DNA of 64,000 nt from Octopus sinensis (taxonomy: Eukaryota): the NCBI RefSeq assembly GCF_006345805.1, contig NC_043015.1, forward strand, positions 41,788,001 through 41,852,000, read 5' to 3'. The notes beneath the pieces were generated by a model that saw only the letters and a list, made by a program, of their open reading frames with translations, was not told the DNA's origin and did no database searches. Made by a program: the position numbers and the translations under genes. Below, piece after piece: positions 1-64,000 of the stretch (position 1 is the first letter of the stretch; the number at the start of each line of letters is the position of its first letter).

Positions 1-45
1 AAGAAGAAGAAGAAGAAGAAGAAGAAGAAGAAGAAGAAGAAGAAA
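1..45. repeat. (AAG)n microsatellite
   Basis: Pure AAG repeat visible at the window start. Confidence 0.95.
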
Positions 46-410
46 AGTGGTGAAGTAGGGTAAATTTATAATTAGTTTTTTGTATATAACAGGTTGGAGA
101 GGACATTGTCGATATACTAATTCTACTTCGATAGGTAGGTGGTGAGGTGGAAGAACAAGGGTTACGGGAGATCGTGAGACCGTTCCTTCGCTGCACCGAA
201 GGTCCACATGCCAAGTTCGATTCTCACTTGTAACTAATACACATCATTTAGACATCATTGGTTGTGCGCTCGCGCTAGGATGCTTACGTGAAGGTAGAGA
301 GTTGTCCAATTATCAAGAACCGTTTCGCAACCATTCTGTTTGGGGTTCGATTCATCTTACGGTACCTCGGCCAGCCGAATTCTTTCCCCCGAAGCCTCTT
401 GATAGAAATG

Positions 411-650
411 TGGAGGTGCCTGGCCTAGTGGTTAGAGTGTTGGACTCATGATCGTAAGATTATGGTTTCAATTCCTAGACCGGGTGACACGTTTTGTTCT
501 TGAACAAAACACTTCATTTCACTCTGATCCAGACCACTCAGCTGGCAAAAGTGAGTAATCTTGCGATGGACTGGCATCCCATCCAGTGGGAAGAGAATAA
601 GCCATGGAAACCGGAAAGCTGGCCCTTATAAGTCGGCATCACTCGAAAAG
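411..650 (+). mobile_element. tRNA-derived SINE, family C (RTE-like 3' tail)
   Basis: A-box TGGCCTAGTGG and B-box-like GGTTTCAATTCC. The tail GCGATGGACTGGCATCCCATCCAG is shared with the SINE at 42722-43032. Confidence 0.75.
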
Positions 651-745
651 GTAACAATACCTTGATTGAGATACTTTGAAAGAAACCACATAGGCAGAAA
701 TTGTGAACAAATCCATATTTGAGTATGTATACATGATATAACGTA

Positions 746-995
746 TACGAGGGCTGATCAATAAGTATCCGTATTGTTGCCATAGTAACGAAGCTAAAGC
801 ACACAGAGTAAATCCGCGTGGCACAGATTGACCCTCTACCCTGCTGCCCATGTGCACTAAGTTTTAACATTCTATCTCACTTCCGCTGTCTACAGCATTA
901 CTTGGAAAGAAGATATGTGACGTGTGATCGTCGCATCGGAGCAGAGAATCTGCATCAAATTTTGCCAAAAGCTTGGCGACATCTGCTCAGGGGCC
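746..995 (+). mobile_element. Mariner 5' end (TIR + transposase N-terminal HTH)
   Basis: TA-CGAGGGCTGATCAATAAGTATCC TIR-like start. 939-989 translates EQRICIKFCQKLGDICS, typical of the mariner N-terminal HTH. Confidence 0.8.
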
Positions 996-1222
996 AACGA
1001 AAAGATTTCAAACTTTTTTCCTCGATCTTGACACAATAAAATAGATCTTGTGCAACTGAAACCCGGGTGTCTTTTTCGGTCAACTGAAAGCAGTTGTGGC
1101 ATAAACTTGGTAAATACGCGTCTCATACACAAATCTCCATTGATAATGGACGGAACTGAACCGTAATTAATCTGCATATCGTCTGATAACTCGCAGATGG
1201 TGATTCGAGAGACCAACAAGAC
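996..1222 (-). mobile_element. Inverted internal mariner transposase fragment
   Basis: Minus-strand RITICELSDDMQINYGSVPSIINGDLCMRRVFTKFMPQLLS matches the mariner second HTH and WVP-linker region. Confidence 0.75.
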
Positions 1223-1225
1223 TCA

Positions 1226-1480
1226 TTGTAACACCAAAAATGAACTGAAGGCAAAGATTATGGCAGCATTTACCAGCTTAAAAAAGGAGGCCGTCCAGAA
1301 GATTTGCAGCAGATTCCAAAGTCATCTGGAAGCCATGATTGAAGCCAATGGCGATTTTATTGAGTAAATTTACTCTTTAGTAATTCAAGATATTTTAACG
1401 TAATTTTGGTAAATATATTTGTTAAACTGAGATGTCAGTGTTATCTAATTTAGACAGCAGTTTATTCACCGCACCCTGTA
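1226..1480 (+). mobile_element. maT/Tc1-like transposon 3' end with right TIR
   Basis: Encodes ...NELKAKIMAAFTSLKKEAVQKICSRFQSHLEAMIEANGDFIE* and ends ...TTCACCGCACCCTG-TA. The matching left TIR is at 49255-49290. Confidence 0.75.
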
Positions 1481-1502
1481 TGTATATATATATATATAAT
1501 AT

Positions 1503-1534
<32 letters not shown>

Positions 1535-1542
1535 CATGTATG

Positions 1543-1655
1543 TATATCATTGTTCAGTTTTATTTCAAGGTTTCTTGTCAATAGAGAAAGAGCCGGATTC
1601 TAATCTAGACCCAAAGCTCTTTCATTGGAATTTCAACATCAACAACAGGGTCCTT
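1543..1655 (+). repeat. Short interspersed repeat embedded in TATG microsatellite; second copy inverted at 32630-32745
   Basis: CATTGTTCAGTTTTATTTCAAG...GGAATTTCAACATCAAC recurs in reverse complement at about 32630-32745. Confidence 0.75.
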
Positions 1656-2199
1656 TGTATGTATGTATGTACGTATGTATGTACGTATGTATGTATGTAT
1701 GTATGTATGTATGTATGTATGTATGTATGTATGTATGCGTGAATACATATATAGGCATGTATACATCTAGGTATTTATACATATAGTCGTAAGTCTTGGC
1801 CACTCTGCGTTACAGGAATCTCAGGTATACTCGGTTCCGGTCGGTTGGAAGAACTCGAAATGACCTCCTCTGCATAGCTCTGGATTCTCTCCCACCTCCA
1901 CTTGAAAATTCCGGCTTCGTTTCCAAATAAAGAGAAGCGGTTTAAAGTCGTAGTCTTGAATCAGTGTGCACAGGCCTTTTTTTAGGAATTAAGGTGTGTG
2001 TGTGTGTGTGTGTGTGCTTGTGTATGTGCGTGTGTAGGTGGGTATGTTTCGTGAAAAAGAAGAAAATCAAGAGAGGATGAGTGTGAGGAGAGAAAGGAAT
2101 AGAAAGAAAAGCCGCATGTGCCTAATAATTAATACATAATTACACCGCGTTAAAAATTTTGAACTTTGCAGTAATTACAACAACAATAATAATAATAAC

Positions 2200-2270
<71 letters not shown>

Positions 2271-2331
2271 TAATAATAATAATGATAATAATAACAACAA
2301 CAACAACGTCAACAACAACAACGTCAACAAC

Positions 2332-2700
2332 AACAAGAGCACTCAGAGAGCGCACAACTCTACCAAGGCAACCCCAATGTCCTCTCAACGATTAGCCAGA
2401 GATGGATTTGAAAATGAGAATATCTGAAATATACCCGACTGCTCTCACAAGCGAGAATACTAAAAATGAAACCGACCGCCCTCAAAAATTAATTAAAAAA
2501 AAAACAGGAAAAATGATCCAGATTCATTGTCCAGTACCGAATCGATCCAAAATCTAATTAGTTCGAGCCAGTCACATGGCCACACACCTCGGAAAGTTTC
2601 ATCCGAATCCATCCAGCGGTTCTTGAGATATCGTCTCCGCAGACAAACAAACAAACACGACTGAAAACAATACCTCTGCCTTCACTAAGGCGGAGGTAAT
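2332..2700 (+). mobile_element. Non-autonomous Helentron/DINE-1-like element (HINE)
   Basis: 3' hairpin ACCTCTGCCTT-cact-AAGGCGGAGGT (2672-2697) preceded by a (CAAA)n microsatellite, a related sub-terminal motif near the 5' end (2356-2370), and insertion in an AAT/AAC run. Confidence 0.65.
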
Positions 2701-2857
2701 AATAATAACAGCAATCCTTTCTACTATAGACAGAAGACGTGAAATTTAGAGGGAAGGGGACTTAATTTATCGACCCCGAAGGATGAAGAAAAATTCGACC
2801 TCGGCGGAATTTGAAAACAGATCGTATAGACGGACGAAAGCATTTTGCCCGGCGCAT

Positions 2858-2927
2858 CATAATAATAATAATAATAATAATAATAATAGTAGTAGTAGTA
2901 GTAGTAGTAGCAGTAGTAGTAGTAATG

Positions 2928-2976
<49 letters not shown>

Positions 2977-2990
2977 TGATAATAATAATC
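2858..2990. repeat. (AAT)n/(AGT)n compound microsatellite
   Basis: Direct reading. Confidence 0.95.
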
Positions 2991-3821
2991 GTATTTTAAG
3001 TTACAAACCCAATAATTTACCATGTTGTTTTTGTGAAGTACTTAATTCTTCATTAAAACTTTTTTGCGTTTCTAGAACTGTCTTTTCCCTCTGTCTGTGA
3101 CCATCTCTGTATATCTCTACCTCTCTCTCCTAATACTCTCTCTCTCTTCCTCTCTTTTTCGTTCTGTCTCGCTCTCTCTTTTTATCACCCCCTTTCGATT
3201 TTCCTGTCTTTCTCCCTCTAATCTGTTTCTTCCTTTCTTTCTTTCTCTCTCTCTCTTCCTTTCTTTCTCTCTCTTTCTTTCTTCCTCTCTCTCTCTCTCT
3301 TTCTTTCTCTGTCTCTCTCCTTTACTCTCAATCATTCTAACATTGTAATTTCTTCTTTTGGTTTCCAAAGTTTTTCTCTTTCTCTCAAATTCCTTTCACT
3401 GCCCAATTTTCCTTTTTCCTACGCTTCATTGCATATTAAATAGATGAAAAGAAAAAGAGAAAAAAAACCACATTAATTGATTTCTTCACGCCTCCATAAA
3501 CATGGATTACTAATTTTAGGCACTAATTTTGCCCCATTCACCAATTTTTGTTATTTTTTACACTTGTAATGAATTTGAAAGTGAAGTCTGCTTGATGGTA
3601 GTAACCATGTTTAGCCCATATTTTTAATAAAATACAGTATGTACACATTCGTTCGTTTACTGGTTACAGTGAGTGGATTGCGGTTAGTGTTCGCGCACAA
3701 GTATTTCGTTAGTCATTCCATTTTATAAACCTTAAATCAGGTCAAATGAGGATAAAAACAACATACATCAGTTAGGGGTCTGTCTATGCCAGTATTGTCT
3801 ATACAATGATCCTACCGTGGG

Positions 3822-4098
3822 CACTGGGGTCGATGTAATCGACTGAATCCGTTTGTCTATCCTTGTTTGTTCCCTCTGTGTTTAGCCCCTTGTGTGTAGT
3901 AAAGAAATAGGCATTTCGTCTGTCTTTACGTTCTGAGTTCAAATTCTGCCGAGGTCGACTTTGCCTTTCATCCTTTCGGGGTCGATAAATTAAGTACCAG
4001 TTATGCACTGAGGTCGATATAATCGACTTAATTCGTTTGTCTGTCCTTGTTTGTCCCCTCTGTGTTTAGCCCCTTGTGGGTAGTAAAGAAATAGGTAT
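3822..4098 (+). mobile_element. SINE family B1, tandem partial units
   Basis: A 3' part is followed by a unit starting at GGCATTTCGTC. It contains the B-box GAGTTCAAATTC and the central GTCGACTTTGCCTTTCATCCTTTCGGGGTCGATAAATTAAGTACCAG module. Confidence 0.85.
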
Positions 4099-5250
4099 TC
4101 CAAAGGCCTTTGACAAGGCTGATCATGAGATGATATGTCACAAGCTACGGACACAAAGTAAACAGGGAGAGTGGTGGTCACATGATGTCTTAATAGACTG
4201 GCACCAGACAATGGCAGCCGATGGGGCCCTCTCCAAGGAAATGTTTTGGGGCCGCTGCTGTTTATGATGACTTTTTCGAATACGCCATCGGTTACACAGA
4301 CAGCCACACTTACTAGCTATGCCGATGACACAAAAGAAGTGCAAACACTCAAGGAGCCTCTCGGTGTTAATCTTCTACAGAAAGACCTAGACACCATATA
4401 TAAATAAGCTGAAGAAAACAACTTGCAATTTAATGCAGGAAATTTCCAAGCCCTCCGCTCTCAGCCATCTTGTGCTATCATGCTGCAAAGATACTTGGAC
4501 CAAAAAGGAGCAGCAGTGTGGGACCTGGCGATTGATACGAGCAATGATGCCTCGTTTCATGTATATATCACCGAGATGGTGGCAGTGTTCAAGCGAATAG
4601 TTATATGTATTCTGAGAATTTTCAGAACAAGGGACCAGGAAACTGTGCTGGTTCTATGGAGAACATTTGTCCTCAGCTGTCTGGGCTACTTATATTAACT
4701 GTGGTTGGCACACAGTGTGAAAGTAATAGCGGAACTTTAGGCTGTTCGGCGGTACTATATAAAGAAGGTTGAGTCAATAGAACAGCTGAGCTTCTGAGAG
4801 AGACTGAAAACAACGACTCTGTTCCCTGGAACGAAGACGGGAGAGATATGCAGTGATATACGTATAGAATATATTGGGGAAGGTTACACCAAACTTTGGT
4901 ATCCGAACTGGATTTCGCTACACAGTTACAAAGAACCTAACTATCCCAGCTACGTGAGGACCATGTACTGCAATAGCTTGGAATTCAAGGGCTCAAAGCT
5001 ATTCAATACGTTAGCAAAATATCTGAAAGATCGGCATGGAGTTGCGGTGGATACTTTCAAGAAACAACTCCTGAAGTCCAAGGTCACAGATGAGTGTACA
5101 TCACGTCAAGAAACACAAAAGATGGCAACAAAATCGAACTCCTTTGAAAATGAGTTAATACAGGCGGCTAGAGCAATATCGAACTCCATTGGAGAGGAGA
5201 TAAAACAGACGACCACGGCCTTTGGGCTGAAAAGTATAAACAATCAAAGA
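4099..5250 (+). mobile_element. Decayed CR1/L2-group LINE ORF2 (RT and C-terminal region)
   Basis: KAFDKADH at 4101, YADD at 4318-4329, LQKDLDTIY..EENNLQFN, and RTRDQETVLVLWRTFV, with many stops and frameshifts. Confidence 0.85.
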
Positions 5251-5789
5251 ATGTATGTGTGTATATACTGATACACTTACATGTATAATTTTGAGAGAGA
5301 GTGTGTGTATATGAGTGCTGGGTTATAGTATATGTGCGTATGGCCGTCTGTAGCTTTCGCTTACGTGACTTTAGTTTTCGTCTATTAGAGTCTGTGCAAA
5401 TTTGTGAATAGAAAATGTCAATGACTAAGTTTCGATGGATTCCTAATTAGACACGGAACTCATCTGTAAGTCAAGTAGAGTTAAATGTTTTTAAAAGATA
5501 CACAGATACACAAACATACACATACATATATGTGTGTATGCGTGTGTATTATAAATGAAGACAGGTAATGGATTAGCAGGTGTGCATAGAACCACTCCAC
5601 TTTCGATATAATAATCTAGTTTGAATGTCATTTATATTGAGATCAAAAGAACAGCGACTTTTGTATGTTAAAAGTTTTCACACATATATGACAGAGAGAG
5701 AGAGAGGAGAGAGAAAAAGAAAGAGATAGAAGCAGAGAGAGACAGACTCATATAGACCCACGCTTTTACAAGGGAATTTATAAGTACTC

Positions 5790-6118
5790 GCGTATGGAGG
5801 AGTTATTTATGTATGTCACGGTACTGACCAATCTATCGCAAGTTGTCATGTTGTCATACATCGCTGGCTACGATGCGCTTCACGTTGTTTAAGCTTCCCA
5901 ATGGCGCCACCCGTCTGGCTAGGTGAGTGGATCGACATTTCTCCTTGATCCGAAAACTATTCCACCACATGGTGCGACTATATACAGCTGAGTGGACTGA
6001 GGCAACACGAAAGGAAGTGTCTTGCTCAAGAACAGCGGCGGCGCCCACTCCGAGAATCGAACTCATGGTCTTGGGATCATGAGTGCAATACCCTAACCAC
6101 TAGGCCACGCACCTTCAC
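5790..6118 (-). mobile_element. tRNA-derived SINE, family C-like
   Basis: Reverse complement begins TGAAGGTGCGTGGCCTAGTGGTTAGGG...GAGTTTCGATTCTC, with A and B boxes. Confidence 0.75.
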
Positions 6119-6135
6119 ATTTACTACATACACAC

Positions 6136-6300
6136 AGGGGCAGGCGTGGATGTAAGGTAAGAAGCTTGCTTCCCAATAACATGGTTCCTGGCTCAGTCTC
6201 ACTCCGTGGCACCTTGGGCAAGTGTCTTCTACTTTAGCCTGGGGCCGATCAATGCTTTCTGAGCGGATTTGGTAGACGGAAACTGAAAGGAGCCCATCGT
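6136..6300 (+). mobile_element. SINE family A, 5' half
   Basis: tRNA-like head followed by CACCTTGGGCAAGTGTCTTCTAC (CORE-like box) and ...GGATTTGGTAGACGGAAACTG. Confidence 0.85.
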
Positions 6301-6301
6301 G

Positions 6302-6331
<30 letters not shown>

Positions 6332-6333
<2 letters not shown>

Positions 6334-6450
6334 CCAAATCCACTCACAAGGCTTTGGTAGGCCTGAAGCTATAGTAGAAGATACTTGCTGAAGGTGCCAA
6401 GCAGTGGCACTGAACCCAGAACCATGTGGTTGGTAAGCAAGCTTCTTACC
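6332..6450 (-). mobile_element. SINE family A, 5' half, inverted relative to its neighbour
   Basis: Reverse complement of the same head and CORE-like region. Confidence 0.85.
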
Positions 6451-6694
6451 TCACCTGTATTTCATGTATTTAATATATTTTGAATATTGATTTCTCTAAC
6501 TTGCTTATCCTTACATTTACTTCTATATCTGTATGAGAGTAGGTTTGTGTCAATAGACCGAGGAAACGAAGGTCATAGAGTCCTCATTGAAATATTCTTC
6601 AGTTGCGAGGCGAAGGACTTCAGTAAATCTATTAAAATATTAATAAGCAATTTAATGAACCAACTCTAGGCAGTGTGAGTCATATATACATATA

Positions 6695-6962
6695 AGAATT
6701 GCAAAATTCGGTGAGATGCAAAGATTCAGTGCGTTCACTTGACCAGACATCGGAAACCGGACATTTTGTGGTGAATAAAAAAGGGGGGACGTGCATGGTA
6801 ATCGACATAGCATGCCCCAATGACAACAGGATCAAAGAAAGAGAGGAGAAAATGCAACTATGACGATTTGAAGTGGGAAACACGGAGGATGTGGACAATG
6901 AAGAGAGTAGACGTGGTACCAATAGACATTGGCGCACTTGGAAGTATCAGCACTCGACTACC
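6695..6962 (+). mobile_element. R4/Dong-type non-LTR retrotransposon fragment, restriction-like endonuclease domain
   Basis: Frameshifted translation KIR*DAKIQC..HRKPDIL / VVNKKGGTCMVIDIACPND / [25 protein letters not shown] matches the PD-(D/E)xK RLE motif set. Confidence 0.8.
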
Positions 6963-6964
6963 AA

Positions 6965-7460
<496 letters not shown>

Positions 7461-7642
7461 ATACATACATACATATGTGCATATATTCATACAACCATGC
7501 ACTCATGCACGTATACATACGATATCATAAACGCATACGTGTATGTATACATTTGTGTGTATTGCGTATACTGATTCGATTGCGTTTATGTTTTGGTTAT
7601 GCAATTATGCATTCATATCTGTTAGTCCTTGTATACATTATA

Positions 7643-7740
<98 letters not shown>

Positions 7741-8376
7741 ATATATATATATATATATGTATGTATATACCTCAGTCAATTTCCTTAAGAAGCCATTTAA
7801 AAACTGCGCTGTCAACAACTCGACGAACATCTTTCCCGACAGCATCTCTATTTGTTTTTTCCATTTAATTACGAAGACACACAGGCGGTAAACAATTTTG
7901 AGAAAGAACTGTTTGTATAGATATATAACCGATTGATCGATAAACAAATATCGCTATTTGAAACCCCTAAAATGGCGAACTTATTCAATTTACTGAATAA
8001 AAACGGCTTTTAGCTGTTTATTTTCCTGTATATAAATATATGTACACACCGACATATTTACGCATGTACATAGCTAGAAGCAAACGCATACATTTATGTC
8101 TTAATGCGCAATTACCTATATTCATTTCCGTTTTACCCACCTACGTTTCTCTCTTTCTTTCTCTGCATATATATATATATATGTGTGTATTTATAAATTC
8201 TTATATGTATATCTATATATATATATAGGGATGAAAATATGTGGAAAGCGTATATAAAAAGTGGAAGGGAAATACTTTCGTTTCACATACTTCAATATCT
8301 TTTTATAAAGAAATTTTTTTTAAATATACACTTTTTTTCCACATACTTTCAACTCATAATTTTACTACGTGGTGTA

Positions 8377-8585
8377 TACTGATTCTGACCGCGTGTGTAC
8401 CGTTGGCGATTATTTTTCCTCCGTGTTCCCTTCTCTGGATCTTTCCTTTTCCTATGTTTCTGACGAAGAGCTCCGCTCGAAACGTTAAACCCTCCTTCTT
8501 CCCTTCCTTCCTGAGCGTCCAATAATACTATATTTGTTCCACGTCCTCGCGTTGCTGTGTTTTTTCTTTGTGTTTTCATGTTTGG

Positions 8586-8592
<7 letters not shown>
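8377..8592 (+). mobile_element. Penelope-like pseudo-LTR remnant
   Basis: Contains the CTGACGA...GAAAC motif. Its downstream part recurs at about 50710-50810. Confidence 0.65.
8456..8490 (+). ncRNA. Minimal type I hammerhead ribozyme motif
   Basis: GUUU-CUGACGA-A-GAGC(ucc)GCUC-GAAA-CG-UU-AAAC: stems I and II pair, and stem III is a minimal palindrome as in PLE hammerheads. Confidence 0.65.
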
Positions 8593-8638
<46 letters not shown>

Positions 8639-9028
8639 CGTTTATTTGCTAAACTGGCAAAATAACCATTCCTAAATACAACAATATATATATGTATATA
8701 TATATATATACACATATTTTTAAGTGAGGCAACTAATTAGCAAAGTTTCACCAAAAAGCAAAACAATAAATGTCACTAAATATGACTGAATGTGTTACAA
8801 CACCTACGCTGCTAGAAACAAGAACTAAAGCACTCTGATGCGGCAGTCAATGCACATATAATTGTGTACATACCTGCCGGCAGAGAACGTAGACGGCCGG
8901 AAATTGGCGACTGTGATATCCCTTTACCGTACGATTTCAGCGTTAGGCTAGGTAGATAGACAGGCATACAGATAGACAGATAGATAGATACATACATACA
9001 TACATACATACATACATTCATACATACA

Positions 9029-9061
<33 letters not shown>

Positions 9062-9164
9062 GTACATATACATATATGTGTGTGTGTATACTTATATTAA
9101 TATATAAATATATATATGTATGTATTTTTGTATCTGCGAGACCTGTTTGTCCACAGCTTCTTCC

Positions 9165-9418
9165 CTAACCCAACCTCCCAACCCGACTCGTTCCCCTGCT
9201 CCCGGTCATGCTGAGGCACTTGTTCCTACCTCTCCAACACCACCCTCCTCATCGGCACCCATCATCAACCCTATCTTATAATCCGACTCCGTCACCTCCA
9301 CTTCTACCAATGTCATCTACTGCATCTCCTGCTCTCTCTGCCCTTCTCTATACATCGGGCAAACGGGACGCCACTTGGCTGACTGGTTCGCAGAACACCT
9401 CCGAGACTAAAACAATCC
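9165..9418 (+). mobile_element. Penelope-like GIY-YIG endonuclease fragment
   Basis: Translates ...STNVIYCISCSLCPSLYIGQTGRHLADWFAEHLRD. Confidence 0.85.
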
Positions 9419-9436
9419 GACTCGGCAATAACACCC

Positions 9437-9845
9437 TGTTTGTGTGTCTGTGTTTGACCCCCACCACCGCTTGACAACCTATGTTGGTGTGTTTACGTCC
9501 TCGTAACTTAGCGATTAGGCAAAAGTAACAGATAGAGTAAATACTAAGCTTACAAAGAATAAGTCCTGGGGTCGATTCGTTCGACTAATGGCGGTGCTCC
9601 AGAATGGCCGAAGTCAAATGAGTGAAACATATAAAAGAATAAAAGAATAAAAGAATAATATATATTACATATGTGTGTATGTATGTATATATACGACGGG
9701 CCTCTTCCAGTTTCGGTCTCCCAAAATCACCCACAAGGCTTTGGTTGGCTCGATGCTATAGTAGAAGTCACTTGCCCAAGGTGCCATTCAGTGAGACTGA
9801 ACCCGGGACCATGTTATTGGGAAGCAAGCTTCTTAACACACAGAT
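9437..9845. mobile_element. SINE A 3' half (+) followed by SINE A 5' half (-)
   Basis: Matches to the family A tail and to the reverse-complemented head. Confidence 0.75.
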
Positions 9846-11466
9846 ATAGCCCTTCACTTCAAGATTTCAAATTATCTTTAAGAAGACATGACTGTAATAA
9901 AAAGAACACCGAAATAAACTTATTAATCATTAATAAGTGGCCTTTAATTATAATTACTAATGATAAATGGTATTTATTTACTTAATCTATCATCTCTGGT
10001 TGTTTAATGGACGTGAGTACGCAAACTTTATATATATATATGTGCGTCGGCGTATTCATATTTTAGTGTTAACATGATATCGTAAATATAGCGTTTGTTG
10101 CCACATATGTACAGATTAGACAGGTATAACTTTAACTTATGTACGGTTTAGGCAATTTGCATAACTCGCACTAAAATGAACAAAGACCTAGGACACGTTC
10201 CCTTGACTGTAAAATTAAGAGGCTGAGTGCCTCATACTGAAAGGGCATATGGCCCATAAGAAAAAATGTAAGAGGCCTAATGTCTCATTTTTAAGGACAT
10301 TGTATTGTTTTTGGTAAGAGGCTTAGAGCTTCATTGTAAGAACCTTGAGTCCAAATGGAAGAGGTTTATTACCTCAAATTGTATGTTTTGTAAAAGAACA
10401 ATGTTTTAGAGCAGCAGAGTTCGGCGAGCGCCTTCTGCCTTCTCTCATTCATACCATTAATGTTATTGTCCAGCCCGCAGCTACTACTTCTGTGTAATGC
10501 CTTGATGGCAAATTGAATGAAATAATGTATGTATACTTGCAGATTTGTATACATACATTCATATGTATGTATGTACGTATGTATGTATGTATGTATGTAT
10601 GTATGTATGTATGTATGTATTATGTATTTACGTATGAATGTATTTATGTATGTATTCAATAATTAAAGTCTCGATAAATAAGGAGTAACGATGCAGTTTT
10701 GAACAGATAAACTCTACTCTCCGCCTTCTCGTTTTCGCAAAACACGATCACCTGTTTTGTTTTCTCCCCCTTTTAAATCCAAACAAATATAAACATACTC
10801 TCACATACCCATACAAAGACATATAATCCTTTATACAAGACTACAGCGTCTACACTCAACGGCATCGCTATGTGTTAGCCGTATTCCTCACAGTTTCATA
10901 AGATGCATAGGAAGTTGCCAAACCATCTGCTTATGTTTGGCGGTTTGTTAATATTTACACGTCTACGCTCTCTGATGACTATATAATTGAACCAAGTATA
11001 TTACCTTTGAATAAAGGCTATTGTAATAAATGTAATTAATTATTAATTGTTAATGATAATGTGTTGAGCATAAATAGTGAAAAAGAATCACCATTTGCAG
11101 GTGCATTAAAATTTCCACTGCGAAGCACACAAACAAACACGCACATACACACATATGCATGTGTCTGTCCGTATATGAATGTATATGTGTTTCTGCGTGT
11201 GTATATATGCATATATGTATGCGCGCTCGTGTGTGTGGTTGTGATTGTAATTTGCGCTTGTACACTGTGTATCATACGGAAAGATATAAGATTACAAAGA
11301 CATACAATGTCGAATCAGAAGATTGGAAAGATTTCGGTTACTTGTTTGGTCTACTCGTCAGCTTACGACAACCAAATATGTGTAGATGGCGAGGTATTTC
11401 AATGAGAATATGAATATACATATTCATATATATAGATAGATATATAGGTAGTAGATATATATATAT

Positions 11467-11582
<116 letters not shown>

Positions 11583-11642
11583 ATATACATATATATGCGT
11601 GTGGCGATGAATACAAAGATATGCTTACCTATATGTATATGA

Positions 11643-11708
<66 letters not shown>

Positions 11709-11711
<3 letters not shown>

Positions 11712-12118
11712 CGCAGGAGTGGCTGTGTGGTAAGTAGCTTGCTAACCAACCACATGGTTCCGGGTTCAGTCCCACTGCGTGGCATCTTGGGCAATTGTCT
11801 TCTGCTATAGCCCCGGGCCGACCAATGCCTTGTGAGTGGATTTGGTAGACGGAAACTGAAAGAAGCCTGTCGTATATATGTGTATATATATGTGTGTGTA
11901 TATATGTTTGTGTGTCTGTGTTTGTCTCCCTAGCATTGCTTGACAACCGATGTTGGTGTGTTTACGTCCCCGTCATCTAGCGGTTCGGCAAAAGGGACCG
12001 ATAGAATAAGTACTGGCCTTATAAAGAATAAGTCCCGGGGTCGATTTGCTCGACTAAAGGCGGTGCTCCAGCATGGCCGCAGTCAAATGACTGAAACAAG
12101 TAAAAGAGTAAAAGAGTA
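11709..12118 (+). mobile_element. Full-length SINE family A with internal (TA)/(TG) microsatellite
   Basis: AGGCGCAGGAGTGGCTGTGTGG head, CORE-like box, internal microsatellite, and tail ending CAGCATGGCCGCAGTCAAATGACTGAAACAAG(TAAAAGAG)n. Confidence 0.9.
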
Positions 12119-12259
12119 TATATATATACTGTTGTGTATGGGTAGCGTATTCTCTTTTGGTGCCTCATAATTTAACACACACAGCGGTAAAATTTCCATT
12201 TATTTCCTTTTTATTTATTTTTATTTATTTATTTTATTTTTATAAATAATCTTGCAACC

Positions 12260-12435
12260 CAATGGTAAGTAGCTTGCTTACCAACTACACGGTCTCCGAT
12301 TCAGTCCCACTACGTGGCACCACGGGCAAGTGTCCTCTTCTATAGCCTCGGGCCGACCAAAACCTTCCGAGTTGATTTGGTAGACGGAAACTGAAAGAAA
12401 CCCGTCGTATATATGTATATATATACATATATGTA

Positions 12436-12473
<38 letters not shown>

Positions 12474-12715
12474 TGTGTGTGCATGTGTGCGTGTGTGCGT
12501 GTGTGCATGTTTGTGTGTCTGTGTTTGTTCACTCGCAACATCGCTTGACAACCGATGGTGTTGTGTTTATGACCATATAACCTAGCGGTTCGGCAAAAGT
12601 GAACGATAGAATAAGTATTAGACTAACAAAGAATAAGCCCTAGAGTCGATTTGCTCGACTAAAGGCGGTGCTGCAGCACGGCCGCAGTCAAATAACTGAA
12701 ACAAATAAACGAATA
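12260..12715 (+). mobile_element. SINE family A copy
   Basis: Same architecture, slightly 5'-truncated. Confidence 0.85.
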
Positions 12716-13582
12716 TATATACATATATATGTGTGTGTATGTATGTATATATATATATATATCATAAAAAGGGTAAATAAGTTTTTCGTGGTTTTTTAGA
12801 CAACCAACAATTACCGGTAAATTTCGGTATGTAAATATGACTTTTAGCGTCAGGAACTTCTGTAGAGTTCAGTATATATAGTAGTATATAATTAAAAGGG
12901 CAGGCAACAGGTTGCTCTGCCGCATACCGAAGGAATTAGAAATGGCAGTCAAAGACTGTTTATTTCCATTTTCTACGAGTGGGGGCTCCATATACGACAT
13001 AACCCTGCGATTCACATACGCAAAATCGGAGTAGCAAATAAACGAAAACAATCTCTTACCGTTAATATATATATATATATATATATATGCGCGTGGTGTG
13101 TGTGTGTGTGTGTGTGGTGTGTGTGTGTGTGTGGTGTGTGTGTGTGTGTGTATGAATGTAGAAGCTCAGAAGAAAGGAGAATTTTAGTTTGTTTAATCCA
13201 TTTATGCATGTTTTGAGTAGACTTGTATTTCGTAATTCTGCCACGCAAATATTCGTGCGACTTAGTCAATCTGCGCATTTGATCGACTAATACTTTGCAA
13301 AGAGATAGAATCCATTTTATACGTCATTTAAAGCGTTACTAACCGTTGAAATACGCAGAGGAGGTACGTAAATCTAAGCTTTTTTACTAGATAATTACTT
13401 AATGTACCATGTAAATGTGAATTGAGGATTGTGAACTTTCTGTATAAAGTAGGAGTAGAAAGAAGGAGGCGGGTTAAGTAAATGAGATTTTGAAAGGAAA
13501 ATAATCTATATATTATTCACTAAGGAAGATATGCCATTTCAAAATAATAATGATAATAATAATAATGATGATGATGATGATA

Positions 13583-13648
<66 letters not shown>

Positions 13649-13804
13649 TAAAATAATAATAATAATAAATAATAAAAAAATGAACGAACTATTGAGTTTG
13701 GTGTAATGGCCTACCGATGTATACTATGAGTTTCTTTGTCCTAGGAGTCGGGAAGACACTCGGCAAGAAATGGAAGCAAATTTGAAAGAAGAAAAAAAAA
13801 AATA

Positions 13805-13838
<34 letters not shown>

Positions 13839-14081
13839 TTTCCCACATAAGAATAAATATTAGAAATTAAAATTGTTGCAATATGATTAAGATAAATTAA
13901 AATATAAATATAATAAAATAAATTTAAAATGAATTGAAATGATGAATTATAAATAATTGAAAAATAATTATTAGATAGTCTAATTAAAGAATTTTAAAGT
14001 TTTAAAATAATAATTAGATCCTTCGGGACAGTAACAGGAGTTTTCAAGAGGAATATGAAGGAAATCGGAAGAGAGTGCCCA

Positions 14082-14432
14082 TTGGCACTCCGTCGGTAAC
14101 GACGACGAGGGTTCCAGTTGATCCGATCAACGAAACAGCCTTCTCGTGAAATTAAGGTGCAAGTGTCTGAGCACTCCACAGATACGTGTACCCTTCTCGG
14201 GGAGATTCAGCGTGACACAGAGTGTGACACGGCTGAACCATCGAAATACAAGTACAACAGAAACAGGAAGAAAAAGTGAGAGAAAGTTGTGGTGAAAGAG
14301 TACAGCAGGGTTCGCCACCACCCTCTGCCGGAGCCTCGTGGAGCTTTAGGTGTTTTCGCTCAATAAACACTCACAACGCCCGGTCTGGGAATCGAAACCG
14401 CGATCCTACGACTGAGAGTCCGTTGCCCTAAC
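14082..14432 (-). mobile_element. SINE family D copy
   Basis: Reverse complement matches 61456-61841. Confidence 0.85.
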
Positions 14433-14544
14433 TCCTCCACAGACTACCCAGGAGAAATGTTAGAAAAGGATTGTCTCTGACACGGCTCGAATAATCAGGA
14501 AAGTATTCAATAGATAAAAAGAACGCATATCATGGTACCATAGG

Positions 14545-15100
14545 CTTCAGGTAACAAGCCCACTATGAATGCAAGACCCCAGGAGTTCCAACAAGACCTG
14601 AGTTGATTGGAAGTGCTATCATGTATGTTGCTTTGTCTTGGTATAAATGATGGACTACAGCAAATACTCTACTCAATACCGCATATTTGCTTGTCAATTG
14701 TCTGATCTTAACTAGTTGAATATGTCTTTTAGTGGCTGACGATATGTGCATCTCTGATCACGAGCAGAAATAGTGGGGGAGCATCATAGCCATGTGTTGA
14801 GAGGGATTCTTTGAAGTTTGGATAATTCACCTTTGGAAACATGGGTGTTTCATTCAATATCCCTAAACAACCCTTAATCAGGAACATTTTGAGCAGGATT
14901 GGCTATTCGACTTGAAGAAACTGCTAACTGGGCCCTAGCTGCAAGGTTTATCTTGATATGAGATCACCATGTCGTGCGCATATGGTTGTGATGCATGTGC
15001 CTGGTGTACCCTTATCAGACGGGTAGTCATGATGGGTATACTGGGGTTCGTATAACTGTACTCCAGTGTCGCTTTGATGGTATGCACTGCTCTCTCACTC

Positions 15101-15172
<72 letters not shown>
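14545..15172 (+). mobile_element. Interspersed repeat ending in an (AAT)n tail, probably the 3' end of a non-LTR element
   Basis: Non-coding body of about 560 bp running directly into a long (AAT)n. I recognise it as an abundant octopus-type repeat; the R4/Dong assignment is inference. Confidence 0.5.
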
Positions 15173-15174
<2 letters not shown>

Positions 15175-15234
15175 GGTTTCAATTTAGGCACAAGGCCATT
15201 AATTTCGGGGGAAGGGTTAAATCCTTAACTTGCT

Positions 15235-15385
15235 TCCTCCATCTGTGGTGATGATAGGCATTGTTGTCCCAGGCAGTCTCCTGCACATCACAGTTATTTA
15301 ATGAGAAATTGACACAGTCCTTAAATCGCAGCCTTAGTTTCTGCCGGGGTCTCTTTCCATTCACAAGTTCCCCATATAGCATATG
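15235..15385 (-). mobile_element. RTE-type LINE ORF C-terminal fragment
   Basis: LYGELVNGKRPRQKLRLRFKDCV...AWDNNAYHHHRWRKQV resembles the RTE/BovB C-terminus. Confidence 0.75.
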
Positions 15386-15839
15386 TATATATAAATATGT
15401 ATACATCTAGACATATATATATACGTGGGACTATATGTAACTATTGTTGCAAAACTTTCCTGCGAGACCCAATTTCACCCTCAGCTCATTTCACACGTAT
15501 ATAGGGAAGGGAGGAACTATTTTCAGTGAGCACGTATGAATATCTCTGCAGATCAGTTATGCGTCGATGTTTTTTTCTATGTACGACAATGCATATACAT
15601 CTGCCCACGCAAACGTCTGATTCCAGCGCACGTATTTCACATATGAGAGCGTATTTTTGTTTTTACATCAAGCTTGACATTAATAATTCATTTTCAGGAA
15701 CAATATGACTTATTTTATCAGATCTGAAGCTCCGACATTATTTTGGTGGATTTGTGGAAATGTCATATATGGAATATGAACGGAATTAATGTATACTATC
15801 ACACATATAAAGGCACACATGGACAGGAAGACACACACA

Positions 15840-16006
15840 CACATGTATGTAACTAGATAGATATATAGATACATACATACATACATATATACATACATAC
15901 ATACATACATACATACATACATACATACATACATACATACATACATACATACATACATACCTGCATATATACAAACACACATATATGCAGCTATATTTAT
16001 AAATTT

Positions 16007-16045
<39 letters not shown>

Positions 16046-16062
16046 CATATACAGATAGATAA

Positions 16063-16120
<58 letters not shown>

Positions 16121-16215
16121 CATATACAGATAGATAAATAGATAGATATATACATACATACATATACATACATACCTGCATACATACAAACATATATGCA
16201 GCTGTTTATAGACAA

Positions 16216-16309
<94 letters not shown>

Positions 16310-16360
16310 TGATAGATAGATAGATAGATTGATAGATAGATAGATAGACAGAGAGAGACA
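15840..16360. repeat. (CATA)n/(GATA)n microsatellite block
   Basis: Direct reading. Confidence 0.95.
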
Positions 16361-16689
16361 CAGATACATTCATATATACAAACATGGATACACCAAAACG
16401 CAAAGATGCGCAGACACCCACGCATTAAAACACACGAACACATACAGACACAAATACACACACACATACACAATATACACACACACACACACACACACAA
16501 ACGTACTGATATATGGATATATTTTACATAATGGACCTTCGGAAATAATGAGAGAGAGAGAAAGAGAGAGACAGAGACAGCGAGATGCATTATCTATAGA
16601 GATATGCTTCTACACGCAGCTGCGTGTGTATAAATATACGTGCATGTTCATGTTATGCATTTGTGTGTGTATGCGAGCGTGTGTGTGTG

Positions 16690-16740
<51 letters not shown>

Positions 16741-16811
16741 CATAAAGTTAGAAGATAGAAAGGTTGATAGATATGACAACACATAGTTATGCTCATATCT
16801 ATCTATCTATC

Positions 16812-16848
<37 letters not shown>

Positions 16849-17027
16849 GTGTGTGTGTTTGTGTGTGTGTATAAATGCATCAGAAGTAAGTAATATATAT
16901 ATTACCAGAATGTTTTATCAAATTTGCAATCGCAGTATTTTAATGCTGTTATTTGGCTTTCTCTCTTGCAGGCCGTGTTTTGACCGACGTCTGTCTTATG
17001 TTACTGACATCTTTCTCATTATACATT

Positions 17028-17064
<37 letters not shown>

Positions 17065-17474
17065 ATATATGTACACACACACACACATCTATATATATAT
17101 ATAGACGTTTGTATGCAGTTATTGCAGTGCACGTACGCACGTGCATATAACATAGAATGTCCGATCTCCCATCATAGATTCCAATGAGAGACATCAGAAT
17201 TGAAACATGAATAGAGAGAGCAACATAACATCAACATCGGCAACAACAACAACATTAACAACACCAAACACTTTAACAACAGCAACAATAAGAACAACAA
17301 CAACAATAACAATAAATATCTGATTATTAACATGATAAATACATCGCCATGTTCTTTTTTATATTTTTTGTAGTTTAAAGCGTGGTTCGGTTTTCGTTAT
17401 TTATATATCTCTTACGCTTTTTTACTTAATATTTCATATCGCATACTAAGCCAACTGCTTATATACATACATAC

Positions 17475-17516
<42 letters not shown>

Positions 17517-17594
17517 ATAATATATTATATATTATAATATGATACATATATATACATATAATTGTATTTATATATGTATATAATATACATATAT

Positions 17595-17670
17595 ATACTA
17601 TAGCCTCGGGCGACCAAAGCCTTGTAAGTGGATTTGGTAGACGGACACTAAAACAAGCCCGTCATATATA

Positions 17671-17711
<41 letters not shown>

Positions 17712-17905
17712 ATTTGTGTTTGTGTTTGTTCCTCCCACCCACCCAACATCCTTTGGTAACCGATGCTGGCGTGTTTACGTTTGGCAAAAGAGACGGATAG
17801 AATAAGTACTAGGCTTCCAAAGAATAAGTCCTGGGGACGATTTGCTCGACTAAAGGCGGTGCCCCAGCATGGCCGCAGTCAAATGACTGAAACATGTAAA
17901 GAGTA
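17595..17905 (+). mobile_element. 5'-truncated SINE family A
   Basis: Body, internal TG repeat and tail. Confidence 0.85.
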
Positions 17906-17943
17906 TATATATATCTATACGTGTCTGTGTGTGTATATATATC

Positions 17944-18007
<64 letters not shown>

Positions 18008-18185
18008 TTAGGGAGTATTGAGTTGCGTAATAGTGGTTTTATCTCTAATTTATATTACATATATATATATATATTCGTTGTAAGCCTAATACTTATTCTA
18101 TCGGTCTCTTCGGAACATGTTTCTTAAGCGTGGCACTCATTATATCGGTGTCTGTTGCCGAATCGCTGCGTCACAGAGACATAGA

Positions 18186-18615
18186 CAAACCAATGTTTTT
18201 GATTTCATGCTGTAGATAATTGGTGAGGATCTGTTGTTCGAGAATTGCACGGATGTAGCCTTCAAATAGGGTTGTGGTAAACATGTCCGTAATCCATGCC
18301 TTTGCCATAATCAGTCCCTTTTCTGGGTACCCATGTAATATCTTCTCTGTGAACTGCTCCATCATATTTTGTTCTTCTGATAAATAGATGTTACCAATAA
18401 CCCTTGTTTCGGTTCTTATTTCATAACTCTCCTCAAATTCAGGGCAAGATAATAACAGACAACAGAAGCCCTCACACAAACCTGGAAGTACGTATATTAC
18501 TACTACTCGATGGCACAGGGTAAATCTGAATGTGGACGAGTTTTATACTGAACTCTACTACGATCTTTGCAGCATACACCATAACTATACATATATCCCT
18601 TGATGTCTGTCTTAT
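18186..18615 (-). mobile_element. R4/Dong-type LINE fragment (post-RT region up to the QEQ motif)
   Basis: FTEKILHGYPEK...TTTLFEGYIRAILEQQILTNYL is homologous to the region preceding QEQEISTKYL seen at 49340. Confidence 0.7.
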
Positions 18616-18634
18616 GATGGTAGGGTGTGATTTG

Positions 18635-18866
18635 GGCGGCGAGCTGGCAGAAACGTTAAGCACACCGGACCAAATGCTTAGCGGTATTTCGTCTGCCGTT
18701 ACGTTCTGAGTTCAAATTCCGCCGAGGTCGACTTTGCCTTTCATCCTTTCGGGGTCGATAAATTAAGTACCAGTTACGCACTGGGGTCGATATAATCGAC
18801 TTAATCCGTTTCTCTGTCCTTGTTTGTCCCCTCTGTGTTTAGCCCCTTGTGGGTAGTAAAGAAATA
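18635..18866 (+). mobile_element. Full-length SINE family B1 with 16-bp TSD
   Basis: Flanked by GGTAGGGTGTGATTTG at 18619-18634 and 18867-18882. Confidence 0.92.
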
Positions 18867-19177
18867 GGTAGGGTGTGATTTGAAAGAGATTTCGCTATTA
18901 TTTCTAACTGGTCTATCGTTCACGTGAACGAAATGCTAAATCGTTGACCTGTAGTATAATCGTTTTTAAAACATCAACATTTATAATAAAACTGTTTCCT
19001 GGTATAAATCGACTTTTACTCAACGCAAACTGACAGAAAATAAACCAAGAACACGCGAACAATTAACGCACAGCAACACAATAATGACTTATATATCATT
19101 GTGTGTACATGTGCCTGTAAATATATATATATATACATACATACATACATACATACATACATACATACATACATACA

Positions 19178-19209
<32 letters not shown>

Positions 19210-19385
19210 CACACGTATATACAATGATATATGTATAGTTTCTTTGTAGACGCTGATTTTCTTTAAGTAAAATATACTTTATTACATATTTTCTATAGAC
19301 TTCTATTACTGAGAAATTGATGTTTCAGAAAACATTTTCACAAATTATCCACCATAATCACCATTAATATTATCATCATCATCAT

Positions 19386-19600
19386 TAAGGCGGCGAGCTG
19401 GCTGCATCGTTAGTTTTCTAGGTAAAATGCTTGCCGACATTTCGTCCGTCTTTATTTTCTGAGATGAAACTCTGCCGAGGTGGACTTTACCTTTCTGAAT
19501 TTCAGGGTCCATAAAACAAGTACCAGTTGAGCAATATGGTTGATTTCTTCTTTTTTGCCCTTCTCGTTAGAAATTGCTGACTTTGTGTCAAAATTAGAAA
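19386..19600 (+). mobile_element. Diverged SINE family B3
   Basis: B-type head and module, with tail GAAATTGCTGACTTTGTGTCAAAATT. Confidence 0.65.
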
Positions 19601-19917
19601 ATAATAATTATTTTTAGAACTACTGTGGGATCCCTTTCGAGGAGGAGTTTCAGAGACCTGTTTCTGCGTATGTAAATGTTATTTAAATGAATCTGGGTGC
19701 CGAGATATCAATTGCTGATCACCACTACATAGGTACTTGAAACTAATATCGAAGCGTTTCCTTAACATTTAGCGAAAGTGGCGTGTGCTACCAGATCATA
19801 CTCGACCGCGGCTATGGTATGCTTTGTGGTGAATACCATCTCTATGTAACGTGAATGCGTTTGCTTCTGTTGGCCTCTTTAGACCGGATCTGACCATCAA
19901 ACACAAAGCTGGATATA

Positions 19918-20745
19918 TTGGGTTGTCCGGAAAGTTCACGCCGATTTATAGTAGCTTATCTTTCGACTTATTTTAGAACATGGCTGAGTTCATAAAATAG
20001 GATTTGATTACATCATTTAGAGCACAGTTTAAGCTATCTTTTTGTGGAAGAAGGTTTATGTTCCTATAACCTGTGTTAATTCTGTAATCCTTTAAAATGG
20101 AAGATAAGAAAGTTCATTTTCGGCACTTGATGCTTTGGCAATCAGACAAAAATTTCTGCAGCTCGGCTGGGAAGTGTTACCCCAACCTCCATATTCACCA
20201 GAGGTTGCTCCTTCAGATTTCCACTTATTCAGATCTCTGCAGAATAGTCTGAATGGTAAAAATTTCATTTGATTACATCATTTAGAGCACAGTTTAAGCT
20301 ATCTTTTTGTGGAAGAAGGTTTATGTTCCTATAACCTGTGTTAATTCTGTAATCCTTTAAAATGGAAGATAAGAAAGTTCATTTTCGGCACTTGATGCTT
20401 TGGCAATCAGACAAAAATTTCTGCAGCTCGGCTGGGAAGTGTTACCCCAACCTCCATATTCACCAGAGGTTGCTCCTTCAGATTTCCACTTATTCAGATC
20501 TCTGCAGAATAGTCTGAATGGTAAAAATTTCATTTCCTTGGATGACGTAAAAAGACACCGTGATGAATTCTTTACCATGAAACCACCTCAATTCTGGGAG
20601 GAGAGTATTTTCAAGTTAAAGGAAAGATGGAGACGCATTGTGCAACAAAATGGTTCATATTTGGTTGATGAAAAATGTAATGGCAAGTATTTATTGACCT
20701 TTTTCTTGCCTTTTAAAATCGTCACGAACTTTACGGACAACGCAA
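19918..20745 (+). mobile_element. Internally deleted mariner with both TIRs and an internal 265-bp tandem duplication
   Basis: TIRs TTGGGTTGTCCGGAAAGTTC and GAACTTTACGGACAACGCAA with flanking TA. MEDKKVHFRHLML is fused to LGWEVLPQPPYSPEVAPSDFHLFRSLQN...ERWRRIVQQNG. Confidence 0.9.
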
Positions 20746-21139
20746 TATTTACCTATTTATGTATTAGGCAGTATTTGATACATACAGTCACGTTCCCTAA
20801 GTATGGTCTTACGGCATAGCTACAACTACTGTTGATGCTTCTTCAAGTTCCGACTTTCGCTAGTGGAAATGAAATTCATTTCTTTTAAGAATTTGTGTTT
20901 CTACGAAGATAATGGATTCTGTAACATCTATCTTAATAATAATCGTTATTTTTATTTAACAAATATTATTCTAGCAATGATTTGTGGAGTTGGTATTATT
21001 TTTATAAATTATTTACAACGCATTTTTGGCGTATAGCAAAGATGTTAATAAAATATATTAAGTTATATATTAAATCAAATATCACCTGGATATAAAACTT
21101 AACGTCTTTGTTCATTATTCATTTTCAGAACGTGGTTAT

Positions 21140-21197
<58 letters not shown>

Positions 21198-21339
21198 AAC
21201 ACACATACACACACACGTACGTACACAAACGTGCATACATATATAAAAATATCTATGTGTGATTGTGTGTATGGATACAAATATATAATTGTAAAAGTGT
21301 GTGTGTATGTATGTACGTATGTATGTGTATGTATGTATA

Positions 21340-21390
<51 letters not shown>

Positions 21391-21892
21391 TACAGATGCA
21401 CACGTATACACATACATACATGCATACATATGCACAGATACACACACACACACAAACAAACACTCTCATATAAATATATATGTATAAACACATATAAATG
21501 TGTGTGTGTGCGTCAAATTATTAAGTTAGATAAAGGTAAAAATTCTCACTTCATATTGCATTCGGGCTTCTATTTTTGGTTTTATCTTTGAAATTTTCAC
21601 ATTGCATTTTTATGTCTTTATAAATTATTATTATTGAGATGTCGAAATGGACAAAGCGCTTCCGTTGTGTTCAGTTTTAAAACATTTACATCCCAGCAGT
21701 ATAAGCAGAGGTTATTATTATAATACTATTCTTACACGACCCCTTTAAGAAAACGAAACACACAATTAGCTCCTTATCAGATCTTTATAGTAGGATAGGC
21801 AAGATTCGTGCAAAAGCGCCGTTTCGGATCAGTCCATTCTGGGTACCGGCACACAGTTGTTTGACAAACAAAAATTCTTCATCAAATTCTTC

Positions 21893-22311
21893 AGGCGCAG
21901 GAGTGACTGTGTGGTAAGTAGCTTGTTTACCAACCACATGGTTCCGGGTTCAGTCCCACTGCGTGGCACCTTGGGCAAGTGTCTTCTACTATAGCCTCGG
22001 GCCGACCAAACCCTTGTGAGTGGATTTGGTAGACGGAAACTGAAAGAAGCCCGTCGTATATATGTATATGTATATATGTATATATATATATATGCGTGTG
22101 TGTATGTTTGTGTGTCTGTGTTTGTCCCCCCAACATCGCTTGACAACCGATGTTGGTGTGTTTATGTCCCCGTCACTTAACAGTTCGGCAAAAGAGACCG
22201 ATAGAATAAGTACTGGGCTTACAACAGAATAAGTCCCGGGGTCGAGTTGCTCGATTAAAGGCGGTGCTCCAGCATGGCCGCAGTCGAATGACTGAAACAA
22301 GTAAAAGAGTA
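21893..22311 (+). mobile_element. Full-length SINE family A
   Basis: Complete head, CORE-like box, microsatellite and tail. Confidence 0.9.
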
Positions 22312-22558
22312 AGTCATTTTTCTGTTCATTTATTTTCTTTTTCTTGATTTTGAGTTTCGTGGTAGGGATTAAGGAATTCGCTTCGCGACAGCCTGATTTC
22401 GTGTTCAGTCCCACAGAGCGGTATCGAGGGCAAATGTATTTTACTATAGCCTTGGAACGTCTAATGCACTATGAGTGAAAATAACTGAAGGAAACTGCAT
22501 GGAAGCCTGTCACATGAGTCTCTGTGTGCAAGTACGTATGTACATAAGCATGTACATG

Positions 22559-22589
<31 letters not shown>

Positions 22590-22594
<5 letters not shown>

Positions 22595-22890
22595 GGAGTA
22601 AGCACATAAATGTGAAACAAGGTGGGTAAAAGAGTACTCAAATACCAGAGGTAGAGTAATATGCTTTATTTAAAAGCAGCAGAAATATAACAAAAGCTGT
22701 TACTCAGAGTTTCACGTTCCCGTTCGTCGGACAGTTTTGGTTTCACGTTCCCGTTCGTCAACTGTCCGATGAACGGGAACGTGAAACTCTGAGTAACAGC
22801 TTTTGTTATATTTCTGCTGCTTTTGAATAAAGTATATATATATATATACGTAAAGTAAATGTCGAACAACGAAAGTGAGTACTCAACACT
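22590..22890. mobile_element. PLE-derived fold-back repeat (72-bp inverted arms carrying hammerhead-like motifs)
   Basis: Arms 22665-22736 and 22760-22831 are reverse complements with 2 mismatches. Confidence 0.75.
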
Positions 22891-23375
22891 GCATTCGCAG
22901 ATATTTTGTTTCCCTGTGTGTGTATTAAGGCTACCATTGGTTTCATGTAGAAAAAAAATATTTTATAAAGCTAAACAATTTTTCAAGCCGATCACATGGG
23001 GGAACGATATCTGTCTCCATTTTGAATGAAAACACAAAACGTATAAATAGCTAGTTAGAAAATCTCAATAAGAGATGAAAGCAGTAACTATACTGGAAAT
23101 TAATGTTTGTCTCCACTTCAGCATGGCTCTTCCGTACGAACCGACGTCACCACCATTTTTAACTCCAAGAGGAAGCTTCCTCTAGCTGATTGTGGATGCA
23201 ATCTGCAGCTCGAGAGGAGGAGTAGATAGGCAGCCAACAACTGATGAAGGGTCGTTCTTTATGTTACTTGTCCTGGTTTCCATTTGATTCTCCCATTGTT
23301 TGTGTACTCAACTCATTTGTTTTCGTATTTCATGTCGTTTACTGTTTGGTGACGTCCTGTACCCATATATCCATA

Positions 23376-23411
<36 letters not shown>

Positions 23412-23469
23412 TGTGTGTGTGTGTGTGTGTGTACGTATACATATATATGATGAATCTGTTGCGAAGCGG

Positions 23470-24095
23470 CTTATAAATCTAATATTTTCCTATCCTTTCT
23501 TAATACTGGTTCCCATATGCTGCTCAAATCTGCACTCGGTCTCCTTAGGAGGTTATTATGTCCTAGCATATGTGCTGCCTCTTTTAGTTTTCTTATTTTC
23601 CAGTGGTGTTCTCTGTCTATTATTTTAATTTCATCCCACAGGGGTAGGTGGTCTCCATTTTTCCATACATGATCAGCTATACCCGTTTTATCAATATCTT
23701 CTCGTGACACAGCTTTGCGAAGTTCGTCTACCCTTATTTTGAGGGAGCAGCATGTTTCGTCTTTCTATAACCTACCACAGCTGCATGTGATAGAATACAC
23801 GCAGTCTTTGGTCATATTCTCTTCTATTGGTGATTTTACTCGAAGGAGATATTTGCGAAGTACTGTATTACTCTTGAATACTGTCCTGATGTCATTTGGG
23901 CCCCAATCTTTTGTATCTTTTCGGAGGGGCCTTTCACATAGGGTAGACAGGCTATGGACAGTTTATTGTCCCCCTCAAAATAAGGGTAGACGAACATCTC
24001 AAAGCTGTGACACAAGGACATATTGATAAATCGGGTATAGCTGATTATGTACGGAGTGACGACCAGGCCGTTTTGCATAACAACCGTTCAACCAA
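23470..24095 (-). mobile_element. Penelope-like element C-terminus (RT thumb to GIY-YIG)
   Basis: LPYVKGPSEKIQKIG, CVYSITCSCG, and TGIADHVWKNGDHLPLWDEIKIIDREHHWKIRKLKEAAHM. Confidence 0.85.
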
Positions 24096-25330
24096 GCTGC
24101 CAGGGAGACGGCGAAGCCATAGGACTGCACCGTGGCAGATTGGGAAGAAACAGCAGGAGAACTGAATTGAGCCAACAATGCTTCTTACATTGATATTGAG
24201 CGGAGGGACACTAGAACGTCAACGGTCATGATCACCAACCCCTATGTAGATAGTAACTACAACGGATGCAAAAGGGTTGAAAGGAAGTTCATAGTTGTGC
24301 TATCAGCTAAAGAAAGACTAAATGTGACGTAAACTTCAAGTTTAAATTCATAATAGAACTGAATGGCAACAGAGGGTCACGAGAAGCTGTGCAAACAGTA
24401 GGACGATCCTCGTATTGTTGAAACAGAAACTTGTAATCCTGTCTATGAGTCTCCGCAGCTGTATCGTTCACTGTATCTACTCACAAGGGTCTGGTCAGCC
24501 CGCGGCTTCTGTAGAAGACAGCAAAGGTGCCACGCATTGGTATTAAACCCCAGACCGTGTGGTTGTTAAGCAAATTTATTACAATACAGCTACACGGATG
24601 AAATATCAATTAGTACCTCAAGATCAGGGGATTAATCTTAATAATGCTCCGCCTCCCCTCGAAAGAAAGGTGATGCAATGCTATGTAAATATGGAAGACT
24701 TTAAAATAGATTCCAGCAAGAACAGAGTGTTTTTGTTTTTGTTATTGTTCTTTTTTTTGTTTTTGTAAAACAGCGTCGAAATAGAAGCGGATTAAAGGCG
24801 AACCTGTCAGAGAACTTTTAGTATTGTGATTACCAATGGCAGAACATTAAACAGGTTGGTCGTAGGGGAAATAGGGAGTGGAGGAGGGGAAGGAAGAGAG
24901 ATGGTAGACAAGGAGGAGGAGGAGGAGGTGGCGGAGAGAGGTAGTAAATGGGGACATATTTCGTGTTTGCCTTTCTGTGTAAAAATTTTTTCTTGTCTCA
25001 TTAAATCGAAAATCATTTATTTTTAGAGCATTCAGACAAAAGAAGTGCTTGCTTCTCTGTGTGTGTGCGTGTGCGTGTGTGTGTATGCATGCGTGTGTGT
25101 GTGTGTGTAAATGCACACACACACATCTATCTCTCTCTCTCTATATATATACAGATGCTGTTTCGCGCACACGCACAAACATTGAAATAGTCGAAAGAAA
25201 ACAATAGCTTCAGGTGTTTTGGTTTAGGACCGATCCTTAGGTAAACAAGTGTTGTGTGTTTGAAATACACATAAAATATAATAAAAGTTCTGTCGAAGAT
25301 GCTGTCTCCATGGACGGGTATTGTTTCACT

Positions 25331-25765
25331 GAGGCGGCGAGCTGACAGAACCGTTAGCACGCCGGGCGAAATGCTTAACATCTGCCGTTGCGTTCGGAGT
25401 TCAAATTCCGCCGAGGTCGACTTTGCCTTTCATCCTTTCGGTTCGATTGAATAAGTACCTATTTCTTTACTAACCACAAGGAACTAAACACAGAGAGGAC
25501 AAACAAGGACAGACAAACGGATTAAGTCGATTATATCGGCCCCAGTGCGTAACTGGATCTTAATTTATGGACCTCGAAAGGATGAAAGTCGACCTCGGCG
25601 GAATTTGAACTCAGAGCGTAACGGCAGACGAAATACCGCTAGGCATTTCGCCCGGATTGAATAAGTACCAGTTACGCACTGGGGTCAATGTAATCGACTT
25701 AATCCGTTTGTCTGACCGTGTTTGTCCCCTCTATGTTTAGTCCCCTGTGGGCTATAAAGAAATAA
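25331..25765. mobile_element. SINE B copy with an antisense SINE B1 nested inside it
   Basis: The insert (about 25459-25654, minus) is flanked by ATTGAATAAGTACC direct repeats that are part of the host SINE. Confidence 0.85.
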
Positions 25766-25799
25766 AAATAAATAAATCTAATTGTTTCTACACAGACAG

Positions 25800-26435
25800 C
25801 GTGCTGGCGGAAACATTAACACCCCGTTCAAAATGCTTAGCGGTCTTTCGTCTGTCCTTACGTTCTGAGTTCAAATTCCGCTGATGTCGACTTTGCCTTT
25901 CATCCTTTTGGAGTCGGTAAATTAAGTGCCAGTTGCGTAATGGGGTAGATCTAATCGACTGGCCCCATCCCCTAAAATTTTGGGCTTTGTGCCTAGAGTA
26001 GAAAAGAATTGTTAGCACCCTGGACAAAATGCTTAGCAGCATTTCATCAGTCTTCGTGTTCTGAGTTCAAAATCCGCCTGAGTAGACTTTGCCTTTCACC
26101 CTTCGGGGTCAATAATATAGGTACCAGTTGAGGACTGGTGTCGATATAATCGACTAGCCCCCACTTCCCCAAAATTTCAGGCCTTGTGCCTATAGCTGAA
26201 AAGAATATATATATATTATGGACCCCCAATCAAAGACGGAAGAATCGTTAGCACGCCGACAAAGTACTTAGGGGCAGTTTGCCCGTTTTTACGGTCTGAT
26301 TTGAAATTCCTCCGAAAACTTATTTGCCTTTCATCCTTTCGGAGTCGATAAAATATGTACCAGTTGCGTACTGGGGTTGATATAATTGACTTACCTCCTC
26401 CTCTGAAATTGCTGGCCTTGTGACAAAATTTGAAA
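25800..26435 (+). mobile_element. Three consecutive SINE B copies (B2, B2, B3 tails)
   Basis: Shared head and central module with different 3' tails. Confidence 0.75.
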
Positions 26436-26787
26436 CACATATATCTTATCAACCCCAATGGAATAAAATGCTAACTTGATCTCAGCAGGATTTGAACACA
26501 GCACATATGTATTGGAACAAAAACCACAAGCCATTCAATGCCAAATTTTTTTTTAATTTTTCTTTAATTATTATGCTTTATTTATTCTTTAATTATCATG
26601 CTTTTTAATCGCAAGAGTCAACAAGATACAAAAAGCGTATTTACTTACAAAATAAAAATTATAATGCATTATAGGGATACGATATCGACGACGTAAGAGA
26701 AGAGTGAAATTGTTTATCAAATATTTCTGATTTAATGAATTCTTCCACAACTCAATATTTATTCTTCTTTCTTCACAACAAAGACAT

Positions 26788-27137
26788 AGGCGCAGGTGTG
26801 GCTGTGTGGTAGGAAGTTTGCTTCCCAACCACACGGTTCCCGTTTCAATCCCAATGTGTGGCACCTTCGGCAAGCGTCTTCTACTATAGCAGCCTCGGGT
26901 CGATCAACGCCTTGTGAGTGGATTTGGTAGGTGGGAACTGAAATCAACCCATCGCCCATATGTGTGCATGTGTGTTTGTCTTTATGTTTCTGTTTGTCCC
27001 TCGTTACCGTTTGATAACCGCGGTGTTGGTGTGTTTATGCCACCCCTGTAACATAGCGATTTGGTAACAGAGACCGATAGAACAAGTGCTAAACTTAAAA
27101 GGAAAAATAGATACTGGGGTCGATTCATTCGACTAAA
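26788..27137 (+). mobile_element. SINE family A copy
   Basis: Head and body match family A. Confidence 0.8.
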
Positions 27138-28352
27138 ACAAGATTTACTATTACAACTACCAAGCCTGATTCAAATTAATAGCAGGAACAATATTTACCC
27201 TGAAGAAGTAAAGAAATATATATTTATAGTAAAGAAATAAATATTTACCCTGAAGAGATCGTGCAAATTATGCATAAATCCCTTCATATAAAAATGTAGC
27301 AATTTGTAATTGATACGATCGTAACACGTGTCGGACAATTACTATGAATAAACCAAGCAGAAACTTTGAAGGTTCGAATTCTTCGTTTTCCTTATCATCA
27401 GTACTATATGTTGGTTTTGCAGTTCCTATACTTACCACGCACAGCTCCTTACATGTGAATTTTATTTATATATAATTTTATATGTATTTCTATATGTTTT
27501 TATATTTCTATATTTTTACGTATGTTTGGTTTTATTCTTTATACCCTTGGAGAATTTTTACGCCTCTACATGCATGATTTATGCTAATGAGTATAAATAT
27601 ATACGACTCAATTACAATGATTGAATATTTTCATTTATGCGTTCAGGAATATGTTTGACTGCCTAGAATTTGCATTTTCAATTTCCTCTACTCTGTATAT
27701 ATATATATATAGACGATGGATTTCCACGCAGTTTCCACCTATCTAACTCATTCATGAGGCAGTAGTTGGTCCGGAACTATAGTAGAAGGCATCTTTTACC
27801 AGCTGAATGGACGTGAAATTGAGCAATGTGAAATAGAGTGCCTTGATCAACAACACAATGCGCTGCCGAGATTCGAAATCACGGACTTAACGATCGTACG
27901 CCGAATACCCTTCACCACTAAGACACGAGCCTTCGTGCTTATACATAGCCATACCTGCGCCTAAAAAAGATGTCTTAAGTAATGTAGAAAAATGTTTTAA
28001 TTACAGTTAACTACGCTTTGAAATTATTAATAAAAAACACAAAAAACGACAGAATCATTTTGGCAATTTCTTTCATAATTTAATGGTCTTTTATTATTTT
28101 TTTTACACAATTAAAGGTTCAAAGGAGCAGCAGATATACTGAACATTTGGGTAACATGATCGCTAAATGGCATTTGAAATACAGCAGTTATCAAGAACAA
28201 AGGTTAAGCAGCAGTTTGAGAGAGAGGAAGAGAGAGAGAGAGGAGGGAATTTCATAACAATGGTTGTTTGGATGTCGTTGTGATGGATAAACTTGGCAAC
28301 AAGAGGTACGCCATCGTTGCTAGTGGAGGTAGGTAGGACTACGTTGCTTTCG

Positions 28353-28531
28353 TCAGGGGCAAATTTTGAAAATGTCACAGTTTGATCGACAGCAAGAATC
28401 GGCGAGCATGCGCACGGCCGACCATCTTCGTTTGACAACGGGAACGAAAGCATTTGTCATGTAGTTGATTTCATTTGTTCGTCGTCGTTTTTGGTGCGTC
28501 ATAATGGTTGATTCGTCTTGGATAATACCAC
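28353..28531 (-). CDS. Terminal coding exon of a putative secreted Cys-rich peptide precursor (insulin A-chain-like)
   Basis: Acceptor ttctaattattacattttttatatattttcag|G, entered in phase 1. Encodes GIIQDESTIMTHQ-KRRR-TNEINYMTNAFVPVV-KRR-WSAVRMLADSCCRSNCDIFKICP*. AATAAA lies at about 28095-28090. Confidence 0.6.
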
Positions 28532-28610
28532 CTGAAAATATATAAAAAATGTAATAATTAGAATACCTATAGGCATGCAAATGGGTTTCTTCTTATTTTT
28601 TTGTTCCTTT

Positions 28611-28932
28611 ACTTGTTCACTGCGGCCATGCTGGAGCACCACCTTTAGTAGAAGAAATTGAACCCAGGATTTATAATTTGTAAGCCTATTACTTATTCTA
28701 TCGCTGTAAGGTATGGAGACGTAAACACACCAACATCAGTTGTTAAGCGATGGTGAGAGGACAAATACAGACACAAATAACAAATACATATATATATATA
28801 CACGACGGGCTTCTTTCAGTTTCCGTCTACCAAATCCATTCACATGGCTTTGGTCGGCCTGAGGCTATAGTAGAAAACACTTGCCCATTTGGCTGATAAG
28901 CAAGCTTCTTACCACTAGCCACTCCTGCGCCT
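28611..28932 (-). mobile_element. SINE family A copy (internally deleted head)
   Basis: Reverse complement of the family A tail, microsatellite and head. Confidence 0.85.
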
Positions 28933-28946
28933 ATGTGTATATATGT

Positions 28947-29135
28947 ACAATAATCCCTCACCATATCGCGGCATACCTATCGCGGACTCTTCAGTATATC
29001 GCGGGTTTCTGCGACCGGTAGCTATTTATATTCTTTTGAGATTTTAATTATTTCTGTAATGAAATGAGCATTTCCACAACTAAAAATTAATAAATTAATA
29101 AATAAAACTAGAGTACAGTACAGTACTGTACTGTA
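28947..29135 (+). mobile_element. pogo/Tigger-like element 5' end
   Basis: TA-CAATAATCCCTCACCATATCGCGG resembles Tigger-type TIRs. Confidence 0.5.
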
Positions 29136-29142
29136 GACAAAA

Positions 29143-29480
29143 ATGGGTGCAGCTCGGCTGGGATGTATTACCCTACCATCCATATTCCCCAGATATACCT
29201 TCTTCGGATTTCCGCTTATTCAGGTCTCTGCAGAATAGTCTTAATGGTAAAAAATTTCAATACTTTGGATGGCGTAAACAGATACCTTTGTTTCATGAAT
29301 TCTTTGCCATGAAACCACCTCAATTCGGGGAAGATGGTATTTTCAAGTTAAAGGAAAGATGGAAGTGCATTGTGCAACAAAATGGTTATTATTTGGTTGA
29401 TTAAAAATGTAATGGCAAGTATTTATTGACCCTTTTCTTTCCTTTAAAAACTCGGCACGAACTTTCCAGACAACCCAATA
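29143..29480 (+). mobile_element. Mariner 3' fragment with right TIR (same family as 19918-20745)
   Basis: LGWDVLPYHPYSPDIPSSDFRLFRSLQNSLNGK...ERWKCIVQQNG and TIR GAACTTTCCAGACAACCCAA-TA. Confidence 0.9.
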
Positions 29481-29616
29481 TATATATATATAATATATAT
29501 ATAGAGAGAGAGAGAGAGAGTGACAGAGAGAGATGGAGAAGGGAGAGAGAGAGACTGACAGACAGACATAAAGAATGAGTCACCTCAAAAGTCCATAGAC
29601 ACACGCCTCATTATAC

Positions 29617-29835
29617 CTATTTCTTTATTACCCACAAGGGGCTAAACACAGAGGGGACAAACAAGGACAGACATAGGTATTAAGTCGATTACATCGACCC
29701 CAGTGCGTAACTGGTACTTAATTTATCGACCCCGAAAGGATGAAAGGCAAAGTCGACCTCGGCGGAATTTGAACTCACAACGTAACGCAGCCGAAATACC
29801 GCTAAGCATTTCGCCCGGCGTGCTAACGTTTCTAC
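29617..29835 (-). mobile_element. SINE family B1
   Basis: Reverse complement of the B1 consensus seen elsewhere; its 3' end abuts GGTA. Confidence 0.9.
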
Positions 29836-30057
29836 CGTGTTGTGTCTATGGTCGCTTTTCGTTGCTGCGATGCCAAACAAGTTGTACTATTACAAATTAC
29901 GCCGACCGGGCTTGTCTGCTGAATGCTAGACTAAATGTTTTCTGTACTTGAAATGACATTATTTTGTTTTGTTTATAGAAATGTAACTGTCAGACAAGAA
30001 AAAAAAGATATGATCGTACCTATTTACATTTGCGATGTCACTGTGTGTTTGAGTGCG

Positions 30058-30085
<28 letters not shown>

Positions 30086-30093
<8 letters not shown>

Positions 30094-31093
30094 ATAGAGG
30101 GCATTATTACACATAAATGCCTCACACTAGGAGGGACAAAGTCATTACTACCAAAAATTATACTAATCATACCCAAATGCAGTTTTTCAAAGCAAGACAT
30201 TTAAAAATGAATTATGTTCTGTATCACCGTGATTTCACATACAACTTGCGTCTAATGATCGTCAGCAGAACTGATTCTGAATACATCATAAATAAACTAC
30301 CAACCTTACGTAGCGGAGACGAACAGACAACTGCTCACTCCGGCCAAGCACATGGAATGTTTATAAATCATATATCCGGTAAATGGCGGGTATGATTTGG
30401 GTATGATTAGTATAATTTTTGGTAGTAATGACTTTGTCCCTCCTAGTGTGAGGCATTTATGTGTAATAATGCCCTCTATACAATATAGATATAATTAATT
30501 TGTTCAAAAGAAAAAATTATTTTCGGATTCTTTTCTTTTATGAGGTTTTCACGCTAGCTACCCGATAATTTCTTGTTAAGATCCTTATAAGAAGATTATC
30601 CTTAATTGTTAAACTTATTCCGAAATACTTTTCATTACCCGACATGCAGTTCGTAAAAAGCCCGCCATTTACCGGATATATGATTTATAAACATTCCATG
30701 TGCTTGGCCGGAGTGAGCAGTTGTCTGTTCGTCTCCGCTACGTAAGGTTGGTAGTTTATTTATGATGTATTCAGAATCAGTTCTGCTGACGATCATTAGA
30801 CGCAAGTTGTATGTGAAATCACGGTGATACAGAACATAATTCATTTTTAAATGTCTTGCTTTGAAAAACTGCATTTGGGTATGATTAGTATAATTTTTGG
30901 TAGTAATGACTTTGTCCCTCCTAGTGTGAGGCATTTGTGTAATAATGCCCTCTATACAATATAGATATAATTAATTTGTTCAAAAGAAAAAATTATTTTC
31001 GGATTCTTTTCTTTTATGAGGTTTTCACGCTAGCTACCCGATAATTCTTGTTAAGATCCCTTATTAAGAGATTATCCTTAATTGTTAAACTTA
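30086..31093. other. Local inverted-plus-tandem segmental triplication
   Basis: 30086-30390 is the reverse complement of about 30661-30965, and 30396-30617 repeats about 30873-31093. Differences are mostly small indels. Confidence 0.9.
30673..30785 (-). CDS. Candidate internal exon (phase 2 in, phase 1 out)
   Basis: gtctaatgatcgtcag|C...ATCCG|gtaaat. The open frame RTDSEYIINKLPTLRSGDEQTTAHSGQAHGMFINHISG joins in frame to the 28531 exon. The pyrimidine tract is weak. Confidence 0.25.
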
Positions 31094-31385
31094 TATAATA
31101 TAATATATATATATATTATATGTGTGAGTGTATGCATATGTGTTGTGTGTGTGTGCATAGGTGGATATTTACGTATATATATATTATATATATATACATA
31201 TATGTATGTATATATATATGTATGTATATAATAATATATATATATATATATGTATGTATATATATACAATATATATATATATATACATATATGTATGTAT
31301 ACTTTGATACTTTGATACTTTGATAGGTTTCGGCCATTATTGGCCCAGGCCATGTCTAACTTAATAGCATATATACATATATGTG

Positions 31386-31419
<34 letters not shown>

Positions 31420-31509
31420 CTTACATATATATCTACATATCTGTATACATATATACTCACATCTATCTATCTATCAATACATATATATATATATATACAC
31501 ATATATATG

Positions 31510-31541
<32 letters not shown>

Positions 31542-32149
31542 AGTGAATGTATGTATGTGTGTGCGAGTGGGTGTATGCGTTTGTTTGTTGTGTGTTGCTG
31601 TGTATGTGTATATGTTGTGGATATGTATATGTCTATCCAAATTTCTACATGTGCGTGTGTGCGAGCGTTTGTATATGTGGAGATTTACGTATGTATATTG
31701 ATGAAGGTGCCCGTATGTATATACACTTTTTCCTCCAATCGCTAACTCGATCTTCCTTTTCTTCCCACCAGATTTGCTCTTTACTCTCTTTCCCAACTAT
31801 TTTCTTTCCCGGTTATTTTCGTTTCCAACTCCTCATGTGATTCCTGGTTTCTAACGAAATATAAGGGCTTCATTCAAAGGTAAATATTGCATTATTTGAT
31901 TCTCTGTCTGAAGAACTTCTAATGCGAGAAGTCTTACATGTTTTCTACTTCATGTACAATTTTGTAACTCCTATTAGTAAAGGAAACGTGTGTAATGGTG
32001 AATAAATAATGGTCCCTCCCCACCCGCGATTTTCCCCAATCATCTGTTTTCATATATAATTACTCTGCAAATAATATTCCCAGAATATATATGCACATGC
32101 ATACATGCATGCACAGATAAATACATACATACCTATATACATACATACA

Positions 32150-32370
32150 CTAAGTTGAGAAATCTGCAGTTACTCCAACCAGGTTAGAACCTCACGTTTA
32201 TACCTGTAATTATTGGGTGCCTGGGATATGCAACACACTACCTAAATACCAATCTTGAGAAATTAAGCTTCTCAAAACCGGAAAGGAGAAAGCTGACTCG
32301 GAGACTACAGATCCAAGCCATCACAGGAACTGTAAAATTCTGTAAAACTTTCCAGAAGTTTATCGGTCAA
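32150..32370 (+). mobile_element. R4/Dong-type LINE extreme C-terminus
   Basis: LRNLQLLQPG*NLTFIPVIIGCLGYA...RRLQIQAITGTVKFCKTF. Confidence 0.75.
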
Positions 32371-33000
32371 ATATATATGAGCACGTCTAGATATCCAACT
32401 ATATACATGAGTATACATACATAAAGCAAAACATACAAATCTGCACACATACATACATACACACATACATACCTACATACATACACACACATACATACAT
32501 ACACACATACATACCTACATACTTACATACACACATATATACACACACATACATACATACACACATACATACGCACACATACATACCTACATACATACAT
32601 ATCTACATACATACATACATACATACATACAAAAATACCCTGTGGTTGATGCTGAAATTCCAATGAAGGAGCCTTGGATTCAGGTTAGAAACCAGCTCTT
32701 TCTCTATTGGCAAGAAATCTTGAAATAAAACTGAACAATGACGTACATACATACATGTGTATGTGTGTGTGTGTGTGTGTGTGTGTTTGTGTGAGTGTGT
32801 GTTTGTGTGCATGTGTGTGTGTGTGTGTGTCTGTGTGAATGTTTGTGTGTGTCTGTTTGTGTAAGCATGTTGGAATGTCATTAAGCGTTGAGACCAATTC
32901 TGTCAATCCATGATCACAAACTTCTGACTGAACACAGAGCCATTGAATATTAAAATAATAATAAATAAATAAATAAACGCTACCATTGCAAATATCTTAC

Positions 33001-33152
33001 CAAATATCTTCATTGCATTCTCGCAAAAGATTGCTCCCTAATCGGACAAAACATTTACTGACAACCTGATCCATTATTCGCTCGAGCATAAGTTTCTCAT
33101 CGCCATCATGTAGCCTGCTTGTATCACATTTATTAAAACCACATCGACAGTT
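33001..33152 (-). CDS. Candidate Cys-rich exon (phase 0 in, phase 2 out)
   Basis: ttgctgttgatacag|AAC...ATTTG|gtaaga. Encodes NCRCGFNKCDTSRLHDGDEKLMLERIMDQVVSKCFVRLGSNLLRECNEDI, which contains a C-x3-L-x3-L-x3-C motif. Confidence 0.25.
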
Positions 33153-33586
33153 CTGTATCAACAGCAATCTTCTCCATTGTCATATCGGAGATTGTTTTTC
33201 GATGAATATAAAATATTTCATTTGCTGATGTTTTATAGGATCAGAACTTGTTTATTTCCACAGCAGACCCTGTCGACGTTGTCTGTCATTTTACCTTTCT
33301 TTTATTTTTTTTCTTTACCGACTTAATTGTTTCAGCCATTGAACTGCGGCCATGATGGGCGAGCATCTTGAAGAGTTTTAGCCGAACAAATCGGCTCCAG
33401 CGGTTATTTTCTCTTCCATGTGTGTGTGTCTCTGTGTTCATAGAGTCTGCTGCTTCTACTACAGGTTTTTTTTTACCGAACCGCTAAGTTAAATGGACGC
33501 AAATAAACAAACACTGGTTGTCGGACGTTTAGCGGAGGTGACAAACACAAAACAATAACACACACACACACACTCGCACACATACG

Positions 33587-33628
<42 letters not shown>

Positions 33629-33725
33629 TCACACACATAACCACGCATATAGTTAGACATAGATAGATAGATAGATGGATGGATGGATGGATGGATGGAT
33701 GGATGGATGGATGGATGGATGGATG

Positions 33726-33843
<118 letters not shown>

Positions 33844-34458
33844 ATCGATATATATGCTGTCCGAAATATTCTCTGCACAAGGCTACATCATTGTTTAGCA
33901 TCTGAAACCTAAAAGGGGGGTAATAACGTGTGACCCCGAAACCCTAAAACGATGCCAAACTTCACAAGAACTCATTGCCATTATATCTTTCTAATAAGAT
34001 TGCATTCATCTTTGTTTTAAAACTTGTTCTACATTGATTAAATAAGAAAAGAATAAACAAAATGAAGTATATTGTTCTCAGCGATTGATCTTTCGCCAGA
34101 ACTAATTCGATTATGTGAAGTCCTATGATCATCGCACACCATGTATATTTTAATATTTATGGATCATCGCTGATCCAAGCCAGAATACAATACTGTAAAT
34201 ATTAACCTCGTGTATAACGCGACCCATAAACTTTGAAATCTATTTCAAACGCAATAAAACGATTTAGCATTACATAGATTTTGTGTACACCCATAAATAA
34301 GGCAAGTATGCCGTGTGGTATGAAGCTTGCTTCTTAACCACATGGTTCCCGGTTCACTCCGACTGCGTGGCACCATAGGCAAGTGTCTTGCACTATAATA
34401 GCCTCGGGCTGACAAAAGCCTTATAAGTGGATTTAGCAGATGAAAACCGAAACAAACC

Positions 34459-34494
<36 letters not shown>

Positions 34495-34822
34495 AAAGTA
34501 ATTAAGTTTCAAGTGAGTTCTGTTGAATTCACATGAATGAGGTACTTAACTTAGATGCACCAGAAATCTATATGGTATTAAATCTCTCTTTATATCTCCA
34601 GAATTCAAACATTCGTCATTATTATGGATAGATTTACATTTTCAATTTCTGTGAAACTAAGAGGTTTTTTAAAATACTTTTTTAAAGCCTGTCATTTGAC
34701 TGTGCAACATTAGAGATCTTTGGATGTCCGTTTATTATCTAAATCTGATTTTTATAGAACTATCCCGAATGTTTCATGAGTGTAGCCTCACCCCCTTAGA
34801 TGTTTTGAGAACTCAGATGTTT

Positions 34823-34911
34823 TTTCGGCTGATGAGTACGGGCCACGTGTATTTGCTGCAATATTTGCAGCCTTAATAAAGGTGTCTTCGTACGAAACAA
34901 TTGTACCGAAA
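34823..34911 (+). ncRNA. Type I hammerhead ribozyme with canonical core and long stem II insertion
   Basis: UUUCGG-CUGAUGA-GUACG[48 nt]CGUAC-GAAA-CAAUUG-UA-CCGAAA: all core nucleotides are present and stems I, II and III pair. Confidence 0.8.
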
Positions 34912-34967
34912 TATTGATCCATTTTTGTTGCTTTTTTCTTGCTTATATATATATATATATATATATA

Positions 34968-35093
34968 CAGTAAGAGGTTTCCAAATAGGAAAGCGTTGTG
35001 CTTTCGTGAATTTATTCCTTTTCATTCCATTCGTGAATTTATCCCTTTTTTGTGTTCTAGCACAACGCTTTCCTATTTGGAAGCCTCTTATTG
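34968..35093. mobile_element. MITE with about 35-bp TIRs and TA TSD
   Basis: TA-CAGTAAGAGGTTTCCAAATAGGAAAGCGTTGTGCT ... AGCACAACGCTTTCCTATTTGGAAGCCTCTTATTG-TA, with 2 mismatches. Confidence 0.8.
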
Positions 35094-35384
35094 TATTTCT
35101 ATATGAATAATATATAGTCTAATGACCAATTCGTTTTTTGTGCTAGGCCACTGGTAATAATAATTTATTATTACCCTATTTTATTATATATATATATATT
35201 TAGTGAAGGGAAGAAATGGAGCCGAACGAAGATTCTACAAAATTCCTTTTTATTATTTTCTACACATGGTGTCTTTTCTGGTGTGATTTTTGCTACACAG
35301 GTACCGGTTAAATTTTGAATAATCCGTAACAAGATAATTCATTTATCCATTTCATTAAATATATATATATATATATATATATAT

Positions 35385-35935
35385 TGGGTCATCCCATAAA
35401 TAATGCGGTTTTTTATACTTCTTTTATTTATCAAAATTAAGATAAACAGAGTTCTCTTTTAATTTTCATTTCCTACAATGCTCTTCCATCTATCTGGTAG
35501 ACTTGCAAGGCCCCTCTTCCAAAATTCACTTGTCCGTCATGAAAATACTCCTCCAGTACTGTTCTAACCTCGCCTACAGAATTCTTATTTTTTCGTCCAA
35601 ATGATTTTGAAGACTGCAGAATAAATGATAATCAGATGGGGCAATGTCCGGGGAATATGGTGAGTGGCCCATCGTTTCCCATTCAAATTGCTCCAGCCTT
35701 TCGAATGTCATCTTCGTTGTACGGGGCCGAGTAGAAGAATACCTTTCGTTTTTTCTTCTAGCGCTGACTTACACTACTCAAGCTGCTCGCAATAGATCTC
35801 CTTTGTTATCATTTGGTTTGGGTTTAAAAGTTGAAAGTGGACGAAACCTTTCATATCCCACCAAACAGATAACACCGTTCTTGGGTGAAGACCTTGGGTG
35901 AAGGCCTGGGGTGCCGGTGTTTCTCCTTTCCCTAC
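35385..35935 (-). mobile_element. Mariner transposase pseudogene, 3' half with TIR
   Basis: GETPAPQAFTQGLHPRTVLSVWWDMKGFVHFQLL...IYCEQL and MGHSPYSPDIAPSDYHLFCSLQNHL; TIR-like TATTGGGTCATCCCATAAATAATG. Confidence 0.85.
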
Positions 35936-36010
<75 letters not shown>

Positions 36011-36027
36011 GCAGGCAGATAGATAGT

Positions 36028-36060
<33 letters not shown>

Positions 36061-36072
36061 CAGACAGACAGT

Positions 36073-36103
<31 letters not shown>

Positions 36104-36634
36104 ACACGGAGTATACATGACCATATCACTCGTTGCATCTCTGTGCAGCTCTGCTTTGATGACTAACTCTATCGACCTGCGCAAACTCCCATACGAAGTC
36201 TTGTGTCGGTGTCTGTCTAAAACTTCCAGTATATTCTATTTTAATTTACCAATTCCTCCATGCATGGAATGAATGCAACGAACAACTAAACACATTAACT
36301 ATATCTAATAGGTTAATTACATATGAATTTGATTATAATTTGGTCGAAGGTTAGAGTTAATTATTTTTTTATAAAGTAATTCTTTATAATAGTTAAACGC
36401 TCCGTGTGTAATTGAGACTAATTATTCGCGCCAACTAATTAAGTAATAGCATGGTTTAATGATTTAATAAAGTTACAAGTGTTATATGAACATGTGGGTG
36501 TGTATGTGTATTGGTTTACATGTGTTTGTGTATGTGTTTGTGTATGTATGTGAAAGTCTGTATATGTAAATATATACATACTTTTATGTGTGTGTGGAGT
36601 ACATATATATATATATATATATTTATATAGCCTT

Positions 36635-36815
36635 TTGTTCTTTTACATGTTTCAGTCATTTCACTGCGGCCATGCTGGAGCACAGCCTTTAGTCGAACAA
36701 ATCGACCCCCAGGATGTATTCTTTGTGAGCCTCGTACTTATTCTATAGTTTTCTTTTGCCAATCCGCTAAGTTACAGGGACGTAAAGACACCAACATCGG
36801 TTGTCAAACACACAC
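36635..36815 (-). mobile_element. SINE family A 3' half
   Basis: Reverse complement of the tail. Confidence 0.8.
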
Positions 36816-36912
36816 AGACACACACATATATATATATATATATAAATATATGTATATATACATATATACATATACATATATATATATATGTATGTGCATA
36901 TATATATTTGAG

Positions 36913-36961
<49 letters not shown>

Positions 36962-37097
36962 TGTATATATATATAATATATATGTATATAATGTATATAT
37001 ATATATATATAATATATATATACATATATATATCTGTGTATCTGTGTGTATGTGTCCGTGTATGTATATATATTATGTATATATCGCTCCTCATTTA

Positions 37098-37139
<42 letters not shown>

Positions 37140-37887
37140 GCGTATATATGTGTACTCACACACACACACACGCATATACTCAATGTATGTATGTATATAT
37201 ATAAATACACATGTAGTTATATAAGTATGTATGTATTATCTATCTCATAAATCTGCTTTTGGTGAGTATTTTTTTGCTCTGTGTATCTCAGTGTGCGTAT
37301 AAATACATATGTGTGTGCGTGTGTGTCCGTGTGTGTGTGTGTGTGGATCGTTATACGTGTGTTTTGATGCAGCTAAAGATATGAATTTTAATCTTTAGTC
37401 TTTGAATAATATCACACAAGATAGAATAAATTATAATTGAATATCTCTATATTTATATCTCCGTCTCTATATTTATAATCATATCCGTATATTTATATCT
37501 CCATCTATGTTTCTATCGGCATCAATATCAATTCATCCTTTTTAGTTCTCTTCCCCTTTCGCCATCGCTTTTTAGCCTATATAGGAATGTATATATTCTT
37601 TTGATTCGTCTAATCGTTGCAATCATTAAACTGATGCCATCCTGGGGCACCGCCTTAAAGGGCAAAATTGATTATATCGACCCCTAGTACTTTGTTTAAT
37701 AATTGTAGTATCGATCTTGATAAAAAGCTAGAGGGAAGTCTCTGGCGTAGACAGACGTTCAAGTTTGCCTACGATATACATATAAATGTATATATGTATT
37801 TATGTATGTATGTCTATATATACATAAATACATACATACATATACATATACATATACATATATATATATATAGATAGATATATATAT

Positions 37888-37976
<89 letters not shown>

Positions 37977-38110
37977 TAAAATACATATGTATACGTATGA
38001 AACAGAATCAAACACCGGCAAGATTTGTGGCGGTCTGCGTTAGCAAGGAATATATTTGTACTCAGAGCATTAAGACATAGTTCAAATTCTGCCGACGTGG
38101 ACTTTAGCTC

Positions 38111-38485
38111 ACCGGGCGAAATGCTTAGCGGTATTTCGTCTGTCTTTGCGTTCTGAGTTCAAATTCCGCCGAGGTCGACTTTGCCTTTCATCCTTTCGGG
38201 GTCGATAAATTAAGCACCAGTTACGCACTGGGGTCGATGTAATCGACTTAATACCTATGTCTGTCCTTGTTTGTCCCCTCTATGTTTAGCCCCTTGTGGG
38301 TAATAAAGAAATAGAAATAGGTATTTCGTCTGTCTTTGCGTTCTGAGTTCAAATGTCACCGTGGTCGACTTTGCCTTTCATCCTTTCAAGATCAATAAAT
38401 TAAGTACCAGTTGCGTACTGGGGTCGATCTAATCGACTGCCCCCATCTCCAAAAATGTCGGGCCTTGTGTCTAGAGAAGAAAAGA
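38111..38485 (+). mobile_element. SINE B1 joined at GGTATTTC to a B2-tailed unit
   Basis: ...AAAGAAATAGAAATA|GGTATTTCGTCTG junction at about 38320. Confidence 0.85.
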
Positions 38486-39149
38486 AAAAATTAAATATTG
38501 CAATACAAATGTATTACTTTCCAGATGAATTTATTTTTAGGTTCGCTGCCTGAACACAGCTTTGCTAGAATATATACAGTGAAGCTTTACTATAGCGTCG
38601 TAAAATTATCGACTGCTATATCCAGTAAACTTTGGTACCTTGTTGCACCACTATTCTGTATATACATATATATATATATATATAATATATTGTGTTACAC
38701 TAACTAGCGATGCACGGTATTAGAATTTTCAGCTCGATTTATATATAACAAACAACTCTATAACGTTGTTAGACTATCTACAGAAGTGGAGTTCGGACCG
38801 GTAGGTTGTATTAGCATTGAGTCTTATTAGCTGTAATAATGAAGCCGAACCAAGTAGTGATATTTTGAAAGCATTTGATATGACTGTTTCAGGTCCGACT
38901 AATATATAATTGGAAGTGCATCAGTTACTAAAGAAGGTTTACGTCATATATGCAAGTCTACAATGCATTCTGTCTGATCTGCCAATCTACCTCATATCTT
39001 GTTCCTTTAATAATATGTAATAATGCATAATAGTACGAAATGTAAGGAATACATTTATAAATAATCAAGCAGTGGTTTGCTTCGATGTGAAAAGCAAACG
39101 ATATGGTTACAATTCAAGATTTATCTTGCAAGATCTTCATCAGTGAAAG

Positions 39150-39386
39150 AAACTTTTCTACTCTCGGCACAAAGCCCGAAATTGCGGAGGAGAGGGCAAG
39201 TCGATTAGATCGACTCCATATGCTTAATCGACTTAATCGACTTAATCGACTTAATTCATTGACCCCGAAAGGATAAAAGGCAAAGTTGACTTCGGCGGAA
39301 TTTGAACTCAGAACGTAGCGGCAGACGAAATTCCCTCAAAGCATTTGACTCGGAGTGCTAACGTTTCTGCCAGATCGCCGCCTTTC
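39150..39386 (-). mobile_element. SINE family B2
   Basis: Reverse complement with the B2 tail and an internal (CTTAATCGA)n expansion. Confidence 0.75.
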
Positions 39387-41203
39387 ATCTGTGAAAGGAT
39401 GTTGGTGTTCTGTCGTATTAAAAAATGCAGACGGAGTCAAATTAGTCTGTCTAATTTGCCTTTCAGTAGATGCGCGGCCATCGCAGATAAATTCATTCGT
39501 AATGTACAGCATATTTGTTGATAATCTGAAATGCAAGTTATACATTTTTTGTGAAGGCGGGAGTCAACTCGTCATAGAATCGCCGGGAAGCTGTCATTAT
39601 GTACGGAGTGTCTTGGATGTTTTAAATCTGGCAGAAACCATCCGTTCCAGATATATACATGTCAGATTCCTTCCGGGGAGATAATGAGAAAGAGGAAGCG
39701 TAAGTGAAAGGGAGAGAGAAAAGAAGTATCCTTATTAAGCGGCATCGTGTTACATATTTTATTTCTCATTTTTCGTAAAATATAAAGAATTTAGAATTAG
39801 ATTTGAATTAAAAATTGTCCTTATTTGGCACGTGATTTGATCCGAGACCCTGTTTGAAACAAGCAATAACAGCATCGAAGACAGATTTTTAACTACACAA
39901 AAGCTGTCGACTTCACTTAATACTTTATTTTATTTCTTTTTGAAAATTTTCGCCCCACTATCTGTGACCTGGTCACTGATACTATTCTGCCGGAAATACA
40001 TAAAGAATTTAAACCAAATAAAAATGTACTGCAATATTTTTATCATAGAATATACTGCAGTGTTTTTCATGAAAAATCTGAAAAAAATCTCTCAGCCAAA
40101 AGAGGAATTGATTCTTCGTGCTTTCTACAATTTACCAATATTCTATCTTTCTACTTCAACTTTGATCCCGTTCCTATTAAGCTATTTACTTTTTCCATTT
40201 CTTATCGAGTTGCTGCGAATAGTCCGGGAAATATACGAGACCACATTCATGGAACGATATCAATAAATTTCTCGATCGGTGAGGTCAATGTTATCAATTT
40301 GAACTGCTGACAACAAAGACATCACATTTAAGTAAACCTAATGTTGTTCATATACTCATGTTGTTGTTGTTGCTGTTGTTGTTTTTTGGGGGGTGTTTTG
40401 AACTATCTATTTTGCGAGAATTTCAATCACTAGATTTAACATTTCCATTATGGCCGCCGAAGCCAGGGTTAATTAAATTATCAGTCGAAAGTTCTGGATG
40501 TTGTATCGAGCGTTATATTAACCTCTGTGTGTTGGGATATCAATTATAAAGACATTATATATTGTTATTAATATAGGTTTTATATGCGCTTCTTTTTTCT
40601 TTTCTTTTTTTTTTTTTTGTATGTATGAGAACGAATCATAGAAAGGGGAATTCTACGGAAGACAGTTCTTTTATCCAGAAATGGTCTCTTTTATGCTCTC
40701 ATTTTGTGTTACGTATGTTGCAATACACGGTATATGCTACTAAATCACACTCGCTCGCGAGTGACGGCAGTCTATTCTATTGCACAATATATATATATAT
40801 ATGTGTGTGTATGTATGTGTGTGTACGTATGTATGTATATATACATTTATTTATTTATATATATATGTATCACATAAATCTCGTAGATTATGTCGGTTCC
40901 AAATTTTGGCACAACGCCAGGAATTTTGCGGGGAGGGGTAAGTTGATAACATCGACTCCAATATTCAACTAATACATATTTTATCGACCCGGAAAGGATG
41001 AAAGACAAAGTCTGGCGTGCTAACCATTCTGCTAGTTTGTCGCATTAGGAAAACAAATAATATTAATGTTAGTTCACAATGAGGTAAAGCAAATGTTATA
41101 TCATTTTCGTAATAGCATTCAGAAAAAGATGCCTTCGGCACATTTGGTGTAGTGTTTTGGTGGAAATATATATATATATATATATGATATATATATATAC
41201 TAT

Positions 41204-41238
<35 letters not shown>

Positions 41239-41241
41239 ATT

Positions 41242-41465
41242 AAAATGAGGGTGTCTGAAGAAACACCACCATGGCGAAATAGCAGTCGAAACTCTGACTA
41301 TAAAAACCACGTTAAGTGTTCATATCGTACCATGAGATAACTTTTGCTTGTTTATTTGTCCCTCGGTCTTATCTCATGATACGATATGAACACTTAACGT
41401 GGTTTTTATAGTCAGAGTTTCGACTGCTATTTCGGCATGGTGGTGTCTCTCAGACCCCTCATTTT
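41242..41465. repeat. Near-perfect palindrome, about 98-bp arms and 28-nt loop
   Basis: 41242-41340 is the reverse complement of 41369-41465 with a few substitutions and indels. Confidence 0.9.
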
Positions 41466-41559
41466 TAATTGTAAAAATTATTACCTTGTACGGTATTTTT
41501 TTCCCATGCTGGCCACTTCATATATATCGATATTTAATATCGATATTATCCTCATTTAT

Positions 41560-41659
41560 NNNNNNNNNNNNNNNNNNNNNNNNNNNNNNNNNNNNNNNNN
41601 NNNNNNNNNNNNNNNNNNNNNNNNNNNNNNNNNNNNNNNNNNNNNNNNNNNNNNNNNNN
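41560..41659. other. Assembly gap (100 N)
   Basis: Run of N. Confidence 1.
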
Positions 41660-41676
41660 TGTGTGTGTATATATCT

Positions 41677-41869
41677 AGGCGCAGGAGTGGCTCTGTGGTA
41701 AGTAGCTTGCTTACCAACCACTTGGTACCGGGTTCAGTCACACTGCGTGGCACCTTGGGCATGGCTCTTTAAATAGCCTCGGGCCGACCAAAGCCTTGTG
41801 AGTGGATTTGGTAGACGGAAACTGAAAGAAGCCCGTCGTAAATATATATATATATTATATATATAATAT

Positions 41870-41900
<31 letters not shown>

Positions 41901-42180
41901 GTCGTATATATTATATACATATATATATATGTGTCGTATATATATATATATATATGTATGGTGTGTGTGTTTGTATACGTTTGTGTGCCTGTGTTTGTCC
42001 ATCAACATCGATTGTTGGTGTGTTTACGTCCCCCGTAAATTAGCAGCAAAAGACACCGATAGAATAAGTACTAGGCTTACAAAAATAGGTCCTGGGGTCC
42101 ATTTCTTCGACTAAAGGCGGTGCTCCAGCATGGCCGCAGTCAAATGCCTGAAGCAAGGAAATGAATCGAAGAGTAAAAGA
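41677..42180 (+). mobile_element. Full-length SINE family A with expanded internal (TA)n
   Basis: Head, body, long microsatellite and tail. Confidence 0.88.
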
Positions 42181-42227
42181 ATGTATACAACACACACACA
42201 CACACACACACACGCACGCACACACAC

Positions 42228-42261
<34 letters not shown>

Positions 42262-42265
42262 TATA

Positions 42266-43440
42266 TAAGGTCATGACGAAATTTCTGGTCTGTTTTTACA
42301 TTGAAACTGTTCAACTTCTCATTTCTATCGGAAATAGAACGAAATTCTTAATTAATCATTCTCTTTCATTAAATTTTCAGATTTTCTCTATTTCATCATA
42401 ATTGAAATTGGTGTATTGGTCTCTTGTTTTCTCCAAGCAAAGAACATATTTCGTCACGTTATTCTTTATGAATTTCAAAGCGGGAATAATGCAAATGAAC
42501 CAGCAAAATCACTCCAAAACGCGTATAGTGATGCTGTAGTGAGTGTAAAACATGCAGAAGATGGTTTTCATGAAGCAGAAAAGGGGCCTACAGCCTGCAG
42601 GATAAATTAAGAGAAGGCACCCAAGAGCGTTGGATCCTGATGTATTGGAACCTACCGTTGTATCAAAACCGACTTTTACAGTTCGGGAACTAAGCAGGAG
42701 CTTCAAAATAAGCCAAGCCACCAAAACGATAAACGTCGCTCTTTTCAAGCCTAGCCAGACTCATGGGCCCCATTTCCCGGTTTCTGTGGCGTATGCGTTT
42801 CCCCACCAGCTGGATGGGACGCCAGTCCATCGCAGCGTTAATCAAGAAACAGGAAGAGAGAGAGAAAGTCTGGGCGAAAGTGTACAACAGGGGTCGCCAC
42901 CACACCCTGCCGGAGCTTCCTGGAGCTTTTAGGTGTTTTCGCTCAATAAGCACACACAACATCCGGTTTGGGAATCGAAACCACGATCCTCCGACCGCGA
43001 GTCCGCTGCCCTAACCACTGGGCCATTGCGCCTCAAAATCACGAAAGGGCTTGGTAAAGTTTGAAAGTCTGGAAAATGGATCCCACATGGTCTCTGTGCA
43101 GACAATCGTAAACAATGTGTCGATACTGTGCATCATTGCGACCACGTGACTGCATATGCTTTTTTTCATTAATAGTCATTATTGGAGGTGAATAATTGAT
43201 ACTTTAACAAAACGTTAGGAGAAAATGTCCGCGGCTTAGTCATGGTAAAGAGCCAGTTCTGTAGCCCAGAAATGACCTGTATCCTAGGAAAATTCTTCTG
43301 AGTGTATGGTGGGATATGCGCGGAATAATTTATCAAACGATGGTAGAAGATAATTAAATAATAACAGCTGATGTAAACTGCGAACCGCTAAGTTATTTGA
43401 AAGTAAATTCGCAGCAGAAATGCCCAGGAATGCCTATATA
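42266..43440 (+). mobile_element. Decayed mariner interrupted by a SINE
   Basis: RHVILYEFQSGNNA..., DPDVLEPTVVSKPTFTVRELSRSF, then after the SINE GKWIPH and KILLSVWWDMRGIIY. Confidence 0.8.
42722..43032 (-). mobile_element. Chimeric SINE: family D head with family C-type tail
   Basis: Head GAGGCGCAATGGCCCAGTGG matches 61458. The tail GCGATGGACTGGCGTCCCATCCAG...AAACCGGGAAA matches 560-650. Confidence 0.8.
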
Positions 43441-43593
43441 CATATTGTGCCGTGAATAGCTGGAGCTTACTGGATTTCGAAGCCATGTTAGATATTTGGC
43501 CTTACCATTTGTAGATTATTTCCATAACAAATGTGTTATACCTTGCTACATACATCGACATACACAATCTCTCTCTCCCTCCCCTCCCCCCTC

Positions 43594-43647
<54 letters not shown>

Positions 43648-44217
43648 AATCCCCTTCCTTCTTTCACCACTCTCTTTCTTTCTTTCTCACGCACACACCA
43701 AACACGCGTTCAAAAACATTTGAATGATATGTCTGCCGCAGTAGCATATTATATAATATTAGATAATACATCAGTACGCAATTGTATTTCAACTCTACCC
43801 GCATCATTCTTAGTGCCAGAAATGGGAAAACAAATTAACCTCAAATTAACCTCGGTATTCATTCCGGTAACTTAAAGAACTTCAGAGGCTGTGTCGGTTT
43901 GCATCACTTGATAACGGTCGTCGCCTACCATTGCCTAATAACATTATTCAGAACAAAAAAAAAAGAAAGAAAGAAAAATAGTTTATGATATTAGCTAATA
44001 TTATTACGTAATATCTTTGGTTTAGTAATTCCTCCTCCGTACCTACTTTTATTTCCTGCCTCCCAGGCTTTAATTAGCAGACAGAGATATCTCCTCGGAC
44101 CTTACAAGCTCTGTGGCAACCATCTTTTCGTGAAGGATGCGATAATTACGTTTGAAAGGGAATGCCAAAGAATTATTCTTATATTCCTGAACAATATCAT
44201 TGTTTTGCATATAATAT

Positions 44218-44250
<33 letters not shown>

Positions 44251-44364
44251 GAATGAGACCAAGAGGGAAAGAGAATGAGTTAAAAAAAAGGAGATAATGA
44301 TTGTTGTCGTGAACGTGTGAGAGAAGGGAAGCACCTAGGGGGCAAGGACACATGAGGTATTTAG

Positions 44365-44860
44365 AGATCATTTCCGTGGGGCACCTGCGTGCGGAGAGGA
44401 TATAGCGACCAGGGTTGTTGGGCTTGTGAATTTTAGGAAGGAAGTAAATAGTGGGGGTGCGTGGGGTGCGGGTAGTGAGGTTGGAGCTGGTAGAAGGGAG
44501 ACGCGAGGAGGAATGACTTAATGAATAGAGGAGGGTACAGTCTGTTGGTAGTTAGACGTGGGGTTGGTGAGCAGAAGAGCAATAGAGGGAAGTGCATTAA
44601 AGTAGACGAAGAGCTTCAGCCTTGTAAAAGTCTGAGCACCACATCACTAATCACTTCAATCCGACCTTTGTCGACCGGTTTGATGACGATATCCTTGAGG
44701 CGTCGGAGACATCGAAGGGACCGAGGGCTCGGACGGGAAGATGTTGAAATGTTGGGGACGCCTGTAAAAGTTAAACCGGTCCACAACAAGTTGGCAGATG
44801 CTTGCAGATCGATCAACTGCTCGGAACTAGGCAGGAGCTGGCGTCCATTCTATTCGAATT
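44365..44860 (-). mobile_element. Penelope-like reverse transcriptase N-terminal fragment
   Basis: DIVIKPVDKG and PTIYFLPKIHKPNNPGR...CPTEMISKYL. Confidence 0.85.
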
Positions 44861-45019
44861 TTAAAAGAACTAAAAAAAAAATAATTGTGAACTTACAAGT
44901 TTTTCATTTAAACTGAATTTAAAATAATACCATATTGGTAGGGTATTAATCAATGATTTATTATTATCGCTCTCTTCTGATTTGGGCCGCAGACCCAATT
45001 AAAGGCTTTTAAGCTAGTA

Positions 45020-45238
45020 TGTATTTCACTACTGCCCACAAGGGGCTAAACACAGAGGGGACAAACGGATTATGTCGATTACATCGACCCCAGGGCGTAA
45101 CTGGTACTTAATTTATCGACCCCGAAAGGATGAAAGGCGAAGTCGACCTCGGCGGAATTTGAACTCAGAACGTAACGACAGACGAAATACGGCTACGCAT
45201 TTCGCCCGGCGTGCTAACGAGTCTGCCAGCTCGCCGCT
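45020..45238 (-). mobile_element. SINE family B1 with TSD TTTTAAGCTAGTATGT
   Basis: Direct repeat present on both flanks. Confidence 0.88.
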
Positions 45239-45633
45239 AGTATTTTAAGCTAGTATGTGTGTGTGCATGCGTACGCGCAGTGTGTATTTGATGGGTTGTA
45301 TATGTGCTGCTTGTGTGCGCGTGTTTGCGTGTATGTGTGTACTCAATTCTTTGTAGTACTTACTAAGAGCTGCGTGGAATTAGTCGATCATAACTACAGT
45401 TATTAGCCTTGAATACATTAAGCTGTGATGATGGGGTGTCACCGTCTGTCTGCTTTCTCATTTCAACGAGAAATTTTTGCGAAGGTGGAACGTGGGACGC
45501 CAAATCGATTACGGACAGTATTACACTACCAGCACATTGTCCGACACTCGGTTTTAAGAAGGCAACATGCGTTCTTTTGATATTTAAGTGTATTTTTTTT
45601 TCTGTTTGAGATGGGCGGAGGTATGATAGAGGG

Positions 45634-45862
45634 TGGAGAGCTGGCAGAAACGTTAGCACGTCGGGCGAAATGCTTAGCGGTATTTCGTCTGCCGTTACGT
45701 TGTGAGTTCAAATTCCGCCGAGGTCGACTTTACCTTTCATCCTTTCAGGATCGATAAATTAAGTACCAGTTACGCACTGGGGTCGATGTAATCGACTTAA
45801 TACCTATGTCTGTCCTTGTTTGTCCCTTCTATGTTTAGCCCCTTGTGGGTAATAAAGAAATA
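45634..45862 (+). mobile_element. SINE family B1 with 14-15-bp TSD (A)GGTATGATAGAGGG
   Basis: Repeat at 45619-45633 and 45862-45876. Confidence 0.9.
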
Positions 45863-46731
45863 GGTATGATAGAGGGCAGGATTCAACTATTGTGTGGTAA
45901 CGGAAAGAAAAGCGAGAATGAAAATCGATACTGATATAAAAATGCAATTACCCTTATACTCAATTAGCGAACCATTGGTGACCCGAAGTTATGCCAGAGT
46001 CGAGTTTCTATGTTTTCACCACTCAAGAAGACGTCAATGTCAAGTCTCTTCGCACACAACTGCCCTGTTGACATATCTACCATTTGGTTAACATAACTCT
46101 CAGAAACTCAAAACACCGCGAAGTAAAATTCTTCTTTCGGTTTGTATAGTTCTGATACCGAAGCACGAAGACTAGAAGTCAGGTTGTCGAGCTCACGATG
46201 GCATAGAATGCTAGTTCTTCTATACCTGTATTACGCATGAGCTAGATTTCTTTACCTGTATTAGTTTGTAAAACGTATAATATATAGTACAGACATCTAA
46301 AATAATTTATTATACACCGAAATATATTATTTTTCCATGACATTGGCTGCGAAACGATCGTAGACTTTTGGATATCAACTGGTGAAATAAAATTATTCCT
46401 CTTATGCCTTCTAAATTCCTTTTTACTCTGTAAACTCCCCATTAAATAATCATTACGGATTAGATTATCGGGGTTTGAACTACATAGGGTTCTACATTAT
46501 ACTCCTATTGATTTGTTTTTCTGTATGGCTCGAAAGCCTGGTTCACTGATGAAGCATCTATGCGAGGAGCAGCGGATTAGATGCATCGTGCATTAAATAT
46601 GTATACAGATATACATACATACATACGTATATATATAGATATAATATATATATATATATATATGATATACTACCCTTGGGGGTAGTAAAGAAATATATAT
46701 GAAATATATATATATACACACACACACATAT

Positions 46732-46776
<45 letters not shown>

Positions 46777-47051
46777 TATGCATATTGCGTGTGTATGTGC
46801 TTGTCCCACTAACAACTTAGCTTCACAAGTGATGGTGGTGTATTTACGTCCCCGTAACTAAGCGGTTCGGCAAAAGATATCTATACAATAACTACTAGGC
46901 TTAAAAAGAATAAGTACTGGGTTCCATTCATTCGAATAAAAATTCTTAGAAGTGGTGCCAATATATATACGTATTGATGGATATATGCACACGTTACACA
47001 CATATGTATAGATATATATGTGAGTGTGCGTGTGTTCTTATAAATATACTA

Positions 47052-47452
47052 TTTTACACTTTAACTTGTTTCAGTCATTTGACTGCGGCCATGGAGCACC
47101 GCCTTTAGTCGAGCAAATCGACCCCAGGACTTATTCTTTGTAAGCCTAGTACTTATTCTATCGGTCTCTTTTGCCGAACCACCTAAGTTACGGGGACGTA
47201 AACACACCAGCATCGGTTGTCAAGCGATGCTAGGGGGACAAACACAGACATACAAACATACATGCACACATATATATATACATATATACGACGGGCTTCT
47301 TTCAGTTTCTGTCTACCAAAGCCACTCACAACGCTTTGGTCGGCCCGAGTCTATAGTAGAAGACACTTGCCCAATGTGCCACGCAGTGGGACTGAACACG
47401 GAACCATGTGGTTTGTAAGCAAGCTACTTACCACACAGCCACTCCTATGCCT
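47052..47452 (-). mobile_element. Full-length SINE family A
   Basis: Reverse complement of the complete element. Confidence 0.9.
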
Positions 47453-47502
47453 ATATATATATATATATATATATAGATATATATATATATATATATAATA
47501 TA

Positions 47503-47610
<108 letters not shown>

Positions 47611-48453
47611 TTATACTTTTATATAGTACGTTTATCTAAATGAAAAGAAGCTAAGTGAAAGATATAGACACACACATACAGACGCATGCACACACACACA
47701 CACACGCACAGACGCATGCATACGCGCGCACACACACACACACACAGATATACAAGGATACATAGACACATATATAAATACATACAATAATATATGTATA
47801 TGTATATATATATTTATAGATAGATAGGTATATATGCGTGTGTATATTCATATATATAATCAGAGTGATGGAGAAAGTGTGTGTGTGTGTGTAACAGAAA
47901 TATGCATTGACATATTTCTATTGAAAATGTAAGCCAGGTGTTGGATATACACAAGTATTCGCGCGCGCAGATGTGCATTTGTATATAATCTATGTACACA
48001 TGTATATATTTATGTATGTATGTATGTATGTATGTATGTATGTATCAATCTCTCTGTATGTGTACGTCTATGTATATATATATATATGCGTCTATGTATC
48101 TATCTATCAATCAACGAATACTAATAAAAAATATATTTGCAAAGAAAGAAATCGAATCTGAAATAACACGATAGAATGTATCGATAAAAGGAACCTTTAA
48201 CGCAGATCCATACTGCAAGCCATAGAAAGCGGTAGTGACAGCTAGATCAGTTTATTCATTAAGCACTGGCACGCTATTATAATACAGCGCGTTGTAGTTA
48301 ATATTCAGTGTTCAGCTCAGACATGATCATGATGTTTTTTGTCTATCTAGCTGTCTGTCTGCCTGTCTAACTGTCAGTCTGTCTGTCTACCTATGTTTCC
48401 TCTCTTTGTCTTTATTCTCTCCATTACTCTATCCCTTCTATATGCATACACAC

Positions 48454-48499
<46 letters not shown>

Positions 48500-48571
48500 A
48501 TGTATGTGTGTGTGTGTTGTGGTGTGTGTGTGTGTATAAACATATATATATATACATATATATACATATAT

Positions 48572-48790
48572 TAAGGCGGCGAGCTGGTAGAAACGTTAGC
48601 ACGCCGGGCGAAATTCGTCTGTCGTTACGTTCCGAGTTCAAATTCCGCCGAGGTCGACTTTGCCTTTCATCCTTTCGGGGTCGATAAATTAAGTACCAGT
48701 TACGCTGGGGTCGATGTAGTCGACTTAATCCCTTTGTATGTCCTTGTTTGTCCCCTCTGTGTTTAGCCCCTTGTGGGTAGTAAAGAAATA
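48572..48790 (+). mobile_element. SINE family B1
   Basis: Matches the consensus. Confidence 0.9.
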
Positions 48791-49256
48791 TATATATATA
48801 TACATAAACAATCAAGGGTAAAAATTACAGGGTAAATGTTTTTTAAATTTTCTCCTGTTTACGGAATTGACTTTTATTTGCGGTTGAAGCTTTGGCTGTT
48901 ATTTCTAGTGGGTGAATGGCCTATTATGGCCGTTCCTTGATTGTTGATGTTGAACTTAAAAATGGTCTATGACTATTTAATTTTTTCCCACTAGGCCGCT
49001 GGTGGCAAAAAAATTCTACAAAATTTTTTTTTGCCACCCTATATTGATTAATTATATATATATACATATATATATAGATTGATAGATAGATAGATATACA
49101 TCTATATATACATATATATATATGTTTATATATATATATATATATATACATACATATATATATAATAAATAAATGTATATATACATATGCATACATACAA
49201 ATATATATATACATAAATTTATGTGTGGTGTGTGTGTGTGTGTGTGTGTGTGTGTA

Positions 49257-49335
49257 CAGGGTGCAGTGAACAAATTGTCGTCTAAACTACGCAAAACCTG
49301 ATTGCCAAGTCCCCATTTCAAGGTACGCGTTTGCA
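49257..49335 (+). mobile_element. maT/Tc1-like left end (TIR)
   Basis: TA-CAGGGTGCAGTGAACAAATTG matches the reverse complement of the TIR at about 1450-1478. Confidence 0.7.
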
Positions 49336-49339
49336 ATCC

Positions 49340-49735
49340 AGGAACAGGAAATATCAACCAAATACCTGATACCCAAAAGGGACAGAGACACAGGAAAAAA
49401 CAGCAAAATGTGATAACCAATGCAGACTTTGTGGAGTTGACACTGAAGATATCACCCACTTCATAAGCATTTGTCCGACAATGTCATCACGGTATTATCT
49501 ACCGACGAAACATTTTGTTGTAGGTAGGACACCATATAATGAGATCCGTCGAAAGGATAACCCCAAGGAAAAAGAAAAAAGAATCCACGGTATGATAGAA
49601 GCCATAGCCACTCATAATAAAAAGGATTAGTGGTGGAATGTCCCAGTGAAAAGCCCAGTAAAATGTAACCATAAAAAACCTGACATAGTGATCTGGGATG
49701 GAGAAAAGAAACTGTGTATAGTTGTGGACATACAC
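49340..49735 (+). mobile_element. R4/Dong-type LINE fragment (QEQ motif, CCHC knuckle, RLE start)
   Basis: QEQEISTKYL, CRLCGVDTEDITHFISICP, and KPDIVIWDGEKKLCIVVDI. Confidence 0.85.
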
Positions 49736-50642
49736 AACCAGCCCTCCACTCACGCAGAGGAGGGTACCTGATAAAGAGGGTACGAGGGGCCACTGCAAAT
49801 TGGTTGGAATATATTTATTTCTTTATTACTCACAGGGGCCTAAAGATAGAGGGGAGAAACAATGACAGACAAAGGGATTAAGTCGATCACATCGATCTCA
49901 GTGCGTAACTGGTACTTATTTAATCGACACCGAACGGATGAAAGTCAAAGTCAACCTCGGCGGAATTTGGACTCAGTTATCATCTCGCTACTCTATGAGT
50001 CCTGGTGTGTGTAGTCCTATACTGATGGTAATGTGTGAGTGGCAGGGGGGAAAGGCTGGCGCGGCAGAGTTTATGACCTTCGCCAAAAAGAAATAATTTA
50101 CTCGTTTTCTTTTAAAACTTAACCATTGTCTTGGAAATATTCAACCTGAAATACGTAACTGAATACATGTAACTTTACAAAGTACCGTGACCCATTCATA
50201 GTCTCAAAGTGGCTTTTAATAGCTGCTTATCACAAAAGTTTTTAGTCATAATTAATCTTATAATAAACTTGTTCCAAAATGTCTGTATATATACAGGTAT
50301 GTATGCATGAATGCATGTATGTATAAATAGGTATATATGAGTGCGTGTGGGCGCGAATGTGTATGTGTTTGTATACATGTGCTCGTAATGAGAGAGAAAG
50401 AGAGAAAAAAGTAAGAGAGCGGACGGGTGTGAGTGTGTTGCAGATTCTGTCTTTTAGAAATATTGGTATTTGCTTCCAGTTTACTTGAGAAGTATTCCAT
50501 TAATAGTACACACACAAACACACAGAGACACTGACATAAATATATACGACAAACTATATGTGTGTATATATATATATATGTGTATGTATGTATGTATATA
50601 TGTATATATATATGTATGTATGTATATATATATATGTATGTG

Positions 50643-50700
<58 letters not shown>

Positions 50701-51382
50701 TATAAATATATCCTCCTTCTTCCCTTCCTTCCTGAGCGTCCAATAATACTATATTTGTTCCACGTCCTCGCATTGTTGTGTTTTCTCTGTGTTTTCATGT
50801 TGGACTAACTATTATATATGTATATGCATATATATATATATATATATATATCTATATATATATATATATATATTTCAGGCTATATATATTGACAGGTATG
50901 AATATATTTGCACATGTATTTATATATGTACAGAAATATGTAATATGGTCATATATATATATATGTGTGTGTGTGTATGTGTTTGCATGTATGCTTGTAG
51001 TATATCGCATGGCAGTCACATTCCATTAGATTTGAAAACCGTGGGCTGCAGTAGTAAAACATATTTCGTATTAGGATTTATTAGGACTAAAAGCTTTATA
51101 GAAGAATGCAGCGCTAAAATCTTGTTACTTAACAAGTAAAAGGGCTCGTTTAGCAGAATCGGTAGAGCGTTGGATTGAATTCGTGGTGTTATTTCATTAC
51201 GGACTCTTGCATTCTGATTTTAATCCGTCCAAGTTCGATTTGGCTCTTAGTCCCACAAATGTTGACTGAATGAATTTTTATGGAAGAACAGTGTTCAACT
51301 TATATACATACATATATACATACACATGTGTACATACATACACACATATAAATACATATATATATTTATATATGTATATGGA

Positions 51383-51418
<36 letters not shown>

Positions 51419-51946
51419 TGTATGTATATGTGTGTATGTATATATATGTATATATGCATATCATAGATGTACGGATATACAGAATATATTTATACATATA
51501 TATATGAATATACATACAGGCATATATATGTATGCATGTATGTATAAATATATATATATATATGTACAGACTCAGACTGGCACACACACACATACACACA
51601 CATGTACACACATGTATATACTGAAACCCCGTTAAATTGTGTTATCTTAAAAAGGAAATTCTATATATGCAGTTGGCAATTGTATTAAATTAACGACTGC
51701 CACGGCATATTTCGGCTGCCATCTTTTTATATTAGTGAAGTACTGTATACTCTGGTTATTCTAAGTGCTGCGCTCCCTCCACAAATGAGCAATTCAACCT
51801 AGATATTAATATTATTCAACACAATCTATATTTATAATGGGAAAAGCTTCCTAGCCCTAGCCTTGTTATGCAATATTTCGGCAGTTATTCTTAGTTAACA
51901 CTTCGTATATTACAGTGAGTCGTCTCGTGGTATGTACAAGGTGTAT

Positions 51947-52166
51947 AGGTGGCGATCTGGCAGAAACGTTAGCATGCTGGGCGAAATGATTAGCGGTATT
52001 TCGTTTGCCGTTACGTTCTGAGTTCAAATTCCGCCGAGGTCGACTTTGCCTTTCATCCTTTCGGGGGTCGATTAAATAAGTACCAGTTACGCTCTGATGT
52101 CGATATAATCGACTTAATCCGTTTGTCTGTCCTTGTTTGTCCTCTCTGTGTTTAGCCCCTTGTGGT
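51947..52166 (+). mobile_element. SINE family B1
   Basis: Matches the consensus. Confidence 0.88.
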
Positions 52167-52414
52167 ACAAGGTGGATATGTACAAGGTGGATAGAGGGAT
52201 AAATGGAGAATGATAAAAGGAAGTCGACGCGCACATAATATGTTATTCATTTTAACAAGCTTCTTTATGCAGTATATCTTTTCTTCCTACTATTGTGCAC
52301 TCGCTCTAACTACCTTTGTAATTTGTCAATATTTGAATATATTTAATCCCACTTCTCCCTGATTTTTTAAATTTATATTCTCTCGGCCATCTATTTACGA
52401 CTTACACTTTCTAA

Positions 52415-52640
52415 TTCTTGTATTTAGAAATGGTCATTTTGCCAGTTTAACCAATAAAAACACACGCACTATATATTTGGTGTTACTTTGCTTCAGCATT
52501 ATTTGATTTTTACATTAATCTTAATCTTATTTCGGCCAGAGTTCTTTCGTCACACCCCTGTGACATCATGAGTGGTCCTTTGCTTTCTTCTTTTTTATTT
52601 GTGTGTCCCTCCTTACTCACCGTCAGCCATGCAAAACAAA
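52415..52640 (-). mobile_element. PLE pseudo-LTR with mutated hammerhead (G5C)
   Basis: Reverse complement CCA-CUCAUGA-U-GUCACA(gggg)UGUGAC-GAAA-G(aa)C-UC-UGG. Homologous to 58140-58330. Confidence 0.7.
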
Positions 52641-54189
52641 TATATAAATGTAACTTTCTAATTCGTCTTCGCAATACCCTCTAATAAACACTGCATTTAA
52701 GTAGTGATAAAGATTACTGTGACTGGCTTTTTTATGTCAATAATTTTATTGCCTCGTTTAATTTACTTCAACCATCTTTTGACGCTTCACAACTACAATT
52801 GCTCTTTGTAACCAAGTTATAATAGAGTTACAACAGAAACAATTTTAAGAGAAGAAAGTTATTCTATATCATCGACCGTAGTAAATGTCTGGTACTTCGG
52901 AAGGATGAAAGCAATTCTGGCGTTGGCTCCATTGAACTCAGAAAATGAAGAGCCATAGAACATTCTTTCAGGAATGTTCTCCGATGCTCTACTGCTTCCG
53001 ATGCTCTGCTGCACATACGCTGATGTTTTAGGTCGATACTGTAGCCTCTTATCGGCCGACTAACAAGCTAGAGATAACAGTCAACTTTCTTAGAATACAA
53101 ACAAAAGACACACAACTTATTGGAGTCCGATACCTGTGAATAAATAAAAGAGGGAATGGTCACGAATGGAAGCCCTTTGATTATAGGCCTTCTTTGTCAA
53201 GGACGACAAGGTGTTAAACAACAACAACAACAACAATATCAAGAACAGAAGCAGCAGCAGCCAGTACTTGACATCTGTAATATTGATGTTATTTGCGTAC
53301 AAAAATATTAAATATTATTTAATTGTTGTGAAAGTGTGAACCCAATATTTTATATGTATAACTGATTATGGATTTCTTCGGGAAACCTCTCTCATATGTT
53401 CCCGGATATTGTCCAAGCAGGTAAGTTATCGTCACGAATAATCATGGATATCCGCTTGATTAACCTCTGTGAAAACCATTATATAGATTTATAACACTTT
53501 CGGAATCGCCCACACATTAATATCCGTGCGTTTGTATAGTTTCACGCTCCACACGGCCCTTCGCGTATGCAAAATACAAATTTTAATTTAACAAATTCGA
53601 TACGGTCGATTCTGTTGACTATAAACGTCAGCCTTGCTGTTCTGACAAACCTCTATTGTTCAGAGATTAATTGTTTCCTCTGGTTGTTGACGTAAACAAC
53701 AGTCGGACAGTGTATAGGTTTGTTGACTGGATCAATCATTCAATTCTGTTAGACTGATGTACAAAAAAAACAAAAGCCCGAAAAGCTTTCTAATTCGGTA
53801 CACCAGTCACAATTTAACAGCGATGTAGGAACAAAAGATATTTTCTGCTATATTTAAAATTTTGCCGAAATTTAATCGAAATTCATAGATGCGTCTTCGC
53901 AAGGAACCGGAACTATGTTGGACATTTCCATAGAAAAACCATCCCAGTAAATTAAAAATTTTCATGAAATATATTAAATGATGTTGGACCTAAATGCATA
54001 CAATATACAAAATGAAAACAGAATCGTGACAGCTAGAATTGTAAATCGGCTCAAATAGGATTTAGCTGAGGCTAAATTACAACAGACATCGTAAATTCAG
54101 TACAGAATGACAGCAATAACAAAGGCTATAGACGGATTATTTATATATAGTTTGATTTTAATTTTAATATCAAATACAATTACAGTAGT

Positions 54190-54920
54190 ATGCTGGCAGA
54201 ATCGTCAGCATGTCAGACAAAAGGCTTAGCGATATTTCGCCCATCTTTAGGGTTTTAGGTTCAAATTCCGCCGAGGTCGACTTTGCTTTTCACACTTTTG
54301 GGGTCGATAAAATAAGTACCAATTAAACACTGGAGTAGATGTAATCGACTTACCCACCTCCTCTGAACTTGCTCGCTTTGTGCCAAGATTTTAAACCAAT
54401 ATTATCATTTAGGCAATGAGCTGGCAGAATCGTTAATGCCATGGGCAAAATGCACAACGGCATTTCGTCCATTTTTATGTTCTGAGGAGGTCGTATTTGT
54501 CTTTCATTAATTCGTGGTTAATAAACTTAGCACCAATGAAGAACTAGGTCGAAGTAATCGGTGAGCCGTCTTACCTGTAATTGCTGGACAAAATTTGAAA
54601 CCAATATTAGATATAATTATAGACGTCAAATTTTAATAATAAGCTTTCCGGATTTAATATTAGATTCAAATTTTGACCCAAGGCCAGCAATTTAGGTGGA
54701 AAGGATAATTCGTTTAAATCGATGTCAGAACACAACTGGTACTTATTTTATAAGTCCCGAAAGAGATGAAAGGCAAAGTCGACTACGGCGGAATTTGAAC
54801 TCAGAACGTAAAGTCAAAGTCGACTACGGCGGAATTTGAACTCAGAACGTAAAGTCGGGAGTAATTCTTGTAAGCATTTTGACCGGCTCGCCAATGATTC
54901 TGCCAGGTGGCCACTTTTCC
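54190..54920. mobile_element. Cluster of diverged SINE B3 copies (+, +, -)
   Basis: B-type modules; the minus copy has an approximately 41-bp tandem duplication spanning the B-box (about 54775-54857). Confidence 0.65.
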
Positions 54921-55064
54921 TAGATTTAATCTTAAAATAGAATATGACTATAATGTTTCACAACATGAGCAAGAATTCAAGACTTCGTGGGAAAAGTATA
55001 GCTAGTTACATCGAAACTGGAACTTTGTTAATAACATATGTTTTAAATAGAGTCCACAAGATTA

Positions 55065-55225
55065 TGGAGCGGCTGTGTGGTAAGTAGCTTGCTTACGAAC
55101 CACATGGTTCCGGGTTCAGTCCCACTGTGTGACACCTTGGGCACGTGTCTTCTACTATAGCCTCGAGCCGACCAAAGCCTTGTGAGTGGATTTGGTAGAC
55201 GGAAACTGAAAGAAGCCCGTCGTAT
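55065..55225 (+). mobile_element. SINE family A 5' half
   Basis: Head and CORE-like box. Confidence 0.88.
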
Positions 55226-55279
55226 ATATGTATATACAATCCAAAAAAGAATACTCACCAAAACAAAACAAAAAAGCTA

Positions 55280-55709
55280 ATTGTGTTTGCTTGGATGTTT
55301 AGCGCCGGTTTCATCCACTACGGCTTCATGAAACCTGCTAAGTCAATTACAGCGGATGTATACATCAACCAATTGTATAAAATGAGCTTGCAATTCAACA
55401 ACCGAGGTTGGTCAAGTGAGTGCTCGACCACATTTTGCACAAAGAATGCTACTCATGTTATAGGAACTGAACTTGGAAATACACTGCCATCCACCATATT
55501 CATCAGACCTTGCTCCAACTGACTACCATGTTTTCCAGGCATTAGATAATAATTTGCAAAGAAAAATCTTCAAAACTGAAGAAGATACAAAAACAGTTTT
55601 TCGTGATTTCATCACCTCTTGCTCTCCAAAATTCTTTGCTGCCGACATAAATAAGCTGCCGATAAAATGGCAAAATTGTGTTGATCATTTAGGAGCATAT
55701 TTCGATTAA
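55280..55709 (+). mobile_element. Mariner transposase 3' fragment
   Basis: HPPYSSDLAPTDYHVFQALDNNL...KLPIKWQNCVDHLGAYFD*. Confidence 0.88.
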
Positions 55710-55752
55710 CTGCATTGTTAAGGTCACTATAGTAGAAGACATTACCCAAAAT

Positions 55753-56488
<736 letters not shown>

Positions 56489-56808
56489 CATTACCCAAAA
56501 TGTCTAGCAGTGGGCCTGAACCCAGCATCAGGTAGTTTCAAAATGCTCTTCTTAGCCACTTTGTAATTATAATATGCAATGGCAATATACTTCTCGAACA
56601 TGATGTTAAAATTCTATTAAAATCACTATATAAATAGCAATAATTTATCTCTGCAAATTTGACATTTAATCCGTTTAATGCTTTCTGGATTCATTCATTT
56701 AGTGCTGAGTCCTTGACCGTAGACTAAAAGCGACGGGTTAAACCTATAAACCATTGGCCATTTGGTCATGTCATTACACTTAATAACAATACTATACATG
56801 CATGTATA

Positions 56809-56882
<74 letters not shown>

Positions 56883-57699
56883 TGTAATAATATATATTAT
56901 TATATATATATATATATATGTATGTATATATTATAATATATATATATATATATATGTATGTATATATATATATATATATATATACATATATACATATATA
57001 TATATACACATATATATATATATGTATAATATATAGATACATACATGCATATATATACTTACATATATTTATACATACATATAGATAGGTATATACATAT
57101 ACACATATAGACATATATATAAATATATATATATATTTATATATGTGTGTGTATATATATACATACATATGCATATTTACATATGCACATATATATATAT
57201 ACATATAAATACCTATATACATATGCACAAATATATATATATATATATGTATACATATGCATATATATATATACATATATATATGTATGTACACATACGC
57301 AAACACATTTATACATATTTGTATCAGAACTCACACACATATATATATATGCCTGCATGTATGTATGTATGTAGATAGGTAGTGTGGTAGGTAGGTAGAT
57401 ATGTATGTATGTACGTAGTATGTATGTATGTATGTATGTATGTATGTATGTATGTATGTATGTATGTACGTACTACGTATTTATGTATGTGTGTATGTAT
57501 GTAACACAAATAACACAAATCAAATCTACTGAAACGCGCAGAAATTATAGCAATGATAGTGTGTGCCACAAGACCATTCTGGCAAATGCCGCTCTGAACA
57601 TACCCACTATAACGAAACTTTCCAAATATTAACTTGAATATTACCAAAACCCATACAAGATATTTCTATCATGAATAGAACACCATCACACAAACACAC

Positions 57700-57733
<34 letters not shown>

Positions 57734-57744
57734 ACACACACACA

Positions 57745-57781
<37 letters not shown>

Positions 57782-58260
57782 GCACACACACACACAACGT
57801 GGGTTGGATTCACAACCTCTAGCTTTCTTGGAGTTAAATAATAATTAAATGAGGACTATCTATTATTAATACTTGTATAAACTATCTCTGCATTATTTAT
57901 AACATTGCTTATGAGAGTGAGTGCCTTTGAGTATGGTATAGTGGACCCTCAAAATGAATACTGCTGGAAAAGTGGAGTTGATAAAGATGGACTCGTCACT
58001 GAAGGACATACCTATCCCACCTAAAGACATATATATTTAACATAATATAATGTCTAAAATTTGATGAACCACCTATTGATCACCTCCATTTTCTTATTGT
58101 TATATATATATAGCACTCCCCCACTCACACACACACTAACTAAACATAGACACACATAGATGTATACGCATGCGCAAATAAAGACACGTACAATAGGAAT
58201 ACAAAATGGCTGACCGTCAGTAAGGTGAGACACACAAATAAGAAAGAAGAAGGCAAATGA

Positions 58261-58300
58261 CCACTGATGAGATCACAGGAGTGTGACGAAAGAACTCTGG
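58261..58300 (+). ncRNA. Minimal hammerhead ribozyme motif in a PLE pseudo-LTR
   Basis: CCA-CUGAUGA-G-a-UCACA(ggag)UGUGA-C-GAAA-G(aa)C-UC-UGG: the core is intact. Confidence 0.7.
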
Positions 58301-58419
58301 CCGAAATAAGATAAAGATTAATGCAAAAATATATATTTATGTATGTATGTTGTATATATTTATGTATGTATGTATGTATGTATGTAAGTATGTATATATA
58401 GCATATTATACATATATAT

Positions 58420-58514
58420 ATATAATATACGAGCAAAACGCCCCCCGTCCAATGGACGGTGCAGAAATCATATCTGCTGAATAAAAAACAATCAAACGGA
58501 TTATATATATAGAT

Positions 58515-58610
<96 letters not shown>

Positions 58611-58713
58611 ATATACGAGCAAAACGCCCCCCCGTCCAATGGACGGTGCAGAAATCATATCTGCTGAATAAAAAACAATCAACGGATTTAATATAGATTA
58701 TACACACACACAC

Positions 58714-58740
<27 letters not shown>
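58420..58740. repeat. About 185-bp tandem duplication including microsatellites
   Basis: ATACGAGCAAAACGCCCCCC GTCCAATGGACGGTGCAG... occurs twice. Confidence 0.85.
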
Positions 58741-58770
<30 letters not shown>

Positions 58771-59632
58771 CTTATATATATATATAGTATATCATATAGA
58801 CACACACCACAGAGGGACACACACACATATAGATATATATGCGCACTTTTACATATAGATATAAACATACAGATATAGATTATGCGTATAAGTTTATATA
58901 AGTGTGTACACTTAGATGCACATACTATTTTATTTTAAATATTCCTGTATCTTCCTGTTTGTCTTTTCGCTCTACTAGTTGGGCATATATAATTTGTGTC
59001 GGTAATTTTCTTTATTTTTTTATTGTATAAGATAAGTTTTTTCGTGTAAATATAATTTCAAGTAAAGATAGCAATAAAGAAATGAAATATAATTTTATTA
59101 TTTGAAAAAAAATAATAAAAATACACAGGATTTGTTCATCCGACTGTATTGTATATAGAATAAAAACTCATAAAAAATATTTTTCATATTTAAATGAAAA
59201 ACTTATTAGCATGTATTCGTTTAGCAAAGATGTCAAGTGGCAGACGAAGTTAAAAGATTAATAAGTCAAAACGAGTTTGAAGATTTTAAGCGCGACCAAA
59301 TATCTTGGGGGGGGTGAGATGTAGTGTGTGTGAATACATGTGTGGAAAGCACCCGTGTACACACTGTACCTGCGTGTATGAAGAAGGCATACGTGTTGTC
59401 TGTGTGATTAAGTGTGCGTGTGTTTGGGTGATTGCATCTGTGTGTATGTGAGCGTTGATTTTCATTTTGAGCGACTTCAATATCAAATGTTTCGTTATCT
59501 CGGATGTATCAGCTCCAATGTCTTTTTCTAGTTATTTATATTTCTGTTTTCGCTATTGGTGTGGTTTTTATTTGTTTTTTTTTTGGTTTCATATTTTAAT
59601 CTCTGTATTTAATTATTTATTTATTCCTCTCT

Positions 59633-59667
<35 letters not shown>

Positions 59668-59715
59668 TTAACTTTTCTAAATCGTTGACCAACTTTTATT
59701 TTTGGTGTAGGCAAT

Positions 59716-60343
59716 GCAGTGAGCTGGCAGAAACGTTAGCACGCCGGGCGAAATGCTTAGCGGTATTTCGTCTGCCGTTATGTTGTGAGTTCAAATTCCG
59801 CCGGGGTCGACTTTACCTTTCATCCTTTCGGGGTCGATAAATTAAGTACCAGTTACGCACTGGGGTCGATGTAATCGACTTAATCCGTTTTTCTGTCCTT
59901 GTTTGTCCCCTCTATGTTTGGCCTCTTGTGGGTAATAAAGAAATAGGTATTTCGTCTGCTACTACGTTCTGACTTCAAATTCCGCCGAGGTCGACTTAGC
60001 CTTTCATCCTTTCGGGGTCGATTAAATAAGTAACAGTTACTGGGTTCGATATAATCGACTTAATACGTCTGCCTGTCCTTGTTCGTCTCCTCTGTGTTTA
60101 GCCCCTCGTGAGTAGTAAAGAAATAGGTATTTCGTATGCCGTTACGTTTTGAGTTCAAATTCCGCCGAAGTCGACTTTGCCTTTCATTCTTTCGGGGTCG
60201 ATTAAATAAGTACCAGTTACGCACTGGGGTCGATATAATCGACTTAACCCGTTTGTCTGTCCTTGTTTGTCCCCTCTGTGTGTAGCCCCTTGTGGGCAAA
60301 TAAAGAGATAAGAATGCTAGTACGCCGGGCGAAATGCTTAGCG
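59716..60343 (+). mobile_element. Head-to-tail array of three SINE B1 units plus the start of a fourth
   Basis: Junctions AAAGAAATA|GGTATTTCGT at about 59945 and 60125; units are about 180-185 bp. Confidence 0.9.
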
Positions 60344-60604
60344 GGTGTGTGAGTCTGCGGAATATCCAGCCACTTATATGTCAATTCTGGAACAGGAAAT
60401 TCAGTTGATCGAATGATTAAATCCTCCTCGGCAACTGACGGAAATCCATCACCAGAATAGTTCTTGTTGTCATTAATTTTATTGTTTTTGTGATTGTTGC
60501 TGTCGTTGTTTCTATTTTATTGTTGTTGTTGTTTATTGTATTTTTTTTTGTTAAGATTTTCACGAATCCGTCTACGATTGTCAAAAGTTCTTTTCACTAC
60601 GTTG

Positions 60605-61095
60605 TTGTTATTCTTGATGATGATAATGATGATGATGATGATGATGACGACGATGACAATAATGATAATAATGGTGATGATTGATGATGGAGACGATGAT
60701 GATGATGACAATGACGACGATGATAATGATGATATCGATGACGATGATGATGGTGACGATGACGATGATGATGACGACGTCGACTATGATGATGATGATG
60801 ACGATGCTGACGACAATGATGATGCCAGTAATGATGACAATAATGATGATGATGACGATGATGACGACGACGATGATGATGATGATGATGACGATGATGA
60901 CAACGATGACGATGACGGCGATGATGATGACGTTGATGACGACGACGACGATGATGGTGACGATGATGACGATGATGATGATGATGATGATGATGATGAC
61001 GACGACGATGACAATAATAATAATAATGGTGATGATTGATGATGGAGACGATGATGATGATGATGACAATGACGACGATGATAATGATGATATCG
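60605..61095. repeat. Cryptic (GAT/GAC/AAT)n simple repeat with an internal approximately 85-bp duplication
   Basis: Direct reading; the poly-Asp/Met/His ORFs derive from it. Confidence 0.9.
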
Positions 61096-61455
61096 AAATG
61101 CTGTGCTCCAGCATGGCCGCAGTCAAATGACTGAAACAAGTAAATGACTAAATGATTAAATGACAGTCACATTTGCTAAATATTATGACGAGTGTTTGAT
61201 GGATTCAAAGTCTTTCACAATGGAGCCGTTCTGCATAACAATAAGTCCTAGGTGCCAACAGATGGTTTATCAATAAACAGCAAACAATGATGCTTAATGA
61301 ATAATAGAGAAAAACAGATCAGAGAATTGATTAAGGACAATAATATGACAAGTTCTATATATTAATAATAAGTTCCCATCCACCTTTTGTGTAACTGAAA
61401 TGGAAGTGACTTAAATATAGAAAAGATAGTAGTTATGGTGATAGAGTTGACGAAG

Positions 61456-61841
61456 TGGAGGCGCAATGGCCCAGTGGTTTGGGCAGCGGACTCGCGGTCA
61501 TATGATCGCGGTTTCGATTCCCAGACCGGGCGTTGTGAGTGTTTATTGAGCGAAAACACCTAAAAGCTCCATGAGGCTCCGGCAGGGGATGGTGGTGATC
61601 CCTGCTGTACTCTTTCACCACAACTCTATCTCACTCATTCTTCCTGTTTCTGTTGTACCTGTATTTCAAGGGGCCGGCCTTATCACTCTCTGTGTCACGC
61701 TGAACCTCCCCCGAGAACTACGTTAAGGGTGCACGTGTCTGTGGAGTGCTCAGCCACTTACACGTTAATTTCACGAGCAGGCTGTTCCGTTGATTCGGAT
61801 CAACCGGAACCCTCGTCGTCGTAACCGACGGAGTGCTTCCA
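61456..61841 (+). mobile_element. Full-length SINE family D with 13-bp TSD AGAGTTGACGAAG
   Basis: TSD at 61443-61455 and 61845-61857. Confidence 0.92.
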
Positions 61842-62273
61842 TCCAGAGTTGACGAAGGCGGCCATGAGATGGTGGAGTTTATATGTTGGGGGGGGGGAGA
61901 ATACAGGGGGACGAAAGGAGCGAGAGAAAGAAAAGTAGTAAAATATACATAGATGGAAAAAAATGATGAAATAGAAACTTTCGATAGGTAATAGTATATT
62001 ATGGTAACAGAAATGATGATGGTAAGAATATTGAAACGTCAAAAAGTAGGAGAGAAAAGAGAAAGAGAATAAGATAAAGATAGCTCGCATCCGTAATAGG
62101 AGAAAGAGTGAGAGGCAGAGACAGAGAAGACAGGGAGAGAGGAAGGAAAAGTAAGTAGGAAAGTTTCTTATTTTATATATTCTAATAATTTGGCTTTGGT
62201 TTAAAAAAGATAGGTTAAAGAAATGTATATTCAGTAAATAAATATATATTTACTAAATAATATTTAGTAAACG

Positions 62274-62654
62274 TGGAAGCACTCCGTCGGTTACGACGAC
62301 GAGGGTTCCGGTTGATCCGACCAACGGAACAGCCTGCTCGTGAAATTAACGTGTAAGTGGCTGAGCACTCCACAGACACGTGTACCCTTAACGTAGTTCT
62401 CGGGGATATTCAGCGTGACAGAGAGAGTGACAAGGCCGGCCCTTTGAAATACAGGTACAGCAGAAGCAGGAAGTAAGAGTGAGAGAAAGTTGTGGTGAAA
62501 GAGTACGGCAGGGATCACCACCGTCCCCTGCCGGAGCCTCGTGGAGCTTTTAGGTGTTTTCGCTCAATAAACACTCACAACGCCCGGTCTTGGAATCGAA
62601 ACCGCGACTCTAGGACCGCGAGTCCTAACCGTTGGGCCCGTTGCGCCTCAATAT

Positions 62655-62690
<36 letters not shown>

Positions 62691-62834
62691 CACATGTGTG
62701 TGCATATGCCGGAGCCTCGTTGAGCTTTAGGTGTTTTCGTTCAATAAATACTCACAACGCCCGGTCTGGAAATCGACACCGCGATCCTACGACCGCGAGT
62801 CCGCTGCCCTAACCACTGGGCCATTGCGCCTCCA
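62274..62834 (-). mobile_element. SINE family D with duplicated head separated by (TA)n
   Basis: ATTTAGTAAA flanks the whole composite; two head copies end at about 62649 and 62834. Confidence 0.85.
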
Positions 62835-62994
62835 TTTAGTAAATAACATATAATTGTAATATGTTTTGTCTCACTTCATCCTTTGAAAAATATTCTTGGC
62901 AAAGACACTAATCAAATAACAATAAATTTAATAACATAATGAGTGAACCATCTCGATCAGCTTGCTGTGCTATCTGATCGTCTGCTGACTGTAA

Positions 62995-63280
62995 TTAATT
63001 TGGCTTGTTGCGATTGAATTTTTCATATAGTTTTGCTAGTAATTCAGACGGAACTCCGGGAATATTTTCATCAACGTGCGCTTGTTTCATTCGTAGTATA
63101 TGGGGATTTAGGAAAGCGAAGCTGTAATGCTTGAAAAGGTTGCTTATTTGTTGTTGCTGCCTATTTTTAATCAGTTGACGTATTTGTTCGTATTGGATCA
63201 TTACGTGTTTGGTCGGCTCACTAGGTGTACTATCATGCACAAGCAACGTCTCGTTAACGGGGAGGCTGTGACCGAAGGAA
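62995..63280 (-). CDS. Possible coding exon of unknown protein
   Basis: Non-repetitive open frame (113 aa from the ATG at 63336), acceptor-like cactaaaagaaaattttgtgtccag|T, and ATTAAA about 65 nt after the stop. No family recognised. Confidence 0.3.
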
Positions 63281-63456
63281 CTGGACACAAAATTTTCTTT
63301 TAGTGACGTTTGAAAGAAAGTGTGGCGCTCATTCATATATGTTGTATAGGATATACTTACTTATTAAAACTGAACGCAAGTTTTATATCACTAGTGCGCG
63401 CCTAATGATCGCACTAGCGTGAAACTCGACTAGCGAGCAATTCCAATTTCAATTGT

Positions 63457-63508
<52 letters not shown>

Positions 63509-63596
63509 GTATATATACATATATACATACATATATATATATACATATATATAATACATATATACATCTATATATGTATATCTATATACATACACT

Positions 63597-63630
<34 letters not shown>

Positions 63631-64000
63631 CATCTATATATATACATATATATACATATATATACATATATACATACATATATATATATATACATATATA
63701 TAATATACATATATACATCTATATATGTATATCTATATACATACATATATATACATCTATATATATACATCTATATATATACATATATATATATACACAT
63801 ATACATATATATGTACGTACACACATATGTATATATACATATATATATATACATATATAAGTACAGTACGTCACAAAATGTAAACGAAAGGATTGCGAAC
63901 TACGAAAACATGAAATACGACGGCAAACATGGGGATGAAAAAGCTAGAGATGCAAATGGAAAACAAAATAAATAACATAAAGTATGAGCTTTCATCAGTT

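Follow-up and report, generated by a model that had tools for sequence, protein, structure and literature searches.

Precursors of the insulin/relaxin superfamily are laid out in the order signal peptide, B chain, C-peptide and A chain, and the canonical spacing of the A-chain cysteines is CC-x3-C-x8-C. In insulin genes, a single phase-1 intron is seen in the region encoding the C-peptide. A single phase-1 intron is also present in the C chain of relaxin/Dilp8-type genes, in which the B chain directly follows the signal peptide, whereas Dilp7-type genes contain an additional intron in phase 2, and a spacer separates their B chain from the signal peptide (PMC11863921). In the same 2025 study, 'RLP' is the name for the relaxin/RLP/RGP/ILP8 group, and no receptor of the RXFP/LGR3 type (RXFP1/2 and RXFP/LGR3 for relaxins and RGPs, LGR3 for Dilp8) was found in molluscs, in which this type is reported as lost; the authors warn that long-branch divergence or convergence may account for the placement of molluscan members in the relaxin clade (PMC11863921).

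The A chains of relaxins, INSLs and RGPs have x8 (x10 in RGP2) between the last two cysteines, while the A chain of Drosophila Dilp8 ends in ...YCCLNQCEEEFFC and has the spacing CC-x3-C-x5-C. The molluscan MIPs and cephalopod ILPs (e.g. Sepiella japonica SjILP and O. bimaculoides ILP-7 and ILP-3) also belong to the superfamily and are made as two-chain precursors with dibasic processing; the MIP type has eight cysteines, with the motif C-x-CC-x3-C-x8-C in the A chain. Only two octopus ILPs are usually cited. The spacing CC-x3-C-x5-C is also that of the alpha3/5 conotoxins, which are short single-chain peptides derived from signal-pro-mature precursors.

Here we describe a locus in a 64-kb stretch of octopus DNA (the window, i.e. 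the whole stretch that was analysed). Positions 28079-28531 on the minus strand are very probably the last exon of an orthologue of the O. bimaculoides gene LOC106869569, encoding a cephalopod prepro-hormone of the insulin/relaxin superfamily that is closest to the relaxin/Dilp8 type. We compare its layout with those of the described systems, and elaborate on its conservation in other cephalopods and on the alternative explanations for its sequence.

Terminal exon and flanking DNA

The features of the locus are collected in Table 1. On the minus strand, the exon encodes in order GIIQDESTIMTHQ-KRRR-TNEINYMTNAFVPVV-KRR-WSAVRMLADSCCRSNCDIFKICP-stop, and AATAAA begins 257 nt past the stop codon. 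The frame from 28529 reads GIIQDESTIMTHQKRRRTNEINYMTNAFVPVVKRRWSAVRMLADSCCRSNCDIFKICP up to the stop, while the remaining two frames run into stops. The exon is entered in phase 1 through a split Ser codon (A/GT, with the slash marking the junction), which is the same in the two annotated octopus proteins P0001 and P0002 described below (...PKKAS/GI...). Both of these gene models use the A-chain frame and not the WYYPRR... frame, which a previous sequence-only reading of this DNA had raised as an alternative. The acceptor, phase-1 entry, two multibasic sites, 15-mer, 23-mer, stop codon and AATAAA listed in that reading were all found where it had placed them, on the minus strand.

The exon starts at 28531 (minus strand) in the acceptor context tgcctataggtattCTAATtattacattttttatatattttcAG/GT, and the sequence of the splice junction in the window is ggtattCTAATtattacattttttatatattttcAG/GTGGTATT (minus strand). 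This acceptor junction is used in the gene models of both O. vulgaris and O. bimaculoides. Its earlier description as the strongest acceptor is roughly right, as it falls within the top 12 of the 3,075 YAG sites in the window by a crude ad hoc score. In O. bimaculoides, a 28-nt insertion separates CTAAT from the T tract, so CTAAT is not necessarily the branch point.

The terminal exon and UTR consist of unique sequence, flanked by SINE-like and microsatellite repeats. Rfam gave no match anywhere in the 64-kb window, and none of seven other long ORFs scanned there matched Pfam. When both full-length proteins were used as tblastn queries, the terminal exon alone was matched within the window. 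The ORF at 33001-33179 (minus strand) looked promising as a B-chain exon, having C-x11-C, Leu at +4/+8 and a GTAAGA donor, but was rejected because its phase-2 donor would splice out of frame, a signal peptide is absent, and O. bimaculoides has no counterpart DNA.

Table 1. Features of the locus and their positions in the window, with nucleotide identity to O. bimaculoides for the segments compared
Feature	Position	Strand	Detail or basis	Identity to O. bimaculoides
Terminal exon and 3' UTR of the probable peptide-hormone gene	28079-28531	minus	read from sequence	
3' splice site of phase-1 intron	28532-28575	minus	CTAAT-like branch motif 28557-28561, T-rich tract, AG 28532-28533	
C-peptide, C-terminal part, (S)GIIQDESTIMTHQ	28491-28531	minus	GT at 28530-28531 finishes the split Ser codon	
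Multibasic site KRRR	28479-28490	minus	read from sequence	
15-residue segment TNEINYMTNAFVPVV	28434-28478	minus	C-peptide end or separate spacer peptide	
Putative prohormone-convertase site KRR ahead of A chain	28425-28433	minus	from motif	
A chain, 23-mer WSAVRMLADSCCRSNCDIFKICP	28356-28424	minus	CC-x3-C-x5-C; read from sequence	
Stop codon TGA	28353-28355	minus	read from sequence	
3' UTR	28079-28352	minus	AATAAA 28090-28095 and ATTAAA 28079-28084	
Phase-1 intron, at least 35.5 kb inside the window	28576-64000	minus	tblastn and colinearity	
Coding sequence, as compared	28353-28531			98.9%
3' UTR, as compared	28085-28352			98.9%
Intron directly upstream, as compared	28532-28800			91.9% (80% with gaps counted)
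DNA beyond the poly(A) signal, as compared	27940-28084			90.1%

The O. bimaculoides orthologue and precursor layout

A word-indexed protein search with the exon peptide gave no match. An exhaustive HMMER search with the 58-aa exon peptide against 1.84 billion protein representatives found two 126-aa proteins, both ending in the exon peptide. P0001 ('Hypothetical predicted protein [Octopus vulgaris]', GCA_951406725.2; 100% identity over the exon) is the window's own gene model. P0002 ('uncharacterized protein LOC106869569 [Octopus bimaculoides]', XP_014770853.1; 98% identity over the exon) has the UniRef name 'Insulin-like domain-containing protein', and in the supplementary dataset of PMC11863921 LOC106869569/XP_014770853.1 is labelled 'RLP', as is a squid protein.

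The gene is therefore already known as a record (in RefSeq, in UniRef and, as 'RLP', in the 2025 dataset of PMC11863921) and is not unrecognised. The earlier view that it is not a described gene is incorrect in this respect, and holds for function and structure, of which no description was found. The literature yielded no account of the peptide features, octopus expression, receptor or function of the gene, and a full-text search found no paper with CCRSNC or LOC106869569. The sequence is absent from PMC6425005, a survey of mollusc neuropeptides, and from its supplements, and neither of two papers on the octopus optic gland and peduncle mentions the gene.

In P0002, the signal peptide MAFTSFRFWSTTVAVFVLCWILSSA is immediately followed by the B chain in YRIDPCSKYTPYRIVALCIWRDRS-KR (closed by RSKR; C-x11-C segment CSKYTPYRIVALC), then by the C-peptide region ALTQAIEQPQSIFPKKAS/GIVQDESTIMTHQ-KRR-TNEINYMTNAFVPVV-KRR and the A chain WSAVRMLADSCCRSNCDIFKICP. 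The order signal-B-C-A is thus present in P0002, and also in the squid and cuttlefish proteins described below, while the window shows the C-terminal half only. At the O. bimaculoides locus (L001), the gene has two coding exons (5001-5205 and 20383-20560 of L001), separated by a 15.2-kb phase-1 intron that splits the A/GT Ser codon (5205/20383). Exon 1 is unbroken from the ATG through the B chain, and an acceptor lies directly before the ATG. The RefSeq extent of LOC106869569 is 116 kb (PMC11863921), which suggests distant 5' UTR exons, consistent with the acceptor at this position.

The O. bimaculoides gene has the same acceptor, intron phase, 3' UTR and AATAAA as the window gene, and differs in the size of the intron, which is >35.5 kb in the latter. 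The sequence-only reading had pointed to a full precursor with a signal peptide and a C-x11-C B chain, and the orthologue has both, together with the phase-1 intron in the C-peptide. This layout fits the relaxin/Dilp8 type and not the Dilp7 type.

Conservation in octopus, squid and cuttlefish

Positions 21362-40880 of the window are colinear (minus strand) with 25560-11820 of O. bimaculoides L001. Substitutions relative to O. bimaculoides are found at 5 of 443 exon positions, compared to 35 of 401 flank positions (Fisher p = 1e-7; identities by segment are given in Table 1). In the coding sequence, an I-to-V change at 28523 lies in the C-peptide, and the single indel is an in-frame one of 3 nt at 28486-28488 (KRRR here, KRR in O. 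bimaculoides). The amino acids of the A chain are identical, with one synonymous change at 28362. The 15-mer TNEINYMTNAFVPVV is also identical in O. bimaculoides, and is poorly conserved in decapodiforms.

The supplement of PMC11863921 includes the protein ENSUKOP00000000666.1 of the squid Sepioteuthis lessoniana, which gives a full-length alignment with P0002 (BLASTP E = 1e-18, 32% identity) and retains the six cysteines, both spacings, KRK ahead of the A chain and the -ICP end. A profile search added the cuttlefish protein P0005 and the decapodiform protein P0006. P0005 (Sepia esculenta transcripts) is carried on 20 contigs of ∼1.05-1.1 kb from separate RNA-seq runs, two of which are S. esculenta larval transcriptomes, and represents spliced mRNA, as several of the contigs end in poly(A). 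The gene is thus expressed as polyadenylated mRNA in cuttlefish. The protein collection contained no octopus transcript contig, and its octopus clusters are made up of genome-annotation entries only.

The decapodiform RLPs are 32-36% identical to the octopus protein and share with it C-x11-C, CC-x3-C-x5-C-P, KR[RK] and, following the B chain, R-x-[KR]-R. The five cephalopod sequences all have the A-chain spacing CC-x3-C-x5-C and the site K-R-[RK] ahead of the A chain. Squid and cuttlefish keep the four A-chain cysteines, [LI]-A two residues before CC and the terminal ICP, and the sites flanking the C-peptide are conserved (RSKR/RWRR after the B chain, KRR/KRK before the A chain). The decapodiform proteins differ from octopus in having CCKMGC (with Gly) instead of CCRSNC, and K-x3-R-x2-L in the B chain (segment CDKNAAR[LQ]ILAHC) instead of K-x4-R-x-V. 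At the position of the octopus KRR(R) site they have KKQK, KKLK or KKME, with no clean dibasic. Of the cysteines and basic sites singled out in the sequence-only reading, the cysteines and KR[RK] are therefore kept in cephalopods, while the first multibasic site is not a clean dibasic one in decapodiforms. Judging from these sequences, the gene is conserved across the coleoid cephalopods (octopus, squid and cuttlefish).

Comparison of P0005 with P0006 (two decapodiform species) by the Nei-Gojobori method gave pN/pS values, based on small counts, of 0.14 for the signal peptide, 0.13 for the B chain, 1.13 for the C region and 0.00 for the A chain (0 nonsynonymous and 2 synonymous changes). Within the limits of these small counts, purifying selection acts on the A and B chains and the C-peptide is neutral, which is the pattern of a processed two-chain prohormone.

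Relation to relaxins, Dilp8 and insulin-like peptides

As in other members of the superfamily, the precursor has a C-x11-C B chain and basic sites on either side of the C-peptide, while its A chain departs from the canonical spacing in having x5 instead of x8. The proposal in the sequence-only reading of a divergent insulin/relaxin-like peptide with an A chain 3 residues shorter is borne out by the orthologue precursor and its conservation, and the same spacing occurs in Dilp8. With the Pfam Insulin family (PF00049), named in that reading as a check, neither the exon peptide nor P0001, P0002 or the squid RLP gave a match at E <= 10. Among the controls, Dilp8 likewise gave no match, and the RLP of the annelid Owenia was borderline (23.3 bits, against a cut-off of 23). 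The failure of both Dilp8 and the squid RLP limits the weight of this null result. In an hhalign comparison with starfish RGP1/RGP2 and Dilp8, the whole precursor was aligned, weakly (P = 8e-4, probability 24%), with both B-chain cysteines, the KR site and the A chain in register apart from a 3-residue gap.

Like Dilp8 and the arthropod gonadulins, the cephalopod gene has six cysteines and a single phase-1 C-chain intron and is too divergent for Pfam Insulin, and Dilp8 is grouped with it in one clade (PMC11863921). The B chains differ, with C-x12-C in Dilp8 and C-x11-C in the cephalopod protein and no evident identity beyond the cysteines.

With the vertebrate relaxins and INSLs and starfish RGP1 and RGP2, the cephalopod gene shares the order signal-B-C-A, the absence of a spacer before the B chain, the phase-1 intron and C-x11-C, but differs from them in its A chain, with x5 between the last two cysteines. 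In the Fig. S2 alignment of PMC11863921, which was used for the comparison of relaxin traits, further features may be read as resemblances rather than tests. These include a hydrophobic residue followed by Ala two residues before CC, as in relaxins and RGPs (LADSCC, IAHVCC vs GMADYCC, GIASYCC), and, in the decapodiforms, the relaxin-like CC-x-x-G-C and a B-chain K-x3-R-x2-L located where relaxin has R-x3-R-x2-I. Compared to the MIP type, the window gene has six cysteines in its mature chains and no cysteine two residues before CC. It also lacks the spacer that, along with a phase-2 intron, is found in ILP7-type genes.

Alternative explanations

The pattern of the exon alone is compatible with chance, and it is outside evidence that settles its status as a gene. 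The motif CC-x3-C-x(4-10)-C has one non-low-complexity match in the window, and Markov-simulated windows contain 0.44 on average. A dibasic site and four cysteines with a stop within three residues occur in 1.5% of the 64-kb windows simulated in this way, a rate at which an octopus genome of gigabase size would contain dozens of false positives. A chance ORF behind a chance acceptor is nevertheless refuted by the orthologues, the exon-specific conservation, the mRNAs and the selection pattern, and its probability is negligible. The spacing CC-x3-C-x5-C and the lack of a Pfam Insulin match would also fit a secreted conotoxin-type peptide with one chain and four cysteines (a toxin, or a salivary or pheromonal peptide) that resembles an insulin A chain by mimicry only, which was the other option in the sequence-only reading. 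This explanation is very improbable, as the four cysteines, unlike those of alpha3/5 conotoxins, sit in the A chain of a B-C-A precursor that also carries a conserved two-Cys B chain and a furin-type site, under purifying selection. In addition, 10 residues precede CC in the mature chain, the transcripts are from whole cuttlefish larvae and not from a venom-gland library, and the x5 spacing has a relaxin-family precedent in Dilp8, which better explains the match to the alpha3/5 spacing. The annotation of the O. vulgaris copy raises a different doubt, namely that it is a decaying or mis-assembled pseudogene, with an intact terminal exon and an upstream exon devoid of signal peptide and B chain. 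The O. vulgaris gene model spans ∼190 kb, and P0001, which begins in exons further upstream, follows a different frame through exon 1 (IDGIHIVPVLVDDSSGLCAVLDIIKRLPYRS), lacks the B chain, and then jumps to AIEQPQ.... Exon 1 lies outside the window, the intron, with a 100-N gap and transposon insertions in it, far exceeds that of O. bimaculoides in length, and the transcript evidence is from cuttlefish and not from octopus. However, the segment skipped by P0001 corresponds exactly to a 76-nt stretch in O. bimaculoides, gtgcag...acgcag (GT..AG), suggesting an intron invented by the predictor and not a deletion. Of the alternative-frame residues of P0001, 29/31 are identical to the same frame of O. 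bimaculoides, the one internal residue change is synonymous in the true frame, and the terminal exon retains an open frame with an unchanged A chain and an in-frame indel. A pseudogene is thus improbable, and the N-terminus of P0001 seems to reflect an error of gene prediction and not a deletion. The O. bimaculoides annotation has the correct N-terminus and the O. vulgaris model does not, and homology screens of the O. vulgaris proteome would miss the gene for this reason.

A further alternative accepts the same gene but regards its product as being of the insulin/MIP type in function and as acting on the insulin-receptor tyrosine kinase, with the relaxin-like placement being a long-branch artefact. 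The missing RXFP/LGR3-type receptor in molluscs and the divergence or convergence raised by the authors are in keeping with this, as is the occurrence of a single phase-1 C-peptide intron in other superfamily members (PMC11863921). The octopus protein, moreover, lacks the CC-x-x-G-C glycine and a clean RxxxRxxI motif. Against it are the RLP label in the PMC11863921 dataset, the relaxin-type Gly of the decapodiform CCKMGC and their K-x3-R-x2-L at the relaxin R-x3-R-x2-I position, the long N-terminal extension of the A chain with [LI]-A-x-x-CC, as in RGPs, the x5 spacing common to Dilp8, and the MIP-type C-x-CC-x3-C-x8-C of the known cephalopod ILPs. On this evidence we consider an insulin-type ligand rather unlikely, and a precursor closest to the relaxin/Dilp8 type is the reading followed below.

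Proposed processing and action

Following ER translocation into the secretory pathway, the precursor would fold with three insulin-type disulfides (two A-B and one intra-A). Furin or prohormone convertases would cut it at RSKR and KRR, a carboxypeptidase would trim the cut ends, and the product would be a secreted two-chain hormone, consisting of B (∼24 aa) and A (23 aa), that acts on a cell-surface receptor. The sequence-only reading had also proposed release of the 15-mer TNEINYMTNAFVPVV as a spacer by cleavage at the first octopus multibasic site, which appears doubtful given the KKLK, KKME or KKQK of decapodiforms at this site.

Structure prediction, also put forward in that reading, was uninformative about an insulin-like fold. 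AlphaFold pLDDT was 49.6 with a single sequence and 51.3 with three sequences, i.e. of low confidence for both fold and disulfide pairing. A Foldseek search with this low-confidence model gave no insulin match, and phmmer against the PDB returned only noise and no insulin.

Implications for cephalopod endocrinology

The window gene would be a third octopus member of the insulin superfamily, found coleoid-wide and with an unusually short A chain like that of Dilp8. Little is understood about the ligands in the endocrine control of growth, maturation and post-reproductive death in octopus, and a relaxin-like ligand in a phylum reported to be without RXFP/LGR3 receptors raises the question of its partner receptor. 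We tentatively suggest, as a possibility and not as the expected outcome, that coleoids have retained a 'mini-relaxin' similar to Dilp8, its A chain shorter by one helical turn, despite the loss of RXFP/LGR3, and that it signals via a different receptor. If so, this receptor could be the insulin-receptor kinase, a GPCR of the LGR4 or GRL101 type, or something new, and the mini-relaxin would constitute an unrecognised octopus hormone axis, possibly involved in the timing of reproduction or growth like relaxin-type peptides elsewhere.

Gene model of the O. vulgaris relaxin-like hormone

The N-terminus, encoded outside the window, of the deposited O. vulgaris protein model of the relaxin-like gene (P0001, from GCA_951406725.2) is incorrect when compared with the locus of the O. 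bimaculoides orthologue LOC106869569 (L001:4997-5207). Upstream exons supply the start of the model, the signal-peptide region is translated in the wrong frame, and a 76-nt GT..AG 'intron' removes the B chain. The model therefore contains neither a signal peptide nor the B-chain Cys residues.

Within the window, a minus-strand ORF at 33001-33179 resembles an insulin B-chain exon: its Cys spacing is C-x11-C, leucines occupy positions +4 and +8, and the donor sequence is GTAAGA. It was ruled out as such an exon and is a chance mimic, since its phase is wrong and the DNA in which it lies is missing from O. bimaculoides.

Repeats and other ORFs in the window

Colinearity with O. bimaculoides ends at 40880, shortly before an assembly gap in the phase-1 intron of the C-peptide. 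The intron also contains a perfect inverted repeat, with arms that are 100% complementary, separated by a 270-nt spacer and surrounded by near-identical repeats of 99 nt and 159 nt. It may have arisen by palindromic duplication in the very recent past, represent a foldback element or be an artefact of the assembly. The window also carries about seven copies (88-94% identical) of a SINE-like repeat with a length of roughly 230 nt, which match L001:5634-5867, ∼430 nt downstream of O. bimaculoides exon 1.

Three decayed transposon ORFs were recognized by eye, two as mariner-like transposase tails (...PYSP.(V/I)APSDFHLFRSLQNSLNGK...) and one as a reverse transcriptase-like fragment (YFLPKIHKPNNPGR). 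None of the three has a Pfam match at E ≤ 0.01, and a Pfam search with a non-repetitive 113-aa ORF likewise gave no match.

Repeats, ORFs and assembly gap in the window
Feature	Position	Strand	Description
Assembly gap	41560-41659		100 N, in intron
Inverted repeat	30111-30390, 30661-30940		280 nt, in intron
SINE-like copies	18632-18866, 29618-29836, 38101-38318, 45632-45862, 48574-48790, 51946-52165, 59721-59945		
Decayed transposon ORF	20400-20819	+	
Decayed transposon ORF	29147-29404	+	
Decayed transposon ORF	44105-44551	-	
113-aa ORF	62995-63336	-	MNERHTFFQTSLKENF...

3′ splice site and 3′ UTR

At the 3′ splice site, a 28-nt indel (window 28541-28556 versus L001:20341-20368) separates the CTAAT motif from the polypyrimidine tract. 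O. vulgaris has 26 nt between CTAAT and AG and O. bimaculoides has 54 nt, so this motif may not be the branch point common to both octopuses.

The 3′ UTR (28085-28352, minus strand) is 98.9% identical between the two octopuses, equal to the coding sequence, and identity falls to 90% immediately past the poly(A) signals. This pattern of sequence conservation suggests that the 3′ UTR is itself under constraint, either regulatory or structural.
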